Below are positions 1 to 64,000 of a stretch of DNA of 64,000 nt, piece after piece. Position numbers and translations under genes: made by a program. Source of the stretch: Candidatus Omnitrophota bacterium (lineage in GTDB: Bacteria > Omnitrophota > Gorgyraeia > Duberdicusellales > 4484-171); the NCBI GenBank assembly GCA_021735655.1, contig JAIPGM010000005.1, positions 32,001 through 96,000 of the forward strand. Direction: 5' to 3'. The notes below the pieces were generated by a model. The model was given only the letters and a program-made list of their open reading frames with translations. It searched no databases and had not been told where the DNA came from. Position 1 is the first letter of the stretch, and every line of letters begins with the position of its first letter.

Positions 1-1135
1 TCTCTTTAGGGAGCAGGTTAATTGCTGTCGCAGAAAAAAGAACCGCCCCAAGATTATTTAGCAGCTGAAGACGAGAATTATCTAACTTATCCTGGCCGAT
101 CTCGCCAAAATCAAAGTTTTCAAGAAAAGGCAAGCTTAAAACTTCCAAAGATAACTCTTTGGCCAGGTAACTATCTAAATTTTTTAAATTAGCGCCACCG
201 CCAACCAAGTACAGCTTGGAAGAAATCTCTTGATCAAGCTCAGAAACAAAATAATCAAAACTACGTTTTAATTCTTTAGCTAGAATCTCTAAATGTGGCC
301 GCATCAAAGAAATAACTTGAATCGCCTCAATATTGCCCTTGATAGCCTGGTTTTGACTTTTCGGAAAACCAAAGGTCTGCTTTATCTCCTCGGCCTCGGC
401 ATAACTAAGTTGAACTTTTCCTTTATCGGAAATAAGCGTTCCGGTTAAGTCTTGGGTAAGCTTTTCTGAAGAAAAAGGTATTTTTCGAGAAAATTTCAAA
501 GTATTATTAAGATAAATATAGAGACTACTCTGGTTGTAGCCAATATCAAGGATACTTTCAACTTTAAAACTTTCCGGCTGAGACTTTAAAATATTGCTAT
601 AATTAAAAGGCGCTAAGGAAACCTTTGATGGGGTAATATTGCATTCTTTTAATACCGATATATATTCATTAACCGCTTCTGCGTTAGCGACAGCAAAAAC
701 TATCTCGTTTTTCTTTACTTGCTCTTGATCGGTAAATTCTCTAATAACCTGCCACTCAATAGTCGCATCTTTTAAATCGAAGTTAAGCTCATCTTTCAGC
801 TGCCACTTAGCTGCTCCGATAATTTCAGCCTTAGGTAAAACCGGCAACTCAAGATTTTTTATTACTATTGAATCCGGGTCGGAAATAGTTAAACAAACTT
901 GGGCTTCCAAGATAGAATTTCTTTCTAAGAAAGATTTAATCAGCGCTATTAAGTCATCTTTTGTCTGATTAGTTAAAGATATTTTCTCAATTAATAAATC
1001 TTTGAGCTTAAACCTATTCCTGTATGGTTCTAAAAAAGAAATCTTTAAAAAAGCCTGGCCAAACTCAATAGATACCACTACCTTCGGCTTTTTTTGAAAA
1101 ATACTAGTTAAATTTGCAATAAGCCCATTAACCAT
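1..1135 (-). CDS. pilM: Type IV pilus assembly protein PilM-like (actin/FtsA-like fold); C-terminus runs off the window edge
   Basis: My own minus-strand translation from ATG at 1135-1133 stays open to position 1. The product MVNGLIANLTSIF...LVGGGANLKNLDSYLAKELSLEV...INLLPKE has the glycine-rich actin-like motif and PilM-like C-terminal region. It is absent from the ORF track because no stop falls inside the window. It lies directly downstream of the pilin genes. Confidence 0.6.
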   Translation of the reverse strand, partial: MVNGLIANLTSIFQKKPKVVVSIEFGQAFLKISFLEPYRNRFKLKDLLIEKISLTNQTKDDLIALIKSFLERNSILEAQVCLTISDPDSIVIKNLELPVLPKAEIIGAAKWQLKDELNFDLKDATIEWQVIREFTDQEQVKKNEIVFAVANAEAVNEYISVLKECNITPSKVSLAPFNYSNILKSQPESFKVESILDIGYNQSSLYIYLNNTLKFSRKIPFSSEKLTQDLTGTLISDKGKVQLSYAEAEEIKQTFGFPKSQNQAIKGNIEAIQVISLMRPHLEILAKELKRSFDYFVSELDQEISSKLYLVGGGANLKNLDSYLAKELSLEVLSLPFLENFDFGEIGQDKLDNSRLQLLNNLGAVLFSATAINLLPKE

Positions 1136-1375
1136 AAGTTTTTACTACATAGTAAGCAATAAACAATAATAAAATAGAAATTAGAATGCTCGAAACTCCT
1201 ATACCAACCCTTAAATTATAAACTGTTTCTTCAAAGGATACAAGGGCTTTATTGGTATACTCGGAAATCAATCTAAGTGTATCTGGGCAAATAAACAAAA
1301 CCATACCAAAAAAGGAAGGAAACTAAACCTACAACTATTTAAAAAACCATCATAGACCTCCTTTTATAAATATTA

Positions 1376-1972
1376 CTAAAAACTTTTAATTTCTACACTC
1401 TGGGTAAGGTCAACTGAACCTTGAAAATCATCAAAGTTGCCGGTTGCGGTTTTAACAGTAATACTAATGATTACTCGCCGGATATCGGTTAAAGCATCCA
1501 CCCCTAAAACCCAATCAGCATCAGAAGCCTTTTTATAACTAAAAATAACTCCTGTAGTATCCTTACCGTCAATAGTAAGTTCGGTTGGAATATAGTAAGG
1601 TACAACTGATTCAGCTGACCAGCTCCCACCACTATTGGTGCTAATTGAGCGGTAAATATGACCGTCACCACTGTCCCAACGAAACCGAACTGAAAGCACA
1701 ACTGCCGGGTAACCATAACTATAAGAAAATTGGGTACTCGAAGCATCGATTATGCTCCGAGTGTATCTTAAGCCCCGGGCATCAGGCGTACCCTCAATCA
1801 TTAGATTGCTAATTTCTTGAGCAATTTTTTGACAATCAAGCTGCCGCGGACTATAAATAAATAACTGAACAAAAAAAATCATCGCTCCAGCTACTACAGC
1901 AGCGACAATTGAAACTATCAACATAGTCATTATTAACTCAATTAAGGTCTCGCACTTTTTTATTTTTACCAT
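1376..1972 (-). CDS. Minor pilin / pseudopilin-like protein with a prepilin-type N-terminal helix
   Basis: N-terminus MVKIKKCETLIELIMTMLIVSIV matches the class III prepilin leader plus TLIELI hydrophobic helix with Glu at +5. The residue preceding the helix is Cys rather than Gly. It sits in the pilus operon. Confidence 0.55.
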   Translation of the reverse strand: MVKIKKCETLIELIMTMLIVSIVAAVVAGAMIFFVQLFIYSPRQLDCQKIAQEISNLMIEGTPDARGLRYTRSIIDASSTQFSYSYGYPAVVLSVRFRWDSGDGHIYRSISTNSGGSWSAESVVPYYIPTELTIDGKDTTGVIFSYKKASDADWVLGVDALTDIRRVIISITVKTATGNFDDFQGSVDLTQSVEIKSF

Positions 1973-2733
1973 GAGTAAGCTGTGGTTTCAGTTGCATCGC
2001 TCATTACAAACACTAGACTACTAACTGAGCTTAAATTTTTACTAAAAGTAAATAGACCAGTATTGTTATACGTTGCTCCAGCCGAAAGAGTAAAATTAGT
2101 ATCAAAAGTGATAGTTGATCCTGAACTCTGAGTACCGCTCCACCTTTGAGAACCGTCCATAGTAATAGTTTTAACCTTTATGCCGCTTGCACCGCTAAAA
2201 CTGATAGTTACTCCAGTAATAGTTATGCCGCTGCCACCAGTATTCTCTAAGGTAATATTCTGTAAATTCTTAGCCACTATACTTCCTCCGGATACTGCCA
2301 ATGAGTCTGCTTCGTTGCCACCCACCCCAGCAACGCCTCCACCGCTTCCAGAACCAAAAGAAGCATTAGCCAAGTAAGTGACTACTCTTGCTAGTTGGCT
2401 CGCGCTACCGCCCTCATAAACCGTAACTACAACTTTCTTTAAGGTACTGTTTGAACCAACAACAAAATCAACTTCACGTCTTAAATCCTGACTATAGCCC
2501 TCATAATTTGAAGTATTAGTATCATAACCATCAGCTAGAGTAATATTATCATAGGCTAAGCTATTAATCTTAGACATCTCAGTTTTAGCTAAACCTTCAG
2601 CAACCAACAGTTGACGAGAATAAGCTATTGAACGTATGTACTCCATAGTCATAATACTGCTTGGTATCACCACTATTGCTATAATTACTATAGCGATAAT
2701 TAACTCAATAAGGGTAACGCTCTTTCTTATCAT
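1966..2733 (-). CDS. Minor pilin-like protein with a prepilin-type N-terminus
   Basis: N-terminus MIRKSVTLIELIIAIVIIAIV has a TLIELI motif with Glu5 and Ser at -1. It has a Gly/Ser/Thr-rich C-terminal region. It overlaps its neighbours by 4-7 nt, consistent with operon coupling. Confidence 0.55.
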   Translation of the reverse strand: MIRKSVTLIELIIAIVIIAIVVIPSSIMTMEYIRSIAYSRQLLVAEGLAKTEMSKINSLAYDNITLADGYDTNTSNYEGYSQDLRREVDFVVGSNSTLKKVVVTVYEGGSASQLARVVTYLANASFGSGSGGGVAGVGGNEADSLAVSGGSIVAKNLQNITLENTGGSGITITGVTISFSGASGIKVKTITMDGSQRWSGTQSSGSTITFDTNFTLSAGATYNNTGLFTFSKNLSSVSSLVFVMSDATETTAYSW

Positions 2734-3500
2734 GGCAGTATGTGATCCTGTGATTCTTCCCAGGAGACAATCTTGCTAGTTCCTATATCATAAGCTGCCT
2801 TAAGAGTACGTCTCCAGGTATAATTTGTGACTATCTTACCAGTAGAAGTTATATTCATAACATTATCAGAAGTAAGACCAGAGTTTAAAAGCATAACTTC
2901 AACCGTACTCCCATCGCTAAAAGTAATAACTGCTGTAATAGTCATGGGAGTAATATCGCTGCCTATTTCCCAATCCAACCAAACATCATTCTCAGTTGTA
3001 CCAGCCGGTATTGTAAAATCAGCCATGTCAATGTTAGTTCCACTCTGAGCGGTTCCAGTCCACTCAGCAGTTGCCCGACCCAAATCTATACTAATTAAGT
3101 TCTCACCGGCATCAGGGGTCCAGCTTACCTGCACATGAGTTATAGTAAGATCACCACCGCTAACATTGGTCATGCTAACATTTTTCAATTTTCGATTAGC
3201 AATTATGTTTGTGGTGCTTGAATCAGCAATAAAAAACATGCCTGAGCCGCCAAAAGAATAATAAGTATTTGGGTCTATCGCAATATCGGCTTGAGCGCTA
3301 ACTAAACCATCAGCTTCGTAGTCAGCTACTGCCGCCATAACTCCGGCCTGAGCAGCATAAAAAGCCTTTTGCTGATCAATGCTAGCGATATTATACTCTA
3401 AGGCTTGACTTATATAGACTACAATACCTAAGGCTACTATAGCCATTAAAACAACTATAATGATTACTGCAATTAAAGCAAAACTCTTATGTTTGATCAT
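2730..3500 (-). CDS. PilX-like minor pilin (prepilin-like N-terminal helix without Glu5)
   Basis: N-terminus MIKHKSFALIAVIIIVVLMAIVALGIV is a charged leader followed by a hydrophobic helix that lacks Glu5, as in PilX/FimU-like minor pilins. It lies directly downstream of pilA. Confidence 0.45.
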   Translation of the reverse strand: MIKHKSFALIAVIIIVVLMAIVALGIVVYISQALEYNIASIDQQKAFYAAQAGVMAAVADYEADGLVSAQADIAIDPNTYYSFGGSGMFFIADSSTTNIIANRKLKNVSMTNVSGGDLTITHVQVSWTPDAGENLISIDLGRATAEWTGTAQSGTNIDMADFTIPAGTTENDVWLDWEIGSDITPMTITAVITFSDGSTVEVMLLNSGLTSDNVMNITSTGKIVTNYTWRRTLKAAYDIGTSKIVSWEESQDHILP

Positions 3501-3523
3501 TGTTAACTAACAATAATGACAGT

Positions 3524-3565
3524 AAAAAGGGGGCAGAGAAATTAGAATGTTAATTTTCTGCCCCC
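3524..3565 (-). terminator. Strong hairpin plus T-tract immediately downstream of pilA (intrinsic terminator/attenuator)
   Basis: The GGGGGCAGAGAAATT...AATTTTCTGCCCCC inverted repeat at 3529..3565 is followed on the minus strand by TTTTT. Confidence 0.6.
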
Positions 3566-3591
3566 TGCTTCTTCATAATCAATTAAACTCT

Positions 3592-3969
3592 TTATTGAAA
3601 CGTTCCGTTGGCAACAGTGTAGTTGTAAACAGTACCGGTCGGACCAGTATAGTTAACACCTGAGGCCCTGCTCCAATCCTGAGTTACTCCTTGAGCCAAT
3701 ACATTCTCAAAGCAAGGATCAGCTACGCTGCAAGTAGTATTATTATTATCCCCAAGAGTAGTCGGCCAAGCACAAGTCCCACCGGCACAAGCATTAGCAT
3801 AAAAAGTTGCTATGCCAGAGCGCACACCGCCGATTATACCCTTCTCGGCAGCTATCTGGGCTTGAGATTGAAGATCGTAGTATTTAGGAATAGCTACCGC
3901 AGCTAAGATTCCCAAAATAACAATGATCATGATTAGCTCGATCAAAGTAAAACCTTTTCTCATAAACAC
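3592..3969 (-). CDS. pilA: Type IV major pilin (PilA-like)
   Basis: Canonical prepilin signal MFMRKGFTLIELIMIIVILGILAAVAIP (G-1, F+1, E+5). The protein is 125 aa with several Cys in the C-terminal half. It is followed by a strong hairpin. Confidence 0.85.
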   Translation of the reverse strand: MFMRKGFTLIELIMIIVILGILAAVAIPKYYDLQSQAQIAAEKGIIGGVRSGIATFYANACAGGTCAWPTTLGDNNNTTCSVADPCFENVLAQGVTQDWSRASGVNYTGPTGTVYNYTVANGTFQ

Positions 3970-3973
3970 CTCC

Positions 3974-5191
3974 TTATCGTTTAAAAATTGCCATTAAATT
4001 CCACATTGGTAAAAATATTCCCAGAGCCATAAAAAGAACACCACAGCCTAAAACAAGTATCATTATCGGCTCAATCAAGGAACTAAAATTTTCAATTGTA
4101 TATTCAATCTGGCTATCGTAATAGTCAGAAACAAATAAAAGTAGTTCATCAACTCTACCGGAATCTTCACCTACTGCAACCATTTGAGTTACTACCGGAG
4201 CAAACATTCCACTCTTCTTCATTGGATTGGCAATTCCCTCTCCCTCATTGACCGAAGTCCGGATATCATTTATCGTCTTTTCAATCACTGCATTGCCTAT
4301 ACCACCGGAAGAAAGCTCCAAAACCCGCAAAATTGGCACGCCTGAATGCATCAGAGTGCCGGTGGCCCGGCAGAAACGAGACATATACATTTTCAAAAAT
4401 AACGGCCCAAAAACCGGAACCTTTAATTTAAATTTATCCCATAAAAATCGCCCGCCTTTCGTATTGATATATTTGTAAAAAGAAAAAATAACTATACCTA
4501 ACAAAATCCCGGTAAGCCACCAATATTGACTGACCGCAGTATTAATCCAAATAAGCACCCGGGTTGGTAAAGGTAAAACTATATTAGCCGCTGAGTAAAT
4601 CTTAACAAAACGAGGAATTACAAAAATGATCAGAATAAAAAAAGCAATCGCCATAGCGCAAACTACCATCATCGGATAACGAGTTGCGCTCTTAATCTGC
4701 ATCTTTATTTTTTCTTCATGGACTCCTAAGGCGCTTAAGCGCTCTAAGGATTCACCTAGGGTTCCACTTTCCTCAGCCGACTTAAGCATATTAGTATAAA
4801 GCGGACTGAAAACTTTCGGGTGTCTCTCAAGAGCGCTTGATAAGTCATTGCCCTCTCTTATTTCTCGAGACACCGCTTCTAAGGTTTTTTTAAAAAGTTT
4901 ATTACTAGTTTGATCACCGAGTGCCACTAGGCTTGAAAGAATAGTTACTCCAGCCCGTTGCAAAGTTGCAAACTGACGAGTAAACATATTAATTTCAGAA
5001 AGTTTAACCTTTTTAAACCGGCGTAACAACTCATTTAAAAAATTAGCTTCCTTACTCGACTCTTCTATAGTTACAGGCAAATAGTCCATTTCTTTAAGCT
5101 TATTAGCAACTGCATTTTCGGTTTCAGCTTCCATTGAACCGGTGACCAGCTTACCTTGTTTGTCGCGAGCCTTGTATTGAAATTCAGCCAT
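3974..5191 (-). CDS. pilC: Type IV pilus platform protein PilC (GspF family)
   Basis: 405 aa with two GspF-like repeats and three TM helices. It is adjacent to pilB and pilA. Confidence 0.85.
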   Translation of the reverse strand: MAEFQYKARDKQGKLVTGSMEAETENAVANKLKEMDYLPVTIEESSKEANFLNELLRRFKKVKLSEINMFTRQFATLQRAGVTILSSLVALGDQTSNKLFKKTLEAVSREIREGNDLSSALERHPKVFSPLYTNMLKSAEESGTLGESLERLSALGVHEEKIKMQIKSATRYPMMVVCAMAIAFFILIIFVIPRFVKIYSAANIVLPLPTRVLIWINTAVSQYWWLTGILLGIVIFSFYKYINTKGGRFLWDKFKLKVPVFGPLFLKMYMSRFCRATGTLMHSGVPILRVLELSSGGIGNAVIEKTINDIRTSVNEGEGIANPMKKSGMFAPVVTQMVAVGEDSGRVDELLLFVSDYYDSQIEYTIENFSSLIEPIMILVLGCGVLFMALGIFLPMWNLMAIFKR

Positions 5192-6864
5192 TACTTAACC
5201 TTGGTTACCTTTAATACTTCTTCCGCTGTAGTAATACCCTGACTTACCTTCTCTAAGCCGTCCTCGCTTAAGGTTTTTATCCAACCTGAGGCTACGGCCC
5301 TTTCTAATATCTTATCAGCTGATTGTTTTTCATTAACCATATTGCGTATCTCATCGTTAATAGTGAAAAACTCATAGATTCCAGTTCTTCCCATAAATCC
5401 AGTATTATCGCATTTTTTGCAACCCTTGCCACGATAAAATAAATTCTTGATTTTAACACCTAAATCTTTCAAAATAGACTCTGATGGTTTATACTCTTCT
5501 TTACACTTATCACAAATTACTCTCACTAATCTTTGAGCAATAACCCCAATAACCGAGCTAGAAACTAAAAACGGTTCAACCCCCATATCAACCAAACGGG
5601 TTAAAGATGATACAGCATCATTAGTGTGTAGTGTCGAAAGAACCAAATGTCCGGTAAGCGAAGCTCTAATTGCAATCTCAGCGGTTTCCTTATCACGAAT
5701 TTCACCAACCATAATCACATCCGGATCCTGACGCAAAATTGCTCGAAGACCTTCAGCAAAAGTAACACCAATTTTAGAATTTACCTGGGTCTGGCGTATT
5801 AAAGGCAATTCATATTCAACTGGATCCTCAATAGTAATAATATTTTTATCAATTGAATTAATAGTAGTTAGAGCTGCATAAAGAGTAGTAGTTTTTCCGC
5901 TTCCGGTAGGCCCAGTTACTAGAATAATTCCATTAGGCCGATGGATAAGTTTATTAAGTGCCTCTAGACTTTCATTAGATAAACCTAGATCTTTAAGCCC
6001 TAAAACAACTGACGACTTATCTAAAATTCTCATTACCACATTCTCTCCGTGAACTGTCGGAAAAGTTGAAACTCTGATGTCAATATCCCGATTTTCTATC
6101 TTTAAACGAATTTTTCCATCTTGGGGCCGGCGATTCTCAGCAATATCTAAATTAGCCAAAATTTTAATTCGCGAGGTTAAAGCTCGATTTAAGGCTTTGG
6201 GTAAATTGTGGGACTCACGGAGAACTCCATCAACTCGGTTGCGGACCAGTAAAGTTTTAGCTTCTGGTTCAATATGAATATCCGAAGCCCGTTCCTTCAC
6301 TGCCTTAGAAATAATTAAGCTAACCAATTTTACTACCGGAGCTTCTTCGGCAATTTCAGCTAAATCCTTATCGTCCTTGACTGAAATTCTTTCAGTATCG
6401 ATAGAATCAACGATTTCGTCAACTGTAGATGAACCACCATAATAGATATCTAAAATCTTTTGAATCCCGGTCTCAGAGGCTACAACCGGATCAATAGCAT
6501 CCATCTGGCTCATCTTACGAGCCTGATCCAAAGCTACTATGTCCTGAGGGTTAAACATAGCTACGGTTAAACTAGTACCAACCTTAAATAAAGGCACCAT
6601 TTTATATTTTTTAGCTAATTTTTCAGGAATTAACTTGGTTAATTCTGAATCAATAACGTATTCGCCTAAATCCATATAGGGCACACCTAAAGCTTTAGCC
6701 CTAACTTCAGCAATACTTTCCTCACTGATAAACTTTAACTTTTCCAAAGCCTTAATAATCGAAAGGCCAGTACGCCTGGTCTCGATCGTTGCCTGATCGA
6801 GCTGTTCCTGAGTAATCAAATTCTCTTTTAGTAATAAATCAGCTATCTCTTGTTTTTTAGCCAT
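5191..6864 (-). CDS. pilB: Type IV pilus assembly ATPase PilB (GspE family)
   Basis: GspE N-terminal domain, Walker A GPTGSGKTTTLYAAL and a tetracysteine motif CDKCKEEY...CKKCDNTG. A GGAGAG RBS lies upstream. The start overlaps the pilC stop. Confidence 0.9.
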   Translation of the reverse strand: MAKKQEIADLLLKENLITQEQLDQATIETRRTGLSIIKALEKLKFISEESIAEVRAKALGVPYMDLGEYVIDSELTKLIPEKLAKKYKMVPLFKVGTSLTVAMFNPQDIVALDQARKMSQMDAIDPVVASETGIQKILDIYYGGSSTVDEIVDSIDTERISVKDDKDLAEIAEEAPVVKLVSLIISKAVKERASDIHIEPEAKTLLVRNRVDGVLRESHNLPKALNRALTSRIKILANLDIAENRRPQDGKIRLKIENRDIDIRVSTFPTVHGENVVMRILDKSSVVLGLKDLGLSNESLEALNKLIHRPNGIILVTGPTGSGKTTTLYAALTTINSIDKNIITIEDPVEYELPLIRQTQVNSKIGVTFAEGLRAILRQDPDVIMVGEIRDKETAEIAIRASLTGHLVLSTLHTNDAVSSLTRLVDMGVEPFLVSSSVIGVIAQRLVRVICDKCKEEYKPSESILKDLGVKIKNLFYRGKGCKKCDNTGFMGRTGIYEFFTINDEIRNMVNEKQSADKILERAVASGWIKTLSEDGLEKVSQGITTAEEVLKVTKVK

Positions 6865-6884
6865 TATCTCTCCAATTATTGTAT

Positions 6885-8216
6885 TTATCTACGTATCCTC
6901 AAATTCTTAGGAAGAGTGACTGTAAAAGTTGTCCCTTTGTTAATTTCAGAATCAACGAAGGTCTCTCCTCCGTGCATCTCAACAATATCCTTAACGATCG
7001 ATAAGCCCAAGCCGCTACCTTTAACTTTATCCTTAGAATACCCTTCGATTCTTTTGAATCGATCAAAAATTTTGTCTAAATCTTGCTTCGGCATACCAAT
7101 GCCAGTATCAGAAACGATAATCTTTACATTTTTTTCAGTATCTTCAAGTTTCAGGTTAATCTTACCCTTTGGTTTGTTATATTTTATAGCATTGTCGATA
7201 AAGTTTGAGATAACTTCATAAAGCTTATCTTCGTCCCCCCAAATTTCTATTTTTCTATTTGGCAAAGAAATCTTGATGTCGACTTCCTTTTTTTGGGCCA
7301 GCGGCCTAAGGGTTGCTACTGCTAATTCAGCTATCCTTCCTATATCAAAAAGGGTTCTTTTCATCTCCCTAGTTTCAGCATCTACTTTTGAAAAATCTAG
7401 CAAATCATCAATTAGGCGACTTAGACGACTAATGCTTTGAACCGCCAAGCTTAAAAGTTTTTTCTGCTGGCTATTAATATTTCCAGCTATTTCCTCTAGA
7501 ATAATCCCTACCGATTCTTTAATTGCCGTCAAGGGCGTGCGTAACTCATGAGATACATTAGCAATAAAATTGGCCCTTAGGTCATCTAAATGCTTTGTGT
7601 CTTCTCTGAGACGAGAATTAGTGACCGCTAAGGCAGCTAAATCGGCTAACTTGCTTAAAATATCAAGGTCTTCTTCATTGAAAACACCTTTAGAAATTTT
7701 ATTGTTAACATTTATCACCCCAATAACCTTATCTTGTATTTTTAAAGGAACGCTTAATAAAGAATTGGTATTATACTTCCCGTTACGTTTAGAAAAGCGC
7801 GGATCTTTGCTGATATCTTTAACTAATAAAGACTGCCCAGTTTGGGCAACCCAACCAGAAACGCCTTCACCTAGCTTAACTTTTACGTTCTTAATAATCT
7901 CTTTATCTAGACCTTTAGCAAACTTGATTAGCATCTCGCCGGTATTTTTTCCAACCAACATAAGTGAAACAATCCCAACTGACATTACATTAGCGATTCT
8001 ATCCACAAGCATATTAAGAGTTTTCTCTAAATTAAAATTACCGGATATTTCTTTACTAATATTATAAGCCATCGTTAATTTAAAAAGTTCTTTCTCTAAA
8101 AAATCTCGGTTTTCTTTACTTAAGCTACTCTTAAAATCTTTTAAATTAACTAAAGATTTAGTAACCTCTGTTATCGACTTCTTGCGCTTAAACAAACGTG
8201 CGACCGTATTAATCAT
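6885..8216 (-). CDS. Sensor histidine kinase with GAF domain (soluble)
   Basis: GAF-like N-terminal region, HisKA H-box HELRTPLTAIKES and HATPase G-boxes DTGIGMP / GSGLGLSIVK. No TM segments. Confidence 0.85.
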   Translation of the reverse strand: MINTVARLFKRKKSITEVTKSLVNLKDFKSSLSKENRDFLEKELFKLTMAYNISKEISGNFNLEKTLNMLVDRIANVMSVGIVSLMLVGKNTGEMLIKFAKGLDKEIIKNVKVKLGEGVSGWVAQTGQSLLVKDISKDPRFSKRNGKYNTNSLLSVPLKIQDKVIGVINVNNKISKGVFNEEDLDILSKLADLAALAVTNSRLREDTKHLDDLRANFIANVSHELRTPLTAIKESVGIILEEIAGNINSQQKKLLSLAVQSISRLSRLIDDLLDFSKVDAETREMKRTLFDIGRIAELAVATLRPLAQKKEVDIKISLPNRKIEIWGDEDKLYEVISNFIDNAIKYNKPKGKINLKLEDTEKNVKIIVSDTGIGMPKQDLDKIFDRFKRIEGYSKDKVKGSGLGLSIVKDIVEMHGGETFVDSEINKGTTFTVTLPKNLRIRR

Positions 8217-8638
8217 GCTTGTTCTCCAGTCAACTCTTTAATCTTATCTAGTAAAACCTTAGGCTCAAAAGGCTTAACTATATAAGCATCAGCCCCAACT
8301 TCTTGCCCCATTTTCTTATCACTATCTTGAGCCCGGGCCGTAAAAAGAATAATCGGTATGCTTTTATACTTTTCATCAAATTTAAGCATTCGGCAGACTT
8401 TATAACCATCAACCTTAGGAAGCATTAAGTCTAAAATAATTAAATCCGGATTACTCTTCTTTGCTTTGTCCAACGCCTCCTGGCCATCATAAGCAAATAG
8501 AACATCATAACCGCTAGCTTCTAGCCTCATCTTTAACATCTCAACCAACGCTGCTTCATCGTCAACTACGAGTATTTTTTTTGCCATCTTGCTCTCCCCT
8601 TTTAAATCCTGATAAATTAACTTTTGTTTTATTGACAA
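8213..8638 (-). CDS. Single-domain response regulator (CheY-like receiver only)
   Basis: KILVVDDE...DLIILDLMLPKVDGY...K receiver signature with no output domain. ATGA overlap with the upstream kinase. The true start may be the internal Met in MAKKILVV. Confidence 0.8.
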   Translation of the reverse strand: MSIKQKLIYQDLKGESKMAKKILVVDDEAALVEMLKMRLEASGYDVLFAYDGQEALDKAKKSNPDLIILDLMLPKVDGYKVCRMLKFDEKYKSIPIILFTARAQDSDKKMGQEVGADAYIVKPFEPKVLLDKIKELTGEQA

Positions 8639-9009
8639 TACTTATCTGCTACGCTTAAAACCTTATTTATATTTTTAACCTCTTGGGACAAATCTCCAGT
8701 TTTAACAATAAACCCCGAAGCACCCATATCTTTTGCTTTATCGAAAAGTTTCTGATCAGAATAAGCAGTTATAATGAATATCGGTAAATGCTTATCATGT
8801 TTTCTGATTTTTTTTAAGGTGTCTAGACCATTAAGCTTAGGCATTAATATATCAAGTAATACCACGTCCAGCCTTTCATTCTTTATCTTCTCTAAACCCT
8901 CCTTGCCATCAGAAGCAGTGATAACTTCATAATTATTCTCTTTTAGCCTCTGGCTAATCAGATCTAAAAAATCTGGTTCATCGTCCACAACCAATATCTT
9001 TTTTTTCAT
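8629..9009 (-). CDS. Single-domain response regulator (receiver only)
   Basis: MKKKILVVDDEPDF...VVLLDILMPKLNGLD receiver motifs. 126 aa. Confidence 0.85.
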   Translation of the reverse strand: MKKKILVVDDEPDFLDLISQRLKENNYEVITASDGKEGLEKIKNERLDVVLLDILMPKLNGLDTLKKIRKHDKHLPIFIITAYSDQKLFDKAKDMGASGFIVKTGDLSQEVKNINKVLSVADKYCQ

Positions 9010-9030
9010 CGAACACCTCGCTTTTGATTC

Positions 9031-9402
9031 CTAATCATCTTTCTTAATTTTCTTTAAAATACTTTCTATTTCTTCTTTAATATTACCATCTTTAACGATA
9101 AACCCGGTTGCCCCTGCTCTTTTAGCCTCTTCTTTTCGATTCTCGGTGGAAAAAGATGTCAACATAAATACTGGCAACTTCTTATGTTTATTTCTTATTA
9201 TCTCTAAAGCCGACATTCCGTCAAGTACCGGCATCAATATATCTAAAAAGACTATGTCAGGACTATCACTCTCTACCTTCTCTACTCCTTTCTGACCATT
9301 AACAGCGCTACATATCTCACAATTATTAGCCTCTAATCTAACTTTCATTATCTCCACGAAAACCGGATCATCATCAACAAGTAAAACTTTAAGTTTAGGC
9401 AT
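9031..9402 (-). CDS. Single-domain response regulator (receiver only)
   Basis: LKVLLVDDDPVF...IVFLDILMPVLDGMS receiver motifs. 123 aa. Confidence 0.85.
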   Translation of the reverse strand: MPKLKVLLVDDDPVFVEIMKVRLEANNCEICSAVNGQKGVEKVESDSPDIVFLDILMPVLDGMSALEIIRNKHKKLPVFMLTSFSTENRKEEAKRAGATGFIVKDGNIKEEIESILKKIKKDD

Positions 9403-9411
9403 AACTACCCC

Positions 9412-12400
9412 TTAACTCCTTCTTGCTTTATCGATTAAGTCAGCTTCACCTTTAGCATCATCGGGATAAGTTGATATCCTTACCCCGAAGGAAACCTTTT
9501 TAACTAATCGTTTTTTAATTAAATAACTATCCAAAGCCCTTCTTAGTCTTTCTTCTATCCTTAAGGCATTATACCTATTACAATCGGCAAGAGTAATTAT
9601 ATACTCCCCGACGACATCCCTAGTCACCAGTCTCCCTTGACCCTTAATAGCACTTTCAAGAATACTGCTAATTTCCTTTACGATTATTTTCATCTCCCTT
9701 AAAGATAACTCTTTATTTAACTCAATAAAATTATCAATATTTAGTATCACAAGCGACATTTTAATATTATCTCTAGCCGCATCCCTGATAGCATCCTTAA
9801 TAAACTCCTTAAATAAAGCATCACTATTATAATTAGGAAAAGTAAAAATAAATTTTGTTCCTTTGCCTTTTGAACTTTCAACCCAAATCCTTCCATTATG
9901 CAACGTAACAATCCCCTTAACAATAGATAAACCCAAGCCAGTTCCTTTTTCACCAGCTCCGACATCGCGCTCAAACTGCTGGAATTTATCGAATATCTTA
10001 GATAAATCACTCTTTGCAATACCTTTCCCGGTATCAACCACGCTACAAACAACCTCGTCATTCTTCGCCTCGATTACGATCTCAATGTAGCCTTTTTCGG
10101 TAAACTTAAAAGCATTATTAATCAAATTAACAAATATTTGAACAGCTTTATCCGAATCAAGATAAACCTCAAGTTTTTTTGTCGGAAGTTTAGTTTTAAT
10201 CTCAAGGCCTTTTTCTTTTGCCTTAAGCTCAAAAGATGAAACCACATCTTTTATTAATCTATTAATATTAATCAACTGCCTTTTAAGTATCACCTTTCCA
10301 GATTCAATTTTAGATATATCCAAAAGTTCATTTATAATCCGAGCTAACCGATCAATATTATTCTTAGAAGTAACAAGAATCCTTTCCTGTTTTTCATTAA
10401 TTTCACCCGGTATCTTATCTAAAATTAAACTTATCCCCTCCTTAGTGATAGATAAGGGAGTACGTAATTCATGAGATACGGTTGCGACAAAATTACTCTT
10501 TAAATCATCAAGTCTTTGAAGCTCGATATTTTTCTGCTCCATTTCTTCATAAAGCATCCTAATAGCTTCTTGATTCTTTTTCCGTTGAGTAATATCCTCG
10601 GCAACCTTAAGGTAATAGTTAACTTCACCGCTGTACTCTCTAATCGGTGATATCGAGGCTTGCTCCCAATAAAGCTGACCATTCTTTTTTTTATTATGGA
10701 ATTCACCTCGCCACTCTTTACCTGCAATAATAGTCTTCCATAAATCGCTATAACTATCCGAAGGCATATCTCCTGACTTTAAAACTCGAGGATTTTTTCC
10801 TAAAACTTCTTCCGATGAATAGCCGGTGAGCTGAGTAAACTTTGGATTTACATAAACAAGATTCCCTTTGACATCAGTAATTACCACCACACTCGGACTT
10901 TGCTCAACGGCACGTGATAATTTTTCCAATTCCTGTTGAGCAATTTTATGCTCAGTGATATTGCGGACTGTAGCCTGAAGGAGCTTCTTACCACTAATTT
11001 CCATAGCAGTTAAGAGAACTGTCGCGAAAAATTCTTCTCCTTTCATCGTTTTATGCTTCCACTCAAAAAAATGTGAGCCTTTATCAATTGCCATTTCCAT
11101 CATTTGTTTAGATTTGACAAAAGAAGAAAGTCCATCTGGTTGCTGTTCGGGCGATACCTCTGCCGGCCCCTTACTAATGAACCCTTCCTCGCTCTCGCAA
11201 GCGAATAATTCTAAAGTGGCCTTGTTGCAGCTCAAAAACTTTCCTTCACAATCTAATGTCATTATCGCATCGCGAGACGAATCGAAAAGAATTCGATATT
11301 TCTCTTCACTCATTCGCACTGCTTCTTCTACTTTTTTGCGCTCAGTGATATCTTCAAAAATTTCTAAAATTGCTTTCTTGCCCTTATAAACCATACCAGC
11401 ATACGTTATTTGAACTACTCGTCCACCAAGCACATCTCTACTTTCACAAGTCTCAATTCCCTCCACCCATACATCTTTCTTAAGCGGACAAAGATCACAT
11501 TGCTTTTTATTGTCTTTATAAGCCTCCCAGCACTTTCTCCCTTCAAGATCGTCGCCACAGGCATGCTTCAATATATTATTGGCAAAAATTATAGTTCCAT
11601 CTTCAGCAACAATATCTATCCCAAAAGGTATAGTAGCTAACAAAGCTTGGTTAAGTTCGTTAATTTTTACTAGCTCTCCCTCAGCTTTTTTACGCATGTC
11701 AATTTCTTTATTTAAATCACTTATAAAGGTAGTCGTATTTTTTAATTTATCGATCATCACATTAAAAGAGTCAGAAAATTGTTCAATTTCATCACCAGTA
11801 TTTATCTCCACTTTGAAATTTAAATTTCCCTCAGCAACCTTAGTTGTAGCTTCATGCAATATTGTTATCGGTTTTACAAAGATTCCGCTAAAAATAAATC
11901 CTAAACCGGCCAACACTATCAATAGAATAATAATAATAATAAGTGAATTAAAAATTAACCTATTTAAAGATTCAAACACCTCGGCTGATTCCTGATCTAT
12001 GCAAATTCTCCACGATAGCCCTCGCTCCAAAAGATTAGATTGCATAACTAAGGCATAAGCGACAAACATTCTCTTTCCTTGAATTTTAGATTTATCTATC
12101 ATCATCCATTGATTCTTATTTTCTAATAGTTTACCTAAATCTTTAGTGCTGAAAAATTTAGCAGTTAGCGGTTTAAATTCAGGATGGTATAGAATGTTGG
12201 CTTCTTGATCAATTAAGACAGCATGGCCAGTTTTTCCGATTTTAAAATTTTCTAAAGCTGAAAAAAAACGTTTTATGTCTAATACGGCCTTACAGACACC
12301 TATCACTTCTCCGGAGCCTCTGATCGGGACCGCTAGAGATATCCCTAAAACATTACTTGATTCATCATAGTTAGCGCCCTCAATGTAAACCTTACCTTCA

Positions 12401-12939
12401 CCGTTATTAAACGCCTCTTGCCACCACTGCTCATCTGCCTGGTAAAAGTCAGTAGTCTTACCTGACGCGGCGACTAAACCTCCAAATCTATCAGTTACGA
12501 ATATTTCACTTAAACTGTTATCGACATCTTTTACTCTAGTTAATCGCTTACTTACTGGACTTTCTAAATATCTTTTAACCAATAAGTTATCTTCGGAATC
12601 GCTAATCCATTCCTCATCCCGGCTTTTAAAATAAGCTCGAATAGCATCCTGATCCATACCTTCATAGTTCAAATTATGCCTTTTAATCTCATCTATACGC
12701 AGAGGATGCGACATGTATATATCTATATCTAAAATTTCCTCATCAATAATCCTAGCCATTGCTGCGCTGAGTAGCTGTGCCATATCGCGATAATCTTCAC
12801 CAATATTATTCCGCAACAGATTAGCTGCCCAAAAATATCCTAAGCTAAGGACTACCGACGCAAAAATAACGAGACACAAACAAATCATTAAGGTAATCTT
12901 GCGTCTAATACCGGTTTTATGTTTTATTTCTTGTTGCAT
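9412..12939 (-). CDS. Large hybrid sensor kinase: TM, periplasmic Cache-like domain, TM, HAMP, three PAS-like segments, HisKA-HATPase, C-terminal degenerate GGDEF-like domain
   Basis: Two TM helices flank an extracytoplasmic region of about 290 aa. H-box HELRTPLSITKEG and G-box GTGLGLSIVKGIVTLHNGRIWVES are present. The C-terminal 165 aa (LVILNIDNFIELN...RDVVGEYIITL...VSFGVRISTYPDD...ADLIDKA) resembles a GGDEF fold with the motif degraded to VGEY. Confidence 0.8.
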   Translation of the reverse strand: MQQEIKHKTGIRRKITLMICLCLVIFASVVLSLGYFWAANLLRNNIGEDYRDMAQLLSAAMARIIDEEILDIDIYMSHPLRIDEIKRHNLNYEGMDQDAIRAYFKSRDEEWISDSEDNLLVKRYLESPVSKRLTRVKDVDNSLSEIFVTDRFGGLVAASGKTTDFYQADEQWWQEAFNNGEGKVYIEGANYDESSNVLGISLAVPIRGSGEVIGVCKAVLDIKRFFSALENFKIGKTGHAVLIDQEANILYHPEFKPLTAKFFSTKDLGKLLENKNQWMMIDKSKIQGKRMFVAYALVMQSNLLERGLSWRICIDQESAEVFESLNRLIFNSLIIIIILLIVLAGLGFIFSGIFVKPITILHEATTKVAEGNLNFKVEINTGDEIEQFSDSFNVMIDKLKNTTTFISDLNKEIDMRKKAEGELVKINELNQALLATIPFGIDIVAEDGTIIFANNILKHACGDDLEGRKCWEAYKDNKKQCDLCPLKKDVWVEGIETCESRDVLGGRVVQITYAGMVYKGKKAILEIFEDITERKKVEEAVRMSEEKYRILFDSSRDAIMTLDCEGKFLSCNKATLELFACESEEGFISKGPAEVSPEQQPDGLSSFVKSKQMMEMAIDKGSHFFEWKHKTMKGEEFFATVLLTAMEISGKKLLQATVRNITEHKIAQQELEKLSRAVEQSPSVVVITDVKGNLVYVNPKFTQLTGYSSEEVLGKNPRVLKSGDMPSDSYSDLWKTIIAGKEWRGEFHNKKKNGQLYWEQASISPIREYSGEVNYYLKVAEDITQRKKNQEAIRMLYEEMEQKNIELQRLDDLKSNFVATVSHELRTPLSITKEGISLILDKIPGEINEKQERILVTSKNNIDRLARIINELLDISKIESGKVILKRQLININRLIKDVVSSFELKAKEKGLEIKTKLPTKKLEVYLDSDKAVQIFVNLINNAFKFTEKGYIEIVIEAKNDEVVCSVVDTGKGIAKSDLSKIFDKFQQFERDVGAGEKGTGLGLSIVKGIVTLHNGRIWVESSKGKGTKFIFTFPNYNSDALFKEFIKDAIRDAARDNIKMSLVILNIDNFIELNKELSLREMKIIVKEISSILESAIKGQGRLVTRDVVGEYIITLADCNRYNALRIEERLRRALDSYLIKKRLVKKVSFGVRISTYPDDAKGEADLIDKARRS

Positions 12940-13007
12940 TTTCTATTAAGTATTTTAGGTAAGTTTCTTGTATTTATCAGTTTATCATCCTGCCGAAAAA
13001 TTACAAG

Positions 13008-13024
13008 ATGATATTACAATATCA
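13008..13024. promoter_or_regulatory. Palindrome TGATATT-AC-AATATCA upstream of the hybrid kinase gene
   Basis: Perfect 7-bp arms with a 2-bp spacer in the 127-bp intergenic region, 70 nt upstream of the kinase ATG. Confidence 0.3.
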
Positions 13025-13066
13025 TATATCTAGAAAGGATAAATTAAGAAAAAGGAAGGTATATCT

Positions 13067-13720
13067 TTAGAAAGAAACTTTCAGCTTTGTCCCAAAAATA
13101 TGCAAATCATTCCACTTATCGCTCTTTTCGGTAGTTTCCCAAAGATAGTAGACTTCACCTTTTAGGTTTTTGATGATTTTAAGACCAAATCCGCCATAGA
13201 ACCGGTTGCGGTTTAAAGTTTCAACATCAAAATCATAAAAAATCTCATCAGCTATATAAGGCTGAATCTCTAGTTTGGTAAGCTTAAACGGAGCTTTTAT
13301 GCTAAACTTATTACGATAACGCCAATAATTATCAGCATCCTCACGATTTCGATATTCTAAGCGGCCACGATTGCTAAAGGCCAAATCAAATAATTTCCAT
13401 TTTAGATCAGCATTTAGGTGAGGTCGGTTCTCTACCTTCCAATCGCTACTTTTATCTTCATGAATATGCCGATAGTTTACACCGAGATCTAACCAACTAA
13501 CCAAGCCAGAATAAGTTACTCCTAGATCTGAATGATTATAGTAAGGATTATTAGCATTATCGCCCCAGCGGAACTCTTCTTCAAACGATAGTTTCCAATC
13601 ATCATTAATCTTTTTAGATACGTTCGAAGTATTCCAATATTGAAAGTCGCCATCATCAAAAGAAAAGGAACAAAAAGGAAATAATGCAATCGCAATAGTT
13701 AAAACAATTAACTTTCTCAT
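13067..13720 (-). CDS. Predicted outer-membrane beta-barrel protein (DUF2490-like)
   Basis: Signal peptide MRKLIVLTIAIALFPFCSF (start taken at the internal Met). Alternating amphipathic strands rich in Tyr, Trp and Asn. C-terminal ...KLKVSF ends with the aromatic residue typical of OMP barrels. Confidence 0.5.
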   Translation of the reverse strand: MRKLIVLTIAIALFPFCSFSFDDGDFQYWNTSNVSKKINDDWKLSFEEEFRWGDNANNPYYNHSDLGVTYSGLVSWLDLGVNYRHIHEDKSSDWKVENRPHLNADLKWKLFDLAFSNRGRLEYRNREDADNYWRYRNKFSIKAPFKLTKLEIQPYIADEIFYDFDVETLNRNRFYGGFGLKIIKNLKGEVYYLWETTEKSDKWNDLHIFGTKLKVSF

Positions 13721-13780
13721 AGAAAAATAATATACATCACGAAACAAAACTGTCAACAATAAAGTATATAAAGTTGTCTG

Positions 13781-15307
13781 TTAAACGGGTAGAGTAAATA
13801 TAAAACGGGAGCCTTTTCCTTCACCCTTAGAACTAGCCTCTATTTTTCCCTTATGTTCCTGAATGATATCTTTACAAATTGCAAGGCCCAGCCCAGTTCC
13901 TTCAACTTTTCCGCTTCTGGCTGGTTTAATTTGCTCAAAGGAATGAAAAAGTTTTGGAATATCATTTTTCTTTATACCGATTCCGGTATCAAAAACTTCA
14001 ACTTCGATACTATTGTCTATTTTTCTGGTAACTACAATAACTTCGCCTTTTTTGGTAAATTTAATCGCATTACTGACTAAGTTGCTGATAACTTGACTAA
14101 TCCGATCCTTATCAAACCTTGGCTTAGGTAAATCCTGACCAAGCTTTAAGCTAAACTGCAAACCTTTACGCTCAGCCAAAGGTTGCATTATTTCATAAAC
14201 ATCCCTGACAACCTCATTGACATCGTCCTCTTTAAGCCTAAGCTCCATCTTGCCGGCTTCCAGCTTTTGAAATTCTAAAACATCATTAATCAAACGAGCT
14301 AGACGATTAACGTTCTTTTTGGCCATCGAGAGAAGGTTCTTTTGCTCAGTGTTTGTATCTCCGGCCAACCCATCGAAAACTATACTAATGCTGGTTTTAA
14401 TTGCCGCCAAAGGTGTCCGCAGCTCATGAGAAACCATTGAAGTTAGTTTTGACTTATATTCCACAGCCTCGCGTAACTTTTCTTCAACTCTTTTACGTTC
14501 GCTAATCTCTTTTTTAAGTTCAAGAGTACGCTCATCGACTAATTCTTCAAGATGATCCTGATATTTCTTTAACTCATCGGTCATCGTATTAAACAAAGAA
14601 GCCAAATCGCCGATCTCGTCATTGCCCTTGACCTCGGTATGACGTCCAAATTCCTTATGAGAAATAATATATCTAATAGCTCCCAACAGCTTCGAAATCG
14701 GAACAATAACAATCCTAGAAAGGCTCTGATAAAATAAAAATATACAAAAACCTAAGGCTAACAGTAAAACCAAAAGGTTTTGAGCCCGCATTTTTCTTAT
14801 TTTACTATTTATAATTTCTTGTTTTATCCCAACATTGATCGTCCCGATAACCTCTTCGAACCAAGGAATTGGAATAATTGACTCATAATACTTACCAATA
14901 ACCAAAGTCCTCCGTTGGGAAGTTTTTAACGGATAGAGGTCACCGTATTTACCTTTGTCATAAATACTACTAAAAAAAGGAGATTTAGCATGGTATAAAA
15001 TCTTTCCATCCCGATCAGCAATAAAGCAATAATCAATGCCTTCATTTGCAAATAAAACACTCTGCAAATATTCATCCATACCCGAAAATTCATCGAGCGA
15101 AAAATAACGTAAATTATTGTGTACAGTCCGACGCAAAGCCTTACCAACCGCATAAGATTTTTCCTCCAAGGCTTCTTTATAAGCTACTTTAAAAGAAAAA
15201 ATGGTAATCAATGAATTAGCAGCTACCGCTACAACAATAACTAAAAGAATAACCGAAAATAGCTTGGTTTTGACACTTATATATTTCTTCTCTGATTTTT
15301 TATTCAT
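13781..15307 (-). CDS. Membrane sensor histidine kinase (periplasmic loop, HAMP, HisKA, HATPase)
   Basis: Two TM segments. H-box HELRTPLAAIKTS and G-boxes DTGIGI / GTGLGLAICK. 4-nt overlap with the upstream binding-protein gene. Confidence 0.85.
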   Translation of the reverse strand: MNKKSEKKYISVKTKLFSVILLVIVVAVAANSLITIFSFKVAYKEALEEKSYAVGKALRRTVHNNLRYFSLDEFSGMDEYLQSVLFANEGIDYCFIADRDGKILYHAKSPFFSSIYDKGKYGDLYPLKTSQRRTLVIGKYYESIIPIPWFEEVIGTINVGIKQEIINSKIRKMRAQNLLVLLLALGFCIFLFYQSLSRIVIVPISKLLGAIRYIISHKEFGRHTEVKGNDEIGDLASLFNTMTDELKKYQDHLEELVDERTLELKKEISERKRVEEKLREAVEYKSKLTSMVSHELRTPLAAIKTSISIVFDGLAGDTNTEQKNLLSMAKKNVNRLARLINDVLEFQKLEAGKMELRLKEDDVNEVVRDVYEIMQPLAERKGLQFSLKLGQDLPKPRFDKDRISQVISNLVSNAIKFTKKGEVIVVTRKIDNSIEVEVFDTGIGIKKNDIPKLFHSFEQIKPARSGKVEGTGLGLAICKDIIQEHKGKIEASSKGEGKGSRFIFTLPV

Positions 15308-16398
15308 TTAACTATATTTTCTCCGGACATTTCTATATATTCAACCGGAACTTTAATTCCGAACTCCTCAGCTTTACGCAAATCAAAAGCAAAACCATTA
15401 TTCTTCGGCCATTCTGGATATATCTCTTTGATTGATCTACCTTCGAATAGCTCTTTAATCATTCTGGCAGCTTGGTGGCCCATGCTTCGGTTAGAAGGAT
15501 ATACAACCATAGTCGCTCCCCAGCCTTGCATAACCGACTCCTTTCCTAGACCAATCAAAGGCTTAGTCGCGTTTTCATAAACCATACGACAAAAATACTC
15601 CTGCACCCCCATCTGATCATTAGGGGCCAAGAAAACATCAACTATCGGATCAAGTTCTAAAACAAACCTCTTAGCTGCTTCAGCCATATATTTGCTTCCT
15701 TTTTCGCCAACAACTAAAGGCACTGAACGAAAAATAATCTTAAAATTCTTAAACTCAAGATTAGTTTTAAAAAGCTCCTCGGCCCACTTACGATAACTCC
15801 TTGACTGAGGCATATCAGCATAAATAAGACCAATAATTTTTGCCTTAGGCATTAACTCTTTGATAAATTCAAAACGGGTCGCAACTCTTAGAGGGTAATG
15901 GACTCCGGTAAAATTATACTTAGGCGGCGCATCAAAATCTTCAATTACTCCAATTCCAACTGGATCGGTATTAGCAGCAAAAACAGCTACTTGATCCTTG
16001 CCTAAAAGTACATTTTTAGCAGCAACGGTCATCACTGTACCATTAATAAAAATAATATCATAATTGTTCGGTAACTGTTCCTTGAGAATCGCCTCGCCTT
16101 TTTTTATATCATTTTCAATGACAAAGTAAGCCAGGCTTAAATTGCCCCCTTCTCGATAACCCCAATAACTGAGACGTTCAAGCATAGCTTCCCTTACCTC
16201 TTTATAGGGCTCTCCGGTTTGAGAATCCAAAATAAGCAGTTTAAAATTTCGGGAAGAATTTTTAGCCACCGCTGGCTGATTCTCGGTAAATAGTGCGGTT
16301 TCCTCAACTCGATCAGAATTAGTACAGGAAATAATTAGGCCTAGGCAAACAAAAATAAACGACCTTAATAATAAATTTAAAAAATTAACACCTTTCAT
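15304..16398 (-). CDS. Periplasmic substrate-binding protein of the ABC_sub_bind (PF04392-like) family, probable lipoprotein
   Basis: Start taken at the internal Met (MKGVNFLNLLLRSFIFVCLGLIISC) because it gives a lipoprotein-type signal. The ORF-track start at 16503 is less likely. The VAVFAANTDPVGIGV region is typical of this family. It is coupled to the downstream kinase. Confidence 0.6.
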   Translation of the reverse strand: MKGVNFLNLLLRSFIFVCLGLIISCTNSDRVEETALFTENQPAVAKNSSRNFKLLILDSQTGEPYKEVREAMLERLSYWGYREGGNLSLAYFVIENDIKKGEAILKEQLPNNYDIIFINGTVMTVAAKNVLLGKDQVAVFAANTDPVGIGVIEDFDAPPKYNFTGVHYPLRVATRFEFIKELMPKAKIIGLIYADMPQSRSYRKWAEELFKTNLEFKNFKIIFRSVPLVVGEKGSKYMAEAAKRFVLELDPIVDVFLAPNDQMGVQEYFCRMVYENATKPLIGLGKESVMQGWGATMVVYPSNRSMGHQAARMIKELFEGRSIKEIYPEWPKNNGFAFDLRKAEEFGIKVPVEYIEMSGENIVK

Positions 16399-16512
16399 CT
16401 TATGGTGATATTTTACCATAAACCATAAGACACAAAAACAAAAAATCCCCACCTTTTTTAAGGTGGGGATAGCTTGCTTAATTGTTCCTTCAGCCCAATT
16501 CAAGGACTAAGG

Positions 16513-17688
16513 TTATTTCCCTAAGTTAATCGCTCTGACCTTTACAACACCTTCAATCTTAGAAAGAGCTTTTATAGTCTCCTCCTTAGGTTCATCTGAA
16601 GCATCGATAATCGTACAAGCATAGCCGGCTTTACTCTTATTTAACATCTCAACGATATTAATATTGGCTTTAGCTAAAATCGTTGAAACCTGACCAACCA
16701 TATTCGGAATATCTTTATTCATAACTATCAACCGGTGACTAGAATTTTGCTCTAATTTACAGTCAGGAAAATTAACTGAATTCTTAATAACCCCCCGCTC
16801 AATGAAATTACGCAACTGCTTAACAACCATTACTGCGCAATTAGTTTCGGCCTCTTGGGTTGAAGCACCAAGATGAGGTATGGCTATTACCTTATCCATG
16901 TTAAGTAGTTCATCATCAGGAAAATCAGTTACATATCTCTCAACTATACCGTCTTTGATTGCTTTAGCTAAATCATCATTGTTTACTATTCCACCACGGG
17001 AAAGATTTAAAATCCTGACACCTTTTTTCATCCGAGAAAACTTCTCACTATCAACCATTCCTTTAGTTGCATCAGTCAAAGGCGTGTGCAGCGAAATATA
17101 ATCTGCTTCAGCCATAAGTGCATCTAAACCATTAGCTCGTTTTACCTGTCTTGAAAGACCCCAAGCCGACTCAACCGAGATAAACGGATCATAGCCAACA
17201 ACCTCCATACCCAAATCTAAAGCAGCATTGGCCACCATAACCCCGATTTTACCTAAGCCAACAATACCGAGAGTTTTGCCCATAATCTCAAAACCGGCAA
17301 AATCTTTCTTATTCTTTTCTACCGAGGTCGGAACTTCAGTTCCCTTTCCCTTAAGTGATTCAGAAAAGGCAATACCCTTAGAGATATCCCTTGAAGCTAG
17401 CAGCAATCCGGCTATAGTCAACTCTTTTACGGCGTTAGCATTGGCTCCCGGAGTATTAAAAACAACCACCCCTCTTTCTGAGCACTTATCAATCGAAATA
17501 TTGTTGGTTCCGGCTCCAGCCCGACCCACCGCAAGAAGAGATTTCGGTAACTCCATATCATGCATCTTAAAGCTTCGGAGGATTATTGCTTCGGGATTAG
17601 TAACTTCAGTACCAATCTCATATTGATCAAGCGGAAAAAGGGCTAAGCCCTCTGTTGAAATTTTATCTAGTTTCATTACCTTATACAT
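16513..17688 (-). CDS. serA: D-3-phosphoglycerate dehydrogenase (2-hydroxyacid dehydrogenase fold with C-terminal ACT domain)
   Basis: NAD-binding GLGKIGVMVANAA motif. The catalytic region and a C-terminal ACT-like domain are present. Start reassigned to the second ATG of AAGGAGGATATGATG, where the strong RBS lies, instead of the ORF-track start at 17778 that would overlap serC by 70 nt. Confidence 0.8.
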   Translation of the reverse strand: MYKVMKLDKISTEGLALFPLDQYEIGTEVTNPEAIILRSFKMHDMELPKSLLAVGRAGAGTNNISIDKCSERGVVVFNTPGANANAVKELTIAGLLLASRDISKGIAFSESLKGKGTEVPTSVEKNKKDFAGFEIMGKTLGIVGLGKIGVMVANAALDLGMEVVGYDPFISVESAWGLSRQVKRANGLDALMAEADYISLHTPLTDATKGMVDSEKFSRMKKGVRILNLSRGGIVNNDDLAKAIKDGIVERYVTDFPDDELLNMDKVIAIPHLGASTQEAETNCAVMVVKQLRNFIERGVIKNSVNFPDCKLEQNSSHRLIVMNKDIPNMVGQVSTILAKANINIVEMLNKSKAGYACTIIDASDEPKEETIKALSKIEGVVKVRAINLGK

Positions 17689-17707
17689 CATATCCTCCTT
17701 TAGTTGC

Positions 17708-18790
17708 TTATCGGTTTGTTTTTTCGAATTCTTCCATAAGTTCAACAAGTTTTTTAACCCCTTCAACCGGCATGGCATTGTAAATACTAGCTCGCATGCC
17801 GCCGACAGTACGGTGTCCTTTCAAAGTCTTAAAACCTTTAGCTGAAGCCTCCTCGATGAATTTCGCATCTAGCTCCTTATTCCCGGTAACAAAAGGGACA
17901 TTCATCAAAGAACGGTTTTCTTTTTTAACCGGACTGCTGAAAAGTTTTGACTGATCTAAATAGCTATAGAGAATTTCTGCTTTTTCACGATTGAGCTTTT
18001 CGATTGCCGCCAGTCCTCCTTTTCCCTTAATCCAGGCAAAAACTAACCCGGCTATATAGATTGAATAGCAGGGCGGTGTATTGAACATCGAACCGGCGTC
18101 AAGATGAGTTTTGTAATTAAGCATCGCCGGAATACTGTCTGGAGCCTGGCCTACTAAATCTTCACGGATGATAACCAAGGTAACACCGGCTGGTCCGATA
18201 TTTTTCTGAGCTCCGGCAAAGATAACTCCAAATTTTGAAACATCAATTGGCTCAGACAAAATATTAGAAGACATATCGGCGATTAAAGGAACTGCCCCTG
18301 TATTAGGGATCTTTTCATAAACTGTTCCGTAAATCGTATTGTTAGTTGCGATATAGAAATAGTCAGCGTCTTTAGAAAAATCATCAGAATTAAGTTCCGG
18401 GATATAAGTAAAATTCTTATCTTCGGAACTGGCAACAACCTTAACCGCCCCCTGTTTCTTAGCTTCGGCTATTGCTTTCTTGGTCCATTGGCCGGTATGC
18501 ACATAGTCGGCTTTTTTATTTTTGACCATTAAGTTCAAGGGAATCATCGAGAACTGTAAACTTGCCCCGCCTTGCAAAAACAAAACCTTATAGTTATCCG
18601 GAATAGCCATGATTTCTCGTAGGGTAGCTTCGGCCGTCTCGATAATACCTTTAAACTCCTTGCCGCGATGAGAAAGTTCCATTACACTCATACCACTTCC
18701 TTGATAATTAAACATCTCTGCGGCAGCTTTCTTCAAAACTTCCTCTGGCAAAACTGCTGGTCCAGCACTAAAATTGTATACCCTCTCCAT
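17708..18790 (-). CDS. serC: Phosphoserine aminotransferase
   Basis: 360 aa. N-terminus MERVYNFSAGPAVLPEEVL and the PLP-binding region are typical of SerC. RBS AAAGGGGGG. The start lies 2 nt after the rex stop. Confidence 0.85.
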   Translation of the reverse strand: MERVYNFSAGPAVLPEEVLKKAAAEMFNYQGSGMSVMELSHRGKEFKGIIETAEATLREIMAIPDNYKVLFLQGGASLQFSMIPLNLMVKNKKADYVHTGQWTKKAIAEAKKQGAVKVVASSEDKNFTYIPELNSDDFSKDADYFYIATNNTIYGTVYEKIPNTGAVPLIADMSSNILSEPIDVSKFGVIFAGAQKNIGPAGVTLVIIREDLVGQAPDSIPAMLNYKTHLDAGSMFNTPPCYSIYIAGLVFAWIKGKGGLAAIEKLNREKAEILYSYLDQSKLFSSPVKKENRSLMNVPFVTGNKELDAKFIEEASAKGFKTLKGHRTVGGMRASIYNAMPVEGVKKLVELMEEFEKTNR

Positions 18791-18792
18791 GG

Positions 18793-19410
18793 TTACCCCC
18801 CTTTAAGTGATGCGGCAACAAACCGCAAAGCATTAGTAAAATCCATATCTAAATACATAATATTTTCTGGCACTATAATTTTAATCGCTGAAAAATTTAA
18901 AATACCACGCACCCCGGCTTTGATTAACTTATCGGCTACGGCCTGAGCTGAGCCTGCCGGAACAGCGATTATTGCCAACTCAATGTTTCGCTGTTTAATA
19001 ATACTTTCTAATTGGTTATCGCCAAAAACATCGATAGCAGTGCGAATTCTTTCAATCTTATTAATACTGCAATCAAACCCAGCCACAATTTCAAATCCAT
19101 CCTCCTGAAACTTTTCATAATCTAGGAGAGCGCTCCCGAGACGTCCCAAGCCAACAATACAGGCCTTGCGCTTCTGATTTAAATTAAGCTTACGCCCCAA
19201 CTCTTGCTTTAAACCGCTAACTTCGTAGCCTTTTCGAGTGTAACCGGTAAGGCCTAAAGAGCTAATATCTTTACGCACCGTATATTCAGTAGCACCAATA
19301 GCTTTAGCCAGATTCAGAGAAGATACAAAATCAACTCCTTGCTTTTCTAAGGTGTTTAAATATCCAAAAATCTTACAAATTCGCTCAAGACTATTATCTG
19401 ATAAACTCAT
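18793..19410 (-). CDS. rex: Redox-sensing transcriptional repressor Rex
   Basis: 205 aa. N-terminal winged helix is followed by a Rossmann domain with CIVGLGRLGSAL. There are two Rex-box-like inverted repeats upstream. Confidence 0.8.
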   Translation of the reverse strand: MSLSDNSLERICKIFGYLNTLEKQGVDFVSSLNLAKAIGATEYTVRKDISSLGLTGYTRKGYEVSGLKQELGRKLNLNQKRKACIVGLGRLGSALLDYEKFQEDGFEIVAGFDCSINKIERIRTAIDVFGDNQLESIIKQRNIELAIIAVPAGSAQAVADKLIKAGVRGILNFSAIKIIVPENIMYLDMDFTNALRFVAASLKGG

Positions 19411-19431
19411 ATATGTTCCTTAACCTTATTT

Positions 19432-19449
19432 AAGTGAAATAATTCACTA
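19432..19449. promoter_or_regulatory. Rex-box-like operator (AAGTGAA-ATAA-TTCACTA)
   Basis: Matches the Rex consensus TTGTGAA-N4-TTCACAA at 11 of 14 half-site positions. It lies 22 nt upstream of the rex ATG. Confidence 0.5.
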
Positions 19450-19564
19450 TTATAGCTAATTTATACCCTATATTACCCTGAATGTCAAGATATTTTATGG
19501 TATTTTTTAGGCTAACTAATAAATGTATATTTTTCAATCGATTATCAGTATGATTCCTATAATA

Positions 19565-19583
19565 TTAGTGAAATTTTTCACCC
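19565..19583. promoter_or_regulatory. Second Rex-box-like operator (TAGTGAA-ATTT-TTCACCC)
   Basis: Same GTGAA-N4-TTCAC core, about 155 nt upstream of rex. Confidence 0.45.
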
Positions 19584-19604
19584 CATTATCAAAAAAAGGG
19601 GCGA

Positions 19605-21011
19605 TTATTGCCGGCCAGACAAAAATACAGTTTCGTCTTTTGCCGGAATACTGACTTTAATATTGTGCTTTTTCAGGTTAGTTCTTAATACCTCAGACTG
19701 CTCTTCGTCACCATGAACAATAAAAACCTTCTTTAACTTACCTTGGCATTTTTTAACATATTCGACCAGACCATTTTTATCCGAATGTGAACTAAAAGCA
19801 TTTAAAGTAACTACTTCGGCATTTAATTTATAAGGATGACCAAAGATCTTAACTTCCGGGTTTCTTTCAACAATTCTTCGGCCTAAGGTATTTTTAGCCA
19901 TATAGCCAATTGCAATTATGGTGTTGTGTGGATTTTCAATATTGTTTTTTAAATGGTGAAGTATTCGACCATTTTCGCACATTCCGGAAGCTGATATTAT
20001 TATCATCGGGCTTTTCTTTTCATTAAGCTTCTTTGATTTGTTGACATCAGTTATATAGGTAATGCTGCCATAACCTAAAGGATCCTCTTCTCTTTGAAAA
20101 GCCTGCTGAGTGATATCATCGAAATACTGCCAATTTTCCCGAAATACTTTAGTCAAATTCACCGCCAGGGGACTATCAACATAAATTGGAATCTTTTTTA
20201 TCTTTTTACGCTTTATCAACTCACTGATAAAAAATACAATTAACTGTGTTCTTTCTAAAGCAAAAGAAGGGATGATAATTTTACCGCCCCGCTTAATCGT
20301 ACGATTTACAGCAGCAGCCAGCTCTTCCTCAGCATCTTCGATACTTGAGTGACTTCTCCCACCATAGGTACTTTCAATTATAAGGTAATCTATATCTTTG
20401 GGAACTTCCGGATTTCTAAGTAAGGGCATGCCATAGCGGCCTAGGTCTACGGCATAAGCTATGCGCATATTGCCATGAGTAGTTTTAATATCAAGGGTTG
20501 GTACAGTTGAACCAAGAATATGCCCGGCTTCAAAAAAAGTTAAATCTATCTCTCTGGCCAAAGGAAATTTTTGATGATATTCCAAAGATCTAATATATTT
20601 AAGTGACTTCTCAGCATCTTTTTTAGTATAAAGTGGTTCCCTTGGCGGGAGATGTTTACGACGGTTAATCTTATTTACATAACGAACATCTTCTTCCTGG
20701 ACATAACCACTATCAGCAAGCATGTAATGCAATAATTTCTTAGTGACCGGAGTAGCAAATACATGTGAACGATAGCCGTTTTTTATTAAAGTCGGGATAT
20801 TACCACAATGATCGATATGAGCGTGGGAGACCACGCAGGCCTTTAAGCTTTGTGGGTTAAAGGAAAACTTTGAATTAACTTGGTAGGTTTCATCCCGACG
20901 ACCATGGAAAAGGCCGCAATCAAGCAATATACTGGAATGATCTGTAGATACAAGATGCTGCGAGCCGGTAACTGTACGAGCTCCGCCGCAGAATTTAATC
21001 GTTACTGTCAA
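19605..21011 (-). CDS. MBL-fold metallo-hydrolase of the beta-CASP family (RNA-metabolising; RNase J/CPSF-like)
   Basis: HAHIDHCG metallo-beta-lactamase motif and the beta-CASP region. 468 aa. Confidence 0.7.
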   Translation of the reverse strand: MTVTIKFCGGARTVTGSQHLVSTDHSSILLDCGLFHGRRDETYQVNSKFSFNPQSLKACVVSHAHIDHCGNIPTLIKNGYRSHVFATPVTKKLLHYMLADSGYVQEEDVRYVNKINRRKHLPPREPLYTKKDAEKSLKYIRSLEYHQKFPLAREIDLTFFEAGHILGSTVPTLDIKTTHGNMRIAYAVDLGRYGMPLLRNPEVPKDIDYLIIESTYGGRSHSSIEDAEEELAAAVNRTIKRGGKIIIPSFALERTQLIVFFISELIKRKKIKKIPIYVDSPLAVNLTKVFRENWQYFDDITQQAFQREEDPLGYGSITYITDVNKSKKLNEKKSPMIIISASGMCENGRILHHLKNNIENPHNTIIAIGYMAKNTLGRRIVERNPEVKIFGHPYKLNAEVVTLNAFSSHSDKNGLVEYVKKCQGKLKKVFIVHGDEEQSEVLRTNLKKHNIKVSIPAKDETVFLSGRQ

Positions 21012-21126
21012 CTAATACTCCTGGTGTTTTCATATCTACGTAGGAAACTTTTATTCCATGATTAATTATACCCTAATAATGAGAAAACCTAAAGTAAAAA
21101 TAATTAGCGATTTCTTTGAATTAAAC

Positions 21127-21669
21127 TTACTTTAGATAAGCCTTGATGATTTTTTGCTCTTTTAACGGCTTACTGGCTGAATTAACCGCTGTGCCTTCTA
21201 TTTTTTGAACAACTTCATAACCGGAGATTACTTCGCCAAAAATTGTATGCTTCATGTTAAGCCAAGGAGTAGGAACCGTAGTAATAAAAAATTGACTTCC
21301 GTTACTATTGGGTCCGGAATTAGCCATCGCCAATAGACCCGGCTTATCAAATTTAAGAGTTGGAGTAAATTCATCCTCAAACGACGCACCCCAAATTGAG
21401 CGACCGCCCATGCCGGTACCAGTCGGGTCTCCGCCTTGAATCATGAAATCAGCCATCACCCTGTGAAATATTATTCCGTTATAATAACCCTGCTCAACCA
21501 GTCCGATGAAATTTTCACAAGCTTTCGGTGCCCGCTCCGGCATAAGTTTAAGCTCGATATTACCCTGATTTGTTTCTAGAACTACTATATTTTTTTCCAT
21601 AGCTTTAACCTCCCCAAAAATACTGCCGGTAAAAATACCAATTAATAAAAAAACAAATAACCTTTTCAT
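21127..21669 (-). CDS. Peptidyl-prolyl cis-trans isomerase, cyclophilin type, secreted
   Basis: Signal peptide MKRLFVFLLIGIF followed by a cyclophilin core (FHRVMADFMIQGGDPTGTG). Start taken at the internal Met. Confidence 0.8.
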   Translation of the reverse strand: MKRLFVFLLIGIFTGSIFGEVKAMEKNIVVLETNQGNIELKLMPERAPKACENFIGLVEQGYYNGIIFHRVMADFMIQGGDPTGTGMGGRSIWGASFEDEFTPTLKFDKPGLLAMANSGPNSNGSQFFITTVPTPWLNMKHTIFGEVISGYEVVQKIEGTAVNSASKPLKEQKIIKAYLK

Positions 21670-21708
21670 AAACCCCCTCTCCTCCTTCAGCAATATTTCA
21701 ACCGATCC

Positions 21709-22878
21709 CTAAACCATTCTTATCGCTAGGGCCAAAGCACTGCCACCGCCTAGACAAGTAGCGGTTAAACCAATTTTTTTATTCTGAACCTTAAGCACAT
21801 TGATCAAAGTAACTAGCCCTCGGGCTCCGGAAACTCCCAAGGGATGACCCAAGGCAAGGGTTCCGCCAAAAACATTCAAACGTTGCTTATCCGCACCGCT
21901 TAAATTCATAGTCACTAAAGCTTGAACTGAAAAAGCCTCATTTATTTCAAATATATCCACGTCAGACAATTCAAGCGAGCTCAACTTAAGGCACTTTTTA
22001 ATCGCCAAGGCCGGAGCAGTAAAAACTAACTTTGCTTCAACAGCAACTGTAGCATATCCCAAAATATAAGCTAAAGGAGTAAGTTTATTTTCCTTAAGCC
22101 CCTTATCGGAAGAAAAAATCAAAGCCGCGGCTCCGTCTGCCGGGGCTGAAGAACTACCGGCAGTAACCGTACCGTTAGCTTCGAAAGCCGCAGGTAAATT
22201 GGATAATTTTTCTAAAGATAAGTTTTTTCTTGGCTTTTCATCGAGACTGAAAATCTTATCGTCATTTATAGAAATTGGTACAATTTCATTAGCAGATAGT
22301 CCTTGTTCTTGAGCATGGATCGCTTTGCGATGACTATCTAAAGTATAGATATCCTGATCCTCTCGGGATATATTAAACTCTTTAGCCGTATACTCAGCGA
22401 TTACTCCCATATGAGTATTGTTTAACTTACACCAAAGGCCGTCGTCAATTAAACTGTCACCTAAATCTTCCTTCTTGAATTCTCCTGACTTTTTATTTCG
22501 TGGCAAAATATATGGACATTGAGAAGCACTTTCCAAGCCTCCGGCAATAATTAAATCTGAATCTCGACAAAGTATAGCCTGACTTGCCAAAACTGCTGAT
22601 TTTAAACCCGAACCACAAACTTTGTTTATGGTAAAAGCCGGAGTTTCAACTGACAAACCGGCAGCAACTAAAGCCTGCCTAGCCGGATTCTGCCCTAAAC
22701 CGGTGCTTATGACATTCCCCATTATTACTTCATCTAGTGACGATTTATTTATCGAATTTTTTTCAACAATTTTTCTGATTACCGAACCGCCAAGTGAAAC
22801 CGCAGATAGCGTTTTCAAGCTCTGCCCCATGCCACCGATAGGAGTTCTTAAGCCATCTACTATAAATACCTTTTCCAT
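21709..22878 (-). CDS. Acetyl-CoA C-acetyltransferase (thiolase II)
   Basis: 389 aa. N-terminal VDGLRTPIG, an active-site Cys region and a C-terminal GLTATCLGGGSALA thiolase signature. Confidence 0.85.
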   Translation of the reverse strand: MEKVFIVDGLRTPIGGMGQSLKTLSAVSLGGSVIRKIVEKNSINKSSLDEVIMGNVISTGLGQNPARQALVAAGLSVETPAFTINKVCGSGLKSAVLASQAILCRDSDLIIAGGLESASQCPYILPRNKKSGEFKKEDLGDSLIDDGLWCKLNNTHMGVIAEYTAKEFNISREDQDIYTLDSHRKAIHAQEQGLSANEIVPISINDDKIFSLDEKPRKNLSLEKLSNLPAAFEANGTVTAGSSSAPADGAAALIFSSDKGLKENKLTPLAYILGYATVAVEAKLVFTAPALAIKKCLKLSSLELSDVDIFEINEAFSVQALVTMNLSGADKQRLNVFGGTLALGHPLGVSGARGLVTLINVLKVQNKKIGLTATCLGGGSALALAIRMV

Positions 22879-22895
22879 ATCCTGAAATATCTCCT

Positions 22896-23996
22896 CTAGC
22901 GAGACTTCGATTTAATTAATTCAAGTATCCGACCTACATCAACATACTTATCAATCAAATCTTCAGTTTTTTTAATCTTAGGTTTATCTTCGGCCCGGAT
23001 CTTAAAAATCATATTGTTAATCCTTCTAGCTGTAGAAAAAGAATCTTCCTCAACCAAGATTAAAGGAATATTAGCCCGGTCAATCGCCTCAATTATCTTT
23101 TTGACTGGTTTTTTTCCATAAGTAGCTATGATCCCGGAGATGTGATATTTATCAGCCACACCCAAAACCCAGCCACTTAAGGCTGAAAATATGATATCTT
23201 CACGATTTCCAGGAACAATCAAAAGAGTTCCGCCGGAAAAATAATCTAAAGCCTGATGAGCAACCACATCTCCAATGACAAAACGCTCAACCACTCTACC
23301 GAGACCATTATGACCACAGATAAGCTTACCCTTAAAATCCTCAAGCAACTCCGAAATTGTAGGATTAGAAAGCACCTCTTCAAAAGGAATCACTCCCAAA
23401 ACCTCTACCCCTTTTCTGGTTAAGCCTTTGCGAATTAGACGGTTAATTTTTTTGTATTTACTTTTTTTAACCTTATTAATGATTACCCCTAAAACTTCTA
23501 CCCCTCGAAGATCGAATTCAGCCCGATTAAGCATAATTTCATCAATCGGCCGGCCAATACCACCACAGCTCACAATAATAACTTTGAGTTTAAGTAACTT
23601 TGCCACATCAGCATTAGACATGTCAAACACCGAACCCACGCCAGCATGGCCAGTTCCTTCAACTAACAAAAAATTACACGACTTCTTTAAGCGCTCATGG
23701 GAACTTTTAACTTTATTAGCCAAAACAGAACGTTTACCGTGCAAGATATATTCCTCGGTAAAACCTGGAGGGATAGCTATCGGACTCATATCCTGCAAAT
23801 TACCCTTAAAGCCAAATATCTGTTTCATAAGCACTGCGTCTTTATCTATCTTTTTACCGTCAACAATCCGATACTGCTGCCCAACCGGTTTCATATAGCC
23901 TAGGCGCTTAACCCGTTTTTTCAAAACTGAAAGAAGCCCCAATGAAACTATAGTCTTTCCGTCATTTTGCCTGGTAGCACCAATATAAATACTCAT
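22896..23996 (-). CDS. Stand-alone phosphotransacetylase N-terminal-domain-like protein (P-loop BioD/CobQ-like fold plus DRTGG domain)
   Basis: MSIYIGATRQNDGKTIVSLGL resembles the N-terminal regulatory domain of long Pta enzymes. The C-terminal LLIVPGNREDII...IPLILV matches the DRTGG region. No PTA_PTB catalytic domain is present. Confidence 0.55.
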   Translation of the reverse strand: MSIYIGATRQNDGKTIVSLGLLSVLKKRVKRLGYMKPVGQQYRIVDGKKIDKDAVLMKQIFGFKGNLQDMSPIAIPPGFTEEYILHGKRSVLANKVKSSHERLKKSCNFLLVEGTGHAGVGSVFDMSNADVAKLLKLKVIIVSCGGIGRPIDEIMLNRAEFDLRGVEVLGVIINKVKKSKYKKINRLIRKGLTRKGVEVLGVIPFEEVLSNPTISELLEDFKGKLICGHNGLGRVVERFVIGDVVAHQALDYFSGGTLLIVPGNREDIIFSALSGWVLGVADKYHISGIIATYGKKPVKKIIEAIDRANIPLILVEEDSFSTARRINNMIFKIRAEDKPKIKKTEDLIDKYVDVGRILELIKSKSR

Positions 23997-24064
23997 AAAT
24001 TATCACCTCTCTCTTCTAATCTGCTCCGGTAAAAAATATAAAAAATCGTCTTGCCAAAATCATC

Positions 24065-25279
24065 CTAACTTTTTTTCTCTAAGCTCTGCCACTTAGTTTT
24101 TAAATCATCTCTATTTATCGCTTCTAAAAGATAATTAGTAAATTCACCGGCAGTTGCACCATTATCACGACCGGTAATTTTAATTTTTTGTTCAAAGTTT
24201 CCGCAAATATCCAAAGCCATACTTACCTTCTCAGCCTGATCCTTAAAACCAATATGGTTTAAAAGCATTGAACTTGCCCGAATCATTGATGATGGATCAG
24301 CATACTTAGCCCGTCCCTCCTTAACCATTCGAGGAGCACTCCCATGGATAGCCTCAAACATTGCCCAAAATTTACCGATATTAGCACTACCGGCAGTCCC
24401 TACTCCGCCTTGAAGTTGAGCAGCTTCATCAGTTAAAATATCACCGTAAAGATTAGGTAATACCATAACTTGAAAGTCGCTGCGACGGGCCGGATCAAGT
24501 AGTTTAGCAGTCATAATATCAATATACCACTCATCAGAGCTTATGCCTTCGGCTTCATACTCTTTAGCAATAGCTTTAGCTACTTTTGAAAATCTACCAT
24601 CAGTAGTTTTAACTACATTTGATTTTGTAACTACAGTTACCCGTTTTAAATTATTTTTCCGGGCATATTCAAAAGCCATACGGATAATTCGCTCAGCCCC
24701 TTGTTCAGTAATAACCTTAAAATCAATACTTAGATCATCACCGACATTTACCCCGCTAGAACCTAGAATATAGGCGCCTTCAGTATTCTCACGAAAAAAA
24801 ATCCAATCAATACCTTGGGCCGGGACTTTAACCGGCCGAACATTAGCAAAAAGATCCAACTCCCGACGCATAGCAACATTAGCACTTTCAATATTCGGCC
24901 AAGAATCTCCGGCTTGCGGCGTGGTAGTCGGACCTTTTAAAATAACATGGCATTTTTTTATTTCCTTTAAAACGTCATCGGGAATTGCCTTCTTATGTTT
25001 TGCCCGGTTTTCAATAGTTAAACCTTCAATAGTTTTAAAAGCGACTTTTCCTTGCTCAAGCTCTTTAGCCAACATGGCCTCTAAAACCTTACGGGCATGT
25101 TTTGAAATTTCCAGGCCAATTCCATCTCCGGCACAAATACCGATAATTATCGGTTTCAAAGTTGCATAATCAATCCAATCTTTAGCCTGTTTCATTTCCT
25201 TAATCCGCAAAAGTTGTTCTCTAATCAATTGGTCAAATTTATTCTTTGCTTCCTCTATTAATTTAGACTCTTTAAACAT
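24065..25279 (-). CDS. icd: Isocitrate dehydrogenase (NADP-dependent, prokaryotic type) / isopropylmalate dehydrogenase family
   Basis: GDGIGLEI and KGPTTTP motifs. 404 aa. C-terminal NLYGDILTDEAAQL-type signature. Confidence 0.7.
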   Translation of the reverse strand: MFKESKLIEEAKNKFDQLIREQLLRIKEMKQAKDWIDYATLKPIIIGICAGDGIGLEISKHARKVLEAMLAKELEQGKVAFKTIEGLTIENRAKHKKAIPDDVLKEIKKCHVILKGPTTTPQAGDSWPNIESANVAMRRELDLFANVRPVKVPAQGIDWIFFRENTEGAYILGSSGVNVGDDLSIDFKVITEQGAERIIRMAFEYARKNNLKRVTVVTKSNVVKTTDGRFSKVAKAIAKEYEAEGISSDEWYIDIMTAKLLDPARRSDFQVMVLPNLYGDILTDEAAQLQGGVGTAGSANIGKFWAMFEAIHGSAPRMVKEGRAKYADPSSMIRASSMLLNHIGFKDQAEKVSMALDICGNFEQKIKITGRDNGATAGEFTNYLLEAINRDDLKTKWQSLEKKS

Positions 25280-25337
25280 CGCTTGCTCCTCGTTTATTAC
25301 ACTTTATCAAAAAAATTGAAAACCGGCTGAAATTTAT

Positions 25338-27278
25338 TCATTCAAAAAATAAGTTGTGCCAAATAGCAAAATTAAGCAAAGCCCAAATTTTAAAAGTATT
25401 ATTTCCGGCTCCGGAAAAATGTCGCTTTAGCAAACTTTGAACATATTCCACGTTAAAGTAACCCATTTTTTTCAGATTCGCCTCAGAAAGATAATCAGTA
25501 ACCATAGGCTTAGCTTCCTTTTTCATCCATGGACCCACTGGCACACTGAGCCCTTTTTTAGCATTAAATATAATTTTAGCAGGAAGTTTACCTTTCATAG
25601 CTTTTTTTAGGCAATATTTCGATTCCAACCTCCTGACTTTTAAATTAAACGGCATCGCCATTATAAAATCTATCAAAGAATTATCTAGAAACGGTGATCT
25701 TATTTTTAATCCGGTAGCTCTACTTGCACAATCAAACATCGGCTGCAGAAAGTTTGGAGAAAGTATGTTAAAATCAGCAGCTATAATCTTATTGAAATCA
25801 CTTATACCTTTTATACCGCTTAATTGTTTTTTATAGGCATCAAAAGAATCATGCGAAGCAACCCCTCGTAAATCATTGCTATAAAGCTTCTGCTTTTCCT
25901 GCTCGCTGAAACTCAAACGCCAAAAATAATGGGCTCGGGCAACATCATTATAACGAGTTCCAGTCATAAGGTGCCGGATTTTAAAACTTAGGCTAACCGG
26001 CCAATTAGAAATCGAAAATTTATCGGCAATCGTTGCGATACCTCTTTTTAATCCTTTGGGAACTAACCGACTGTAATGAAAATTTGCTATATCTGCCAAG
26101 TAAGTATTAAACCCGCCTAGCGTTTCATCCGAGCCAGATCCGCTAAAAGCCACTTCTAAATCGGTATTATTTTTGATATAGTCAGAAACCAAATAAGTTC
26201 CCAGTATGGCCGGATTAGCGGCTAGACTGTCCCGATGCCAAATAATCTTTGGCAGCAATTTACATGCTTCTGGTCCAACATCTACCCTAGTAGCATCAAT
26301 GTTTAAACTATCCGAAGCATCTAAAACAGTCTTAGCAGTGTTATACTTTTTAACCCTGAATGCTGCATAAAAAGCTCTTGGCTTAACTTTTCCAAAGCTA
26401 TCAGTCAAATATGCTAAGCTGCTAGAATCTACCCCTCCACTGAAAAGAAGGCCGATGGATTTTTCCTGATCCAACTGACGTACCGCTGATTCTTTCAACT
26501 TTTCATAGAACGAATCAAAATAATAAGAGTCAGATTTTGCCTCTTGTTTAACTTCTGAAGGCTTCCAATACTCTCTTAAGCTAACTTTTTTTCCCGAACA
26601 CAACAATAAATGCCCCGGAGGAAGTGTATTTACGTCTTTGACTAATGTCTTAGGATCAGGAACATAGTTGTAAGAAAAAAAATCATGTAATCCGGAATAA
26701 TCTAAATGCTTATTGAAATTAGGATCGGCTAATATGGCCTTAATCTCTGAGCCAAAACTAATTCCTCCAGATTGAATAGTATAAAATAAAGGTTTATTGC
26801 CGAACCTGTCCCTGGCCAGCAATAATGCTTTTGCTCTTTTATCCCAGATTGCCAAAGCAAATATTCCATTTAAATACTTTATGCAATCAGCTCCGTATTC
26901 TTCGTAAAGATGGATTATAACTTCTGCCCGGTGAGCTGTTTTTAAGATATGGCCTTTCTGTTCTAGATCCTGCCTTAATTCATTAAAGTTATAGAGCTCC
27001 CCTTCATAGACTAGTAGGAGATCTTTTTCTTTAGAAGTTAACCCTTTAGCTTTTTCTAAATCAGCTGTATTTTGAATCCCAGTGCATACGCAACCAGAAC
27101 ATCTAGTTTCTTTTTTGCTGCCACAACAATTCGTTATGAGGCCTAATCCGATATTATCATCAATAAATACATCTCGCTTGCTGGGACGATGTTTTAAAGT
27201 ATCGGCCATCTTGATGATCACACTTTGACTCACCTGCCGATCAGAATTAAACTCAAATTTTCCGCATATTCCACACAT
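25338..27278 (-). CDS. asnB: Asparagine synthetase (glutamine-hydrolysing), with a Cys-rich insertion in the glutaminase domain
   Basis: N-terminal MCGICG (nucleophile Cys2) and the PP-loop SGGVDSS. A roughly 20-aa insert NCCGSKKETRCSGCVCTG is present. Confidence 0.8.
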   Translation of the reverse strand: MCGICGKFEFNSDRQVSQSVIIKMADTLKHRPSKRDVFIDDNIGLGLITNCCGSKKETRCSGCVCTGIQNTADLEKAKGLTSKEKDLLLVYEGELYNFNELRQDLEQKGHILKTAHRAEVIIHLYEEYGADCIKYLNGIFALAIWDKRAKALLLARDRFGNKPLFYTIQSGGISFGSEIKAILADPNFNKHLDYSGLHDFFSYNYVPDPKTLVKDVNTLPPGHLLLCSGKKVSLREYWKPSEVKQEAKSDSYYFDSFYEKLKESAVRQLDQEKSIGLLFSGGVDSSSLAYLTDSFGKVKPRAFYAAFRVKKYNTAKTVLDASDSLNIDATRVDVGPEACKLLPKIIWHRDSLAANPAILGTYLVSDYIKNNTDLEVAFSGSGSDETLGGFNTYLADIANFHYSRLVPKGLKRGIATIADKFSISNWPVSLSFKIRHLMTGTRYNDVARAHYFWRLSFSEQEKQKLYSNDLRGVASHDSFDAYKKQLSGIKGISDFNKIIAADFNILSPNFLQPMFDCASRATGLKIRSPFLDNSLIDFIMAMPFNLKVRRLESKYCLKKAMKGKLPAKIIFNAKKGLSVPVGPWMKKEAKPMVTDYLSEANLKKMGYFNVEYVQSLLKRHFSGAGNNTFKIWALLNFAIWHNLFFE

Positions 27279-27338
27279 TATCTCTACCTGTTTATCTGCA
27301 AGTATCGATCACGACTGTTGTTTTGATTAAGCTACGGT

Positions 27339-28931
27339 TTACTTGAAACGTTTTTTCTTCTTTGTGTTTTTAGCTCTTTCGACTAGCGGTTTTTTACCTG
27401 ATTTTGTTTTTTTAAAAGCATCGAGGATTTTTTCGGCTTCCTTAAAGGATACCGTAATAAATGAAAACTTATCAAAAACACTGACATCATTTATTTTTCT
27501 CTGGTCGATTCGCGAAACCTGCTGAATCAGTTCAACTATTTTGCGGGCAGTCATTTTATCAATCTTACCCTTAGCTACAAAAAGTCGAGTTGTTCCCTTT
27601 TTGTCAACATAGGGTTCTCGAATCATCGAATATTTAGCTTCATCCAGCTCTTCGCCAAAGGAATACTCAATTAAAGCTGAGATTACACTTTCCGGATCAT
27701 TTTCAGCTAAGATATCTTTAGCAAAAGATTTATGCTTTTGTGCATTCTCGGTATCAATTAAATCATCAAGACTTTTTTTAATCCGTACCTTCTTTGAGCT
27801 AATAACTTCTTCAACCCCAGGAATCTCTTTCCGACGAATATCAGTCTTAGTAAGTCTTTTGATAAATGTTAACTTTCGGTATTCATCAGAGGTAACAAAT
27901 GTGATCGCCGTACCAGTTCTGCCAGCTCTACCGGTTCTACCGATTCGATGCACATAGCTATGTGGGTCTTGAGGAAGTGCAAAATTTATAACGTGAGTTA
28001 AATCATTCACATCGATTCCTCTGGCGGCAACATCGGTAGCGACCAAAATAGTAGAACGCTTTTGCTTGAACTTATCAAGAATTCGTTCACGTTGGTTTTG
28101 AGAAATATCTCCATGAAGGCCATCTGAATCGTAACCACGGAAGCTAAGTTTTCGTGCTAATTCATCAACATCAATTTTAGTTCTACAAAAGATTAAACCA
28201 TAAAATTCATTTTCGCTATCAATAATTCTACATAATGCCTCAAATTTGTCGGCTCGATTCACTTCGAAATATATCTGATCAGTTAAACTTACCGTTAATT
28301 GATCTTGAGAAGCTCTAACCAGTTTATAACTTTTCATGTATTTCTTAGCAAGTTCGAGTATCGGCCTTGGCATGGTGGCCGAAAAAAGTAAAACCCGTTT
28401 TTCTTTACTCGCATAAGAAAGTATCTCCTCAACATCATCAATGAAACCCATATTAAGCATTTCATCAGCTTCATCGAGAATAAAATAGTTCACCTCGGAG
28501 AGATCTAAGGTTTTTCTTAATAAATGGTCTTTTACCCTTCCCGGGGTGCCAACTACAATGTCTACACCTTTGCGCAATCTGCGTAATTGCTGGTCTATAG
28601 ACTGACCGCCGTAAATTGCGGCAATATCTAGACTCTTATTGCCTCTTAAAGAATTTATTTCTTCAGCAACTTGCACTGCTAGCTCTCTAGTCGGGGTTAA
28701 GATGATAGCTTGGGGGGATCTTGTTCTATTGGTAATTTTTTCAATTAAAGGCAGGCCAAAAGCAGCAGTTTTACCGGTTCCGGTTTGGGCTTGGCCAACA
28801 ATATCGCAGCTATCCTTTAAAAACAAAGGAATAATTTCCTTTTGTATTTGGGTTGGTTCTTCAAAGCCTTTTCTTTTTAAGGCTGCTAAAGTGCTATCGG
28901 CTAAACCTAATTCTTTAAATTTCTCTAACAT
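27339..28931 (-). CDS. DEAD-box ATP-dependent RNA helicase with C-terminal DbpA-like RNA-binding extension
   Basis: Q-motif, AQTGTGKT, DEAD, SAT and HRIGRTGRAGRTG motifs. 530 aa with a Lys-rich tail. Confidence 0.9.
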   Translation of the reverse strand: MLEKFKELGLADSTLAALKRKGFEEPTQIQKEIIPLFLKDSCDIVGQAQTGTGKTAAFGLPLIEKITNRTRSPQAIILTPTRELAVQVAEEINSLRGNKSLDIAAIYGGQSIDQQLRRLRKGVDIVVGTPGRVKDHLLRKTLDLSEVNYFILDEADEMLNMGFIDDVEEILSYASKEKRVLLFSATMPRPILELAKKYMKSYKLVRASQDQLTVSLTDQIYFEVNRADKFEALCRIIDSENEFYGLIFCRTKIDVDELARKLSFRGYDSDGLHGDISQNQRERILDKFKQKRSTILVATDVAARGIDVNDLTHVINFALPQDPHSYVHRIGRTGRAGRTGTAITFVTSDEYRKLTFIKRLTKTDIRRKEIPGVEEVISSKKVRIKKSLDDLIDTENAQKHKSFAKDILAENDPESVISALIEYSFGEELDEAKYSMIREPYVDKKGTTRLFVAKGKIDKMTARKIVELIQQVSRIDQRKINDVSVFDKFSFITVSFKEAEKILDAFKKTKSGKKPLVERAKNTKKKKRFK

Positions 28932-29209
28932 GGCGGTTATTATAGCAGATTATCCAATATTATAAAGGGTTTGTTTTAGGCGACGATATTGACTTGGGGA
29001 ACGTAAATTGCTCCTACAAGCCCAATTCAAACTAGATTCCAATCAACCTTTTTATAAACATACTCAAAAACTACCCTGCGACAGGCTAATAGGAAAAAAC
29101 AGAATTAAAAAAATAGCTTTTATTTTACAATTCTTGTCAACTTTTTTAACCTACCCTACGTCTTATATATGTAAAGATTGAAATATCAAGCCTAAAAAAG
29201 GAGGTAGCC

Positions 29210-29599
29210 ATGAAAAACCTAGTTGTTCTGATTCTCATTACTATGATGTCCCTAACCGGTACGGTTAAAGTTTTTGCTAGCGACTGGGATGTTGCTGGTA
29301 AAGTACTAACCGGTATTGCCGGATTAAGAGTTATTACCGGCGGCAAAGTAGATTTAATTGGTGGTATAACTGGTATAAACAAAAACCGCTATGTTTCCAG
29401 TAAAAAATATCGTAATCAAAGTAAAAACCATGAATACTGTCAACAAGAATGGGTTCCCTACTACAGTTGGGAACGAGAATGGATTCCGACCCATAGTGAA
29501 TACAGCAAGAAAAAAGGTGAGATTATTGTCGAAGGCCACTACATTAAATATAAAGTCACCAACAATGGTCATTGGCAAACAAATCACAGATGCAGATAG
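29210..29599 (+). CDS. Small secreted protein of unknown function
   Basis: Strong RBS AAAAAAGGAGG 7 nt upstream. Signal peptide MKNLVVLILITMMSLTGTVKVFA. Gly/Ile-rich N-terminal half and Trp/His/Cys-containing C-terminal half. It is the only plus-strand gene in the first 43 kb. Confidence 0.5.
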   Translation: MKNLVVLILITMMSLTGTVKVFASDWDVAGKVLTGIAGLRVITGGKVDLIGGITGINKNRYVSSKKYRNQSKNHEYCQQEWVPYYSWEREWIPTHSEYSKKKGEIIVEGHYIKYKVTNNGHWQTNHRCR

Positions 29600-29648
29600 A
29601 TCCCTTTTCAACTAAACCAATAAGTCTGATTTAACATCTAGGTAAGAC

Positions 29649-30884
29649 TCATAAGCTATTACCACAAACCCAGCCGGTAGAAAATGCTGCTTGCATATTA
29701 TATCCACCGGTTCCAGCGTCAATATCAATCATCTCGCCGGCAAAATAAAGTCCGGAGATGAGTTTTGACTCCATTGTCTTAGGATTAATTTCTTTTGTGT
29801 TAACGCCGCCCCTGGTAACAACGCCATCTTTAAGTGGCATCACTCCGGTTACAGTTAACCGTAAATCAGATAACCCCTTGACCATCCTCTTTCTCTCCTC
29901 AGCTGTAATTTGACTTGCTGTTTTGCCTGCATCAAGGCAACAATATTGGAAAAATCCATCTATTACCTTATTTGGCAAAAGGTTTTTGAATATATTTTTT
30001 ATAGTCTTTTTGGGGCTAGTGCTGAACTCACTCAAAAACATTGCATCTAACTTTTTATTATCCAGGGTCGGTTTAAAATTAATTCCTAGAGTTACTTTAT
30101 CTGCGGACCTTAAAGCATCATAGATATCGGCGCTAAGATCAAGAACAATTGGACCGGATATCCCAAAATGAGTAAAAAGCATCTCACCAAAACGATGGCT
30201 CATCTCTTTTTTGCCCGAAAAAAGGGTCAAGCGTACATTTTTAAATGCTATCCCCTGCCAAGCTCTGATAAATTTTTCTTTAATCCTCACCGGGACTAAG
30301 GCCGGCTTTAAAACTATGATTTCATGACCAAGCTCCTCTGCCATTCTATATCCATCGCCACTTGAGCCGGTCAAAGGATAGGAAAGACCCCCGGTTGCAA
30401 TCACCACTTTCCTGGCACTAAAAGAGTTATTAGAATTAGTTAAAACTCCCCTAACTGATCCATCTCTAAGCAAAACTTTTTTTACCCGCTGATTAAAAAT
30501 AATTTTAATATTTCTATTTTTTAACCTTGTTTTTAAAGCGCCTAGAACATCTCCGGCTTGATCAGTTTTGGGAAATATTCTTCCGTCATTCTCCACCTTA
30601 AGTTTAAGATTGGAATTTTCAAAAAATGATACTAGTTCAGTGTTAAAGAATTTTGCAAAAGCATTTCTTAAAAAGTTACCGGAAGCAGAAAACTTATCTA
30701 AAAATTCTCTAATCTCACAGGAATTAGTCAGATTGCACCTACTATTTCCTGAAATAAGCAGTTTCTTGCCTGGAGAACTATTTCGTTCAATCAATAAAAC
30801 TTTTCTTTTTCTTTGGGCCGCGCCGATTGCTGCCATCATCCCCGAAGGACCGGCCCCGACTATAATTACATCAAATTCTTCCAT
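29649..30884 (-). CDS. HI0933-family FAD-dependent oxidoreductase (BaiN-like flavoprotein)
   Basis: VIIVGAGPSGMMAAIGAA dinucleotide-binding motif. 411 aa with a typical HI0933-like layout. Confidence 0.75.
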   Translation of the reverse strand: MEEFDVIIVGAGPSGMMAAIGAAQRKRKVLLIERNSSPGKKLLISGNSRCNLTNSCEIREFLDKFSASGNFLRNAFAKFFNTELVSFFENSNLKLKVENDGRIFPKTDQAGDVLGALKTRLKNRNIKIIFNQRVKKVLLRDGSVRGVLTNSNNSFSARKVVIATGGLSYPLTGSSGDGYRMAEELGHEIIVLKPALVPVRIKEKFIRAWQGIAFKNVRLTLFSGKKEMSHRFGEMLFTHFGISGPIVLDLSADIYDALRSADKVTLGINFKPTLDNKKLDAMFLSEFSTSPKKTIKNIFKNLLPNKVIDGFFQYCCLDAGKTASQITAEERKRMVKGLSDLRLTVTGVMPLKDGVVTRGGVNTKEINPKTMESKLISGLYFAGEMIDIDAGTGGYNMQAAFSTGWVCGNSL

Positions 30885-31017
30885 AAAAAATACTCCGAGG
30901 CATTATACTTTCTTAAACACCTCTAGTCAAAAGCAAAACGGTCTGACCCATAAGCCCAGCGCTCGACTGAAGCACTTCATAAAACCACTTATTACTATTT
31001 TAAAAAAAATCGTAAAT

Positions 31018-32934
31018 TTAGGTAAGCATTGCCAGCAGTTGGGAGAGCTTTATCGTAGCTACACCGATCACCGAATCAGCTCCTCCATAATAATTATAAA
31101 TAGTGTTGCCACGACAAATATGGCCGCAAGGAAAAACAACATTGGGAATTTGACCTTCTTTTTCGTATTTTTTTTCCGGGTTAAATATTGCTTCGCTGGT
31201 ACGCGAAAGAACAACCAGAGGGTTTTTAAGATCAAGTAAAGCCGCCCCTAAACTATAATGACAATCTTCAGAAACTCCGTGATAAAATAAAATCCATCCA
31301 GCCTTGGTTTTTATCGGTGGCCCGGCTAAGCCAATTTTTTTACTGTCCCACATTCCATAACGCGGACCCATGAGCCAAAGACCTTTAGCAACCTCCTGTG
31401 GTGCTTTTTCCAAAGAATTCACAAAATCCACACAGATCTGACTATTGATCCGATGAACTATCAAGTATTGACCATTAATCTTTTCAGGAAAAATGCAGGC
31501 ATCTTTATCATCAATCCCCAAAGGAGTAATCAAAACTGGTTTCGTCCAATTCCATTTATGGTTGAGAAAATCTTTCACGCTGATCGAAGAAAGCCCTACC
31601 CGCGGTGGCTCAACTCCGTTATAGGCGGTATAGCACATATATAAAGTATTACCTATTCTAACAATTCGCGGATCTTCACAGCCAGAGTTACCATTAGGAA
31701 CTTTCTTTATCTCACAATCTAAACGCGGCAGGTAAATCGGTTCAGACAACCTCTGAGTAATTGTTAAACCATCCGAACTCATCGCATAACCCAAGGTTGA
31801 AGTATTATCTTCAGACATTGCCCGGTAAACAATATGAATTTTACCATCAAGCTCAATTGCTGCCGGGTTAAAAGTTGCCTTGCTTTCCCAAGGATGTCCG
31901 CTAATCGGAGCAATTATCGGATTCTTCTTATGCCGAACAACGTAGCCAGATTTTGACTTCGGATGAATACTATTAATTAAATCTTTCAGCCTGACCTTAG
32001 CCAAGCAAGAAGTAGTATCGGCGGCGCCGTAAAAAATCCAAAGATCTCCATCGCGAATTAAAGCTCCCGAAGGAAAAATAACATTGTTAATCTGCCCATA
32101 CTTCTCGTAACTTTCTTCCGGAACCAACATCGGATGCCGAGTGCGCCCGATGATCTTTCTAGGATTTTTTGAATCAAGCAGCAAAGCTTCAATACCAAAG
32201 ATCTTATTGGTATCACGATAGTTCTGAATATGCGAATAAATCAACAGCCAACCTTCCTTAATCTTTAAAGGTGCAGCTCCAATTTCAATATGATCCGTAG
32301 CCACTCGACGCACATGAACAATATGTTTATTGAGATTTTTATACCAATCAGCCCAATACAACGAATTCCAAATATCAGCCTCCCGGTCAAACTGGGCTAA
32401 AGCAATTCGAGCCGTACGGTTTAGGTTATCAGTATTTACCGTAAGCAGAACTGTCATCTTACCATTAATTTTTGAAGAAAAAAGAGCCATAGCTTTGGCA
32501 TTAAACGGTGTAACCAAGTGCTTTTCTTCAATCTTCTTAAAATCCCTGGTTATCGCGCAAGCTACTCTGATACCGTCAAAACGAAATGGGTAGACTGACA
32601 ACGCAGTGTAAAAAATATAATATTTACCATTCAGTTGTGTAACTCTTGGGTCTTCACAGCCATACCTCTCCCAATCCAACTCAGGCCTTATCAGCTGGGA
32701 CCGATCGCTATAGTGAATACCGTCTTTACTGACAGCGTGTCCAATCGAGGAAATACGTAAACCATTATTCGGTATTAAGTCCGGCTCAGACATTGCCCGG
32801 TAAACACAATGAATTGTTTCTTTATCGGTTTTACTAACCACCGGAGACCAGTTGAAAGCAGCAAAAGTCTCCCAGAAATGCTGTTGGGTAGGAACTAAGA
32901 CTGGGTTATGTGTTGAACGTCTAACAACGAACAT
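31018..32934 (-). CDS. Tandem two-domain GH130-like glycoside hydrolase/phosphorylase (DUF377 beta-propeller x2)
   Basis: Two internal repeats each carry the NP(V/I)L.P...FNPAA...YRAMSE...YYGGAD family signature. Confidence 0.65.
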   Translation of the reverse strand: MFVVRRSTHNPVLVPTQQHFWETFAAFNWSPVVSKTDKETIHCVYRAMSEPDLIPNNGLRISSIGHAVSKDGIHYSDRSQLIRPELDWERYGCEDPRVTQLNGKYYIFYTALSVYPFRFDGIRVACAITRDFKKIEEKHLVTPFNAKAMALFSSKINGKMTVLLTVNTDNLNRTARIALAQFDREADIWNSLYWADWYKNLNKHIVHVRRVATDHIEIGAAPLKIKEGWLLIYSHIQNYRDTNKIFGIEALLLDSKNPRKIIGRTRHPMLVPEESYEKYGQINNVIFPSGALIRDGDLWIFYGAADTTSCLAKVRLKDLINSIHPKSKSGYVVRHKKNPIIAPISGHPWESKATFNPAAIELDGKIHIVYRAMSEDNTSTLGYAMSSDGLTITQRLSEPIYLPRLDCEIKKVPNGNSGCEDPRIVRIGNTLYMCYTAYNGVEPPRVGLSSISVKDFLNHKWNWTKPVLITPLGIDDKDACIFPEKINGQYLIVHRINSQICVDFVNSLEKAPQEVAKGLWLMGPRYGMWDSKKIGLAGPPIKTKAGWILFYHGVSEDCHYSLGAALLDLKNPLVVLSRTSEAIFNPEKKYEKEGQIPNVVFPCGHICRGNTIYNYYGGADSVIGVATIKLSQLLAMLT

Positions 32935-32965
32935 ATTTAATTTTTATCCTCTTTTGACCTCACTG

Positions 32966-34819
32966 TCAAGAGTAAACTACTTTTCTTAGTTGATAACTGA
33001 CGGCTTTATCTTTTTTAACGCTTTTAATAAGCTGATCAAGCTGAGCAGTAGCACAGCACACCACCCGGTCTCCGCCGCCATAATAAACAAAAAGTTCATC
33101 GCCCAAAACTACGGCCCCGCAAGGATAAACTACTCCCGGTTTTCCTTCATTCTCGTAATGCTCATCGGGCTCAAGTATCGGGTTAGAAGTACGAAAAAGA
33201 ACCTTTGAGGGATCTTTTAAATCCAAAATCATGGCTCCAATCTTATAGCGAGTATCGTCCCGATCATCAACAGCATGGTAGATAACTAACCAACCCTGGC
33301 TGGTCTTAATCGGGGTTGCTCCTACGCTAAGCTTTCGACTATCCCACATGCCCGGTCGAGTAGTGATTTTACCCTTAGTCTCAAGCCAACTACCATCGTC
33401 AAACTTAAGATCATCACGGTAGTCAATCAGAATATGTGGAAAGATTCTGTGAAAAATAACATACTTGCCTTTAACTTTTTCTGGCAGAATACAACCACTT
33501 TTATCAACAACTCCCGGAGGCGAAATTAATTTCGGTTTTTCCCAATTCCATTGCTGGTTAAGAAAATCTTCCCGCTCAATCGTACTTAAAGCAATCCGTG
33601 GATGAGAATAACCGTTGTAAGCAACGTAGGTAAGGTAAACCTTATTATCGATAGCGGTAAGCTTGGGGTCTTCGCAACCACCCCAACCGCAACCGGACTT
33701 ATAAAGATCAATACGTTGAGCCGGTTTCGTATGAACTCCTTCGAAATCTTCACGCGGAACATAAGAGAGGTCTATTGAATCTGGTTCAATGCTAAAACCG
33801 TCTTTGCTTGCAGCATAACCAAAAGAAGATAAACCGCCCTTACTGACTGCCCGATAAAGAATATGAACTTTTCCGTCATCATACAAAGCTGCTGGATTAA
33901 AAGTAGCCTCAGCTTCCCAATCATTTGCCGTGTTAGGAACAATGATCGGATTATTATGAAACCGCTTTAGATTAGCAAAAACTTTTTTGGCCCGAACCGA
34001 AGGAAAAGGTTGATGAATCGTAAGTATGCTAATCTCACCGGTTTTTGAAACAAAATAAACTAAAATTTCTTCTTTATGAAAAACTGCTCCCAAAGGATTT
34101 AATTCCTGACTTCCAATATCCCGTAAATCATCCCAAAGCGGAACTTCTGAGCGCCAAATTAAATTATTCGGATCAGAAAGAGAAAATAAAGCTCCTCCGA
34201 TCTGCAAAGTTTGGCGACCGTTTTGTTTATAAGATGAATCATAAATTACCAACAGCCCACTAGGAGTCAGAGCTGCTGCCAAAACACTTAACGGAGCTTG
34301 ATCAAAACAGCTACTCCTTGGAGCAAGACAAGCGACATCAGAAATTTTCCATTTTTTTAAATCCGAAGAAAACGCAGTCTTGATTGACCCTTGGCCAAAA
34401 TAAATACCATACTTACCATTAAGCTTGTAATTAGAAACTAAAACGCCCCTCTCCTGAACTTTTGATATTTTACCGCTGATCTTAAAACGCTTTAAATCCT
34501 TGGAAGTTGCACCAATCAAGCAATCCGTGGTTTTACCTTTCTGAAGGAAAGTCATAAAATAACCTTTGTCCGATAGCGAAACTGCCAAGTACTGGTAAGA
34601 TTCTATTTTTGCCTTTTGACCAAAGGCGGCAGCTATCTCAACCTTAGTTTTCGCCTGTGTAAAACGCCGACCGGTTTTTCCCTTAGCAAGATAAAGTTCG
34701 GGTTTACCGAGATCAGTTGATTTAAACAAAAGCCCCACCGAATCTTTATCAAACATTACCCCAACTGGAAAAATTGATTTTTGACCCTGGTTTTTTTTGG
34801 TTATTTTCTTCTTAATCAT
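32966..34819 (-). CDS. Paralogous two-domain GH130-like protein
   Basis: C-terminal half carries NPIIVPN...FNPAALYDDGKVHILYRAVS...YYGGGD. The N-terminal half is a diverged propeller. It is adjacent to its paralogue. Confidence 0.6.
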   Translation of the reverse strand: MIKKKITKKNQGQKSIFPVGVMFDKDSVGLLFKSTDLGKPELYLAKGKTGRRFTQAKTKVEIAAAFGQKAKIESYQYLAVSLSDKGYFMTFLQKGKTTDCLIGATSKDLKRFKISGKISKVQERGVLVSNYKLNGKYGIYFGQGSIKTAFSSDLKKWKISDVACLAPRSSCFDQAPLSVLAAALTPSGLLVIYDSSYKQNGRQTLQIGGALFSLSDPNNLIWRSEVPLWDDLRDIGSQELNPLGAVFHKEEILVYFVSKTGEISILTIHQPFPSVRAKKVFANLKRFHNNPIIVPNTANDWEAEATFNPAALYDDGKVHILYRAVSKGGLSSFGYAASKDGFSIEPDSIDLSYVPREDFEGVHTKPAQRIDLYKSGCGWGGCEDPKLTAIDNKVYLTYVAYNGYSHPRIALSTIEREDFLNQQWNWEKPKLISPPGVVDKSGCILPEKVKGKYVIFHRIFPHILIDYRDDLKFDDGSWLETKGKITTRPGMWDSRKLSVGATPIKTSQGWLVIYHAVDDRDDTRYKIGAMILDLKDPSKVLFRTSNPILEPDEHYENEGKPGVVYPCGAVVLGDELFVYYGGGDRVVCCATAQLDQLIKSVKKDKAVSYQLRKVVYS

Positions 34820-34840
34820 TGGATACCTCTTTTTAATAAA

Positions 34841-35200
34841 CTAGCCAGTCCGGTTATACTTATCCTCCAACCTCACGATATCGTTTTCGTCAAAATCGCC
34901 AAAAGAAATCTCTAAAACTTTTATTGATAAATTATCTGCCTGAATTCGATGATTTTGACCCCGAGCGATGAAGAATTCATCGCCCTCCCGGGCATTAAAA
35001 ACATTATCTCCAACAACAATCGTAGCCTCTCCGGAAATAACTTTCCAAAATTCCGAACGTTGACGATGATATTGAAGGCTTAAGGCTTGATGAGGATTAA
35101 CCGTAAGAATTTTAACTGTGCTGGATTGATCATGGGTAAACTGTTCAAATTCCCCCCACGGTTTGGTTTCGGTATGCTTTTTTTCTATGCCCTTCGACAT
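34841..35200 (-). CDS. Cupin-domain protein (mannose-6-phosphate-isomerase-type cupin)
   Basis: Two His-containing cupin motifs (QYHRQRSEFWKVISGEA...EFFIARGQNHRIQ). Start taken at the internal Met, which has a GGGGTG SD-like sequence upstream. Confidence 0.6.
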   Translation of the reverse strand: MSKGIEKKHTETKPWGEFEQFTHDQSSTVKILTVNPHQALSLQYHRQRSEFWKVISGEATIVVGDNVFNAREGDEFFIARGQNHRIQADNLSIKVLEISFGDFDENDIVRLEDKYNRTG

Positions 35201-35536
35201 ACATACACCCCTGCAAGCAGGCACAATAATCCTGCCGACACAACTTTAGTTGCATAACTGCTAACTAATTTTACTTTTTTAACTTGAGACGGGTTGGTAA
35301 ACTTAACTGTTTTACTGAAGCAGTATTATACTCAAAACGCCACCCTTGTCAACTAAAATAATTGTAAAAAATTCTCTAATTTGGTTCCTTTTTCCAAATC
35401 TAATCCGGATTATTTTTTCTACTTTCCAAACATTTCAACGGGGTAAATTGTCGGCATTTCGAAATAAAAAACTTCCTTTACAGTAAAATGTTTACCAAAA
35501 AAATATTTTGATCTGATGATTTATAAATCTTAATGA

Positions 35537-36874
35537 TTAGAGTTTTCTTAAAACAATTCTGGCGGTATTAATCGATAAAACTCCGGCCGCCAAGTTAGCT
35601 ATACATAAACCGACGAATAATCCGGCTAATCCGGCCAAGTAACCGCCAACCAAAGCTAAAGGAATATACAAAACAAGCATTCGAATCAAATTAATTACGA
35701 TAGCCACCAAAGGTTTATTAATGGCGTTAAAGGTCGAAGTTACCAAAAAAGAAGTCCCCCTTAAACCATAGCTTATCGGAATAATCCACAGGTACCATCT
35801 AATATATTTAGCAACCTCTAAATCTTTACCGAAAAGATTTCCTAAGGGTGCGGCCAAAGCCAATAAGAATAAAAAACAACCTAAGCCCCATAAAAGAGAA
35901 AAATTATTGGCCTTTTTTAAAGCTAGCTTTACTCGACTGAAATTATTTGCCCCCCAATTTTGGCCGATAAAAGGAATTAAAGCAGTTGCCAAGGCCATTA
36001 CAACCATAAAAGCAAACATCTCGATCTTTAAGGTAACACCAAGAGCAGCAACTGCGCTTGGTCCAAAACCAGCGACTAAACGCATAATTACTGCCATAGA
36101 CAAAGGCATAATCACACGGGATACTGCCGAAGGAACGCCGATATAAAAAAAATCTTTTGCCGAATTAACCAGCCCTTTAAGTGGTGGCAAAGTAAAATCA
36201 ATTATTTTCTCTTTAAAACGCAAAATTAGTAACGAAAAAACCATCGCAAAGGCCCGGGCAATAACTGTAGCAATAGCTGCTCCCTTCAACTCCCAACGAG
36301 GGAATCCTCCCAAGCCAAAAATCATTAAAGGATCCAAAATAATATTAATCACCGTTGAAATGATCATGATTAAACTAGGGAAAAAGGTATCACCGCAGGC
36401 TCTGATAGCATTATTCCCCACCATCGGAATAACCACAAAAGCCGCACCCAAATACCAAACATACATATATTGTTTAACCAAAACTAAAATTCTCCCTTTG
36501 GCCCCTAATAAACCAAACAACCAATTCATCGAGAATAAACCTAAAACAGAAAAAATAACAACAATGAAAAGTGAAATAAGCAGGCTATCGGTAGTGAGCC
36601 GCTTTACCCGATGTAAATCCCCTCTACCGATAGCCCGAGAAACTATCGAAGAAGTTGCCACACCAAAACCTAAAGACAAACTTAAAATAAGCATAACTAC
36701 CGGGAAGGTAAATCCCATTGCTGCCAGCTCTTCGGTACCCAACCGGGAAACAAAAAAGCTATCAACCAGATTAAATAACACCATCGAAAGCATACCAAAA
36801 ACCATTGGGATGGTAAGTGAGGTTAGCTTTTTAACTACTGAGCCTTGAGTAAGATGATTTTTTTGATTAGCCAT
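35537..36874 (-). CDS. MATE-family multidrug/xenobiotic efflux transporter
   Basis: 445 aa and 12 predicted TM helices with the MATE N-terminal signature LTSLTIPMVFGMLSMVLFNLVDSFFVSRLG. Confidence 0.85.
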   Translation of the reverse strand: MANQKNHLTQGSVVKKLTSLTIPMVFGMLSMVLFNLVDSFFVSRLGTEELAAMGFTFPVVMLILSLSLGFGVATSSIVSRAIGRGDLHRVKRLTTDSLLISLFIVVIFSVLGLFSMNWLFGLLGAKGRILVLVKQYMYVWYLGAAFVVIPMVGNNAIRACGDTFFPSLIMIISTVINIILDPLMIFGLGGFPRWELKGAAIATVIARAFAMVFSLLILRFKEKIIDFTLPPLKGLVNSAKDFFYIGVPSAVSRVIMPLSMAVIMRLVAGFGPSAVAALGVTLKIEMFAFMVVMALATALIPFIGQNWGANNFSRVKLALKKANNFSLLWGLGCFLFLLALAAPLGNLFGKDLEVAKYIRWYLWIIPISYGLRGTSFLVTSTFNAINKPLVAIVINLIRMLVLYIPLALVGGYLAGLAGLFVGLCIANLAAGVLSINTARIVLRKL

Positions 36875-37006
36875 AATAGGGCCTATTATATCACAGCCAG
36901 TCTCTTTTAAAAAAACCCTGACAAAAAGTCAGGGCCTAATTAATAAGAAAAATACTGACTCAAAATTTAGATGACCTTCAAAGAAGGTAAAAATACATAT
37001 AGCTCC

Positions 37007-37855
37007 TTAATTAAAAATCAACCGACTGATCTTTTTCCAATGCCTCGAAACATAATTAGTTGTATAAGTACTGCCAGTATTGGTCCATAAGTATTTATTA
37101 TTAAACATATACTGGGGGTGATAATCTGTAGCTAGGGCTGCTAAGGGATAAGCTTTTAAGTTTTTTATCTTGGCCTTTTCAGTGGCCTCAAGAAGAAATA
37201 CTCCATCGCTATGAAAAATAACCACCCAGGCGTGCATCGCTGTCCCATACCTTCCTAAAACCACTCTGGCATCCAGACCCATCTCAATAAGCCAATCAGC
37301 TAAGAACAAAGAGTGGTCTTCGCAATCACCAATCCCGGTTTCAAAAACTTCTTTTGAAGTCAGCCAAAGGTCGGATAATCCTGTAAATTGGGTCTGATCA
37401 GACTGATACTTTAATCTCATCGTAGTAATATAATGAGGAACCCAATAATCTTCAACCTCAAAAGGTTTCCAACCGATAATAAAGCTATTTACAAAGTGAT
37501 GCCGATGGTCACTACCTAAGGCAGATAATGCAGCTATGTCTTTATTTTCTCCCAATAACCAGCTACGAGGTAATGAAACATCTGACAAAGACATACCCGA
37601 GAAGTATCTTTGGATACTTTCCTCATCAAGGCGAGTATTAGTATTATCAATTAATTCAACGTAAGAAGTCTTTAGGAAAGGCTTACTAACATCAAAAAGG
37701 GAATTCTCCAATGCCTTATTTATTTTATTAGAGTAAAATTCAGATTCCTCCTTAACCTTAACAACATAAGGCTCCGGACTAAAAAACCTCATTAGCAAAG
37801 AGCTAGTAACCAAAAATAGTATTGCAACGATAAATGGCTTCGCCGAAGATTTCAC
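37007..37855 (-). CDS. Transglutaminase-like cysteine protease-fold protein, membrane-anchored or secreted
   Basis: N-terminal hydrophobic anchor. Catalytic-triad-like GIGDCEDHSLF...HAWVVIF...D is present. Confidence 0.65.
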   Translation of the reverse strand: MKSSAKPFIVAILFLVTSSLLMRFFSPEPYVVKVKEESEFYSNKINKALENSLFDVSKPFLKTSYVELIDNTNTRLDEESIQRYFSGMSLSDVSLPRSWLLGENKDIAALSALGSDHRHHFVNSFIIGWKPFEVEDYWVPHYITTMRLKYQSDQTQFTGLSDLWLTSKEVFETGIGDCEDHSLFLADWLIEMGLDARVVLGRYGTAMHAWVVIFHSDGVFLLEATEKAKIKNLKAYPLAALATDYHPQYMFNNKYLWTNTGSTYTTNYVSRHWKKISRLIFN

Positions 37856-37856
37856 T

Positions 37857-38087
37857 TTAAATCTTTAAGCCAAACGAAATAATTAACGCTACAAAAATAA
37901 GGGCTGTAGAAGCAAATATAGCTACTGAGATATTGTTTTTCTTAAGCTCTTCTTGAATCTCAAGCTTAGTTAAAAGATACTTATCTATTATCTTTAAAGC
38001 AACAATGCCGATAGTAAAGGCAACCAAGGTATTAAATATACTTACTCCTAAATTAAAAAATACTGCCCTCAAAAAACTAAAATTCAT
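37857..38087 (-). CDS. Small two-TM membrane protein (DUF350-like)
   Basis: 76 aa with two hydrophobic helices. The start lies 2 nt from the transglutaminase-like gene stop. Confidence 0.45.
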   Translation of the reverse strand: MNFSFLRAVFFNLGVSIFNTLVAFTIGIVALKIIDKYLLTKLEIQEELKKNNISVAIFASTALIFVALIISFGLKI

Positions 38088-38251
38088 ATCCTACCTCCCT
38101 TTTGTAACGACTTATCCCTGTTCAAAAATCGCAAAAACAAGTAAACATAAAAACTAGCTATCCGATTTAGGTCTATTCAAACTACATTATACCAATAATT
38201 ATCCTTCACTCAATGGTTAGAATTTCCAAAATTTATTACAAAGATATAAAA

Positions 38252-39265
38252 TTAGTTAACCACGATTCCTTTCTCTCCTAATAATTCTTTAGCCGAGTCC
38301 CTATAACAAGTGTCATCATTAGCGCCCATTGCGACTGCTTTCTTGTAAGTTGCCTCAGCTAAATATAATTTGCCCATTCTTGTATAGGTCCAAGATAATT
38401 CATAAAGAGTTGTCGACCTCGGATAAAGTTTTAACGAATATAAATAATCTTTTTCTGCTTTTTCGTATTCTCCATCTCGATAGTGAAAACCGGCATTAAT
38501 TTCCCATGCTCTCCAGGAATTAGGATACAAAAATAACGCTTTCTTTATGATTTTCTTCCCTTCCTCAGGATGAACCTGCAATTGTTCGCAAAAACGCGCA
38601 ACGATAAGCATCGGTTCGAGTTCATTATCTGCCACCTCTACGGATCTTGCATAAGCTTGGAAAGCTTCTTCATTGTTATTGTTATAACGATGAATTAAAG
38701 CGATATTATGATAAGGCATCCAATTTGTGGGATTATGCAATATCTCTAACTCAAACTCCTTTTGTGCGACTTGGTAGTTTTTATCAATTTCCATATAGAC
38801 GCTGCCGATACTATTATGAACATTCAATAAGCGGGTATTAATTTTTTCAGCTTGCAAATAATAATCTAAGGCTTTTGACAAATCTTTTTCTGCTAAGAAT
38901 GTATCACCTATCAAATTCAGTACCTCGGCGTCTCTCTTGTCAATTTCCAACATTTTTAAAGCACTACTCCTTGCCATACTATAATCATTTTCAGCCATAA
39001 AAAGATCATAGGCTTTAATTAGAAACTTTTTATCATAGCTTTTAGTTGCAGTTTTGGTTTCTAAGTCATAAATCAGTGGTTGCACCCAATCTTTATTGCT
39101 GGAAAAATCCGGTAAAGGCACATAATAAGGTTTAAGGAGTATCGGCTTAAGAATAATATCATTACAAGACTTAAAGGAAAGGCCAATCGGACTGATGCCG
39201 ATTTGAGCAAAAGAATTAATACTAATAAAAGTAAAAATGAGCAACAAATTAAAAAATTTCCGCAC
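38252..39265 (-). CDS. Secreted TPR-repeat protein
   Basis: Signal peptide MRKFFNLLLIFTFISINSFA. Multiple 34-aa TPR-like repeats with W/Y/A periodicity. Confidence 0.65.
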   Translation of the reverse strand: MRKFFNLLLIFTFISINSFAQIGISPIGLSFKSCNDIILKPILLKPYYVPLPDFSSNKDWVQPLIYDLETKTATKSYDKKFLIKAYDLFMAENDYSMARSSALKMLEIDKRDAEVLNLIGDTFLAEKDLSKALDYYLQAEKINTRLLNVHNSIGSVYMEIDKNYQVAQKEFELEILHNPTNWMPYHNIALIHRYNNNNEEAFQAYARSVEVADNELEPMLIVARFCEQLQVHPEEGKKIIKKALFLYPNSWRAWEINAGFHYRDGEYEKAEKDYLYSLKLYPRSTTLYELSWTYTRMGKLYLAEATYKKAVAMGANDDTCYRDSAKELLGEKGIVVN

Positions 39266-39459
39266 AGCTTCTTCTCCTTTTATAGTCTCACTTTATCAAA
39301 AAATCCATTAGTGTCAATATTTCGAAAAAATCTGATCAAAAATAGCAGACCAACAGGTTTGTAAATAAAGACGAGCTTCCCGGCGAGGACTGATTTTGCA
39401 ACTTTTTGATATTTAATACTATCAAATACTGGATATAATTTTTGCACCAATCGGGTAAG

Positions 39460-40290
39460 TTATTCAAACTTAATCTCATCTAAATAGAATACAATTCCAT
39501 CTGGGTTAGCATCTGGAGTTGCTATCCAGCAAAATCCACCAATTATATATGACATATCTTTATCTTTTAAATCAATTGTATATTGTGTCCATTCCTTATT
39601 CAAAACTAAGGGACCGGTACTAACTCTATCTGAATCGGAAAACTCATTCATGATGCCACCAACCTTAAATTCCTCAATATTCTCTCCTCCCTTTGCGCCT
39701 CTGGCCCAAAAGGTAAGTTTAGCGGCTTTTGACAGGTTATATCCAGCATCAACAGTGCCCCAGTTGTTCGCTGGAGCTTGCCAATATATACCTGCCCAAC
39801 GTGCGTATTGAAAACCACAAGCGCAATAATTAATTTCAATACAAGTCTCCCCTGAATAAGGGTTTTCTTTACTGAGGTAAGAATATTTTATATCACCATA
39901 ATCTCCCATCAATCCATAAGGAAAAAAATGGTTCTTGGCTGAGCCTCTGTCTGAATAAACATAAAAAGGCATGTCTTGGGCCTTGCCCACTGTTCCTGCC
40001 TCCATGGGACCGGTATAAGGAGGCGGCACAATAGGAGTTTTAGTATATAATCCCTCGGGACACAAGAAGTGTGCTTCAGTGGTTTTAACCCCGTCAATAG
40101 TTTCAATTTCATCAAAATAGTAAGTTATCGGTACACCTTCTATATCTACGACGATACTTTTGTCGGTTTTTCTCAGGTATTTTCCTTCTACTGATTTTCC
40201 TGATTTAAGGACTAGAACTTCAGAAAAAGCTGGGATTGCTAACGATAAACAGATCAATAAAGCTAGAGTTACTATGTATTTTTTATCCAT
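39460..40290 (-). CDS. Secreted hypothetical protein
   Basis: Signal peptide MDKKYIVTLALLICLSLAIPAFS. Aromatic-rich body with no recognisable catalytic motifs. Confidence 0.45.
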   Translation of the reverse strand: MDKKYIVTLALLICLSLAIPAFSEVLVLKSGKSVEGKYLRKTDKSIVVDIEGVPITYYFDEIETIDGVKTTEAHFLCPEGLYTKTPIVPPPYTGPMEAGTVGKAQDMPFYVYSDRGSAKNHFFPYGLMGDYGDIKYSYLSKENPYSGETCIEINYCACGFQYARWAGIYWQAPANNWGTVDAGYNLSKAAKLTFWARGAKGGENIEEFKVGGIMNEFSDSDRVSTGPLVLNKEWTQYTIDLKDKDMSYIIGGFCWIATPDANPDGIVFYLDEIKFE

Positions 40291-40359
40291 AAATGTTTAT
40301 TTTGACACGAATTATAAAGCCCTCTAAAAATATATTATCACAAAAGGCCAGAAAGACAA

Positions 40360-40395
40360 GGCTCACCCAATTGGACGAGTTTCACACTTTTTTAG
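40360..40395. repeat. Intergenic repeat containing the palindromic core CCAATTGG (copy A). Copy B lies at 48503..48540
   Basis: GGCTCACCCAATTGGACGAGTTTCACACTTTT versus GGCTCCCCCCAATTGGACGAATTTCGAAACTTTC. The shared core GGCTC-CCCAATTGGACGA-TTTC sits in two unrelated intergenic regions. Confidence 0.4.
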
Positions 40396-40496
40396 CCTCG
40401 GAAAAAATATAAAAGGACCAAAAAGGATACTTTCTGATGTTTAGAGGTAATCAATAAAAAATCAAGGAGCATTAGAAAGATGGTCTACCCTCTTTT

Positions 40497-41762
40497 TTAC
40501 TGATCAGAAAAACTATGAACATTTTCATCGATAATAATATCACTTAAACTGAGCGGTTTATCCAAGGTTATTCCTTCTAAGCTCCGACAACGGCTTAAGG
40601 CAACATAAAGTTGTCCCGGGCTAAATGCACCATGGCCTATATCGATAATTACTTTTTCAAAAGTTTGACCCTGACTTTTATGAATTGTAATCGCCCAGGC
40701 TAGTTTTAGGGGATATTGTCTAAATGATCCGTCTATTTCCTGTTTGATGCCTTGAGTAGAATCATCGAATATGTACCGTATTTTTTCCCAGGTAAATTTT
40801 TCTAAAACATACACTCTACCTTCAATACTAACTCTAACCAAATCACCTGTAAGTTCTGCGATTTCGGCAAGAGTACCATTAACCCATCTTTTTTCTTTAT
40901 CATTATTTAGCAATATTACCCGAGCCCCTTTTTTAAGGAACAATACCTCTTCAGTAGGATAGAGATTTGATTTATAATTTTCAGATACCTCGGCGGTGTA
41001 TTGATATTGTTTTGAGTCAATTTCATCAAGAAAACTTTTGTTTATTTTTTCAGCATTTTTGTTAGTTGTAGTTAAAGTAATAGCTCCATTTTTAATATTG
41101 CCAGCATTTACTCTTTTATTTAAGCTATCAATATCCTTGAGGCTACACTTATTTAAACGTATTCTACCAAGAAGATCGACAAACTTCTTATCAGTTTGTC
41201 GATATATCCGGTCAAGCTGAATGCGATGTAATTCTATCTGGTTAATCACATTTGCATTAAAAAAATAAGAGTGGCTATAATATTGCTTAATCAAGGGCTC
41301 CAGGTTCCTCTCAACTACCGGCGGAAGTTGGAAAACATCTCCAAACATAATTATTCTTATTCCGCCAAAGGGAATATCTTTTTTTCGGTTTATTCTTAAA
41401 GAATGGTCTATTGCATCAAACATGTCAGCTCTGACCATTGAGGCCTCGTCGATTAGGAGAATGTCGAGGTTTTCGATTATTTTCTTTTTAGCACGGTATA
41501 ATCTCTTAACCTGTTCTTTTTGAATAAACCCCAATGGAAAACTAAAAAAAGAATGAATGGTTTGCCCTTCGACATTTATTGCTGCGATTCCGGTAGGCGC
41601 CAAGGTAATAACATTTTTTTTAGTAATCTCCTTAAAGTAACGTAACAAAGTGGATTTTCCAGAACCGGCTTTCCCGGTAATGAATAGATGTTTGTCGGAA
41701 TCCTCCATCAATTCTAATGGCTCTTTAAACTCTCCACAAAAATCAAACTTATCACTATTCAT
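40497..41762 (-). CDS. Pif1/RecD-family (SF1B) DNA helicase
   Basis: Walker A GKAGSGKST, the LLIDEASMV motif and C-terminal HKSQGQTF...LYVALSRC motifs typical of the Pif1/RecD AAA_30 plus UvrD_C_2 architecture. Confidence 0.75.
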   Translation of the reverse strand: MNSDKFDFCGEFKEPLELMEDSDKHLFITGKAGSGKSTLLRYFKEITKKNVITLAPTGIAAINVEGQTIHSFFSFPLGFIQKEQVKRLYRAKKKIIENLDILLIDEASMVRADMFDAIDHSLRINRKKDIPFGGIRIIMFGDVFQLPPVVERNLEPLIKQYYSHSYFFNANVINQIELHRIQLDRIYRQTDKKFVDLLGRIRLNKCSLKDIDSLNKRVNAGNIKNGAITLTTTNKNAEKINKSFLDEIDSKQYQYTAEVSENYKSNLYPTEEVLFLKKGARVILLNNDKEKRWVNGTLAEIAELTGDLVRVSIEGRVYVLEKFTWEKIRYIFDDSTQGIKQEIDGSFRQYPLKLAWAITIHKSQGQTFEKVIIDIGHGAFSPGQLYVALSRCRSLEGITLDKPLSLSDIIIDENVHSFSDQ

Positions 41763-41796
41763 TTTATTCTACTAACAATGGCTAATTCCGGGTTAA

Positions 41797-42453
41797 TCAA
41801 ACAAGATAAGCTTCTACCTTAGCAAGAAGCTTATTTATATCGTTGGCAATATCTTCCGGAAGAACAGAAAGAGTCTCAATTTCACGCCTAACCCTTTTTA
41901 AATCAGAAATAAATCTCATAATCGCTACCCTACCAGAGCGGGTTCTTTCTTTTTCAGGATCTATATCCTCCCTTCTTTGTCTTATCATTTGGGTAAGATC
42001 TTTTTTAACCTCACCAAGATGTTTTCCTTTATCTAATAAATCAGATTTTACTTTTCGGTAATCATCGTCGCTTAAAGTTTTACGTGCCCGCTGTAAAGCA
42101 TTAACTACATCGAAACTAGGCGTTACCTTATTCGGTTCATCTTCAGCACGAGAATCTTTTAAATACAATGGCTCTTCTTTTTCAAGGAACGCATATGAAC
42201 GAATGAGCTTCATTGCGGTGTGTTTACGAACATGCACTTCTTTTTCAGTAAATTGGTCGAATTTCTCATATCCCCAATTACGGTATAACTTTTCTTCCCA
42301 AACAATATGTAAAACTTTTGCAAGACTTTTCCATGAATTTTTGAAATCCCGAGTTGCCCTTACTACTTGGGCTCTCACCTCATCAGCATCGATATCTTTA
42401 CTTGGTAGATCAATTATCTGATTACTTTCTAGCTGATACACCTCTGGCTCCAT
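41797..42453 (-). CDS. Hypothetical protein, DUF3102-like (phage/plasmid-associated family)
   Basis: The motif WGYEKFDQFTEKEVHVRKHTAMKLIRSY resembles the W...W...F.S.RTA.RYM core of DUF3102 proteins. Highly charged. It lies immediately upstream of the helicase on the same strand. Confidence 0.4.
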   Translation of the reverse strand: MEPEVYQLESNQIIDLPSKDIDADEVRAQVVRATRDFKNSWKSLAKVLHIVWEEKLYRNWGYEKFDQFTEKEVHVRKHTAMKLIRSYAFLEKEEPLYLKDSRAEDEPNKVTPSFDVVNALQRARKTLSDDDYRKVKSDLLDKGKHLGEVKKDLTQMIRQRREDIDPEKERTRSGRVAIMRFISDLKRVRREIETLSVLPEDIANDINKLLAKVEAYLV

Positions 42454-42526
42454 AAGTTATTTCCTCCAATTTCCTTCTACCCTGCGTTTTCTTCTTTAAA
42501 AAAATACCCCAAGAGATCAATCGCCT

Positions 42527-43768
42527 TTATTTATGTTTTTTCGCTCTTTTGCTTTTGGATTTAAATCGCTCTGTTTCTTTTTCAATTATGCTCATCCAAT
42601 CGCTGTTCTGATTAACCGGATTAACAACTGTCGAATAATCCCCTTTACTAACTTCAATAACTCCTATCTCTTTATCTAAAAATGTCTGAATTTCATCAAG
42701 CAATTCTAATTCTTCTTTACTGCAAAAAGAAATAGCAACACCCTTATTGATCCCTCTGCCGGTACGCCCAACCCGATGGACATAATTTTCTGTTTTTATC
42801 GGTAGGTCATAATTAATAACATATTTAATATCGACAACATTAATTCCTCGAGCACTAATGTCGGTAGCGATCAAAATATTGCACTCGCCTGCTTTAAATT
42901 TTTTCATTACATCGGTGCGTTTATCCTGTTCTTTATCTCCATGAATAGATAAAGAACTTATCCCCACTCTCTCCATTGCTTTGGCTACCCGCTGAGCACG
43001 GACTTTTGTCCGAACAAAAACAATAATTTTACTCGCTGGATTATCCTTAATAAAACTCTCCAAGAAAAACCGCTTATCCTCCATTTCGACAAACATCACA
43101 TAATGAGTAACGTTCTTTGATACCGGATCTTTAGGTGAAATTTGGATACGTATTGCTGATCCCTTAACTTGAGAATAAGCTAATTTCTTAATCTTATCGC
43201 TTATGGTTGCTGAAAAGAAAAGAGTTTGATGGCGGCGCTTTAGCATTTTCTTAATATATTTGATATCTTCAATAAACCCTAATTCAAGCATATGATCAGC
43301 CTCATCAAGAACTAAAATTTCAATATGATCCAAATTAATATACTTCTGATTAATCAAATCAAACATTCGCCCGGGAGTTGCAATTAAAATGTCTATACCC
43401 TCCTGGAGTTTTTTAATTTGTTGATCCTGCTCAACCCCACCGCATAAAGCAAAAGTTTTGACTTTAGTGTGTTTGGACAACTGAATGAAAACTTCTCCGA
43501 TCTGCAACGCTAGCTCACGAGTAGGCGCCATAATAATACATTTAATTCCTCTTGACCTCTTACTCCTTTTATCAGAATGAATCCTATTGATAATCGGAAT
43601 AGCAAAGGCCGCTGTCTTACCAGTACCAGTTTGAGCAACAGCCAAAACGTCTTCTCCTTTAAGAATTGAAGGTATCGCCTTAAACTGAATATCTGTAGGC
43701 CGAACAAAGCCTAATCGAGCTAAGTTTCTTTTGATATCACTAGAAATATAATACTTTTCAAATTTCAT
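42527..43768 (-). CDS. DEAD-box ATP-dependent RNA helicase (RhlE-like)
   Basis: AQTGTGKT, DEAD, SAT and HRVGRTGRG motifs. 413 aa with a basic tail. Confidence 0.9.
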   Translation of the reverse strand: MKFEKYYISSDIKRNLARLGFVRPTDIQFKAIPSILKGEDVLAVAQTGTGKTAAFAIPIINRIHSDKRSKRSRGIKCIIMAPTRELALQIGEVFIQLSKHTKVKTFALCGGVEQDQQIKKLQEGIDILIATPGRMFDLINQKYINLDHIEILVLDEADHMLELGFIEDIKYIKKMLKRRHQTLFFSATISDKIKKLAYSQVKGSAIRIQISPKDPVSKNVTHYVMFVEMEDKRFFLESFIKDNPASKIIVFVRTKVRAQRVAKAMERVGISSLSIHGDKEQDKRTDVMKKFKAGECNILIATDISARGINVVDIKYVINYDLPIKTENYVHRVGRTGRGINKGVAISFCSKEELELLDEIQTFLDKEIGVIEVSKGDYSTVVNPVNQNSDWMSIIEKETERFKSKSKRAKKHK

Positions 43769-43921
43769 AATGCCTATCTTACCATAAAAACAAAAATCTG
43801 CTATTGTTTAAGAAACGGTAATTTTTAGTAAATTTGACGAAGAAAACATTATTCTTTAAAAAACCCACCTAAAGAAATCTTTTAGATAGAAATTTCCCAA
43901 CTCCTACTATATAATATAGTT

Positions 43922-46900
43922 ATGCGGATTTTAGAAAAAACAATTGCTTACTTTGCCAACCGACATCTTTTAACTAACCTAATGTTTGTGGTCGTCTTTA
44001 TCGGCGGCGTTATCGCCTGGAACAATACCGGCAAAGAAGAACTGCCGGATATTGAATTTGACCACGCCCATGTATCGGCTCGCTATCCGGGAGCCACCGC
44101 CGAAGAAGTTGAACATTTTCTGACCAAACCCCTGGAAGAACAAATTAAAGGCCTCGACGGTGTCTACCGAGTAAACAGCACCTCCAGCGACGGTGGGACT
44201 AGTATCAGTGTTGACTTCGAACAAAACTACCCCGACCTTGACGAAGCAGTGATGGAATTAAGAAATGCCGTGCTTGACACTGACCTACCTGATGATGTTA
44301 CTGATGAACCAGAAGTAAACATCTGGAAAACTACTAAAATGGCAATCATTGATCTTGCCTTAATCGATACCCGAAAACACCTCCTTGATAAACCATCTCG
44401 GCAACGGCTGCAACAATATGCTTACACTCTTGAGCAACAACTGCTGAATATGCCTCAGGTAAACAGCGTGGAAAAATCCGGCTACCATCAGGAAGAAATA
44501 AAAATAATGATCAAGCCGGATAAATTAAAACAGTTCGATATTCCTTTTAACACTGTATTACGGGAAGTTAAAAATAACCACATCCGCCAGCCAGCCGGAA
44601 ACCTGGAAGCAAAAAATGAACCAAAGATTACCCTCCTCTCAGAACTGGATACCGCTGAAAAATTAAATCAGCTGATAATCCAAGGCGGCTTTGAAGGCCA
44701 AGTAGTAAGACTCAAAGAAGTAGCAGATATCGAATATGGATTCGAAAAAAATAATTCCATATCCAAAGTCAACGGCCACGAAGCAATAACACTCAGGGTA
44801 GTCAAAAACAGTTCTTACGGTATCCTAGAAGCTATTGAAGCTGTAAAAAAACAGGTTAAAAATTTTCAAAATACCAGCTTGCAGAATACCGATATCCAGC
44901 TAGTCAGTCTTGATGATGAATCAGTAGATTTAAAAAACCGTTTATCGATCGTAGTAACTAACGGTGCTATCGGTTTTATTCTAATTTTAATCAGTCTGTT
45001 TTTCTTTTTGAATTTTCGCTCAGGTCTCTGGGTAGCTATGGGCATACCCTTTACCCTCTGTTTTTCAATGATTTGCGTAGCCATGGCCGGCTATACTATC
45101 AACAACATAACTTTAGCGGCGGTAATAATTGTTTTAGGCATGATCGTTGACGATGCTATTGTGGTATCAGAAAATATCAGCCGCCTGCGTCTACAAGGTA
45201 TACCCGACGAAGAAGCGGTAGTCAATGGCACGGCTTTTGTTTTTCTGCCGGTAGTAGCCAGTATCTTAACCACCTGTATTGCTTTTGTGCCGCTGTTTTT
45301 TTTTCAAGCCCGCTTCGGCAAAATGTTGGTATTCATCCCGCCGATAATCTTTTTTATGCTCGGAGCCAGCCTCTTTGAATCTTTATTCATCCTCCCTGGA
45401 CATATGCATCTTAAAGTTCCGATTTTTAACCAGCTGGTAAATCGGTTTAAGAAAAATAAATCTAAGCCCTTAAAAACTAACTGGTTTAACAAAGTAGAAG
45501 ATATGTACGGCGGGATCCTTAAGCGGCTGCTACCTTTTAAATGGCTCATCTTTATCGGCTTTATCGGCCTTTTGATATTTTCCGGATTCATCATCAAGAC
45601 TAAGATGAAATATGTAATGTTTCCCGACGAAGAGACGCGTGAAATCAGGATCTCTGGCGAAGCACGCCTTGATGCTGACCGCTATGAAACTGCTGAGCTA
45701 ACCCAAAAAGTAGAAGAAATGATTCTGTCCTACTTAGGAAAAGAAGTGATCGGTTTTCGCACTCAAATAGCTAGAAACCGCTGGGGAAGAGCGATCCAGG
45801 AAAATAAATTTCAGATGCGTATTGAGATCCTGCCCAAAGAAAAACGTAAGAAATCTGCCGACCAACTGATTAAAGAATGGGAAAATAAATTCTCAGGAAT
45901 AAGCGGCCTGGTCAATCTAAAAGCCTCTAAGAGCCGCTGGGGACATTCTAGCGGTAGTCCGATAGAGATAATCGTCCAGGAAAACAATGATCAGACCAGA
46001 AAAAAAATAGTTGAAAAACTGGTTGAAGCGATGAAAAACCACCCGGGGCTAGAAAATGTAGAAATAGATGAACCTTTGGAAAATCCCGAATATAAAATAA
46101 GTCTTAACCGGGAAAAAATTAAACGCCTCTCGATAACTCCAGCTGATGTCTCATCAACCTTAAGAGCTGCCCTAGAAGGAACGATCGCTTATGAATTATT
46201 AAAAGGTGATGAAGAAGTGAATGTCCGTTTTACTGTTATCGAAGCCGCTAAAACTGATATTGAAAAAATCCTTGATATCCCGATAGAGAATGCCGGAAAT
46301 TATCTGGTACCTTTGCGAAATATCGTAGAAGTCAATCAAACCCTAACCCCTAACTCCATCGAAAGAAAAGATTCGAAACGCCTCACCACTATTTTTGCTG
46401 ATATAAATAGCAGCTCAAAACTCACCCCGTTAGAAATAGCCAAGCAACTTGAAGCTAAACAATTACCCGAGATTTTATCCCAATACCCCACGGCTTTAAT
46501 TAACTTTGAAGGAGAAATAAAAGATACCCGTGAAAGCAAAGGTGACTTTACCGGATCAATAGTGATGGCTGTTTTGCTTATTTATATTGTCTTAGTCTTA
46601 TTATTTAATTCCCTGATCAAACCGCTGATTATTATGCTGGCTATTCCTTTTGGCATCGTCGGTATAGTTTTGGCTTTCTGGCTGCATGGCAAAGTTTTAT
46701 TCGGATTTTTCGCCGCAATCGGCGCGATCGGCTTAGCCGGTGTTGTGGTCAATGACTCAATAATCATGCTGGTAAAACTGGAGAAAAGCTACGATAAATC
46801 GCTAAACAAAGATCATTACAACCAGCAGATAGCTGATATTGCTAAAACCCGTTTAAGAGCCGTGGTCTTAACCACCCTTACTACGGTAGCCGGGCTTTTG

Positions 46901-47059
46901 CCTACTGCCTACGGCTTTACCGGCTATGATGCAATGTTAGCTGAGATGATGCTGGCTCTTTGCTGGGGCTTGATCTTCGGAACCCTGATCACCTTAATTT
47001 TAGTTCCCTGTATGTATAGCCTAATTAAACAAATGCACTTTAGACTACAAAAAACATGA
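43922..47059 (+). CDS. RND-superfamily efflux permease (AcrB/AcrD/AcrF family)
   Basis: 1045 aa, 12 TM segments, two large periplasmic loops and an AcrB-like N-terminus. Confidence 0.85.
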   Translation: MRILEKTIAYFANRHLLTNLMFVVVFIGGVIAWNNTGKEELPDIEFDHAHVSARYPGATAEEVEHFLTKPLEEQIKGLDGVYRVNSTSSDGGTSISVDFEQNYPDLDEAVMELRNAVLDTDLPDDVTDEPEVNIWKTTKMAIIDLALIDTRKHLLDKPSRQRLQQYAYTLEQQLLNMPQVNSVEKSGYHQEEIKIMIKPDKLKQFDIPFNTVLREVKNNHIRQPAGNLEAKNEPKITLLSELDTAEKLNQLIIQGGFEGQVVRLKEVADIEYGFEKNNSISKVNGHEAITLRVVKNSSYGILEAIEAVKKQVKNFQNTSLQNTDIQLVSLDDESVDLKNRLSIVVTNGAIGFILILISLFFFLNFRSGLWVAMGIPFTLCFSMICVAMAGYTINNITLAAVIIVLGMIVDDAIVVSENISRLRLQGIPDEEAVVNGTAFVFLPVVASILTTCIAFVPLFFFQARFGKMLVFIPPIIFFMLGASLFESLFILPGHMHLKVPIFNQLVNRFKKNKSKPLKTNWFNKVEDMYGGILKRLLPFKWLIFIGFIGLLIFSGFIIKTKMKYVMFPDEETREIRISGEARLDADRYETAELTQKVEEMILSYLGKEVIGFRTQIARNRWGRAIQENKFQMRIEILPKEKRKKSADQLIKEWENKFSGISGLVNLKASKSRWGHSSGSPIEIIVQENNDQTRKKIVEKLVEAMKNHPGLENVEIDEPLENPEYKISLNREKIKRLSITPADVSSTLRAALEGTIAYELLKGDEEVNVRFTVIEAAKTDIEKILDIPIENAGNYLVPLRNIVEVNQTLTPNSIERKDSKRLTTIFADINSSSKLTPLEIAKQLEAKQLPEILSQYPTALINFEGEIKDTRESKGDFTGSIVMAVLLIYIVLVLLFNSLIKPLIIMLAIPFGIVGIVLAFWLHGKVLFGFFAAIGAIGLAGVVVNDSIIMLVKLEKSYDKSLNKDHYNQQIADIAKTRLRAVVLTTLTTVAGLLPTAYGFTGYDAMLAEMMLALCWGLIFGTLITLILVPCMYSLIKQMHFRLQKT

Positions 47060-48453
47060 AGAAAATAACTATAGTCTATTTATTTTCTTTTTTGATTTTG
47101 TTGACGGTCTACGCTCAAGAAGAACCACAAGAAATCTCCCTGGAAGAATTCATCCAGAAAGCCTGCCGTAAAGATACGGTGTTTCAGTCGATCCTTATTG
47201 ATGAACTAGCCCTCAAATACCGAAAAGCGCTGACCCTTCCGGCTGGAGATTTAGTAGTCTCAATAACCAATCAATATCATACTTTTTTTAATCCCAAAGA
47301 AAACGAAATAGACAATTCCTTTTCCTTAAGTAAATTATTTCCCAACACCGGAACCACAGTCAGCGCTGACTATACTTCTTCGGTTTCAAACAGTAGCCGG
47401 GCAGTTAATTCAGAATTAGATCTTTATATTTCCCAGCCGATCGCCGAGAATGCTTTTGGTAAAGATACCCGCCTATTAGATAAACTTACCGGTATTGAAA
47501 TCGATGTGGCCCAGCATCAAGTCATTGAAGCCTACGAAGACTACCTAGCCTCTTTGGTTCAGACCTATCTTGACTGGTATTCAGCCTACAAAAGCGTAGA
47601 AACAGCTGAAAATTCCTACAAAGTGAATCTGAAACTCTTAAAAAACGTTAAAGAACGCCAGCGTAACAGCATTGCCTTACCAATTGATGTTAATAAAATT
47701 AATGTCCAAGTCCTAGCTAAAGAGGAAAACCTAGTTTCCCTTAAAAATCAATATACCGAATACTTTAATCTGATCAAGCAAGCTCTACGTAGTGATGAAA
47801 ATATAGAACTTAAGCCTTTAGATCCTGATTCTTACGATCAAATTGCAATTGACTTTGACAACGGCTATCAGCAATTCCGTAGCCAAAGCCGAACCTATCA
47901 GATGCTTTTGCTGTTAGAAGAAAAAAGTTCAGTTCAAGTAGCCAGAGATGCTGATAAACTCCTACCATCTATCGACTTAAAACTTGGTTACTTAATAGAG
48001 GGCGATAACCACGGGTTAAGCAATAACCAGAATACGTTCTACGGTAAAATCGAACTAGACTGGCCTTTTTTCGGCCAAAAAGAACAAGCACAGCATGAAA
48101 CCTCAAAAATCGCTCAGCGCAAACAAAAGCTTAATAATCAAAGTACTTATGCTGACCTTTACACTAATCTAAAAAATATTTATGAGGCTGTCGAACGAGA
48201 AAAGAAACTAATCTCCCTGTCCGATGAAAAAATTGGCCTGGCTGAAGCTATCGTCAAAGATGAAACTAAAAACTACTCTTACGGCAAAGTGACCTTAAAA
48301 GATTATATCGATGAAATCAACAAGTTGGAAGATAATAAGTTCACTAAAATTACCCATACCATTCAACTGCGCAAGCTAATCGTCGAATGGCTGCGCTTAA
48401 ACGATCTTTTGATCACTCAAGACGAAACCCTAACCTTAACTGCCCCCGAATAA
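47056..48453 (+). CDS. Outer-membrane efflux protein (TolC/OEP family)
   Basis: Signal peptide plus two OEP-like coiled-coil repeat halves. 4-nt overlap with the RND gene. Confidence 0.65.
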   Translation: MKKITIVYLFSFLILLTVYAQEEPQEISLEEFIQKACRKDTVFQSILIDELALKYRKALTLPAGDLVVSITNQYHTFFNPKENEIDNSFSLSKLFPNTGTTVSADYTSSVSNSSRAVNSELDLYISQPIAENAFGKDTRLLDKLTGIEIDVAQHQVIEAYEDYLASLVQTYLDWYSAYKSVETAENSYKVNLKLLKNVKERQRNSIALPIDVNKINVQVLAKEENLVSLKNQYTEYFNLIKQALRSDENIELKPLDPDSYDQIAIDFDNGYQQFRSQSRTYQMLLLLEEKSSVQVARDADKLLPSIDLKLGYLIEGDNHGLSNNQNTFYGKIELDWPFFGQKEQAQHETSKIAQRKQKLNNQSTYADLYTNLKNIYEAVEREKKLISLSDEKIGLAEAIVKDETKNYSYGKVTLKDYIDEINKLEDNKFTKITHTIQLRKLIVEWLRLNDLLITQDETLTLTAPE

Positions 48454-48485
48454 AAAAGCCTGCCAAGAAATGGCAGGCTAAAAAG
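48452..48485 (-). terminator. Hairpin GCCTGCC-aagaaat-GGCAGGC flanked by A/T tracts; identical copy at 52611..52644
   Basis: A 33-nt block AAAAAAGCCTGCCAAGAAATGGCAGGC(T/C)AAAAAG is repeated twice 4.1 kb apart. On the minus strand the stem is followed by TTTTTT. It is located where the CcdA and TolC-like genes converge. Confidence 0.55.
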
Positions 48486-48601
48486 TTTGTAATTCGAAGA
48501 CTGGCTCCCCCCAATTGGACGAATTTCGAAACTTTCTAAAAAAATTTAGATATTATTATGCAGCCGCTAACAAGAAAAAATTGGACACCATATTAATATT
48601 A

Positions 48602-49297
48602 TCACCATAATGTATTAACAACAGTATAATTCCAAATAAAATAAATCCCAACAAGTATGAATATAATGCCCGTAATCTTCCTCGTGTATAATTCTAGCAC
48701 CGCTACTTTATGGAACCATTTCGAAAAAGAAGTAACACCCGCAGCAATTCCCAAGGCAAATACAACTACAGGAATACCTGTACCTATACCATAGAAAAAA
48801 GGTAAAATAATCCCATGAGGACTCTTTAAAGCAAGAGGGATTAAGCTGCCGAAAAATAGGGCTGCCGCTATTGGACAAAAAGATAAAGCAAACACTGCCC
48901 CAAGAACAAAAGCCCCCCTGGCTCCTGATTCTGACAATGCTGTCTGCTTGTCTTTAGAAATTGAGAATCTCAAAGCATTTATTTTTAGTATATCTAGCAA
49001 AGACAATCCAACCATTAGCAAAATAGGACCCAAAATCTTATTCATGTATTTCTGCAAAAAATTAGCTACTATCGGAATACTAACCAAAGAAGTTATGATA
49101 ATAGATCCTAACACCGCATAGGTAAGCATACGCCCAACAGTATAAGCAAGGCTTGATTGCAATACTTGTTTTGGATGATTTATTCTTTTTGATAGAAATG
49201 ATATAGCCGCTATATTTGTAGCAAAAGGACAGGGACTTATTGAGGTGAGAATTCCAAACCACAATGCAGAAACCAATGGTAGCACAATTTCAATCAT
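48602..49297 (-). CDS. ccdA: CcdA/DsbD-family thiol-disulfide transmembrane electron-transfer protein
   Basis: 231 aa and six TM helices with the ISPCP motif (LTSISPCPFATN) and a second conserved Cys in SFCP. Confidence 0.75.
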   Translation of the reverse strand: MIEIVLPLVSALWFGILTSISPCPFATNIAAISFLSKRINHPKQVLQSSLAYTVGRMLTYAVLGSIIITSLVSIPIVANFLQKYMNKILGPILLMVGLSLLDILKINALRFSISKDKQTALSESGARGAFVLGAVFALSFCPIAAALFFGSLIPLALKSPHGIILPFFYGIGTGIPVVVFALGIAAGVTSFSKWFHKVAVLELYTRKITGIIFILVGIYFIWNYTVVNTLW

Positions 49298-49299
49298 CT

Positions 49300-49716
49300 C
49301 TAAATATCCTTTAAGTAAGTGCTAATTTCAGTTGTGACATAGTTAAAAAATTTCTTTTTATCTCTTACATATTCCCATATTTTGGTAAGTTTCTTATGCT
49401 TTATTTCTTTGCCATCTTCAATGTATGAAATTACAAGAGTTTTTGTGTAGAGTTGGTATTCATCCACGAAATGCTTATTCTCTTTTTCTTCAATATTCAC
49501 TTCCTTAAAGACCAACAAGCCCTTAACCAGCTCGTCTTTAAAATTTTCTTCAATTGCTTCCTTTGCATACTGCTCCATCTTATAACAAGTCACGCAACGT
49601 GCATTGCCGTGAAAATAATACGCAATTATTTTAGTATCTTCACCAAACGCCATTGTTATATTTATTGATAACAATGCCATTAAAATAATTAGTAGAAAAA
49701 TTTTCTTTATAGCCAT
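49300..49716 (-). CDS. Periplasmic thioredoxin-fold protein with a CxxC motif
   Basis: Signal peptide MAIKKIFLLIILMALLSINITMAFG. CVTC redox motif in a thioredoxin-like beta-alpha context (IIAYYFHGNARCVTCYKMEQYAKEAI). Confidence 0.55.
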   Translation of the reverse strand: MAIKKIFLLIILMALLSINITMAFGEDTKIIAYYFHGNARCVTCYKMEQYAKEAIEENFKDELVKGLLVFKEVNIEEKENKHFVDEYQLYTKTLVISYIEDGKEIKHKKLTKIWEYVRDKKKFFNYVTTEISTYLKDI

Positions 49717-49719
49717 GTC

Positions 49720-50676
49720 TTACATTACCAATTGAAGCATATTGAATAAATATCCTGTAATAATTATCGCCACCGTTGTTATTCCAAAAAAGATTGTTAT
49801 TAACTGCAATTTCATTGCTCTCCTTAAGATTATCGCTTCCGGAAAACTCAAGGCAGCTGTTGCCATCATAAAAGCAAGCGCTGTCCCCAGAGGAACACCT
49901 TTTTTAAATAAAACCACCGCTATCGGCACAATTGCCGCACAACTCCCATACATTGGCACACCTAAAATAGCTGCGATAGGCACTGAAAATAGGCCTGTTT
50001 TACTTATTATTGTATGTATTGTTTCTTGGGGGATATAGTTATGGATAAAAGCACCTATACCTACGCCTAATAATACCCACATCCATAATTTTTTTGTAAT
50101 AGATTTGGCCTCATCTATTCCAAAAGCAAGCCTATCTCTTATCCCTTTGTAATCTACCTCTTTAATCACTTGTTTATCTTCTGAGACTAAGCCTTTAACA
50201 AGATATCTCTCTAAGTTCATCTTCCCCAGAATTACCCCTGAGAAAACACCTATTATAATTCCGCTTAATACATAAAAAAGAGTAATTTTCCATCCGAAAA
50301 AACCAAGCATTACTATTACCAAATACTCATTAATCAAGGGTGAAGTTATCAAAAAAGAAAACGTAGCCCCTAAGGGGATACCGGCTTCTAAAAAACTCAA
50401 AAAAATAGGTATAGATGAACATGAACAAAATGGAGTTATTGAACCAAAAAGCGAAGCAAAAAGATTACCGAGAACTTTCTTCTTACCAATCCAATTCTTA
50501 ATCTTATTCTGAGATATGTAAGTTCTAACAAAACCGATGGCTGCTATCATGAAAAACAACAGTAATAGTATTTTAATAGCGTCATACAAAAAGAAATTAG
50601 TTACTCCTGCCAATCTTGACTCCGGGGCCAAGCCAAAAACAGAATAAACTAACCAATCTATTATCGGCTGCAGCAT
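49720..50676 (-). CDS. DUF318 (PF03773) permease with TPFCSCS motif, ArsP-like
   Basis: 318 aa, 8 TM helices. [11 protein letters not shown] matches the signature of the ArsP/DUF318 permease family. Confidence 0.7.
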
Positions 50677-50801
50677 GATTTGCCCTTATCTTTATCCTTA
50701 CTCTCACAACAAGATTTTGTTTTTGCCTTTTTTTCCATCTTTTTATCTAACTTTTCCACTAACTTACAAAAAAAACCTTTCTTCTTTTTTGAATCACTCA
50801 T
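50661..50801 (-). CDS. Unannotated 46-aa Lys- and Cys-rich small protein ([46 protein letters not shown])
   Basis: Own translation; absent from the ORF track because it is shorter than 60 aa. The ATG overlaps the TGA of the DUF134 gene (ATGA). RBS AAGGAGG lies 5 nt upstream. The TAA stop overlaps the permease ATG region (ATGCTGCAGCCGATAA). It carries a C-x18-CC-x10-CC pattern. Confidence 0.45.
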
Positions 50802-51100
50802 TTCTTCCTCCTTGTAATTTTGCAACATCCACCCTCAATCTTTATTGCTTTTATATTTACCAATGCATCACCTATTTTACTATAGGCAGAAGCAATTATT
50901 CTTGAAAAGGTAGGCCGAGATATTTTTAGTTTCTTTGCTGCTGCTTCTTGCGTCAATCCTTCATAATCAGCCAATCTTACTGCCTCAAACTCATCTAAAG
51001 TCATGTGTACCCCGTCTAATTGATTAGATGACTTACACTGTGGCCTGAAACATCTTTCTCCTGGCTCACATTTAACCCATCTGGTCTTTTTCGGTCTCAT
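50798..51100 (-). CDS. DUF134 (UPF0251) family putative DNA-binding protein with sigma-70 region-4-like HTH
   Basis: MRPKKTRWVKCEPGERCFRPQC...LTLDEFEAVRLADYEGLTQEAAAKKLKISRPTFSRII matches the conserved DUF134 core. AGAGGT RBS. Preceded by a 30-bp perfect palindrome. Confidence 0.7.
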   Translation of the reverse strand: MRPKKTRWVKCEPGERCFRPQCKSSNQLDGVHMTLDEFEAVRLADYEGLTQEAAAKKLKISRPTFSRIIASAYSKIGDALVNIKAIKIEGGCCKITRRKK

Positions 51101-51110
51101 AGCTACCTCT

Positions 51111-51140
51111 TTATGTTATGAACATATGTTCATAACATAA
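51111..51140. promoter_or_regulatory. Perfect 30-bp palindrome TTATGTTATGAACAT|ATGTTCATAACATAA immediately upstream of the RBS of the DUF134 operon
   Basis: Verified as its own reverse complement. It ends 11 nt before the DUF134 ATG, adjacent to the AGAGGT RBS. Confidence 0.6.
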
Positions 51141-51161
51141 TATCAGCCAAAACCGCTCATG

Positions 51162-51199
51162 TCAAAAAAAATATCCCGAAGGAAAAATCTTCGGGATAT
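51162..51199 (-). terminator. Hairpin ATATCCCGAAG-gaaaaat-CTTCGGGATAT with T-tract (minus strand) after the MBL-rhodanese gene
   Basis: 11-bp perfect stem. On the minus strand it is followed by TTTTTTTT. Confidence 0.55.
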
Positions 51200-51309
51200 T
51201 AAAAAATAAATATAAGCTCTAATCCAAAACTATTAAAATTATTTACCGATTATTACCTCCCACAACCTGTAACCATGTTAGCTTAATTCTTCTAAATCTT
51301 TCACCTGAA

Positions 51310-52551
51310 TCATTGACTGATTGAACAAGTTCCACCGCCGATTTTCGACTTGTATATCTTTTTGTTATAAGGAAGCTTCATCAGCAACATTCCCATAAGG
51401 CAACTATTAGTTACCCCGGCAAAAATTAAAGCACAAGCAACCCATATTGAAATCCAAATAAAACCACTATGTAAAAAGTAAGCTAAAACTATCCCTAACA
51501 ACATCAAAATTCCAGCAACAACTCTCACTTGTCGCTCCAAAGACACCGAAGACTCCCCTTTGAGGACCGGAAATTTCTGCTTTTGCCAGGCAATTAAGCC
51601 TCCCTTCATTACTTTAACCGAAACAATGCCAGACTGCAATAACATATCAGCAGCCATCGGAGAACGGTTTCCGGTACGACAAAACACTATATACGATCGA
51701 TCAGTCTGACTTAAATCTTTTATTTTAGAATTCAACATATCTATTGGAATATTGATTGAATCCTTAATATGGGACTCATTAAACTCTAATGCTGAACGCA
51801 CATCTAAAAACTTCAAATTAGAGTCTTTAGAAGCATACTCTTTAGCTTCACCAGCTGAAACCATCTCTAAGGTCGTAGCTTCCCCTTTCTGATTAACCCT
51901 AATGATATTATCAATATTAAATGGTTTAGGAAGCTGCTTTGAACGAGCGTCGCTGACAAACTTATCTTTACTGATTTGGCGCATAAAAGGATTATTATTT
52001 TTTTCCTTGGCAATAGTAGATGAAACCTTCCCGTTGTAGTCGTGCGAAGGAAAAATAATAGTGTCTCCCGGAAAATTCTTAAACCTCTGTAAAGTTTCAA
52101 ACATTGCTTCCGGAGACCCATTTTGAAAATCGGTTCTCCCGACACTTCCGATCAGAAGAACGTCACCGGTAAATAATCGACCCTCTCCGTAAATAGCTAT
52201 GGTATCATCGGTGTGACCAGGAGCATATACAACCTTAAACTGCTTTGTTGCTAAAGCTATAGTATCCCCATCTTTAAGCTTTTGATCAACTACTTCGGAA
52301 ATTACTTTTTCGTGCATCAAAACAGGTACTTTAAGCAATTTCTTCAAATTTGCCGCTAAAGAAAAATGATCAGCATGAGTATGGGTATCGATTATATACT
52401 TTAAGTTTAGTTTCTTTTTTTTAAGATAATTGAGATAGTCTTCCTGAAGGCTTATATGTGGATCGATAACTAAGGCTTGATTTTGCGAGCCTAAAATATA
52501 AGAATAGCAACTTCCAGCAGTAAATTGTTTCATTGAAAAATCTTTATTCAT
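51310..52551 (-). CDS. MBL-fold hydrolase (persulfide-dioxygenase/ETHE1-like) fused to a rhodanese domain and a C-terminal two-TM anchor
   Basis: IIDTHTHADHFS metal-binding motif. Rhodanese active-site loop CRTGNRS. C-terminal hydrophobic YgaP-like segment. The architecture resembles CstB-type fusions. Confidence 0.75.
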   Translation of the reverse strand: MNKDFSMKQFTAGSCYSYILGSQNQALVIDPHISLQEDYLNYLKKKKLNLKYIIDTHTHADHFSLAANLKKLLKVPVLMHEKVISEVVDQKLKDGDTIALATKQFKVVYAPGHTDDTIAIYGEGRLFTGDVLLIGSVGRTDFQNGSPEAMFETLQRFKNFPGDTIIFPSHDYNGKVSSTIAKEKNNNPFMRQISKDKFVSDARSKQLPKPFNIDNIIRVNQKGEATTLEMVSAGEAKEYASKDSNLKFLDVRSALEFNESHIKDSINIPIDMLNSKIKDLSQTDRSYIVFCRTGNRSPMAADMLLQSGIVSVKVMKGGLIAWQKQKFPVLKGESSVSLERQVRVVAGILMLLGIVLAYFLHSGFIWISIWVACALIFAGVTNSCLMGMLLMKLPYNKKIYKSKIGGGTCSISQ

Positions 52552-52610
52552 ACCCCCCCTTTTTTTTACTTAATTTAATGATAAAACTTAGTTTCAAAAT
52601 GTCAAGAAAC

Positions 52611-52680
52611 AAAAAAGCCTGCCAAGAAATGGCAGGCCAAAAAGCAAAACCCCTTGCAGTCTCAATGATTGCAAGGGGTT
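52611..52680 (-). terminator. Two tandem hairpin terminators after the small secreted-peptide gene
   Basis: Hairpin 1 at 52648..52680 (AACCCCTTGCA...TGCAAGGGGTT) is followed on the minus strand by TTGCTTTTT. Hairpin 2 at 52617..52637 is the repeated GCCTGCC...GGCAGGC element followed by TTTTTT. Confidence 0.55.
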
Positions 52681-52704
52681 TAAAATTCAACTCACTAAAG
52701 AGAA

Positions 52705-52854
52705 TTACCAACCAGGTCCATCAGGGATACCATCTCCTGAATTAGGAGCTGGACCAGGCCCATTTCCCTTTTTGCTCTTTTCTTCAGCGAAAGAACTTCC
52801 AACAGTAGCAAGGAATAAGAGTAAGATTAGGATTAAACCAGTAACTTTTTTCAT
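52705..52854 (-). CDS. Unannotated 49-aa secreted Gly/Pro-rich peptide (MKKVTGLILILLLFLATVGSSFAEEKSKKGNGPGPAPNSGDGIPDGPGW)
   Basis: Own translation. RBS AAGGAGGTGA lies 6 nt upstream. It has a classic signal peptide with AXA-like cleavage site SFA/EE. It is followed by two hairpin terminators. Confidence 0.4.
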   Translation of the reverse strand: MKKVTGLILILLLFLATVGSSFAEEKSKKGNGPGPAPNSGDGIPDGPGW

Positions 52855-53132
52855 ACTCACCTCCTTCTAGATTATTAAACTTCTATTTATTTTATCGCAT
52901 GGATTTTTCCTGTCAAATAATTAAAAAGAATGTTAAAGTCAAGCCTTTATATCTTACATTACGGCAACTTTTTAACTACTATGTCAAATGTAAAAGTGCT
53001 GACCCCTTCAGGACGACAGGCAAAAAAATACCCCCCATCAAACAACAGAAAAGCAACAACTACAAGCTCCTTGTCTAAGTCTATACCCATTATTCTTCCT
53101 AAAATACAAATTTATCAATTTATCTATAGATG

Positions 53133-53160
53133 TTGACCAACCCCTCCGCCTTGGTATAAT
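53133..53160 (+). promoter_or_regulatory. Near-consensus sigma-70-type promoter TTGACC-N16-TATAAT ending 8 nt before the crtI-like ATG
   Basis: -35 TTGACC at 53133..53138 and -10 TATAAT at 53155..53160. This implies a leaderless or near-leaderless transcript for the gene starting at 53169. Confidence 0.5.
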
Positions 53161-53168
53161 AATATCGA

Positions 53169-54572
53169 ATGAAAAACAAGATAGCTATTATTGGTGCCGG
53201 GGTTGGCGGCTTAGCTACAGCTGCCCGCTTAAGCTTTAAAGGCCACCCGGTAGAAGTCTATGAAAAACTTACCTGTTGTGGCGGCAGAGCCAATATCATA
53301 GAAGACAAAGGGTTTAAGTTTGATACCGGGCCTTCTTTTGTGATGATGCCTGACTTCTTTAAAGAAGTCTTTGACTACTGCCAAGAAGATATCAAAGCTT
53401 ATCTGGACTTAAAAGTCCTGGATAAAAATTATAAAATATTTTATCCTGACGGCGATTCGCTTACTATCCATAAAGACAATCAAAAAACCGAAGCTGAACT
53501 GGAAAGGATAGAACCGGGAAGCTCTAAAGGCTATAAAAACTTTATTGTTGAAACCGGTAAAATCTATAAAGCCGTAGTTCCTCTGCTCTATCGCTGTTTC
53601 CGGCCCCAGGATGCCTTTAATCCGGCTTACTGGAAACTGATCAACAAACTGCATCTGGGAAAATCTTACTGGCAACTGGCAAAAAAGTTCTTTAAATCCG
53701 ATAAACTCTGCTACGCTTTTACCTTTGAAGCTATGTTTATCGGCGTCTCCCCTTTTAAGACTCCGGCCTTTTACAGTGTGATCGGTTACACTGACCAAGT
53801 CGATAAAATCGCTCACCCCATAGGCGGAATGTACCAAATACCTAAAGCTTTAGAAAAAATGGCTTTGAAATTCGGAACAAAGTTTAACTACCAACGTGAA
53901 ATAACCTCGCTAGAAGAAATCAAGGCTGATAAATTTGTGATCAATGCCGACTATTCTTTTGCTCAAAGTAAACTACTGGGAAAAAAGATCCCTGATTACG
54001 ACTATTCCTGCTCAGTGCTCCTGTTCTACTGGGGAATGAAAAAGAAAATACCCAACCTCGAGCATCACAATCTTTTCTTTGCTCAAGACCTAAGAAATAA
54101 CCTGAAAAATATTTTCCAAAACGGTATTGTGGGCGATGATTTTTCTTTTTATATTCACGTTCCCACAGTCACTGACCCCTCACTGGCCCCTGAAGGAAAG
54201 GATATCCTCTATATTTTAGCTCCGGTGCCGAATCTTAAAACATTTAAAGGGGATTTCAAAATCTACGAAGATAGAATAAGAAAAAAAGTTATTGCTAAAA
54301 TTGAATCACTGTGCGGATTTAAAATTGAAGATTCAATTGAAACCGAACACAAGTTTTACCCCGAAGATTTTATAAAAAAATACAGTATACTCTACGGGGC
54401 TACTTTTGGCCTAGCTCACAGCTTAAAACAAAGTGCTTTTTTCAGACCGCCTAACTACACCTCTAAACAAAAAAACATTTATTTTGTAGGGGCCAGCACC
54501 CAGCCTGGGGGCGGACTACCTCCAGTTATTGCCTCATCACGAATAGTGGCTGATTTGATTACTAAGAGCTAA
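53169..54572 (+). CDS. Phytoene-desaturase-family FAD oxidoreductase (CrtI/CrtD-like)
   Basis: IAIIGAGVGGLATAARL dinucleotide motif. 467 aa with a CrtI-like C-terminal region. Confidence 0.75.
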   Translation: MKNKIAIIGAGVGGLATAARLSFKGHPVEVYEKLTCCGGRANIIEDKGFKFDTGPSFVMMPDFFKEVFDYCQEDIKAYLDLKVLDKNYKIFYPDGDSLTIHKDNQKTEAELERIEPGSSKGYKNFIVETGKIYKAVVPLLYRCFRPQDAFNPAYWKLINKLHLGKSYWQLAKKFFKSDKLCYAFTFEAMFIGVSPFKTPAFYSVIGYTDQVDKIAHPIGGMYQIPKALEKMALKFGTKFNYQREITSLEEIKADKFVINADYSFAQSKLLGKKIPDYDYSCSVLLFYWGMKKKIPNLEHHNLFFAQDLRNNLKNIFQNGIVGDDFSFYIHVPTVTDPSLAPEGKDILYILAPVPNLKTFKGDFKIYEDRIRKKVIAKIESLCGFKIEDSIETEHKFYPEDFIKKYSILYGATFGLAHSLKQSAFFRPPNYTSKQKNIYFVGASTQPGGGLPPVIASSRIVADLITKS

Positions 54573-55413
54573 CCCCGATCAAGGCCCTTATTTTCTCAAT
54601 TATTTTTTTGGTGACTTTATCAGGAGTAGAAGCTCCGGCGGTTATTCCGATTCTTTTAGCACCTTTAAACCATTCTTTTCTTAAGTCATTATCTGACTGA
54701 ACCCAATGGCTTTTCTTATTAACTGACCGTGATATTTCATATAGGCGCCGAGTATTAGCGCTGGTCTTTGAACCGATAATAACAACTACATCATTCTTAA
54801 GCGGCAAAATTCGAATCTCAGCCTGTTTTCTTCGGGTAGGAACACAGATGGTGTTAAAAAATTTTAAATCCTTAATCTGAACCCTTAAACTTTTAACTAT
54901 TTTTTTTACCTTCTCGCTATTTTGAGTTGACTGCACTACCATCCCGGCTTTTTTTATTTTTTTGAGTCGGGCTAAAGATAACTTATTGCTAATAATCAAA
55001 GGTTTACGCTTAAGGTTTCCCACAATGCCTTTAACTTCATGGTGATTCTCATCTCCGATAATAATTACCACTCTGCCTTCTTTTTCCAGGCCTTGAGCTA
55101 TTTTATGGATTTCTTTAACCATCGGACAAGTAGCATCAATCAGCTTATAACCTAAGCCTCTAGCCTGCTTCATGGTCTTGAGGCTGCTCCCGTGAGCCCT
55201 TATTAGCAAAACTTTACCTTTACCATTTTTTAATACTTTTACCTTTTTTATTCCTGAGGCGGCAATATCCCGGCAAACATCTTCGTTGTGAACAATATCA
55301 CCGAGCATCTCTACCAAAGGATAATCTCCGGCAGACTTTAAAGCAATGTCTATTGCTCTTTTTACACCAAAACAAAATCCGGCTGATTTAGCTAGATTGA
55401 TTTTAGGTTTCAT
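54562..55413 (-). CDS. ispH: 4-hydroxy-3-methylbut-2-enyl diphosphate reductase
   Basis: AGFCFGVKRAI N-terminus and conserved Cys ligands (C13, C96-like, C195-like positions). 283 aa. Confidence 0.85.
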   Translation of the reverse strand: MKPKINLAKSAGFCFGVKRAIDIALKSAGDYPLVEMLGDIVHNEDVCRDIAASGIKKVKVLKNGKGKVLLIRAHGSSLKTMKQARGLGYKLIDATCPMVKEIHKIAQGLEKEGRVVIIIGDENHHEVKGIVGNLKRKPLIISNKLSLARLKKIKKAGMVVQSTQNSEKVKKIVKSLRVQIKDLKFFNTICVPTRRKQAEIRILPLKNDVVVIIGSKTSANTRRLYEISRSVNKKSHWVQSDNDLRKEWFKGAKRIGITAGASTPDKVTKKIIEKIRALIGVSS

Positions 55414-56273
55414 CGGTATTTTCCTTCAATAATTACCTTGGCTAAGAGCCCCAATTTACCTAAGCGGCTCACCGAAGCCCGCTGGAAAAACAAATCGTAA
55501 TTATTCTTTTCAATCTGATCAAGGATCGCCCCATATACCTTGCTCATCGCACAAACTACAAATCTGGAGCGCTTATCGGTTATCATCTTAATCCCTTCAT
55601 CAGCCAATTGATAGTAATTTCTGGCCCGCCGAATCTGATATTTAATAAAAGTGATAAACTTATCGCTAATTTTTTCTGAACTCAAATCCTCCTGGCTCAA
55701 GCCAAAACTTTTTAGTTCATCCTGAGGTAGGTATATTCTGCCTAAGCCTAAATCCTCTTTGACATCGCGCAGGATATTGGTAAGCTGCATGGCAATACCC
55801 AGATCAACTGCCGGCTGTTTTGCCTTATTGTCCCGATAACCAAAAACCTCAAGCATGATCAAACCCACCACTCCGGCAACTTTATAGCAATAATCGTATA
55901 GCTGCTTGAAATCAGCATAACTTTTCTTTTCCAAATCTAAATGCATACCTTTTATCAATTGATCAAAATAGTTCTTGGGTATATTATATTTATCTACTGT
56001 CTGCTTAAAAGCTAAAAGCAAAGCTTCCCGGGAGCAATCCAAGCCATACGCAGAATTTATCTTTTCTTCAATCCGGCTTAATTTTTTTAAGCCGCCGTTT
56101 GCGTTATCTACGCTGTCGTCGCTTATCCGACAAATGGCATATATACTGTAAGCGGCACGCCTTTTCTCTAAACCTAGAAATTTCGAGGCAAAATAGAAGG
56201 TTTTGGCGTGTTTTTTAGTCAGCTTTTCAGCCTCTTTAAATCCTTGATCAATGACTTTACCCATTGAAACCAT
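55410..56273 (-). CDS. Phytoene/squalene synthase family (CrtB/HpnD-like)
   Basis: Head-to-head prenyl synthase motifs (YAICRISDDSVD and the second Asp-rich region). 4-nt overlap with ispH. Confidence 0.8.
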   Translation of the reverse strand: MVSMGKVIDQGFKEAEKLTKKHAKTFYFASKFLGLEKRRAAYSIYAICRISDDSVDNANGGLKKLSRIEEKINSAYGLDCSREALLLAFKQTVDKYNIPKNYFDQLIKGMHLDLEKKSYADFKQLYDYCYKVAGVVGLIMLEVFGYRDNKAKQPAVDLGIAMQLTNILRDVKEDLGLGRIYLPQDELKSFGLSQEDLSSEKISDKFITFIKYQIRRARNYYQLADEGIKMITDKRSRFVVCAMSKVYGAILDQIEKNNYDLFFQRASVSRLGKLGLLAKVIIEGKYR

Positions 56274-56348
56274 TTTATATTACCGACCCCAAAAAGCCAA
56301 CAAGAATTTACCTTGCTAAATCCTAGATTGCTAACTAAAATATATCTG

Positions 56349-56657
56349 ATGTCAGATTATTTAAAGGTTTTAATCCTTTCAGTTCTGGTTCCTTTTGCCT
56401 GCAGCTTCTACCGGCCACTGAGGTTTTATGAAAATCTAAAAGCCTTGCTTGTTAGTGTAGGCTTAGTGGTCCTGATTTTTGGAGCCTGGGACATCTTAGC
56501 TACAGCCCGCGGCCACTGGCATTTCAATCCTCAAGGAGTAGGATCGCTAAAAATAATTAACTTACCCCTAGAAGAAGTATTATTCTTTATAGTTATTCCT
56601 TTTTGCTGTATTTTTACCTGGGAAGCAATAAACTATATTAAAAATAAAATCCAATGA
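56349..56657 (+). CDS. Lycopene cyclase domain protein (heterodimeric CrtYc/CrtYe-like subunit)
   Basis: About 100 aa with three TM helices and the PLEE(V/F)LFF motif. Start moved to the first ATG, because the ORF-track start is a TTG. Confidence 0.6.
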   Translation: MSDYLKVLILSVLVPFACSFYRPLRFYENLKALLVSVGLVVLIFGAWDILATARGHWHFNPQGVGSLKIINLPLEEVLFFIVIPFCCIFTWEAINYIKNKIQ

Positions 56658-56941
56658 AAGAATATACTCTCTTAGCTATAAGTTCGGTGGTTTTAACTAT
56701 TATCTGGAATAATTTAAGCGGAGTAAAGCTGTTTAAAAAGAAAATTTTTTATTTATTTCTTTTTATAATCTTTCTGTTTAAACTCCTAGTCAATGGAGCC
56801 CTAACTAAAACTATTGTTTTATATAATCCCGATTTCTTTTTGGGCTTAAGACTGGGCACCATCCCCCTGGAAGACTTTCTTTTTGGCTTTAGCATGGTCA
56901 CTCTCTCTATAATATTCTGGGAACAGTTTAAAAAGCAATGA
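56654..56941 (+). CDS. Lycopene cyclase domain protein (CrtYd/CrtYf-like subunit)
   Basis: 95 aa, TM helices, the PLEDFLFGFSMV motif. 4-nt overlap with the preceding subunit gene. Confidence 0.6.
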   Translation: MKEYTLLAISSVVLTIIWNNLSGVKLFKKKIFYLFLFIIFLFKLLVNGALTKTIVLYNPDFFLGLRLGTIPLEDFLFGFSMVTLSIIFWEQFKKQ

Positions 56942-57798
56942 AAAAAATATTTTTTATTCTTATTCTTTTAATATTCTTCTCCCTGCCATTGTTTGCTTTG
57001 GACTGGATAAATCTCCACCAACAGGCCTCGACTCAAACTCTGAGTAAAAATCCTCAATCTGAAAACGAACTATACATCCAGGGATTGGTTTATCTAAACG
57101 AACATAAAGACAATGAAGCTAAAGAGGTCTTCGACAAGCTTATTTCCCAAAACAACAACCTCTTTGAAGCCCGCTGGGGCCTAGCTGAAGTCTTGCGGCG
57201 TAAAAAAGCCTTAAAACAAAGCCAGGAAATACTTGATCAAATAATCCAAACTAATCCCGGTTTCTCACCGGCCTACATAACTCTTGCCTATATAAAGTAT
57301 ACCCAAACTAAATTCAATGAAGCCGCAAAACTGGCTTTAAAAGTCATAAAACAAGGCCCTGAGGCATCCGATATTGATAACTTTAGCCGGGCTTACCTTA
57401 TTTTTGCCGGCTCCAAAGGCTTAATCGCTTCAAAGGGCGGACCGCTCTCAAAACTGATAAATGGAACTCAGGTATTACCGAACTTAAAACGGGCTGAAAA
57501 GCTACGGCCGGACGCTCCGGAAGTCTTATTTGGCCTAGGCAACTTTTATTTCTTGGCCCCTGGTATTGCCGGCGGTAATCTGGACAAAGCCCAAGACTAT
57601 TTGAAACGCTGTCTTAAAAAAGATCCCTCGTTTGCCGATGCCTATGTAAGGCTGGCTCAAGTATATAAAGCCAAAAACAATGCCGAACAGTATGAGCTCT
57701 ATCTTAAAAAAGCAAAAGCCATTGATCCGCTTAACGAACTGCTCAACGATGAGCTCTCGGGAGAATGTAAGTTTAATTGCCAGACAGTAGAAGAATAA
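56938..57798 (+). CDS. Secreted TPR-like repeat protein
   Basis: Signal peptide MKKIFFILILLIFFSLPLFA followed by TPR-like helices. Confidence 0.55.
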   Translation: MKKIFFILILLIFFSLPLFALDWINLHQQASTQTLSKNPQSENELYIQGLVYLNEHKDNEAKEVFDKLISQNNNLFEARWGLAEVLRRKKALKQSQEILDQIIQTNPGFSPAYITLAYIKYTQTKFNEAAKLALKVIKQGPEASDIDNFSRAYLIFAGSKGLIASKGGPLSKLINGTQVLPNLKRAEKLRPDAPEVLFGLGNFYFLAPGIAGGNLDKAQDYLKRCLKKDPSFADAYVRLAQVYKAKNNAEQYELYLKKAKAIDPLNELLNDELSGECKFNCQTVEE

Positions 57799-57808
57799 AC
57801 CCGGTGGT

Positions 57809-58849
57809 TTAAGACTTTAGCAGTTTTTCCGGATATTTAATTAAAAAATCCTTATAGTTGCCGCTGATCGAAGACGAGTTTATCAAAGCTTGTGATCTTT
57901 TAACCAAAGAATTAATTTCTCTCTCAGCATAATCCAAGGCTCCGGATTCAGTAATAATCCGACGCACCTTTACCAAATCGTTTTGGCTTACCTTACTTTT
58001 AGCCAATAATCTTTTTATCGACATCCTAACAGCTTTGCTGCTATTCTGATAAGCTTGCCAGATAAGCAGGGTCTTTTTTGACTCCTGTAGATCAGAAAGG
58101 GTTGATTTACCGATTTTCTGCTCATCGCCAAACATACCTAAAATGTCATCTCGTATCTGAAAAGCCCTTCCCAAAAATATTCCAAACTTAAATAGTTTAT
58201 CGATTTCTTTTTTAGGGGCTCCGGCTAATATCGCACCGCTAGCTAAAGGCGTAGAAAAAGTATAACAAGCAGTCTTATAATCATATATCCGATAAATATT
58301 GTCTTTAGTTATCTTTTCAATCGAATCTATTCCACCCAAAAGCTCAATAAACTCTCCTGAACCAGTGTAGATAGCCGCCTCGATAAATTTTTTTAAAGCC
58401 TTTTCCTTGCGTTCCGGGTCCTCTCTTATCGCCAGAAAAGCTTTTATAGCAATAGCATACATTACATCACCGATAACTATACTTAAATCTTGACCGCTAA
58501 ATTTAACCTTCTTATAGTTTTTTAAATATTTATCCAATAATTTATGCATTGAAGGCTTACCACGACGAGTATCAGACTTATCAATTATATCGTCATGGAC
58601 AAGCATGAAATCATGCATCAGCTCTATAGCCAAAGCACTGCGGTATAATCCGGCAGGTAATTTCTTACTAAATCCCGAATAGCCGACCACAAAAAGTATC
58701 GGCCTGATCCGTTTTCCTTTACGCAGGATAAAATCTTTGATTGATTTAAACAGCAGCGGTGAGATTTTGCTCAAAGAATAGGTTTTATCTATATCGGTAG
58801 CGAACTTTTTAAGCTCAAGCTCAACTTTCTTTTTTATTTTATCAGGCAT
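57809..58849 (-). CDS. Polyprenyl diphosphate synthase (trans-IPPS family, GGPP/FPP synthase-like)
   Basis: First Asp-rich motif LVHDDIIDKSDTRRG and second Asp-rich motif FQIRDDILGMFGD. Confidence 0.8.
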   Translation of the reverse strand: MPDKIKKKVELELKKFATDIDKTYSLSKISPLLFKSIKDFILRKGKRIRPILFVVGYSGFSKKLPAGLYRSALAIELMHDFMLVHDDIIDKSDTRRGKPSMHKLLDKYLKNYKKVKFSGQDLSIVIGDVMYAIAIKAFLAIREDPERKEKALKKFIEAAIYTGSGEFIELLGGIDSIEKITKDNIYRIYDYKTACYTFSTPLASGAILAGAPKKEIDKLFKFGIFLGRAFQIRDDILGMFGDEQKIGKSTLSDLQESKKTLLIWQAYQNSSKAVRMSIKRLLAKSKVSQNDLVKVRRIITESGALDYAEREINSLVKRSQALINSSSISGNYKDFLIKYPEKLLKS

Positions 58850-58871
58850 TTATTTATGCTACCATATAAAC

Positions 58872-59768
58872 ATGGGCAGTTCAAATATTAAAAACTATAC
58901 AAGAGCCTTAAGGCTTCCCTTTGTCACTGCTAGCCTATTTCCTTTTATTTTCGGATCATTATTGAGCTTCTCCTCCTGGCTAAACTTTATTCTCGGCTTA
59001 ACTTGCGCTATCGCCACTCACCTAGGAGCCAATCTAATCAATGACTATGCCGACTCAAAATCCGGAGCTGACTGGCAAGATACAAAGTTTTACCGCTTTT
59101 TCGGCGGCTCTAAATTAATTCAGGAAGGAGTCTTTTCGGAAAAGTTTTACCTAAAAAATGCGATTTTTGCTTTTTTACTGGCCTTAGCCTGTGTTCTGAT
59201 TCTAGCAGCACGATTTAAAAATTTATCAGTGTTAGGTTATTATTTATTTATCTTGTTTTTGGGCTTTTCCTATTCCCATAAACCGCTTAAATTTTCTTAC
59301 CACCGCCTCGGTGAATTGATTATTTTTCTTCTTTTCGGACCGGCTCTGGTCATGGGTGCTTTATTTATCCAAACCCAACATTTTCCTACCTTGCAAGGTT
59401 TTCTGCTTTCAATACCCTTAGGAATATTTACCACGGCGATTCTTTTTGCCAATGAAATACCTGATTATCTAGATGACCGAAAAGCTAATAAATTTACTTT
59501 AGTCAGCTTGTTCGGACCGAAAAAATCATATATATTTTATTATCTTCTCTTGCTCGTGGGCTTTTCCTCAATAATTATTAATGTTATCCTAGGCTATCTG
59601 GACTGGCCGGCGCTTTTGGCTCTTGCCTTAGCCTTACTTGGTTATAAAGCCGGCAAAATATTAAAAGAAAACTACGCCGACAAAACAAAACTAATAAATT
59701 CGGCTAAAATGACCATAGCTTTACATAGCCTGGTAAGTATAATTTTAATTTTAAGTCTGATCTTATGA
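58872..59768 (+). CDS. UbiA-family prenyltransferase (lycopene-elongase- or MenA-like)
   Basis: NDYADSKSGAD and DYLDDRKAN Asp-rich motifs. About 8-9 TM helices. Confidence 0.75.
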   Translation: MGSSNIKNYTRALRLPFVTASLFPFIFGSLLSFSSWLNFILGLTCAIATHLGANLINDYADSKSGADWQDTKFYRFFGGSKLIQEGVFSEKFYLKNAIFAFLLALACVLILAARFKNLSVLGYYLFILFLGFSYSHKPLKFSYHRLGELIIFLLFGPALVMGALFIQTQHFPTLQGFLLSIPLGIFTTAILFANEIPDYLDDRKANKFTLVSLFGPKKSYIFYYLLLLVGFSSIIINVILGYLDWPALLALALALLGYKAGKILKENYADKTKLINSAKMTIALHSLVSIILILSLIL

Positions 59769-60832
59769 AAAAAATTGTTATTGTCGGTGGTGGCTTTGCC
59801 GGAATTTCAGCCGTAAAAACCCTGGCTAAATCTAAACTGGAATTAGTTCTTATCGATAAAAAGCAAAGTTGGGATTTTCTACCCTGCCTTCCCGATATCC
59901 TCAGCCAAAAAATAAATCCTGTATTTCTTACCGTAAATTTAGCTGATTTTATTAAAAAACTTGGCGGTAAATTTATCAATCAAGAAGTAAAATCGGTAGA
60001 TTTGGCTCAAAAGAATCTTAAGCTAGATTCTCAAGACCTAAGCTATGACTATCTGCTTCTTTGTAGCGGAACTAAAACTAATTTTTTCGGTAACTCGGAG
60101 ATGAAAAGACAGGCACTAAAACTAGACTCAATAGCAGACGCCGAGCTTATCCTTAGCCGCCTAGAAAAAGATGACTTTGATAAAATAGTCGTTATCGGTG
60201 GTGGTTATACCGGAATTGAAATTGCCACTAACCTGCGACAGCGTCAGGCTAAACCGATCAGCATTATCGAAAAATCACCCAACCTGCTCGGTACTCTGCC
60301 TCAATGGATGAAAGATTACGTTAAAGCTAATCTTGATAGATTAAATATTGAAGTCCTGGCTTCTTCTGAAATCAGCCAGATTCCCAAAAGAACTTTGCTG
60401 ATCTGGTCAGCCGGAGTAAAATCAGACGACTACATCTTTAACTTAAAACAAAACAAAACTCCCCAGGGAAGATTAAAGGTGGATAAATACTTAAAAATAA
60501 CCGACAACTGCTTTGTGGCCGGCGACATAGCTAACTTTGATTATCGCAGCCGGCCCTTAAGAATGTCTATACAATTTGCTATTACTCAAGGCAGACTAGC
60601 TGCAAGAAATATCATAAACAGCATCAAAGGCAAACCTCTAACCGAATACAAACCTAAGGATTTAGGCTATGTTATACCCATGCCCAACAACAAATCCTGC
60701 GGTTTAGTCTTGGGCTTGAGAGTAAAAAGCCGCTTAGCCACTTTTCTCCACTATTTTATGTGTATTTTTCGCTCGGAAAGTTTTAAAAATAAGCTGGGAA
60801 TAATTAAAAATCTTATAAAAGGAGGTGCCTGA
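59765..60832 (+). CDS. NAD(P)/FAD-dependent oxidoreductase (type II NADH dehydrogenase / SQR-like fold)
   Basis: Two GxGxxG motifs (IVGGGFAGISA and VIGGGYTGIEIA). 4-nt overlap with the UbiA gene. Confidence 0.7.
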   Translation: MKKIVIVGGGFAGISAVKTLAKSKLELVLIDKKQSWDFLPCLPDILSQKINPVFLTVNLADFIKKLGGKFINQEVKSVDLAQKNLKLDSQDLSYDYLLLCSGTKTNFFGNSEMKRQALKLDSIADAELILSRLEKDDFDKIVVIGGGYTGIEIATNLRQRQAKPISIIEKSPNLLGTLPQWMKDYVKANLDRLNIEVLASSEISQIPKRTLLIWSAGVKSDDYIFNLKQNKTPQGRLKVDKYLKITDNCFVAGDIANFDYRSRPLRMSIQFAITQGRLAARNIINSIKGKPLTEYKPKDLGYVIPMPNNKSCGLVLGLRVKSRLATFLHYFMCIFRSESFKNKLGIIKNLIKGGA

Positions 60833-61245
60833 TGAAAAGCTATGCGACTCTGCCTCTGCGCCTGGCTCTTGGAGCAGTGTTTATTTTTCACGGCCTACAA
60901 AAAGCCTTTGGGCTATTTGGCGGACCAGGAATAAAAGGTTTCTCAGGAATGCTTGCTGGACTAGGCTTTCCTTTTTCGGAAATCATGGCAATTCTAGTTG
61001 CCTACGTTGAGCTAATCGCCGGAATCCTTTTAGTTTTGGGGGTTCTAACAAGAATCTCTTCTCTATCACTTTTAATAATTATGATAGTTGCCCTGCTTAA
61101 AGTCCATCTAGCTAAAGGTTTTTCGATTATGAACGGTGGTTATGAATATGATCTGGTTCTAATTTTGATTTGTCTTTCGCTAATCATCTCCGGAGGCGGA
61201 AAATTAAGTTTAGGCCAAAAACTAAATAAATTAAAAAATCTTTAA
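60832..61245 (+). CDS. DoxX-family membrane protein
   Basis: LRLALGAVFIFHGLQKAFGLFGG N-terminus typical of DoxX. Four TM helices. The start overlaps the upstream stop. Confidence 0.7.
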   Translation: MKSYATLPLRLALGAVFIFHGLQKAFGLFGGPGIKGFSGMLAGLGFPFSEIMAILVAYVELIAGILLVLGVLTRISSLSLLIIMIVALLKVHLAKGFSIMNGGYEYDLVLILICLSLIISGGGKLSLGQKLNKLKNL

Positions 61246-61262
61246 AATAAAGTTACAATAAG

Positions 61263-61592
61263 TTAAATCTTACAGCCACAATTTTTTCTTTTTAATATCT
61301 TTACCTGCTCTTTATAGGAATCTATAAATATACACTGCTTTTTTGAGCCGGTAGCTAATTTTCTATCAAGGTCGCTCTTATGCCTATATCCTCTATTGGC
61401 CATCTCCGCAACAAGTTTATTGTGCCGCAAATATAACGAAGCCAATTTACACTTCCATCTAAGCGTCTCCGGATGCCGAGAGTATCCTTTTTTATTCTTA
61501 GTTAGAATAGACCAAATAGCATGTAATTCCCTATGCTCACCTAGAAGATGATTGCGACAAAGTTTTTTTGGAGGTATATCCCAAATTCTCAT
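61263..61592 (-). CDS. Pyrimidine-dimer DNA glycosylase (T4 endonuclease V / DenV family)
   Basis: 109 aa. The N-terminal motif DIPPKKLCRNHLLGEHRELHAIW parallels the T4 endoV LADQHLMAEYREL region. Confidence 0.55.
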   Translation of the reverse strand: MRIWDIPPKKLCRNHLLGEHRELHAIWSILTKNKKGYSRHPETLRWKCKLASLYLRHNKLVAEMANRGYRHKSDLDRKLATGSKKQCIFIDSYKEQVKILKRKNCGCKI

Positions 61593-61721
61593 AATTAAAA
61601 GCTTGATTCTTCACAGCCTTTTCTGCTATTTCTACCGCCATTACCCGCCAACAACAAAAACAAAAAAGCAACCCTAGGTAGAGAGCAGTAAAAAAGTTTA
61701 AGATATTTTGTTGCGAAATAA

Positions 61722-63470
61722 TTAAAAACTAACTTTGTAAGTAACCGATCCGCCAAGTTCGTAAAAGTCTTCTTTAAGCTGAGTTTCTAAATCAACCAAA
61801 AGAGTGGTATTTTTCTTGTTGAAGAATTCAAAACGGGAACCGACATTAAAGCTTGAGGGTGCCGGTCGGTAGCCTGAAGTTTCAAAAGAAGCCCCACCGC
61901 CCTCAAAACTGGCTAAAGACTGCTGTTTTTCATTCACCACACTGTAGAAATAACGAAAACGAAGCTCGGGAGTGAACAGCATCTTCTCGCTCTCAAAAAC
62001 CTTACTCAACCTAAGACCTCCGCCCAGCTGTAAAGTTTGGTAATTCTGAGACTCAACGCTGAGATTCAGCGCTCCGGCTCCAGTCTCAGTATAATCATCG
62101 AGCTCGAGATTAGTGTAGCTTAAAGCTAAAAGCGGAATGATCTCGAAATTCTTCTTTTTCAACTTATAGCCGCCTTCCAGGTAAGCTGAGAGCTGCTGGC
62201 CATCGTAATCAGCATTAGCCGTCCTTTCGATAGAACCGACAGTTACCTTTCTCGAATTATTATATTCACTGTAGCCGTAAGTCAGCACTGCATCAAACAG
62301 ATAAGGCTTATCCGGATGGCTATATTCTCCGTAAAGGCCGGTCTGATAACTTGTTATCCGAGTGCGCTCTTCGTTATCTTTTGACCTGATCTTACCTTCG
62401 CTAAACCCTTGGTCTATACCCAAGCGTAAAGAATTATTCAAAAACCCGTGGTCAAAGCCGATAACATTACCCCAAAGCTTAGCCCGGTAACCCTTACTTG
62501 CACCACGCTCACCCTGCCGGGCATAGCCACCATAAGACTGAAACCAGATATCGTTATTAAAAGAATCCTCTAATGAGTCTTCCTCAAGGCTATCTTCCTC
62601 GATCTTTGAATCTTGTAAACGCAATACCGTGGTCCTGACAAATTTATCCAGGGAACCGTTTGAGGTATTGATTACTCCCCTGTTAGCAGAAAGGCCCATG
62701 TCGTTCTCGGCCGAAGCTACGCCACCACCAGATAAAGCTTCGAGAGTATTAAGAATCGTGGTCATGTCCGAAGAAGGATTGCTTATATTATCGAGAACCC
62801 GACCGACAGCAGCTGAATTAGAGCTGGAAGCCTGGCTTTCAAACCCAGAGGTTGACCGGTCAGCAGTTAAAACCAAGTTGCCTCCGGAATTTGACGCGCT
62901 AAATGACACCCGAGAGTTACTTGAGGTAACTGTAGTCGGAGCATTCCCTATTCCTGAACCATTAGTATCGATAATAGTAAAGGTTGCATTTGACGGTATA
63001 TAGATATCATTGCTAACTGTAACCGCCACTGTACTTGCTGTATTTACCACTGCTGCGGCACCAGAAGTTATCCTGCCTGAGGTTGAAGGCGTATCAACGG
63101 TCAGGTTAAGGGTAGTCCCTGATCCTTGAGTATAAATGCCGGTACCGCCAAGAGTAAGAGTATTGGCTCCCAAGCCCAAACTGCCGGCATTATCTAAAGT
63201 AAGGTTTCCGGTAATTGTGCGGCTGCCAGTAAGATTTAAAGTTCCGCCGTCTCCTGCCGAATCTACAGTAGTAGTTACGGCCGCCAGGTTATGCCCTAGA
63301 AAAAGTGTACCCTCCCCGGGCAGACGTCTGACTGCGGCTCGATTCGCTATGAATTCCGCATAGAAGTCACCAGACCCAGCAAAAATCACGCCAGAATACG
63401 CCTGATTCCGACGGATTCCGAGGATCCGAAACAAAGCCCTGCCTTTGCCCTTGAAGCTCAAGGGTGCCAA
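61722..63470 (-). CDS. Autotransporter (passenger with Gly/Thr/Ser-rich beta-helix repeats plus C-terminal beta-barrel translocator); apparently missing its signal peptide
   Basis: C-terminal roughly 280 aa is a typical autotransporter beta-domain ending ...YKVSF. The ORF begins at a TTG directly after an in-frame stop with no signal peptide. GC is about 45 % versus about 37 % for neighbouring genes. Confidence 0.7.
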   Translation of the reverse strand: MAPLSFKGKGRALFRILGIRRNQAYSGVIFAGSGDFYAEFIANRAAVRRLPGEGTLFLGHNLAAVTTTVDSAGDGGTLNLTGSRTITGNLTLDNAGSLGLGANTLTLGGTGIYTQGSGTTLNLTVDTPSTSGRITSGAAAVVNTASTVAVTVSNDIYIPSNATFTIIDTNGSGIGNAPTTVTSSNSRVSFSASNSGGNLVLTADRSTSGFESQASSSNSAAVGRVLDNISNPSSDMTTILNTLEALSGGGVASAENDMGLSANRGVINTSNGSLDKFVRTTVLRLQDSKIEEDSLEEDSLEDSFNNDIWFQSYGGYARQGERGASKGYRAKLWGNVIGFDHGFLNNSLRLGIDQGFSEGKIRSKDNEERTRITSYQTGLYGEYSHPDKPYLFDAVLTYGYSEYNNSRKVTVGSIERTANADYDGQQLSAYLEGGYKLKKKNFEIIPLLALSYTNLELDDYTETGAGALNLSVESQNYQTLQLGGGLRLSKVFESEKMLFTPELRFRYFYSVVNEKQQSLASFEGGGASFETSGYRPAPSSFNVGSRFEFFNKKNTTLLVDLETQLKEDFYELGGSVTYKVSF

Positions 63471-63659
63471 AATAGCCTTAAATACGCCTTAAAATAATGA
63501 GAATTTTTGAGGGGTTTTATGCCCAGAAAGGGCTATATGCTGTTTAGCGGGGTGCAGTTAATATGCGACCGGTTTTTAAGGTAGGAAAAGTCGCCTAACT
63601 TGTTGTAGAATGGACACTTACTCAAAACAACACTTTTTGCCATGAAAGGAGCTTTTGTA

Positions 63660-64000
63660 TCATGAACCACACCCAATCTTATACCATAAACGGCTGTATA
63701 TTCCAAGAGTTTTTACTGCTTCTGGGCAGGGTTGTCCACAGTGACCTGATCCGGCAGATGGAGTACCTGAAAGTGGAGAATGAGGTTCTGCGGACCAAAT
63801 GCCCGAAACGGATAACCACAAGCCCGGCCGAGAAACGTAAGCTCATCAAATACGGCCTTGCCTGCAGGGGCAGAATAAAAGGCATTATATCCATCGTAAG
63901 CTATTCTACCTTCAGGCGCTGGGTAAATGGCGATATCCGCAATAAATATAAGCCTTCCAAGCAAGGCACGCCCAGAAAGACCACACAGGAAATAATAGAC
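63660..64000 (+). mobile_element. 5' part of an IS transposase gene (HTH region of an rve/DDE-type transposase), runs off the window edge
   Basis: ATG at 63660 with a GAAAGGAG RBS. My own translation is MNHTQSYTINGCIFQEFLLLLGRVVHSDLIRQMEYLKVENEVLRTKCPKRITTSPAEKRKLIKYGLACRGRIKGIISIVSYSTFRRWVNGDIRNKYKP.... The LRxENxxLR-type N-terminus resembles IS transposases. Local GC is about 50 %. Confidence 0.5.

Follow-up and report, generated by a model that had tools for sequence, protein, structure and literature searches.

The locus described here raises the question of why a group of sensor kinases and stand-alone receivers without any DNA-binding output should lie directly beside type IV pilus genes, and what such receivers might act upon. 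The window, that is, the whole 64,000-nucleotide (64-kb) stretch of DNA analysed from a Candidatus Omnitrophota bacterium, contains a signalling cluster adjoining a pilus operon, as a first-pass annotation had observed and as Pfam domains and gene order confirm (Table 1). All of the signalling and pil genes are co-directional on the minus strand, in the order ABC_sub_bind lipoprotein, sCache kinase, DUF2490 protein, 1175-aa kinase, three receivers, GAF kinase and pilB-pilC-pilins-pilM. A strong, terminator-like hairpin marks the upstream boundary of this gene string, and between that point (16445) and pilM none of the gene junctions has a flagged terminator-like site; the minus-strand sites in this stretch all lie inside coding sequences. 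Intergenic gaps in the cluster are at most 127 nt and hold no unassigned ORF. The contiguity with pilB reported earlier stands, with a measured distance from the GAF kinase stop to the pilB start of 20 nt instead of 22 nt and GGAGAG preceding pilB. The cluster had been described as containing two kinases and extending to 16503; a third kinase (sCache_3_2-HAMP-HK) had been missed, the DUF2490 protein and the ABC_sub_bind lipoprotein were not named in the title, and the end at 16503 of the called ORF (15304-16503) is an artefact, since the hairpin falls inside it.

Table 1. Features of the signalling and pilus gene string (window positions; aa, amino acids of the encoded protein).
Feature	Position	Strand	Basis or remark
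Intrinsic terminator-like hairpin, 11-bp stem and T run	16445..16470	-	ends upstream serA-like unit
ABC_sub_bind (PF04392) periplasmic lipoprotein	15304..16398	-	Pfam; hydrophobic aa 4-27 from Met; lipobox LIISC
Third sensor kinase, TM-sCache_3_2 (periplasmic)-TM-HAMP-HisKA (H294)-HATPase_c	13781..15307	-	Pfam
DUF2490 protein, N-terminal hydrophobic segment	13067..13759	-	Pfam
1175-aa membrane sensor kinase, phospho-His 823	9412..12939	-	Pfam, motifs
dCache_1 sensor, aa 101-298	12046..12639	-	Pfam, 72 bits vs cut-off 45
Three cytoplasmic PAS-type modules, aa about 430-790	10570..11652	-	Pfam
HisKA + HATPase_c core; H, N, G1, G2 boxes intact	9832..10500	-	Pfam
Degenerate GGDEF-fold domain, aa 1041-1175	9415..9819	-	Pfam GGDEF 32.4 bits vs cut-off 23.8, aa 1041-1173
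Receiver REC_A1, D54/T82/K104, 'GFIVKDG', no Lys-Pro	9031..9402	-	Pfam Response_reg only
Receiver REC_A2, D53/T81/K103	8629..9009	-	Pfam Response_reg only
Receiver REC_B, D53/T83/K105-P106, signature DGYKVCRMLKFDEKYKSIPII	8213..8587	-	Pfam Response_reg only
Soluble GAF-HisKA-HATPase_c kinase, H223	6885..8216	-	Pfam
PilB/GspE-type assembly ATPase, N-terminal MshEN (T2SSE+MshEN)	5191..6864	-	domain search
PilC platform protein (T2SSF)	3974..5191	-	domain search
Major pilin, N_methyl	3592-3969	-	domain search
Three pilin-like/minor pilin genes	2730-3500, 1966-2733, 1376-1972	-	
PilM-like protein, runs off window start	1..1135	-	phmmer matches to PilM_2 of related loci

Domains were sought in the main, non-nested ORFs of the window (at least about 110-120 aa). 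None of these scanned ORFs encodes a CheA, an MCP, a CheW, a sigma-54 activator (no Sigma54_activat match), a DNA-binding response regulator or a GGDEF, EAL or HD-GYP enzyme, in agreement with the earlier remark that no CheA or PilR-type enhancer-binding protein is present. A search for sigma-54 promoters (TGGCAC-N5-TTGCW, up to 2 mismatches, minus strand) likewise gave no match, neither at a pil or signalling gene nor upstream of one.

The association with pilus genes is conserved. Among the nine Omnitrophota homologue loci inspected, whose kinases are 27-54% identical, eight show the kinase followed by 2-4 receivers and then pil genes. Seven of the loci (L002/L003, L004, L005, L087, L088 and L089) carry the kinase with its degenerate GGDEF-fold domain (kinase-dGGDEF), three or four receivers, and pilB with pilC and pilins, pilM also being present wherever the contig extends far enough, and in L001 two receivers precede pilins, pilMNO and a secretin. 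The last signalling gene lies 0-28 nt from pilB in seven homologue loci, so that a separation of the cluster from the pil genes in relatives, which would have weakened the original proposal, is not seen. In a metagenome sample of the dGGDEF domain, a stand-alone receiver starts within 500 nt in 60/67 loci, and pilB lies within 3 kb in 14/28 loci (12/25 after de-duplication) versus 0/45 generic receiver loci used as controls (Fisher p about 1e-7). The minimal recurring unit is kinase-dGGDEF, REC_B and pilB, and several loci comprise nothing else. Outside the Omnitrophota, this unit recurs in a Thermodesulfobacteriota MAG (L009), in the order REC-HK-dGGDEF, REC_B, pilC...pilMN...secretin, and a weaker, divergent version of the dGGDEF domain is found in Gastranaerophilales. 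The link of the signalling module to the pilus is strong, and the conserved order and the linkage together support the suggestion that the network controls the type IV pilus.

The three receivers match Response_reg only (E 1e-26 to 1e-30), consistent with their description as consecutive stand-alone receivers without DNA-binding output. All have the acid pocket DD, Asp, Thr and Lys, and the loss of the phospho-acceptor Asp that might have undermined the proposal has not occurred (D54, D53 and D53). Likewise, all three kinases are of the HisKA type (SHELRTPL at aa 822, 222 and 293, with N, G1 and G2 motifs present), and by motif both kinases and receivers appear catalytically intact. REC_B, and not all three receivers equally, is the conserved partner: it occurs in every pil-linked Omnitrophota array, is 64-80% identical across the Omnitrophota loci, and is the receiver directly before pilB in 17/26 metagenome loci. 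By sequence it is an ordinary PhoB/OmpR/PleD-type receiver belonging to no specific curated family, and its reading frame most likely begins with the ATG at 8587 rather than the TTG at 8638, giving the N-terminus MAKKIL that orthologues also have. The DHp signature of the 1175-aa kinase is HELRTPLSITKEGISLILD, and within the subfamily sharing it REC_B comes after the kinase in 16/20 loci, and pilB does so in 16/20; the other two kinases, GAF and sCache, carry different residues at these signature positions. REC_B is predicted to be the output receiver. REC_A1 is 61% identical to the first receiver of L004 and REC_A2 is 68% identical to the receiver after a paralogous kinase in an exopolysaccharide locus (L006); a role of these extra receivers as a phosphate sink is plausible.

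These observations lead us to favour, with a probability of roughly 0.55, a branched multi-input two-component network without a transcription-factor output, in which the pilus motor is the target of the output receiver. The 1175-aa kinase would use dCache to sense a periplasmic ligand and its three PAS modules to sense cues from the cytoplasm, autophosphorylate at His823 and pass the phosphate to its cognate REC_B. Phosphorylated REC_B would then contact PilB (possibly the MshEN N-domain) or PilC/PilM and thereby tune pilus extension; the pilus machine is proposed as its target because REC_B lacks an output domain and is encoded beside motor genes. The two REC_A receivers may compete for the same kinase's phosphate as sinks or modulators, or may carry a parallel signal. 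Neither the soluble GAF kinase nor the sCache kinase coupled to the lipoprotein has a dedicated receiver, and both could supply additional inputs, as kinase or phosphatase, to the same receiver pool. The GGDEF-fold domain would be a catalytically dead structural, regulatory or docking part. The sequences themselves show the domain content, the intact catalytic and phospho-acceptor residues, the conserved gene order, the statistical linkage to pilB and the common DHp signature; which protein phosphorylates which, an effect exerted directly on PilB and a function as sinks are inferred.

The true output could instead be an unlinked DNA-binding response regulator, with the three receivers only buffering phosphate flux, which we regard as unlikely. 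Since only 64 kb of the genome is in view, such a regulator or a PilR could lie elsewhere, and the receivers lack output domains. Receivers serving as phosphate sinks are well known from chemotaxis-type pathways. A pil cluster containing REC_B in Neomarinimicrobiota (L025) includes a sigma-54 activator, and the cyanobacterial Tax1 system is reported to work through two antagonistic response regulators phosphorylated by one kinase (PMC11181946, bioRxiv 10.1101/2021.06.11.447907). However, many loci have REC_B as the sole receiver between kinase and pilB, which would be an odd minimal unit to conserve if REC_B were a sink lacking a primary acceptor close by, and REC_B is far more conserved (64-80%) than the sensor parts of the kinases, as suits an output that binds a partner. 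Moreover, no sigma-54 promoter match precedes the pil or signalling genes, and the pilin gene has no room for a promoter of its own, lying 4 nt after pilC.

An alternative judged distinctly unlikely takes the fibre for a type II secretion or prey-attachment apparatus, with the network timing secretion or attachment during the predatory or parasitic lifestyle that has been proposed for Omnitrophota; as it concerns the output process and leaves the signalling logic as it is, its probability overlaps that of the motor-control reading, and the figures need not sum to 1. The window ATPase reaches the curated cut-off for GspE (635.5 vs 630.25) and misses that for PilB (615 vs 675.65), implying that secretion or adhesion, and not motility, could be what the fibre is for, and neither PilT nor a secretin was found within the window. 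Omnitrophota have, in addition, been described as predatory, with T2SS-like loci adjoining giant genes (bioRxiv 10.1101/2023.11.21.568195). Nevertheless, the window contains the machinery of a type IVa pilus (a PilB ATPase, PilC, an N-methylation prepilin and a PilM-like ORF), and the window and its relatives have PilM_2, PilN and PilO, which, as opposed to GspL/M, are hallmarks of type IVa pili. The MshEN N-domain of the ATPase is typical of PilB/MshE, and a secretin is present in L001 and L009.

A model built on the first-pass annotation has a hybrid kinase passing phosphate through the three receivers, as a phosphorelay or phosphate-sink network, with its GGDEF-like domain gating the kinase as a c-di-GMP receptor; in this form the proposal is very unlikely, even though the extra receivers could be sinks. 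The searches that the annotation suggested for Cache, PAS and GGDEF domains found all three in the 1175-aa kinase, together with a HAMP domain. The Cache-like sensor is periplasmic as predicted, since dCache_1 lies between two hydrophobic TM segments (aa 11-42 and aa 321-361), and the first PAS module contains C470-x10-C481-x2-C484. The kinase has 100% identity to a protein recorded from a Candidatus Omnitrophica MAG. The designation as a hybrid histidine kinase had to be rejected: Pfam shows no Response_reg or Hpt domain in the protein, the GGDEF fold coming after HATPase_c. No cluster protein matched Hpt, and the genes are packed too tightly to hide an HPt gene. Since the kinase contains neither a receiver nor an HPt domain and the cluster lacks an HPt gene, a His-Asp-His-Asp relay cannot be assembled from these parts.

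The c-di-GMP part of that proposal depends on the C-terminal domain. The GGDEF fold is real: an AlphaFold model (pLDDT 86.9) retrieved only GGDEF domains among the best 50 Foldseek PDB matches listed (TMq 0.63-0.77, TM about 0.75, 14-21% identity), with the last helix truncated. In place of the GG[DE]EF A-site of an active diguanylate cyclase the window protein reads VVGEY (family consensus (D)TGE(I/L/V)); the guanine-binding Asp is thus replaced, and the earlier reading of the domain as non-catalytic is supported by its sequence. Its reading as a c-di-GMP receptor fares worse for this protein. An I-site consists of a primary RxxD five residues upstream of the A-site and a secondary Arg about 31 residues downstream. 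At the primary position the window protein reads KGQGR, so that both residues there are replaced, and it keeps only the secondary Arg (R1131). The I-site of Myxococcus xanthus SgmT, RHPD, serves both to bind c-di-GMP and to localise that kinase, and binding is lost when the corresponding Arg is substituted (PMC3509222). With RxxD lost, c-di-GMP binding at this site appears unlikely, and a structural, regulatory or docking role is more likely. Across the dGGDEF family (n=242), on the other hand, [RK]xxD is found in 161 members, the Asp in 218 and the secondary Arg in 225, as in the c-di-GMP-binding SgmT, and in most of them the domain looks like an I-site nucleotide receptor; the window protein belongs to the roughly 10% without the I-site Asp. 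The motor ATPase gives a similar picture. The MshE-type c-di-GMP motif (NCBIfam NF053729, cut-off 38 bits) is passed by PilB in 5/6 Omnitrophota relatives (L002, L004, L005, L088 and L089, 39.9-57.4) and in a KSB1 locus (L010, 59.9), whereas the window PilB (34.5) falls below it, as do those of L087 (35.9) and L012 (26.9). The window also has no GGDEF, EAL or HD-GYP enzyme among its scanned ORFs.

A chance neighbourhood, in which an independent signalling operon merely abuts the pil operon, can hardly be maintained, because although about half of the kinase-dGGDEF loci lack nearby pil genes (by sequence inspection only, housekeeping genes follow) and other contexts occur, with REC_B adjoining a hexokinase gene in L007 and kinase-dGGDEF and REC_B paired with an ABC transporter in L008, the enrichment over controls, the order kept across divergent kinases and in other phyla, and the short gaps to pilB all argue against it.

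The module shares features with several known systems. PilR is a sigma-54 enhancer-binding protein controlling pilin transcription. The PilS/PilR two-component system is, like the one described here, encoded with pil genes, but among the scanned ORFs of the window there is no NtrC-type sigma-54 activator. Pil-Chp of Pseudomonas (PilG/PilH/ChpA) and cyanobacterial Tax/Pix (PixG/PixH/PixL) also use several CheY-like receivers without DNA-binding output on the type IV pilus. They do so with a CheA-type kinase, MCP and CheW, whereas the window has HisKA kinases with their own sensor domains; in a relative (L089), a complete Che cluster abuts the module immediately upstream. Cyanobacterial PATAN response regulators are reported to interact with the pilus motor (PMC11181946, bioRxiv 10.1101/2021.06.11.447907), and the PATAN domain is absent from the window cluster. 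The SgmT/DigR system resembles the window in having a GAF sensor; SgmT, however, is a true cytoplasmic hybrid (GAF-HK-REC-GGDEF) whose output is the DNA-binding DigR (PMC3509222), whereas in the window there is no fused receiver, the GGDEF fold directly follows the ATPase domain and has lost its I-site, GAF belongs to a different kinase, and receivers without output domains, encoded beside pilB, are the partners. The closest mechanistic precedent for REC_B is provided by two Xanthomonas proteins, likened to it at the level of the generic receiver fold: EmvR, which binds PilB, represses its ATPase and receives input from the classical sensor kinase ColS (PMC11973254), and DrdR, which binds PilB and PilT (PMC13507683). 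Like REC_B, both are output-less receivers, and these bind PilB and change ATPase activity (PMC11973254, PMC13507683). Unlike REC_B, they are described as orphan response regulators, with no GGDEF-tailed kinase reported with them.

A broader scenario is put forward tentatively. Kinase-dGGDEF and REC_B may form an undescribed pair, present in Omnitrophota, Thermodesulfobacteriota, probably Syntrophobacteria and, in divergent form, Gastranaerophilales, that exerts phosphorylation-dependent direct control of PilB-type motors. The ancestral pair might have had a double c-di-GMP input (the I-site domain of the kinase and the MshEN of PilB), with both sites lost in the window lineage, and the Omnitrophota would have elaborated it into arrays with as many as four receivers and additional kinases, or with a Che system. 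If so, this elaboration perhaps steers pili toward prey or hosts.

The likely true start of the ABC_sub_bind lipoprotein is the Met at 16398, followed by the lipobox. It is an accessory to the module, with no counterpart found in the relatives examined, and is probably a ligand-presenting partner of the sCache kinase, which has no receiver of its own, because its stop overlaps the kinase gene by 4 nt. The GAF kinase has orthologues in L004 (52% identity over the GAF region) and L005, where in both cases it has moved to the opposite end of the pil operon, and in L005 a DUF2490 family member (52% identity) likewise lies immediately upstream of the large kinase.

Every gene across 1-29 kb of the window, which has a low GC content (about 35-40%), is carried on the minus strand, and in this stretch a group of signalling genes runs into a set of pilus genes. 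Only 20 nt, including a GGAGAG ribosome-binding site, separate the GAF kinase gene from pilB, and an AT-rich gap of 127 nt lies between the DUF2490 gene and the gene for the 1175-aa kinase. A terminator scan flagged no terminator-like site at any gene junction from 16445 to the window start, and the minus-strand sites of that span all fall within coding sequence. Sigma-70 promoter and terminator scans of the window were at chance level overall, the only convincing hairpin being the one that the called ORF of the ABC_sub_bind lipoprotein encloses; the true start of this gene is probably the downstream Met. Matches to the sigma-54 promoter pattern were likewise no more frequent than expected by chance, and none lies upstream of a pil or signalling gene; Rfam and tRNA scans of the window gave no matches.

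Features of the signalling and pilus region, in order of transcription
Feature	Coordinates	Strand	Remarks
Terminator-like hairpin, strong	16470-16445	-	closes serA-like gene
ABC_sub_bind lipoprotein	15304-16503 as called; probable start Met at 16398	-	family match; lipobox LIISC
sCache_3_2-HAMP-HisKA-HATPase kinase	13781-15307	-	
DUF2490 protein	13067-13759	-	N-terminal hydrophobic segment
1175-aa kinase	9412-12939	-	
Stand-alone receiver, REC_A	9031-9402	-	receiver domain only
Stand-alone receiver, REC_A	8629-9009	-	receiver domain only
Stand-alone receiver, REC_B	8213-8587	-	receiver domain only
Soluble GAF-HisKA-HATPase kinase	6885-8216	-	
pilB	5191-6864	-	MshEN+T2SSE
pilC, prepilin, three pilin-like genes, pilM-like gene	downstream of pilB, in that order	-	pilM-like gene runs past window edge

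A database protein named from a Candidatus Omnitrophica MAG matches the 1175-aa kinase with 100% identity, and the named homologues of this kinase are almost all from Omnitrophota. Pfam bears out the Cache, PAS and GGDEF-like domains proposed in the first-pass annotation. The dCache_1 domain (72 bits) lies between two hydrophobic segments (aa 11-42 and 321-361) and is thus periplasmic; it is followed by HAMP, three PAS-type modules, HisKA and HATPase_c, and the final 135 residues match Pfam GGDEF (32.4 against a gathering score of 23.8). An AlphaFold model of this tail (aa 1041-1175) has a pLDDT of 86.9 from a 22-sequence alignment, and its best 50 hits in a Foldseek comparison with the PDB, 10-21% identical, are GGDEF domains without exception. 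The catalytic signature (A-site) is indeed reduced, to VVGEY. The first PAS-like module (aa 461-498; window 11446-11559, minus strand) contains a Cys motif, C470-x10-C481-x2-C484 (GRKCWEAYKDNKKQCDLCP), which P0002, the closest homologue, shares (GKKCWEVYRDNKKQCNACP) and P0005 shares in part; it may be a metal or redox-sensing site.

All three kinases of the span retain the H, N, G1 and G2 boxes, and all three stand-alone receivers keep the phospho-acceptor Asp together with the acidic pair, Thr and Lys; by motif, both sets of proteins are therefore competent. In each kinase an HExxT motif, associated in HisKA kinases with phosphatase activity, adjoins the phospho-His. Other parts of the earlier description have to be revised: the span contains three kinases rather than two, the 1175-aa protein has no receiver or HPt domain and so is not a hybrid kinase, and HPt is found nowhere in the cluster, so that a phosphorelay cannot be drawn. 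The reported absence of CheA and of a PilR-type protein holds among the ORFs scanned across the 64 kb, namely the main ones from about 110-120 aa upwards: they include neither CheA nor an MCP, no sigma-54 activator, no response regulator that binds DNA and no c-di-GMP enzyme. No output domain is fused to the receivers or encoded beside them.

The suggestion that this network is tied to the pilus is supported by gene order in relatives. Nine homologue loci on other Omnitrophota contigs, with kinases 27-54% identical to the window protein, were compared. In seven of these loci the last signalling gene lies 0-28 nt from pilB, and the signalling cluster is accordingly not separate from the pil genes.

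Genes following the homologous kinase in other Omnitrophota contigs
Locus	Gene order after kinase
L001	2 receivers, pilins, pilMNO, secretin
L002/L003	3 receivers, 315-aa kinase, pilB-pilC-pilins-pilMN
L004, L005	4 receivers, pilB-pilC-pilins-pilMN-pilO, one small gene, GAF kinase
L006	1 receiver, TPR proteins, cellulose-synthase-like glycosyltransferase, REC_B-like receiver, GH8 hydrolase
L087	3 receivers, pilB
L088	4 receivers, pilB-pilC
L089	4 receivers, pilB-pilC

The GAF kinase of L004/L005 is 52% identical to that of the window over the GAF part. Directly 5' of the tailed kinase, L089 carries a complete chemotaxis-type cluster (827-9958: CheR-TPR, two CheW, dCache MCP, CheA-REC, CheY, CheB, receiver, small kinase). 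The kinase of the exopolysaccharide locus L006 (10001-20502) is a dCache-PAS paralogue in which no GGDEF-like tail was detected.

Genes 5' of the big kinase are not conserved across the homologue loci, with the exception of DUF2490, which directly precedes the dCache kinase in both the window and L005 (9148-9822; 52% identity); an OprB porin takes its place in L002/L003 (L002 8593-9840). These proteins may form an outer-membrane channel that lets in the ligand sensed by dCache. The ABC_sub_bind/sCache pair, given this lack of conservation, is a lineage-specific addition, and the 4-nt overlap of the lipoprotein stop with the sCache kinase start suggests a binding-protein-dependent kinase without a receiver of its own.

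Association with the pilus motor is also supported statistically. A metagenome scan with the tail yielded 80 loci, and a stand-alone receiver starts within 500 nt of the kinase stop in 60 of the 67 with enough sequence. Among the 28 with at least 3 kb downstream, 14 have pilB within 3 kb (12/25 without near-duplicates). A genome-collection scan with REC_B patterns (K[RK]IL[VI]VDDE and P[DN]LI[IL]LDLM) also returned 80 loci, most of them ordinary OmpR-type regulators because the patterns are generic. These were reused as a negative control for pil linkage, and a PilB/PilC-like gene was present within 10 kb in 0/45 (Fisher p about 1e-7). At the remaining half of the tailed-kinase loci the downstream genes, inspected for an alternative target machine, resemble housekeeping genes when judged by eye.

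The stand-alone receivers can be sorted into classes. REC_B (124 aa; signature DGYKVCRMLKFDEKYKxIPII) is 64-80% identical to one receiver, usually the last, in every pil-linked Omnitrophota array. The REC_A class is looser ('GFIVK[DT]G', no Lys-Pro); one window member shares 61% identity with the first of the L004 receivers, and that at 8629-9009 shares 68% with the receiver encoded behind the paralogous kinase of L006. The L006 REC_B-like receiver shows 52% identity, and the presence of both types there indicates that these classes may also serve an exopolysaccharide machine. NCBIfam holds a specific family for none of the receivers or kinases, every match being below cut-off, and by sequence search of the PDB REC_B falls with PhoP/YycF/PleD-type receivers, a placement that is not diagnostic.

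When species-representative genomes were searched with REC_B, the best matches outside Omnitrophota shared the pil/kinase context. For example, in a Thermodesulfobacteriota MAG (L009) a REC-HisKA-HATPase-dGGDEF protein (dGGDEF being the degenerate GGDEF-fold tail, which here scores 69 bits against the tail HMM) is followed by REC_B, pilC, pilins, pilMN and a secretin. A kinase, REC_B and pilB occur together on a KSB1 contig, as do kinase-dGGDEF and REC_B on a Syntrophobacteria contig. In several Gastranaerophilales loci the kinase matches the tail weakly, and REC_B is accompanied by an MshEN protein of 460 aa whose ATPase domain is shortened. In L011, L012, L014, L016, L018 and L021-L023 (about 10370-11770 in 20-kb loci, from Gastranaerophilales and uncultured bacteria related to them) this protein follows REC_B; its Walker A is unusual (GSxLSGKT), and it matches the PilB-like ATPase profile at the first 216 of 370 positions only. 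REC_B occurs in unrelated contexts at two loci, L007 and L008; the orphan copy of L007 is 72% identical and adjoins a hexokinase gene.

Pairing of kinase and receiver is conserved. The receiver directly before pilB is REC_B in 17 of 26 metagenome loci. Of 20 loci whose kinase has the signature HELRTPLSITKEGISL(V/I)LD in the DHp helix after the phospho-His, 16 have REC_B and 16 have pilB. Nine of these loci have the minimal order kinase-dGGDEF, REC_B, pilB without a further receiver. The 1175-aa kinase bears this signature, and the GAF and sCache kinases deviate at these helix positions. On the simplest reading, kinase-dGGDEF and REC_B are a cognate pair forming the core of the module, with the REC_A receivers, the GAF and sCache kinases and the Che system of L089 as accessories.

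With the tail alone as query, an exhaustive HMMER search retrieved 984 representative proteins at E ≤ 1e-3, of which 119 reached E ≤ 1e-10. Of 199 matched stretches, 154 end no more than 20 residues short of the C-terminus, and the proteins that carry the domain differ widely in length. In the resulting family (162 representatives, later 242 including metagenome copies) the A-site consensus is (D)TGE(I/L/V), Ser usually takes the place of the first metal-binding Asp, the last helix is shortened, and the motifs 'L(A)DC.K' and 'TYP(D/E)(D/E)A' are specifically conserved. The inhibitory c-di-GMP-binding position (I-site) is conserved as LRRxGD, with its Asp in 218/242 members, [RK]xxD in 161/242, and a secondary Arg about 31 residues downstream in 225/242. 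[quoted passage not shown] The same pattern is found in SgmT, in which c-di-GMP is bound by RHPD and binding is abolished by R763A (PMC3509222).

The first-pass suggestion of a c-di-GMP receptor domain is therefore reasonable for the family, but not for the window protein, which is exceptional in having KGQGR at the I-site (Arg to Gly, Asp to Arg) and retaining only the secondary Arg; its closest homologue, P0002, has RRSGD. For the MshE-type c-di-GMP motif, window PilB scores 34.5 bits where the curated model requires 38, whereas five of six Omnitrophota orthologues tested exceed that value (39.9-57.4 bits; L087 is below, at 35.9). This parallel between kinase I-site loss and a weak PilB MshEN motif, in seven loci, is only a suggestive hint. 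Ancestrally, the dead GGDEF tail was probably a c-di-GMP sensor on the kinase; in the window protein, which lacks the I-site, a structural, autoregulatory or docking role is more likely. That the tail docks the receiver as in REC-GGDEF proteins is speculation prompted by the similarity of REC_B to the first receiver of PleD. The L007 contig, from Omnitrophota, encodes a 7TM-PAS-HD-GYP protein (14489-16633), a candidate c-di-GMP phosphodiesterase, which points to c-di-GMP turnover in at least some Omnitrophota.

At first sight this is an ordinary two-component cluster; what distinguishes it is the conserved kinase-dGGDEF/REC_B/pilB core in more than one phylum. The hybrid kinase, phosphorelay, PilS/PilR and Pil-Chp assignments were rejected, and the cluster likewise does not belong with Tax, EmvR/DrdR or SgmT: the scanned ORFs include no CheA/MCP/CheW, hybrid receiver, DNA-binding partner or PilR. 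The pilus ATPase reaches the NCBIfam GspE cut-off (635.5 against 630.25) and misses that of PilB (615 against 675.65). A type IVa pilus is nevertheless favoured by the PilM-like gene of the window, by the PilM/N/O genes of relatives and by the secretins that L001 and L009 encode.

We propose that the dCache/PAS kinase phosphorylates REC_B and that phosphorylated REC_B, by analogy with known regulators, would contact PilB, or PilC/PilM, directly. The two REC_A proteins would draw on the same phosphate in competition, acting as sinks or modulators, or else convey a second signal, and the GAF and sCache kinases, without receivers of their own, would add inputs to the shared receiver pool. Output-less receivers acting on the pilus motor, as proposed here, are shared with the Pil-Chp and Tax systems and with Xanthomonas EmvR/DrdR, and SgmT resembles the kinase in its dead GGDEF tail and its tie to pilus-dependent behaviour. 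EmvR, a stand-alone receiver, binds PilB and represses its ATPase (PMC11973254), and DrdR binds both PilB and PilT, whose activity it raises (PMC13507683). Cyanobacterial PATAN response regulators are reported to interact with the pilus motor, and Tax1 to work via two antagonistic response regulators. Full-text searches of a collection of literature outside subscription journals turned up no account of this module, for Omnitrophota or for any other group.

Omnitrophota are uncultured and for the most part ultra-small, with suspected predatory or host-dependent lifestyles, and surface fibres are the means by which they would reach and hold partners. The module provides a testable entry to the control of these fibres, with concrete parts (one kinase, one 124-aa receiver and PilB) linking sensor to motor and a periplasmic dCache as a handle on the signal to which the cells respond. 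A dead-GGDEF-tailed histidine kinase followed nearly always by a stand-alone receiver also points to an unexplored coupling of phosphotransfer and c-di-GMP, for which natural variants of the tail that keep or lack the I-site offer a comparison.

Elsewhere in the window, all on the minus strand, two tandem 617-638-aa proteins (31018-34819) end in GH130 (mannoside phosphorylase) domains, have long N-terminal halves without annotation, and adjoin a mannose-6-phosphate isomerase-like cupin. A PIF1-like helicase (40497-41762) is flanked by ORFs without a family match, and an autotransporter beta-domain protein (61722-63470) lies in a region with a local GC of 0.465 against about 0.37.

Follow-up and report, generated by a model that had tools for sequence, protein, structure and literature searches.

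A predicted Rex-autoregulated rex-serC-serA operon with two Rex operators in Omnitrophota and related loci of at least five phyla

Rex is the textbook sensor of the NADH/NAD+ balance in anaerobic and fermentative metabolism. Its connection with serine synthesis has been traced in Caldicellulosiruptor bescii, where Rex binds, in electrophoretic mobility shift assays (EMSA), upstream of an operon encoding an aminotransferase and a D-3-phosphoglycerate dehydrogenase (PGDH), deletion of rex raises the expression of this operon about 1.5-fold (log2 0.57-0.63), and DNA binding by Rex is in general NADH-sensitive (PMC6391272). [quoted passage not shown] The link between Rex and amino-acid biosynthesis has received no more than passing mention and was described as 'not well understood' by those who found it (PMC6391272). 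An autoregulated rex that shares its transcript with hemACD is known from Streptomyces (PMC5355995).

In the window, that is, the whole 64-kb stretch of Candidatus Omnitrophota DNA analysed here, rex heads a predicted minus-strand operon of three genes, rex-serC-serA, that is preceded by two Rex boxes (Table 1). Our analysis confirms this arrangement and both boxes, and all the elements of the gene order proposed in an earlier note on this DNA were found. As in C. bescii, genes for an aminotransferase and an NAD-dependent dehydrogenase, both assigned to the phosphorylated pathway of serine synthesis, follow a promoter with a Rex operator, here a predicted one. However, rex stands apart in C. 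bescii, as a monocistronic, autoregulated gene that acts in trans, whereas here it opens the serine operon itself; the C. bescii regulon is larger, including hydrogenases, pyruvate:ferredoxin oxidoreductase and others; and the aminotransferase of C. bescii carries the annotation alanine-glyoxylate type (class V), in contrast to the canonical SerC equivalog of the window. Moreover, two predicted operators are present here, and this Rex comes from a separate clade, all members of which are linked to ser genes. The Streptomyces operon is similar to the one predicted here in that rex comes first, biosynthetic genes follow and a Rex operator lies in its own promoter, but its cargo is heme rather than serine biosynthesis, its Rex controls respiratory genes (cyd, nuo, atp) as a global regulator, and a layout of two operators spaced by 56-153 bp is not described in that source (PMC5355995). 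With the Rex of Bacillus subtilis and Staphylococcus aureus, the similarity extends to the protein family, the operator core TTGTGAA-N4-TTCACAA (PMC2883068) and the expected NADH response. The targets named for these two in the sources consulted belong to fermentation and respiration (ldh, adh, cyd, ndh), and serine biosynthesis is not among them (PMC2883068; PMC5355995).

The earlier note had placed serine genes outside the classical Rex regulon. This claim of novelty was overstated, given the precedents in the C. bescii EMSA, the Caldicellulosiruptor regulon and Thermotogales. Rex control of serine genes is, in principle, already known; what appears to be new is the module in which rex and two operators are joined in cis to these genes, along with its dedicated Rex subfamily. 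Literature searches for Rex in Omnitrophota, and for Rex jointly with phosphoserine aminotransferase and phosphoglycerate dehydrogenase, returned no match.

Table 1. Features of the rex-serC-serA locus (positions in the 64-kb window)
Feature	Coordinates	Strand	Description
rex	18793..19410	-	Redox-sensing transcriptional repressor, 205 aa; ATG 19410, TAA 18795-18793
serC	17708..18790	-	Phosphoserine aminotransferase, 360 aa; ATG 18790, TAA 17710-17708
serA	16513..17688	-	Probable D-3-phosphoglycerate dehydrogenase, 391 aa, E. coli-like length class, C-terminal ACT-type regulatory domain; ATG 17688
Intrinsic terminator	16445..16470	-	11-bp stem (6 G-C pairs), 4-nt loop, T-rich tail
Proximal Rex operator (putative)	19434..19447	.	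GTGAATTATTTCAC as read on the minus strand; exact GTGAA-N4-TTCAC, PWM score 25.3 bits
Distal Rex operator (putative)	19568..19581	.	GTGAAAAATTTCAC as read on the minus strand; exact GTGAA-N4-TTCAC, PWM score 21.5 bits
Putative -35	19483..19488	-	TTGACA, read from the sequence; 17 nt from TATAAA
Putative -10	19460..19465	-	TATAAA, 17 nt after TTGACA
Second -10-like hexamer	19454-19449	-	TATAAT; abuts the proximal operator, homologous in position to the -10 of relatives

The genes are closely packed and presumably co-transcribed. The rex stop codon is separated from the serC start by 2 nt (CC), and the Shine-Dalgarno stretch of serC (AAAGGGGGG) lies within the final codons of rex, so that the ribosome-binding site is inside rex, both as the earlier note had it. 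The spacing between serC and serA is 19 nt rather than the claimed 20, with GGAGG located 5 nt upstream of the serA ATG at 17688; alignments with homologues begin at residue 1 of the SerA read from this ATG, and an alternative ATG at 17691 would shorten the gap to 16 nt. A strong terminator is present only after serA, 43 nt past its stop codon; the true start of the following gene is probably downstream of this terminator, and residue 36 of the listed ORF is the first that its relatives match. On the other side, a 194-bp gap separates rex from a beta-CASP gene.

Both exact GTGAA-N4-TTCAC sites of the window fall within this 194-bp gap, compared to 0.06 such sites expected in 64 kb, and none of 100 shuffled sequences contained two or more. 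Two sites upstream of rex had been anticipated at 22 and about 155 nt; the sites are there, at distances of 23 and 157 nt from the rex ATG and 134 bp apart. The proximal box is located directly downstream of the -10 region, and the distal box, with a palindromic core, lies 23 nt past the stop codon of the beta-CASP gene. Compared with the consensus TTGTGAA-N4-TTCACAA, which is expected in or near a promoter, the core is found exact twice, with the proximal copy abutting the putative -10, but the Omnitrophota boxes carry A, not the canonical T, just outside GTGAA (position -1). The scan with a Rex position weight matrix (PWM) that had been proposed as a check, run here on the window with a matrix built from the sites of relatives, recovered the two boxes. 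The next-best site in the window is intragenic and scores 11.5 bits, with no further Rex site above that value; two sites with one mismatch (27997 and 55288) are both intragenic as well, and no Rex box was found inside the operon.

The promoter of the window was assigned by eye and is putative; TATAAA is missing from the list of the automatic scan because the scan rule requires T at position 6. The predicted promoter of the relatives, TTGACA-N16/17-(TGn)TATATT/TATAAT, is the best in the whole region (11/12 matches plus an extended -10), and its end falls 1-2 nt short of the proximal box. The window and its relative L001 have their -35 element 11 nt further upstream than the other relatives.

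The identity of the first protein as a member of the Rex family of redox-sensing transcriptional repressors is indicated by several lines of sequence evidence. Members of this family, of about 200-220 aa, combine a winged-helix domain for DNA binding at the N-terminus with a Rossmann-type NAD(H)-binding domain at the C-terminus. The protein of the window contains the Pfam domains PF06971 (residues 4-50) and PF02629 (residues 78-175), scores above the NCBIfam cut-offs (score/cut-off: NF003995, 179.9/126; NF003994, 171.7/130; NF003996, 163.4/138), and is 100% identical to an NCBI protein named Rex from a Candidatus Omnitrophica MAG. Residues 5-196 of the Thermus aquaticus Rex structures are aligned (E=7e-31), and VRKDIS, GLGRLG, FD(113), Y98 and D190-F191 match their counterparts in 3IKT/1XCB. 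The RKD motif, GxGxxG loop, Y98, D113 and D190-F191 are invariant in 23 clade members. From the T-Rex structures, we take RKD to belong to the recognition helix, GxGxxG to be the dinucleotide loop, the acidic residue after beta-2 (D113) to select NAD(H), and the C-terminal Asp-Phe pair to be implicated in NADH sensing; Tyr98 is a further conserved functional residue. Given that the DNA-binding and NADH-sensing residues are intact, NAD+-dependent autorepression that is lifted by NADH is likely.

SerC scores above the NCBIfam cut-offs (NF003764, 565.9/253; TIGR01364, 526.4/443.6), as expected of a phosphoserine aminotransferase equivalog. SerA contains PF02826 and PF00389 (2-Hacid_dh), its 25 best PDB matches are all PGDHs, and residues 46-387 align over the full length, including the ACT region, to PGDHs of 403-410 aa (E. 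coli type). Its two best NCBIfam models are PGDH models, with scores below the equivalog cut-offs (281.8/454 and 213.1/404); the constant synteny with serC supports the assignment of SerA as a probable PGDH. The models for PdxB and for glyoxylate reductase give much lower scores than these, and a PdxB/SerC pathway of pyridoxal phosphate synthesis was rejected on the basis of the PdxB scores.

The module is widely conserved. In all of the approximately 30 related loci, from Omnitrophota, Auribacterota, Fibrobacterota, KSB1 and Spirochaetota (at least five phyla), rex is followed by serC-serA or by serA alone. This holds for all relatives with 63-77% Rex identity for which downstream DNA is available, for loci with the same module in which Rex is only 34-40% identical (L022, L023, L031, L083), and for 7/7 further loci tested, including Chitinispirillales ANBcel5 and KSB1, Spirochaetota and Spirochaetales MAGs. 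The invariant partner of rex is serA; serC is absent in L010/L011, L019 and L097. The ser-linked Rex proteins form a single clade (197/200 bootstraps) apart from 59 Rex without ser genes, with the signature residues I49, L52, C84, L88, G111, N117, E120 and R196. Those of them next to the adenosine-binding Asp113 might tune the response to the effector.

The operators follow the module. The proximal box is exact in 19/19 close relatives, 14-27 nt from the rex ATG; it is found in distant ser-linked loci as well, and abuts the -10 in nearly all of the approximately 30 loci. The distal box (with at most one mismatch) is present in 16 close relatives, 112-170 nt from the ATG, as well as in Fibrobacterota-like, KSB1 and Spirochaetales loci, and in most loci lies 56-153 bp upstream of the proximal box; L002 has none, and L017 only a box with two mismatches, 69 nt from the ATG. 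It is retained although the upstream gene changes its identity and orientation among relatives, and the DNA around the boxes is conserved only at about 50%. Further Rex sites in the related loci occur only as matches with one mismatch in coding DNA. The operator spacings cluster near 95 and 137 bp (9.05 and 13.05 helical turns), with 56, 149 and 153 bp also occurring; this gives no more than a hint that the two operators are phased along the helix (p=0.0004 if related loci are all counted, p=0.08 on unique spacings). Taken together, the sequence and the cross-genome comparison strongly support the predicted module, with evidence far stronger than that on which it was originally proposed.

The tight packing is not universal. 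Many relatives have rex-serC and serC-serA gaps of 55-917 nt that are filled with G+C-rich hairpins, one of which (L005, 6637-6659) was flagged as terminator-like, and therefore strict co-transcription may not hold in every relative. Homology between these spacers is limited to the ribosome-binding site and some hairpins. Scanning the window and eight related loci with Rfam gave no match to a known RNA family in either the leader or the long spacers, so a riboswitch or T-box in the spacers is without support. The same scan detected only two tRNAs, elsewhere in L003.

We consider it likely that rex-serC-serA is an operon with one promoter and one terminator that is subject to NAD+-dependent autorepression by Rex and induced by NADH. 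Transcription would proceed from a sigma-70-type promoter to the intrinsic terminator. In the NAD+-bound or apo state, a Rex dimer would occupy the proximal operator, adjoining or overlapping the -10/+1 region, and block RNA polymerase; the distal operator probably strengthens the repression, through cooperative binding or looping, or else by blocking read-through from the upstream gene. Rex is expected to bind both boxes and to respond to NADH: when the NADH/NAD+ ratio rises, NADH would close the dimer and Rex would leave the DNA, allowing the three genes to be transcribed together. The predicted outcome is negative autoregulation of rex combined with NADH-induced synthesis of PGDH and phosphoserine aminotransferase. 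The coupling of the serine pathway to NADH/NAD+ through an autoregulated operon, as envisaged in the earlier note, is hence supported by sequence and comparison, but that note left the direction of control unaddressed. Thermodynamics strongly disfavours the oxidation of 3-phosphoglycerate, and a high NADH/NAD+ ratio inhibits it. Classical Rex, which induces NADH-consuming enzymes, leaves DNA at high NADH; rather than holding back the NADH-producing SerA step, this would turn it up. Physiologically, compensation seems the most likely reading: with more SerA, and the pull of SerC, the serine flux would be maintained in a reduced cytoplasm. Because biosynthetic SerA makes NADH, this rationale runs against classical Rex logic.

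The same cis-architecture would serve a reversed physiology, in which SerA (with SerC) is an NADH sink, and derepression at high NADH would help to re-oxidise NADH. The reaction could be conversion of phosphohydroxypyruvate to 3-phosphoglycerate in serine catabolism, or a side activity reducing 2-oxoglutarate, a substrate that E. coli SerA does reduce. The invariance of the NAD-dependent SerA, including in the loci that lack SerC, fits such a role. So do the rule that Rex targets consume NADH (PMC5355995) and the interpretation, as relayed in PMC6391272, of the Rex-regulated Thermotogales aminotransferase as part of NADH-dependent serine utilisation. Nevertheless, SerC matches the biosynthetic phosphoserine aminotransferase at equivalog level and with a high score, SerA retains the ACT-type domain typical of feedback-inhibited biosynthetic enzymes, and the inspected loci show no linked genes for serine catabolism or transport, which makes the sink unlikely, if still the foremost competitor of the compensation scheme.

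Considerably less probable is that Rex controls itself alone, with serC-serA expressed mainly from an internal promoter, in rex or in the spacers of relatives, and the adjacency of rex and ser genes due to something besides shared redox control. The long structured spacers, with the terminator-like hairpin, would suit this scenario, as would weak hexamer pairs (9/12) in the 3' half of rex. However, promoter-like matches inside rex are at the background level given by shuffled sequences (12 found versus 8.9 +/- 3.1 expected), and the 2-nt gap of the window leaves the ribosome-binding site of serC inside rex. An internal promoter had been named as grounds for abandoning the operon model, and our scan of the window and the spacers of relatives found no conserved one: the rex-serC spacers of L004 and L005 contain no promoter better than 9/12, and the 70-nt spacer of L005 consists of hairpins throughout. 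A gene order kept in approximately 30/30 loci of five phyla, and in one Rex clade only, is difficult to account for unless the genes are functionally linked. That the inverted repeats belong to another regulator, for example, of the CRP/FNR family, is scarcely credible. The consensus core GTGA-N6-TCAC is contained in GTGAA-N4-TTCAC, and the A that replaces the flanking T in Omnitrophota is compatible with such a site, but the Rex-specific inner A and T (GTGAA/TTCAC) are invariant in 19/19 proximal sites, the sites track rex in every phylum irrespective of neighbouring genes, and distant clade members carry the full TTGTGAA-N4-TTCACAA. We thus reject a CRP/FNR-type operator; autoregulation of rex via a Rex site of this kind is documented (PMC6391272; PMC5355995).

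That a whole Rex clade is joined to serA, and mostly to serC too, in at least five phyla marks redox control of the first, thermodynamically difficult step in making serine as a trait that is probably old and under selection, rather than a quirk of a single genus; in this clade such control looks hard-wired. The module also provides a cis-regulatory marker of Rex targets in uncultured phyla that lack regulon data, and, with one promoter, two operators and three genes, a simple system in which to ask why more PGDH would be made in a reduced cytoplasm. More tentatively, the Rex of the window could belong to an undescribed subfamily that is encoded in cis with PGDH and acts not as a global regulator but as a dedicated two-operator redox gate for the SerA step. 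If so, redox control in these lineages, which are mostly anaerobic and largely uncultured, would have a primary node in this step, and the gate could govern either the supply of serine or an NADH valve.

The three genes of the rex-serC-serA module and the features discussed here are collected in the table. The rex stop (TAA, 18795-18793) and the serC ATG are 2 nt apart, and the purine-rich ribosome-binding stretch of serC, AAAGGGGGG, lies inside the final rex codons; both features, described in the earlier note, can be read directly from the sequence. The 20-nt serC-serA gap given there is essentially right, the distance between the serC stop (17710-17708) and the serA ATG being 19 nt. As listed, the serA ORF comprises 421 aa, being read from an in-frame ATG further upstream, and overlaps serC; the start was set at ATG 17688 because homologues align from this position, which is preceded by GGAGG at 5 nt. 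A terminator scan of the window detected no candidate with a convincing stem between rex, serC and serA.

Coordinates of the rex-serC-serA module and its predicted control elements in the window
Feature	Position	Strand	Details
rex	19410-18793	minus	205 aa
serC	18790-17708	minus	360 aa
serA	17688-16513	minus	391 aa; ATG supported by homologue alignment and GGAGG 5 nt upstream
Intrinsic terminator, strong	16470-16445	minus	3' of serA; 11-bp stem and T-rich tail
Proximal Rex box	19447-19434		23 nt before the rex ATG; exact GTGAA-N4-TTCAC
Distal Rex box	19581-19568		157 nt before the rex ATG; exact GTGAA-N4-TTCAC
Putative -35, TTGACA	19488-19483	minus	between the boxes; read from sequence
Putative -10, TATAAA	19465-19460	minus	17 nt after TTGACA
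Second -10-like hexamer, TATAAT	19454-19449	minus	abuts the proximal box

Rex consists of the Rex-specific N-terminal domain (PF06971) and a Rossmann domain (PF02629), scores above the curated cut-offs of three NCBIfam Rex models and is 100% identical to a protein named Rex by NCBI from a Candidatus Omnitrophica MAG. Residues 5-196 align with the crystal-structure sequences of Thermus aquaticus Rex (E=7e-31), with the VRKDIS motif of the recognition helix, the GLGRLG dinucleotide loop, FD after beta-2 and the C-terminal DF all recognizable. SerC scores as a phosphoserine aminotransferase at equivalog level (565.9 bits against a cut-off of 253). For SerA, all 25 best PDB matches are D-3-phosphoglycerate dehydrogenases (PGDHs), and the protein aligns end to end with PGDHs of 403-410 aa, including the ACT-type C-terminus; because its score falls below the NCBIfam equivalog cut-offs, we consider the PGDH assignment very likely rather than proven.

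The gene that follows the operon (15304-16503, minus strand) encodes an ABC-type substrate-binding protein whose listed TTG start overlaps the operon terminator. Relatives of this protein align only from residue 36 of the listed ORF, the segment MKGVNFLNLLL...LIISC resembles a lipoprotein signal peptide, and translation probably begins at the ATG near 16398. A sensor histidine kinase gene (13781-15307) comes next.

Exact matches to GTGAA-N4-TTCAC occur only twice in the 64 kb (0.06 expected; none of 100 shuffles reached two), both inside the 194 bp that separate rex from the beta-CASP nuclease gene upstream. The earlier note had placed them 22 and about 155 nt upstream of rex, close to the actual 23 and 157 nt. 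TTGACA and TATAAA form a putative promoter of the rex operon, which the automatic promoter scan omitted because its rule demands a T at the last -10 position. Since TATAAT abuts the proximal box, the predicted operator would cover the region just 3' of the -10, a classical repressor position.

The decisive step of the analysis is the comparison among loci. Searching genomes with the Rex protein yielded nine Omnitrophota loci (66-77% identity). Downstream DNA is available for eight of these, and all eight have serC and serA after rex in the same orientation. The proximal box occurs in 9/9 loci and the distal box, with at most one mismatch, in 8/9 (the exception is L002), at nearly constant distances from the rex ATG (17-23 and 149-170 nt, respectively). 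The gene upstream of rex varies among the loci in identity and orientation, so the distal box belongs to the control region of rex and not to the neighbor gene. Against a mean column identity of 50% in the alignment of the upstream regions, the two boxes stand out together with a promoter, TTGACA-N16/17-(TGn)TATATT/TATAAT; in L004 and L005, this promoter matches at 11/12 positions with an extended -10, outscores all others in 3.6 kb and stops 1-2 nt short of the proximal box. The gene layout with two boxes is confirmed, and its interpretation in the earlier note, redox control wired to serine biosynthesis, is supported by strong phylogenetic footprinting.

Several features of the upstream regions differ among the loci. 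In the window and its relative L001, TTGACA is displaced upstream by 11 nt relative to the other relatives and has a new -10 partner, TATAAA (window 19449-19488 versus L002-L009; columns 213-253 of alignment A1); the ancestral -10 position (TATAAT or TGTAAT) still adjoins the box. The pattern suggests promoter turnover, through which the operator would have changed its position from about -5/+9 to about +6/+19. In L004 (3158-3189), the distal box is central in a longer, 14-pair palindrome, GCATTATTGGTGAAATATTTCACTAGTAATGC, that was flagged by the terminator scan on the opposite strand. The co-directional upstream gene of the window (19605-21011, minus strand) is kept at the same position only in L001. 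Its product is a beta-CASP/metallo-beta-lactamase nuclease of 468 aa that, among NCBIfam models, comes closest to type VII CRISPR Cas14 (380 bits, well short of the cut-off of 800) and archaeal aCPSF1 (317 bits).

The parsimonious reading applies the standard Rex mechanism to its own operon. Rex, in the NAD+ or apo state, would occupy the proximal operator and block initiation; NADH would release Rex, and rex, serC and serA would then be made from one mRNA. For the distal operator, two roles come into consideration. The centre-to-centre spacings of the boxes are 56, 92-96 (five loci), 126-127, 134-140 (most loci), 149 and 153 bp, and the two modal classes fall near whole helical turns (9.05 and 13.05), a hint of cooperative binding on the same face or of looping, although this statistic is not robust to the relatedness of the loci. 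Alternatively, the distal operator could act as a roadblock against read-through; the upstream gene is co-directional, and no convincing terminator is seen in the window sequence between it and the distal box.

The compact layout of the operon is not general. Long, hairpin-rich spacers separate rex from serC and serC from serA in many relatives; they generally measure 55-230 nt and reach 917 and 730 nt in L014 (5628-6519, 7603-8329), where they contain no ORF of at least 60 aa. Such spacers are wholly absent from the window and L001. The hairpins are G+C-rich, often long and near-perfect, down to -88 kcal/mol (L003-L009, L013, L014; for example, L006 5539-5708 and L009 2415-2605). They show no homology between loci and no match to an Rfam family, and look like REP/MITE-like palindromic insertions. 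The rex stop is directly followed in three loci (L004 3967-4094, L005 6631-6700, L008 6625-6765) by a shared element in which TAATTTC comes after a hairpin, ATCCCGCC...GGCGGGAT, and a second hairpin stands just 5' of the ribosome-binding site of serC (CAATTAAGGAGG). In L005, the former hairpin is flagged as terminator-like; it could set the rex:serCA expression ratio by partial termination or as a processing site. Given these long gaps filled with hairpins, one of which is terminator-like, expression ratios and perhaps also coupling may differ among lineages.

A distance-based neighbor-joining tree of 95 Rex sequences from the collected loci separates all ser-linked Rex, those whose genes precede serC-serA or serA alone, from all 59 Rex whose loci lack ser genes, a split found again in 197 of 200 bootstrap replicates; the tree covers loci gathered with peptide patterns derived from Omnitrophota proteins and leaves out the experimentally studied Rex proteins. 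The ser-linked clade is set apart at eight positions (I49, L52, C84, L88, G111, N117, E120, R196), and the four motifs recognized in the T. aquaticus alignment are invariant among 23 clade members.

The linkage extends beyond Omnitrophota. Among the 80 further Rex loci from a metagenome scan, serC and/or serA lie 3' of rex in every locus at 63-74% identity with downstream DNA, and in four of about 70 at 34-42% identity (L022, L023, L031, L083), each of which carries a canonical TGTGAA-N4-TTCACA box before rex. The L022 Rex shares 85% identity with a Rex that carries the name of a Fibrobacter sp. MAG and has relatives named Chitinispirillales, Chitinivibrionales, KSB1 and Spirochaetota. In all seven L022-type relatives examined, rex precedes genes for a class-V aminotransferase of 360 aa and a 2-hydroxyacid dehydrogenase of 387-393 aa, or for the dehydrogenase alone (L097), and Rex boxes recur in nearly all of them. 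The clade has a cultured member, Chitinispirillales bacterium ANBcel5 (GCA_029688955.1). A 'Candidatus Aureabacteria' genome (now under Candidatus Auribacterota at NCBI) likewise has rex-serA without serC. SerA, the NAD-dependent enzyme, is therefore the constant partner of rex.

Immediately outside the GTGAA core, 16 of the 19 proximal Omnitrophota-type sites have A (TTA-GTGAA...TTCAC-TnA; Omnitrophota and Auribacterota loci), and the Fibrobacterota/KSB1/Spirochaetota branch (L022, L023, L031, L083, L093-L099) has the canonical T (TGTGAA...TTCACA). Judging from these sites, the operator flanks have shifted in a lineage-specific manner, which may match the recognition-helix substitutions I49 and L52 of the clade. 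A DUF1015 gene adjoins the cluster in KSB1 and Spirochaetota loci (L094 7031-8275, L095 2523-3749), and a divergent DUF2225 gene lies upstream in two Fibrobacterota-like loci (L093 2754-3728, L096 2785-3762).

The earlier note had set the serine link outside the classical Rex regulon. However, control of a serine-pathway operon by Rex, as proposed here, is already documented: in C. bescii, Rex bound a site preceding the operon for a class-V aminotransferase and phosphoglycerate dehydrogenase, and this operon was up by log2 0.57-0.63 in a rex deletion, a link that the authors called 'not well understood' (PMC6391272), and a later reconstruction of the Caldicellulosiruptor regulon ranked SerC and SerA with the most conserved Rex targets (PMC8579813). 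The arrangement with rex first and biosynthetic genes after it resembles the autoregulated rex-hemACD operon of Streptomyces (PMC5355995). Our literature search found no description of rex fused with serC-serA, of the two-operator promoter, or of a distinct Rex clade that this linkage defines in at least five phyla. These three features appear to be new, and the novelty is moderate.

The physiological logic is the weakest part of this reading, because derepression at high NADH would raise an NADH-producing enzyme. That SerA serves instead as an NADH sink seems unlikely. The oxidation of 3-phosphoglycerate is thermodynamically unfavourable and inhibited by NADH, and we favour the view that induction of the operon would compensate for this handicap.

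Follow-up and report, generated by a model that had tools for sequence, protein, structure and literature searches.

A perfect 30-bp palindrome directly in front of a gene with no assigned function raises the question of whether it is a protein-binding site, a folded structure or a stray repeat. The palindrome, TTATGTTATGAACATATGTTCATAACATAA (51111-51140), lies in what we call the window, the whole 64-kb stretch of Omnitrophota DNA that was analyzed. A first-pass annotation had described it as exactly self-complementary, with 15-bp arms and no spacer, and we confirmed that the sequence is identical to its own reverse complement. The next-longest perfect palindrome within the window has arms of only 9 bp, and when the window was shuffled 200 times under a first-order Markov model the longest arm was 13 bp, with 7-10 bp being usual. 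The palindrome is far above chance, and its surroundings are as follows.

50798-51100, minus strand: DUF134/UPF0251 gene, encoding a protein of 100 amino acids and the proposed autorepressor (PF02001, 81.4 bits against a cut-off of 27, residues 2-94).
51105-51110, minus strand: ribosome-binding site (RBS) AGAGGT, directly abutting the palindrome, with the ATG at 51100.
51111-51140, no strand: perfect palindrome, consisting of the operator core and a window-specific 5-bp symmetric extension on each side.
51116-51135, no strand: conserved core of the proposed operator, TTATGAAC-ATAT-GTTCATAA, in which a 4-bp center separates two half-sites of 8 bp.
51137-51145, minus strand: extended -10 element TG-A-TATTAT, recognized as a sequence match.
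51160-51165, minus strand: -35 hexamer TTGACA, kept in the alignment of 29 orthologous promoters.
51170-51200, minus strand: intrinsic-terminator-like hairpin of the upstream MBL-rhodanese gene, with a 12-bp stem and a T-run.

The palindrome had been placed between the terminator hairpin of the upstream gene and the AGAGGT RBS, and this placement is borne out, the gene lying on the minus strand. The terminator-like hairpin insulates the operon promoter. This promoter is of the sigma-70 type and matches 11 of 12 consensus positions, with 17 nt between the -35 hexamer and the -10 hexamer TATTAT (51142-51137). The palindrome begins within the -10 hexamer, sharing its last 4 nt, so that the promoter-side 5-bp extension belongs to the -10 region, and the transcription start is predicted at approximately 51131-51129, within the left arm. 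Of 78 orthologous loci, 64 have a best -35/-10 pair scoring 10 or more out of 12, and in all of these, as in the window, the site overlaps or abuts the -10 element of the predicted consensus promoter. The distance from the end of the -10 element to the dyad center is 11-12 nt at loci whose half-sites carry GAAC and 6 nt at those carrying GCAC (the GAAC and GCAC classes below). Besides this promoter overlap, the first-pass annotation had overlooked that the gene heads an arsenic-resistance operon and that the inner 20-22 bp alone are important.

The importance of the inner part became clear from a set of 80 orthologous loci, or 81 including the window. The motif ATGNACATATGTNCAT, allowing up to 2 mismatches, is present exactly once upstream of the DUF134 gene in 75 of these 81 loci, starting at -29 to -38 in 71 of the 75, and the remaining six carry diverged versions of the site or one half-site. 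The operator core contains approximately 2 bits per position across the 41 sites of the GAAC class. Counting from the dyad center, positions 1-8 and 10 have a complementarity of 0.8-1.0; symmetry and information content both stay high for the 10 bp to either side and drop to background beginning at position 12. Relatives keep the inner 20-22 bp, and the remaining 4-5 bp at the end of each palindrome arm are found in the window alone. We therefore do not count the terminal 5 bp of either arm as belonging to the site, because dyad symmetry at distances 12-15 from the center is at the background level across 80 sites, and we treat the extension as lineage-specific or incidental. Long perfect dyads with other flanks were also seen at a few other loci, those at L058, L057 and L062 being 30 bp in length.

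Metagenomes gave a similar picture. The exact 20-mer was found in 121 copies, 93 of them directly ahead of a DUF134 gene whose start lies 7-173 nt downstream (mostly 11-29 nt). Some of the other copies precede operons with a DUF134 gene further down, and some precede NifX-like genes, which are typical of DUF134 neighborhoods. The identical 20-mer serves DUF134 regulators that are only 30-50% identical to each other.

These numbers bear on the possibility that the element is a dispersed palindromic repeat, REP-like or MITE-like, which happens to lie upstream of DUF134. In favor of this, the 20-mer also forms the core of 34-48-bp perfect palindromes of the form GGTCAGT-20mer-ACTGACC. These occupy 11 intergenic positions, representing four different contexts, on unrelated contigs of approximately 50% GC that have no DUF134 gene close by, with two copies on one contig. 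We examined the genes around these palindromes and found no link to DUF134. However, the GGTCAGT flanks are not present at the window site, the site is single-copy both in the 64-kb window and at each orthologous locus, where it lies at the DUF134 promoter, and ATGNACATATGTNCAT never occurs elsewhere in approximately 530 kb of flanking sequence (±4 kb around the 80 orthologous loci). The share of metagenome copies ahead of DUF134 genes likewise argues against a repeat. Dispersal in a repeat family had been named by the first-pass annotation as the test of an operator; on the window and the flanks of the orthologous loci the operator stands after it, and we give the repeat explanation practically no weight. 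The half-site search suggested by the same annotation, run on the window, yielded no second match with fewer than 2 mismatches, and the five matches with 2-3 mismatches were not significantly above chance (7 matches in total against 4.1 expected; at least 7 in 10 of 100 shuffles). The pattern GAAC-N4-GTTC has one other match in the window, at 17331, probably by chance, and GCAC-N4-GTGC has none.

If the site is read by the DUF134 protein, then its sequence may be expected to follow the recognition helix, which in the window protein is S61-R62-P63-T64-F65-S66-R67 within a sigma-70-region-4-like helix-turn-helix (HTH). GAAC/GTTC sites pair with an [IV]SRPTFSR helix (37 loci), GCAC/GTGC sites with H-R-S-T-[IV] helices of the HRSTI type (33 loci), and GCAT/ATGC sites with the helix IHQSTISR (5 loci). 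Both half-sites change symmetrically with the helix, and residues 63, 65 and 61 show the highest mutual information with the operator. The GAAC class also includes three variants found at one locus each, namely VSRPTFTR, VSRSTFSR, and ISRPTFSR with a GAGC/GAAC site. There are two exceptions to the pairing: L059 combines the helix SRSTFTR with a GCAC site, and at L007 the site is a GAAC/GTGC hybrid. Few independent evolutionary events underlie the covariation: the operator class changes approximately four times on the protein tree, and within the Omnitrophota set R62Q has a single origin.

The association of R62Q with a change from C to T makes a prediction, namely that proteins with S-Q-P-T-F should use GAAT. 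All 120 of the P0131 homologs among the matches listed, which come from DPANN archaea, carry SQPT[FL]xR. In six of the seven testable DPANN archaeal loci, TGAAT-N4-ATTCA is located just past a TATA-like box, and the seventh has GAAT-type half-sites; TGAAC-N4-GTTCA was found at none of the seven. The GAAT prediction holds in 6 of 7 testable archaeal cases, and it adds one independent lineage to the covariation.

The symmetric changes could in principle also preserve a stem, since a double change from A:T to C:G would keep an RNA helix intact. The first-pass annotation had suggested that the palindrome might form a cruciform or an RNA hairpin occluding the RBS, and a terminating hairpin belongs to the same type of explanation. 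The full 30-mer does fold as a DNA hairpin of -9.7 kcal/mol (z = -6.4), and a read-through RNA would fold the palindrome together with an outer helix between the promoter spacer and the AUG region (-27.5 kcal/mol, z = -6). However, the predicted start lies inside the palindrome, and across the relatives the conserved promoter would put it inside or beyond the left arm, so that the mRNA would lack this arm and the primary transcript could not form the stem; the predicted transcript folds into no more than a 4-bp hairpin (-4.8 kcal/mol, z = -1.4). At GCAC-class loci, the left arm includes the -10 hexamer. A consensus fold computed from 29 loci retains only 6 bp (-6 kcal/mol) and not the outer helix, and we rejected a model in which this helix sequesters the AUG, because it is window-specific and lost across the 29 loci. 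The distance from the site to the start codon ranges from 11 to 190 nt, and the palindrome has no T-run and no Rfam match (a scan of 50600-51500 gave two sub-threshold chance matches, neither on the palindrome). With respect to a cruciform, the relatives keep a 20-bp dyad whose DNA hairpin is only -4.3 kcal/mol, which is short for extrusion. What is conserved across such divergent regulators is the sequence and not pairing alone. The structural proposal is therefore not supported, owing to the predicted loss of the left arm, the weak folds and the variable distance to the ATG, and we regard it as highly improbable.

We also considered the possibility that the site is the operator of a regulator encoded elsewhere, such as a LexA-type SOS repressor, or an ArsR, Fur or Rrf2-type protein. 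This deserves attention because we infer, rather than observe, DUF134 binding at this site, and because the central 12 bp, GAACATATGTTC (51120-51131), are a perfect GAAC-N4-GTTC box identical to the LexA motif of Firmicutes and Actinobacteria; this pattern is the LexA site in several phyla (PMC4951493). However, the conservation reaches TTATGAAC, with T before GAAC where the SOS box has C. Roughly half of the orthologous sites (approximately 38 of 80) read GCAC-N4-GTGC or GCAT-N4-ATGC, neither of them an SOS box, and they switch with the DUF134 helix. The site follows DUF134 genes in bacteria and archaea, and window-type sites go with DUF134 and ars genes, not with SOS genes. A search of the available sequences for lexA and recA, meant to inspect the local SOS box, found neither gene. 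The archaeal prediction was, in addition, derived from the DUF134 helix and came true, and the window has no ArsR-like gene. An outside regulator is thus very unlikely, and we return to the DUF134 protein as the candidate that reads the site.

DUF134/UPF0251 comprises approximately 3,400 clusters at 50% identity in bacteria and archaea and has no assigned function. Our literature search found only incidental mentions of DUF134, with no operator sequence or regulatory role for the family. The window protein scores 62.3 bits against the cut-off of 115 for the NCBIfam equivalog PRK04217, and on sequence grounds it can be placed in a divergent sub-clade of the PF02001 family. Its Pfam matches are limited to DUF134 and sigma-region-4-like HTH families, without HTH_5 or HTH_20. 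A sequence search of the PDB found no solved DUF134 structure, and the top match was the DNA-binding domain of DeoR (E = 0.035). The AF2 model has a core with pLDDT values of 83-95 that resembles sigma region 4 and the Bacillus subtilis DeoR DNA-binding domain. The protein carries conserved cysteines at C11, C17, C22 and C92-C93. The tails bearing these cysteines (residues 1-26 and 91-100) have pLDDT values below 50 in the AF2 monomer and are probably flexible.

The genes downstream suggest what this protein may control. They are arranged as follows.

50661-50828, minus strand: conserved Lys- and Cys-rich open reading frame (ORF) of 55 amino acids with two vicinal Cys pairs, overlapping both the DUF134 gene and arsP.
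49720-50676, minus strand: ArsP_1-family permease (PF03773, 233 bits).
49300-49716, minus strand: ArsF-family thioredoxin-like CxxC protein (NF040494, 110 bits against a cut-off of 60).
48602-49297, minus strand: ArsG-family (DsbD_2-type) permease (NF040495, 273.5 bits against a cut-off of 200; PF13386).

The overlapping or closely spaced co-directional ORFs suggest that DUF134 is co-transcribed with these ars genes. Across the orthologous set, an ars gene is co-directional and downstream of DUF134 in 79 of 81 loci: ArsP at 61, ACR3 at 39, ArsM at 19 and ArsC at 13 of the 81, and ArsF, ArsG, ArsM, ACR3 and ArsE pass NCBIfam cut-offs. ACR3, arsC and arsM were not found within 4 kb of the window DUF134 gene, and the proposed arsenic link of the window operon rests on arsP, arsF and arsG together with the orthologous loci. 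The DUF134 gene occupies the position usually held by arsR in ars operons. A search of 201 sequences (200 loci and the window) for ArsR/SmtB-like ORFs turned up just 2 sequences with such an ORF, and the window was not among them. Given that ArsR is missing from these ars clusters, another regulator must take its role. The cysteines show a parallel restriction: of 136 ars-linked DUF134 proteins, 124 combine Cx5C with G-x-CC, as do none of 18 non-ars DUF134 proteins that have the same operator, so that this signature is restricted to the ars-linked clade.

The arsenic link can be questioned without questioning the operator. DUF134 might bind the site and respond to a different signal, such as thiol or redox stress, Sb, Cu, Zn or Cd, or Fe-S status, or it might have no small-molecule effector. 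The wider family adjoins Nitro_FeMo-Co, ParA/NUBPL Fe-S carrier, Zip, cation-efflux, EncFtn and ABC-3 genes, and such neighborhoods point to general metal and Fe-S themes. Cysteines can sense oxidation as well as metalloids, and the upstream neighbor is an MBL-rhodanese sulfur enzyme. The window permease itself falls below every NCBIfam equivalog cut-off, including those of SaoE and SO_0444, its best matches being SaoE and a Cu/Zn exporter. On the other hand, the genes downstream of DUF134 in the ars-linked clade are specifically arsenic genes (ACR3, arsM, arsC, arsP and arsEFG) at the 79 of 81 loci counted above, with curated cut-offs passed, and the Cys signature is limited to that clade. 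We thus consider a non-arsenical signal unlikely, with a chance that is small and clearly larger than that of the structural, repeat or outside-regulator explanations.

We propose that the palindrome is the operator of the adjacent DUF134 protein, and that this protein is a non-ArsR and probably arsenical-sensing autorepressor of the ars operon; on the sequence evidence, this reading as a whole is probable. The first-pass annotation had likewise suggested an operator for a dimeric repressor, plausibly DUF134 itself. That suggestion gains support from a site conserved in position and sequence that tracks DUF134 in metagenomes, from the symmetric covariation with the helix, from the archaeal loci and from a half-site match to DeoR described below. 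Two copies of DUF134 would each place a recognition helix in the major groove of one half-site, TTATGAAC, and it is highly probable that the protein binds here. At this strong promoter, the bound dimer would lie over the start site and the 3' end of the -10 box, and RNA polymerase would be blocked. The operon consisting of DUF134, the 55-aa Cys-rich ORF, arsP, arsF and arsG would accordingly be repressed rather than activated by its own first product, and a repressor role for DUF134 is quite probable. Trivalent arsenicals, such as As(III) and methyl or aromatic As(III), may bind the thiolates of C11, C17, C22 and C92-C93, upon which DUF134 would leave the DNA and the operon would be induced. 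An arsenical is the effector that we favor, with moderate confidence.

This proposal can be extended to the family. We lean slightly towards viewing DUF134/UPF0251 as a family of one-component repressors, with one near-invariant DNA-binding module, one operator consisting of TTATG-A/C-A-C/T-N4 dyads, a two-position code and interchangeable sensor tails. In such a code, S or H at residue 61 would correspond to base A or C, and R or Q at residue 62 to base C or T; the tails would include Cys arms, zinc-ribbon-like CxxC pairs and fused NifX-like domains. The window clade would represent a previously unrecognized non-ArsR arsenic-responsive repressor. If this speculation is correct, then a large "domain of unknown function" family would gain a physiological role together with a known DNA target and mode of action, and the window clade would control ars operons in Omnitrophota and in metagenome-assembled genomes labeled Auribacterota, Thermodesulfovibrionia and Pseudomonadota. 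The regulators of ars operons described in the reviews that we consulted are all ArsR, apart from the weak repressor ArsD (PMC6205960). Another family of arsenical-sensing repressors, unrelated to ArsR, would alter how ars operons are recognized in metagenomes, most of all in candidate phyla such as Omnitrophota in which arsR is absent, and it would offer a new chassis for biosensors of arsenic and organoarsenicals. The unusually conserved operator and the simple residue-base code, which has passed one blind prediction, would also make a good model of HTH specificity.

Among known systems, the nearest solved HTH is the DNA-binding domain of B. subtilis DeoR, a member of the SorC family, on its left half-operator (PDB 7bhy and 8r7y), with 40% identity over 40 amino acids and an rmsd of 0.7 Å. 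The recognition helices are nearly alike, ISRPTVSR in DeoR (S33-R34-P35-T36-V37-S38-R39) and ISRPTFSR in the window protein, as are the half-sites, TTGAACA for DeoR and ATGAACA in the window, and the G-to-C spacing across the half-sites is 11 bp in both. DeoR binds ATTGAACAAAATTTCAAT, in which R39 contacts G4 and R34 contacts T12 (PMC11229326). T12 is related by symmetry to C7, and it is this position that covaries with R62 of DUF134, so that the arginine contacts of DeoR map to the invariant G and to the covarying operator position. By analogy, the DUF134 helix and its TGAACA half-site show a resemblance to the DeoR type. The architectures differ, however. DeoR is a tetramer with a large C-terminal sugar-phosphate-binding domain, which senses deoxyribose-5-phosphate and uses a 39-bp bipartite operator at -60 to -21, whereas the 100-aa DUF134 protein lacks a SorC domain, has tails rich in cysteine and would use one 20-bp dyad placed across the -10 element and the predicted start site.

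In its role, the DUF134 protein would be closer to ArsR (SmtB/ArsR). Like ArsR, it would be a small, autoregulated repressor whose gene heads an ars operon and whose operator lies at the promoter, and the downstream sets are alike (ACR3, arsC, arsM, arsP and arsEFG). ArsR is presumed to be released when As(III) binds its cysteine thiolates (PMC6205960), and we presume the same for DUF134. The two differ in fold, a sigma-70-region-4-like HTH (PF02001) against the winged-helix HTH_5/HTH_20 of ArsR, in operator sequence, and in the location of their cysteines, which lie in the N- and C-terminal tails of DUF134 and in or near helices of ArsR. With the classical dyad operators of phages and bacteria, at which a repressor sterically blocks the -10 element and start site, the DUF134 site shares dyad symmetry and half-sites spaced by approximately one helical turn; it would also share autoregulation and, given the predicted promoter, a position overlapping the core promoter. 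There is no difference in principle from these operators; what is new is the regulator family and an operator that is unusually invariant across bacteria and archaea.

The sequence at 51111-51140, TTATGTTATGAACATATGTTCATAACATAA, is identical to its own reverse complement, as claimed by the first-pass annotation. The runner-up among the perfect palindromes of the 64-kb window has arms of only 9 bp, and when the window was shuffled 200 times under a first-order Markov model the longest arm found was 13, so that the palindrome is real rather than a product of chance. Other perfect palindromes are GACTTCTTTAAAGAAGTC (18 bp, 53352-53369, within an amine-oxidase-like ORF at 53169-54572) and ACCGATAATTATCGGT (16 bp, 25139-25154). 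The genes around the 30-bp site run on the minus strand, and its described place between the terminator hairpin of the upstream gene and the AGAGGT ribosome-binding site also held up.

Features of the DUF134-ars region
51200-51170, minus strand: terminator-like hairpin and T-run, end of the upstream MBL-rhodanese-YgaP gene
51165-51160, minus strand: -35 hexamer TTGACA
51145-51137, minus strand: extended -10, TG-A-TATTAT, after a 17-nt spacer (promoter matches 11/12 overall)
51140-51111, read on the minus strand: palindrome, its first four bases being the final four of the -10
51110-51105, minus strand: RBS AGAGGT, directly abutting the palindrome
51100, minus strand: ATG of the DUF134 gene (100 aa; PF02001, 81 bits against a cut-off of 27)
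50661-50828, minus strand: Cys-rich, Lys-rich ORF of 55 aa, overlapping the DUF134 stop and the arsP start
Downstream of DUF134, minus strand: ArsP_1 permease
Downstream of DUF134, minus strand: ArsF-family thioredoxin-like protein (NF040494, 110 bits against 60)
Downstream of DUF134, minus strand: ArsG-family permease (NF040495, 273 bits against 200)

The four same-strand genes downstream of DUF134 overlap or are closely spaced, and an independent public gene call on an identical contig lists the same genes. The 55-aa ORF, with the motif KKKxFFxKLxxKLDKKMEEKAK...CC...SCCS and two vicinal Cys pairs, was found at no fewer than 10 orthologous loci, and the public contig also annotates a gene there; a role as a small As(III)-binding protein, or as a chaperone, is possible. 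In the closest relative (L001) and in 45 of the loci, an arsE-type thioredoxin gene (TIGR00412) separates arsP from arsF; the window operon lacks it (49716-49720). Directly upstream, at 51310-52551 on the minus strand, is a fused metallo-beta-lactamase/rhodanese/YgaP-like membrane-domain gene; such a fusion also adjoins the DUF134-ars cluster at two other loci (L036 and L037).

DUF134 heads a co-directional ars-gene cluster in 79 of 81 loci. These clusters contain ArsP (61), ACR3 (39), ArsM-like methyltransferase (19) and LMWP-type ArsC (13), with ArsE-type thioredoxin, ArsF and ArsG as usual companions. The curated NCBIfam cut-offs were passed by ArsM (366 against 263) and ACR3 (465 against 283), and also by ArsE/TIGR00412, ArsF and ArsG. 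The regulator expected at the head of an ars operon is ArsR (PMC6205960). ArsR was detectable in just two of the 201 sequences searched (200 loci and the window), the window not being one of them; the lineage of this ars operon appears to lack it. One MAG (JAHILY01, loci L016 and L018) has two DUF134-headed ars operons, arsF-arsG-ACR3 and arsP-arsE-arsF-arsG, with the same GCAC-class operator, which implies that the two paralogous regulators would cross-regulate.

We scanned orthologues at one genome per species, giving 80 loci with 61-91% protein identity, nearly all from Candidatus Omnitrophota. Either TTATGAACATATGTTCATAA or TAATGCACATATGTGCATTA lies upstream of almost every one. Exactly one copy of the 16-mer ATGNACATATGTNCAT (two mismatches or fewer) is present in 75 of 81 sequences; it precedes the DUF134 gene every time, with its start at -29 to -38 in 71; the other six loci carry diverged dyads or a half-site instead. 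To the extent that the window and the orthologous flanks can tell, the palindrome is not a member of a dispersed repeat family unrelated to the operon in this genome: it is single-copy in the 64 kb, and no further copy of the 16-mer was found in about 530 kb of DNA flanking the orthologous loci. Measured over 80 sites and counted from the centre, dyad complementarity lies in the range 0.8-1.0 at positions 1-8 and at position 10; it is 0.54 at position 11 and drops to background level (0.13-0.38) at position 12 and beyond. Because of this drop, the functional unit is a 20-22-bp dyad, 51116-51135. The outer five bp of each arm of the window 30-mer show no conservation, and those on the promoter side are part of the -10.

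Alongside the dyad, the loci conserve a strong predicted promoter of the sigma-70 type: the best -35/-10 score is at least 10/12 in 64 of 78 loci and 12/12 in 26. A distance of 11-12 nt separates the end of the -10 from the dyad centre at GAAC-class sites, compared with 6 nt at GCAC-class sites, where TATAAT thus lies inside the left arm. In the window, the start site would fall 7 nt beyond the -10, at about 51130 within the left arm of the palindrome, and the core would be placed for steric autorepression of the ars operon by DUF134.

This arrangement also bears on the earlier suggestion of a cruciform or an RNA hairpin occluding the RBS, which was not borne out. The full 30-mer does fold well as DNA (-9.7 kcal/mol), and read-through RNA could form a structure of -27.5 kcal/mol (z = -6) that buries the AUG; in it (51085-51165, minus strand), a helix between the promoter spacer, GCGGUUUUGGCUG, and the start-codon region, UAGCUAUGAGACCG, could enclose the palindrome hairpin. 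However, 28 relatives show no conservation of this helix, and the predicted start within the dyad leaves the mRNA with a 4-bp hairpin. Over 29 loci, the consensus structure shrinks to the 6-bp core, the distance from dyad to start codon varies among loci, and an Rfam scan gave no match.

Metagenome contigs scanned for the exact 20-mer gave at least 121 sites in at least 120 contigs. Among the matches listed, a DUF134 homologue starts 7-173 nt downstream, mostly 11-29 nt, at 93 of 121 sites; seven others are at contig ends and 21 have no adjacent DUF134. Since the window protein shares 30-80% identity with the DUF134 proteins encoded next to the site, one identical operator would serve very distant members of the family. 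An operator of another regulator, LexA, was also considered, as the central GAACATATGTTC is a perfect SOS box of the Gram-positive type (PMC4951493). Against this, the flanking bases are different, half of the sites at orthologous loci do not fit an SOS box, and it is DUF134 genes, not SOS genes, that the site accompanies; neither lexA nor recA was found on the window or the compared sequences.

Among the sites with no DUF134 gene next to them, at three metagenome loci (L161, L096 and L176) the 20-mer precedes an operon led by a NifX-like Nitro_FeMo-Co or DUF5320-like gene, with DUF134 later; at L095, L106 and L116, it stands before genes of these types alone. In L096 (10440-10495) and L176, two adjacent dyads, the GGGC-type TAATGGGCATATGCCCATTA beside a GAAC 20-mer, lie upstream of a DUF5320-like gene followed by DUF134. 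A TTGAC-type promoter accompanies the 20-mer before a Nitro_FeMo-Co, pyruvoyl arginine decarboxylase and ParA/NUBPL Fe-S ATPase operon (L095:1287-1306), an HlyD-AcrB RND efflux pair (L089:2308-2327) and a Nitro_FeMo-Co gene (L116:6797-6816). The regulon in other organisms may thus extend to these non-ars operons.

Eleven of the listed sites, again with no adjacent DUF134, belong to longer perfect palindromes, (A)GGTCAGT-20mer-ACTGACC(T), of up to 46-48 bp: two on one contig (L130:1211-1244 and L130:10916-10961) and one each in L083, L084, L092, L135, L141, L150, L166, L185 and L186. Their contigs have about 50% GC, and the sites are intergenic and represent four distinct contexts, for example behind a RecJ-like gene, in the tuf-rpsJ interval and between convergent genes; no DUF134 gene was seen near them. 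They lie at 3'-end positions between housekeeping genes and look REP-like or terminator-like. They may be REP-like elements that inherited the core from a common ancestor, or may be bound by an unseen regulator.

Two specificity classes divide the orthologues, and both half-sites change together, the recognition helix with them. GAAC/GTTC half-sites go with helix [IV]SRPTFSR (37 loci, plus three single variants), GCAC/GTGC with H-R-S-T-[IV] (33 loci) and GCAT/ATGC with IHQSTISR (five loci); L059 and L007 are exceptions to this pairing. Residues 63, 65 and 61 are most informative on operator class (0.86-0.92 bits). The classes largely coincide with clades, requiring about four changes on a helix-free tree against about 27 with shuffled labels. 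The pair at position 3 from the centre changes from C:G to T:A exactly where R62 becomes Q, Arg-G and Gln-A being familiar residue-base pairings.

If this R62Q rule is causal, then ATGAAT-N4-ATTCAT is expected with S-Q-P-T-F helices. Such proteins were present among the 3,445 clusters that matched at E ≤0.001 when cluster representatives were searched for the family, and a search seeded with one of these proteins, P0131, returned at least 120 DPANN-archaeal proteins, with SQPT[FL]xR in all matches listed. Another family-search hit, P0126, is an odd case, a 1,231-aa repeat protein in which 11 separate stretches match query residues 5-64 with identities near 30%, perhaps as an artefact of composition. 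Eight archaeal loci were fetched, seven of them with upstream sequence. TGAAT-N4-ATTCA occurs in six of the seven, usually as TTATGAATATATATTCATAA, immediately after a TATA-like box at the operon head and often with a second copy following it; the seventh has half-sites of GAAT type, and TGAAC-N4-GTTCA occurs in none of the seven. The DPANN are an independent lineage with different basal transcription machinery, and we regard this outcome as the strongest single argument that the dyad would be read by the DUF134 helix. Archaeal DUF134 operons (L202-L211) include DUF5320, Nitro_FeMo-Co, ParA/NUBPL-ferredoxin, Zip, EncFtn-like and split ArsP_1 genes.

Ars-linked DUF134 proteins have a cysteine signature, an N-terminal-arm Cx5C (usually Cx5Cx4C) and G-x-CC near the C-terminus, in 124 of 136 cases, whereas none of 18 non-ars proteins using the same 20-mer has it; the non-ars tails carry CxxC pairs, fused Nitro_FeMo-Co domains or Gly/Arg-rich sequence. 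The Cys-bearing segments are low-confidence parts of the AlphaFold2 model and are presumably flexible. By analogy with ArsR, we infer that trivalent arsenicals could be the effector, bridging the signature thiolates so that DUF134 would leave the DNA. A different effector is a live alternative, given the association of DUF134 proteins at large with metal and Fe-S genes.

A PDB sequence search found no solved DUF134 structure. The AlphaFold2 model has a confident core (pLDDT 83-95 over residues 30-88) of a strand, helices 35-46 and 51-57, a long helix 62-82 and a second strand; in Foldseek, this core matches both region 4 domains of sigma-70 and the DNA-binding domain of DeoR from B. subtilis. 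DeoR matches the core with 40% identity over 40 residues (rmsd 0.7 Å), and its S33-R34-P35-T36-V37-S38-R39 is aligned to S61-R62-P63-T64-F65-S66-R67. The crystallised left half-operator of DeoR is ATTGAACAAAATTTCAAT, with TTGAACA half-sites and the same 11-bp spacing from G to symmetry-related C as in the window. In the DeoR complex, R39 touches G4, and R34 touches T12, the symmetry mate of C7 (PMC11229326). By this mapping, R67 would read the invariant G of ATGAAC, and R62 the C:G pair at position 3.

The proposal that the palindrome is an operator for a dimeric repressor, plausibly DUF134 itself, is thus supported by conservation, DUF134 association, covariation, the archaeal prediction and the likeness to DeoR, and is sharpened to the 20-bp core, 51116-51135, as the predicted operator of the adjacent DUF134 protein. 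In the literature searched, we found no description of DUF134 as a regulator family, of its operator or of its recognition code. The mechanism itself is of a known kind, that of a metalloid-responsive repressor with a dyad operator.
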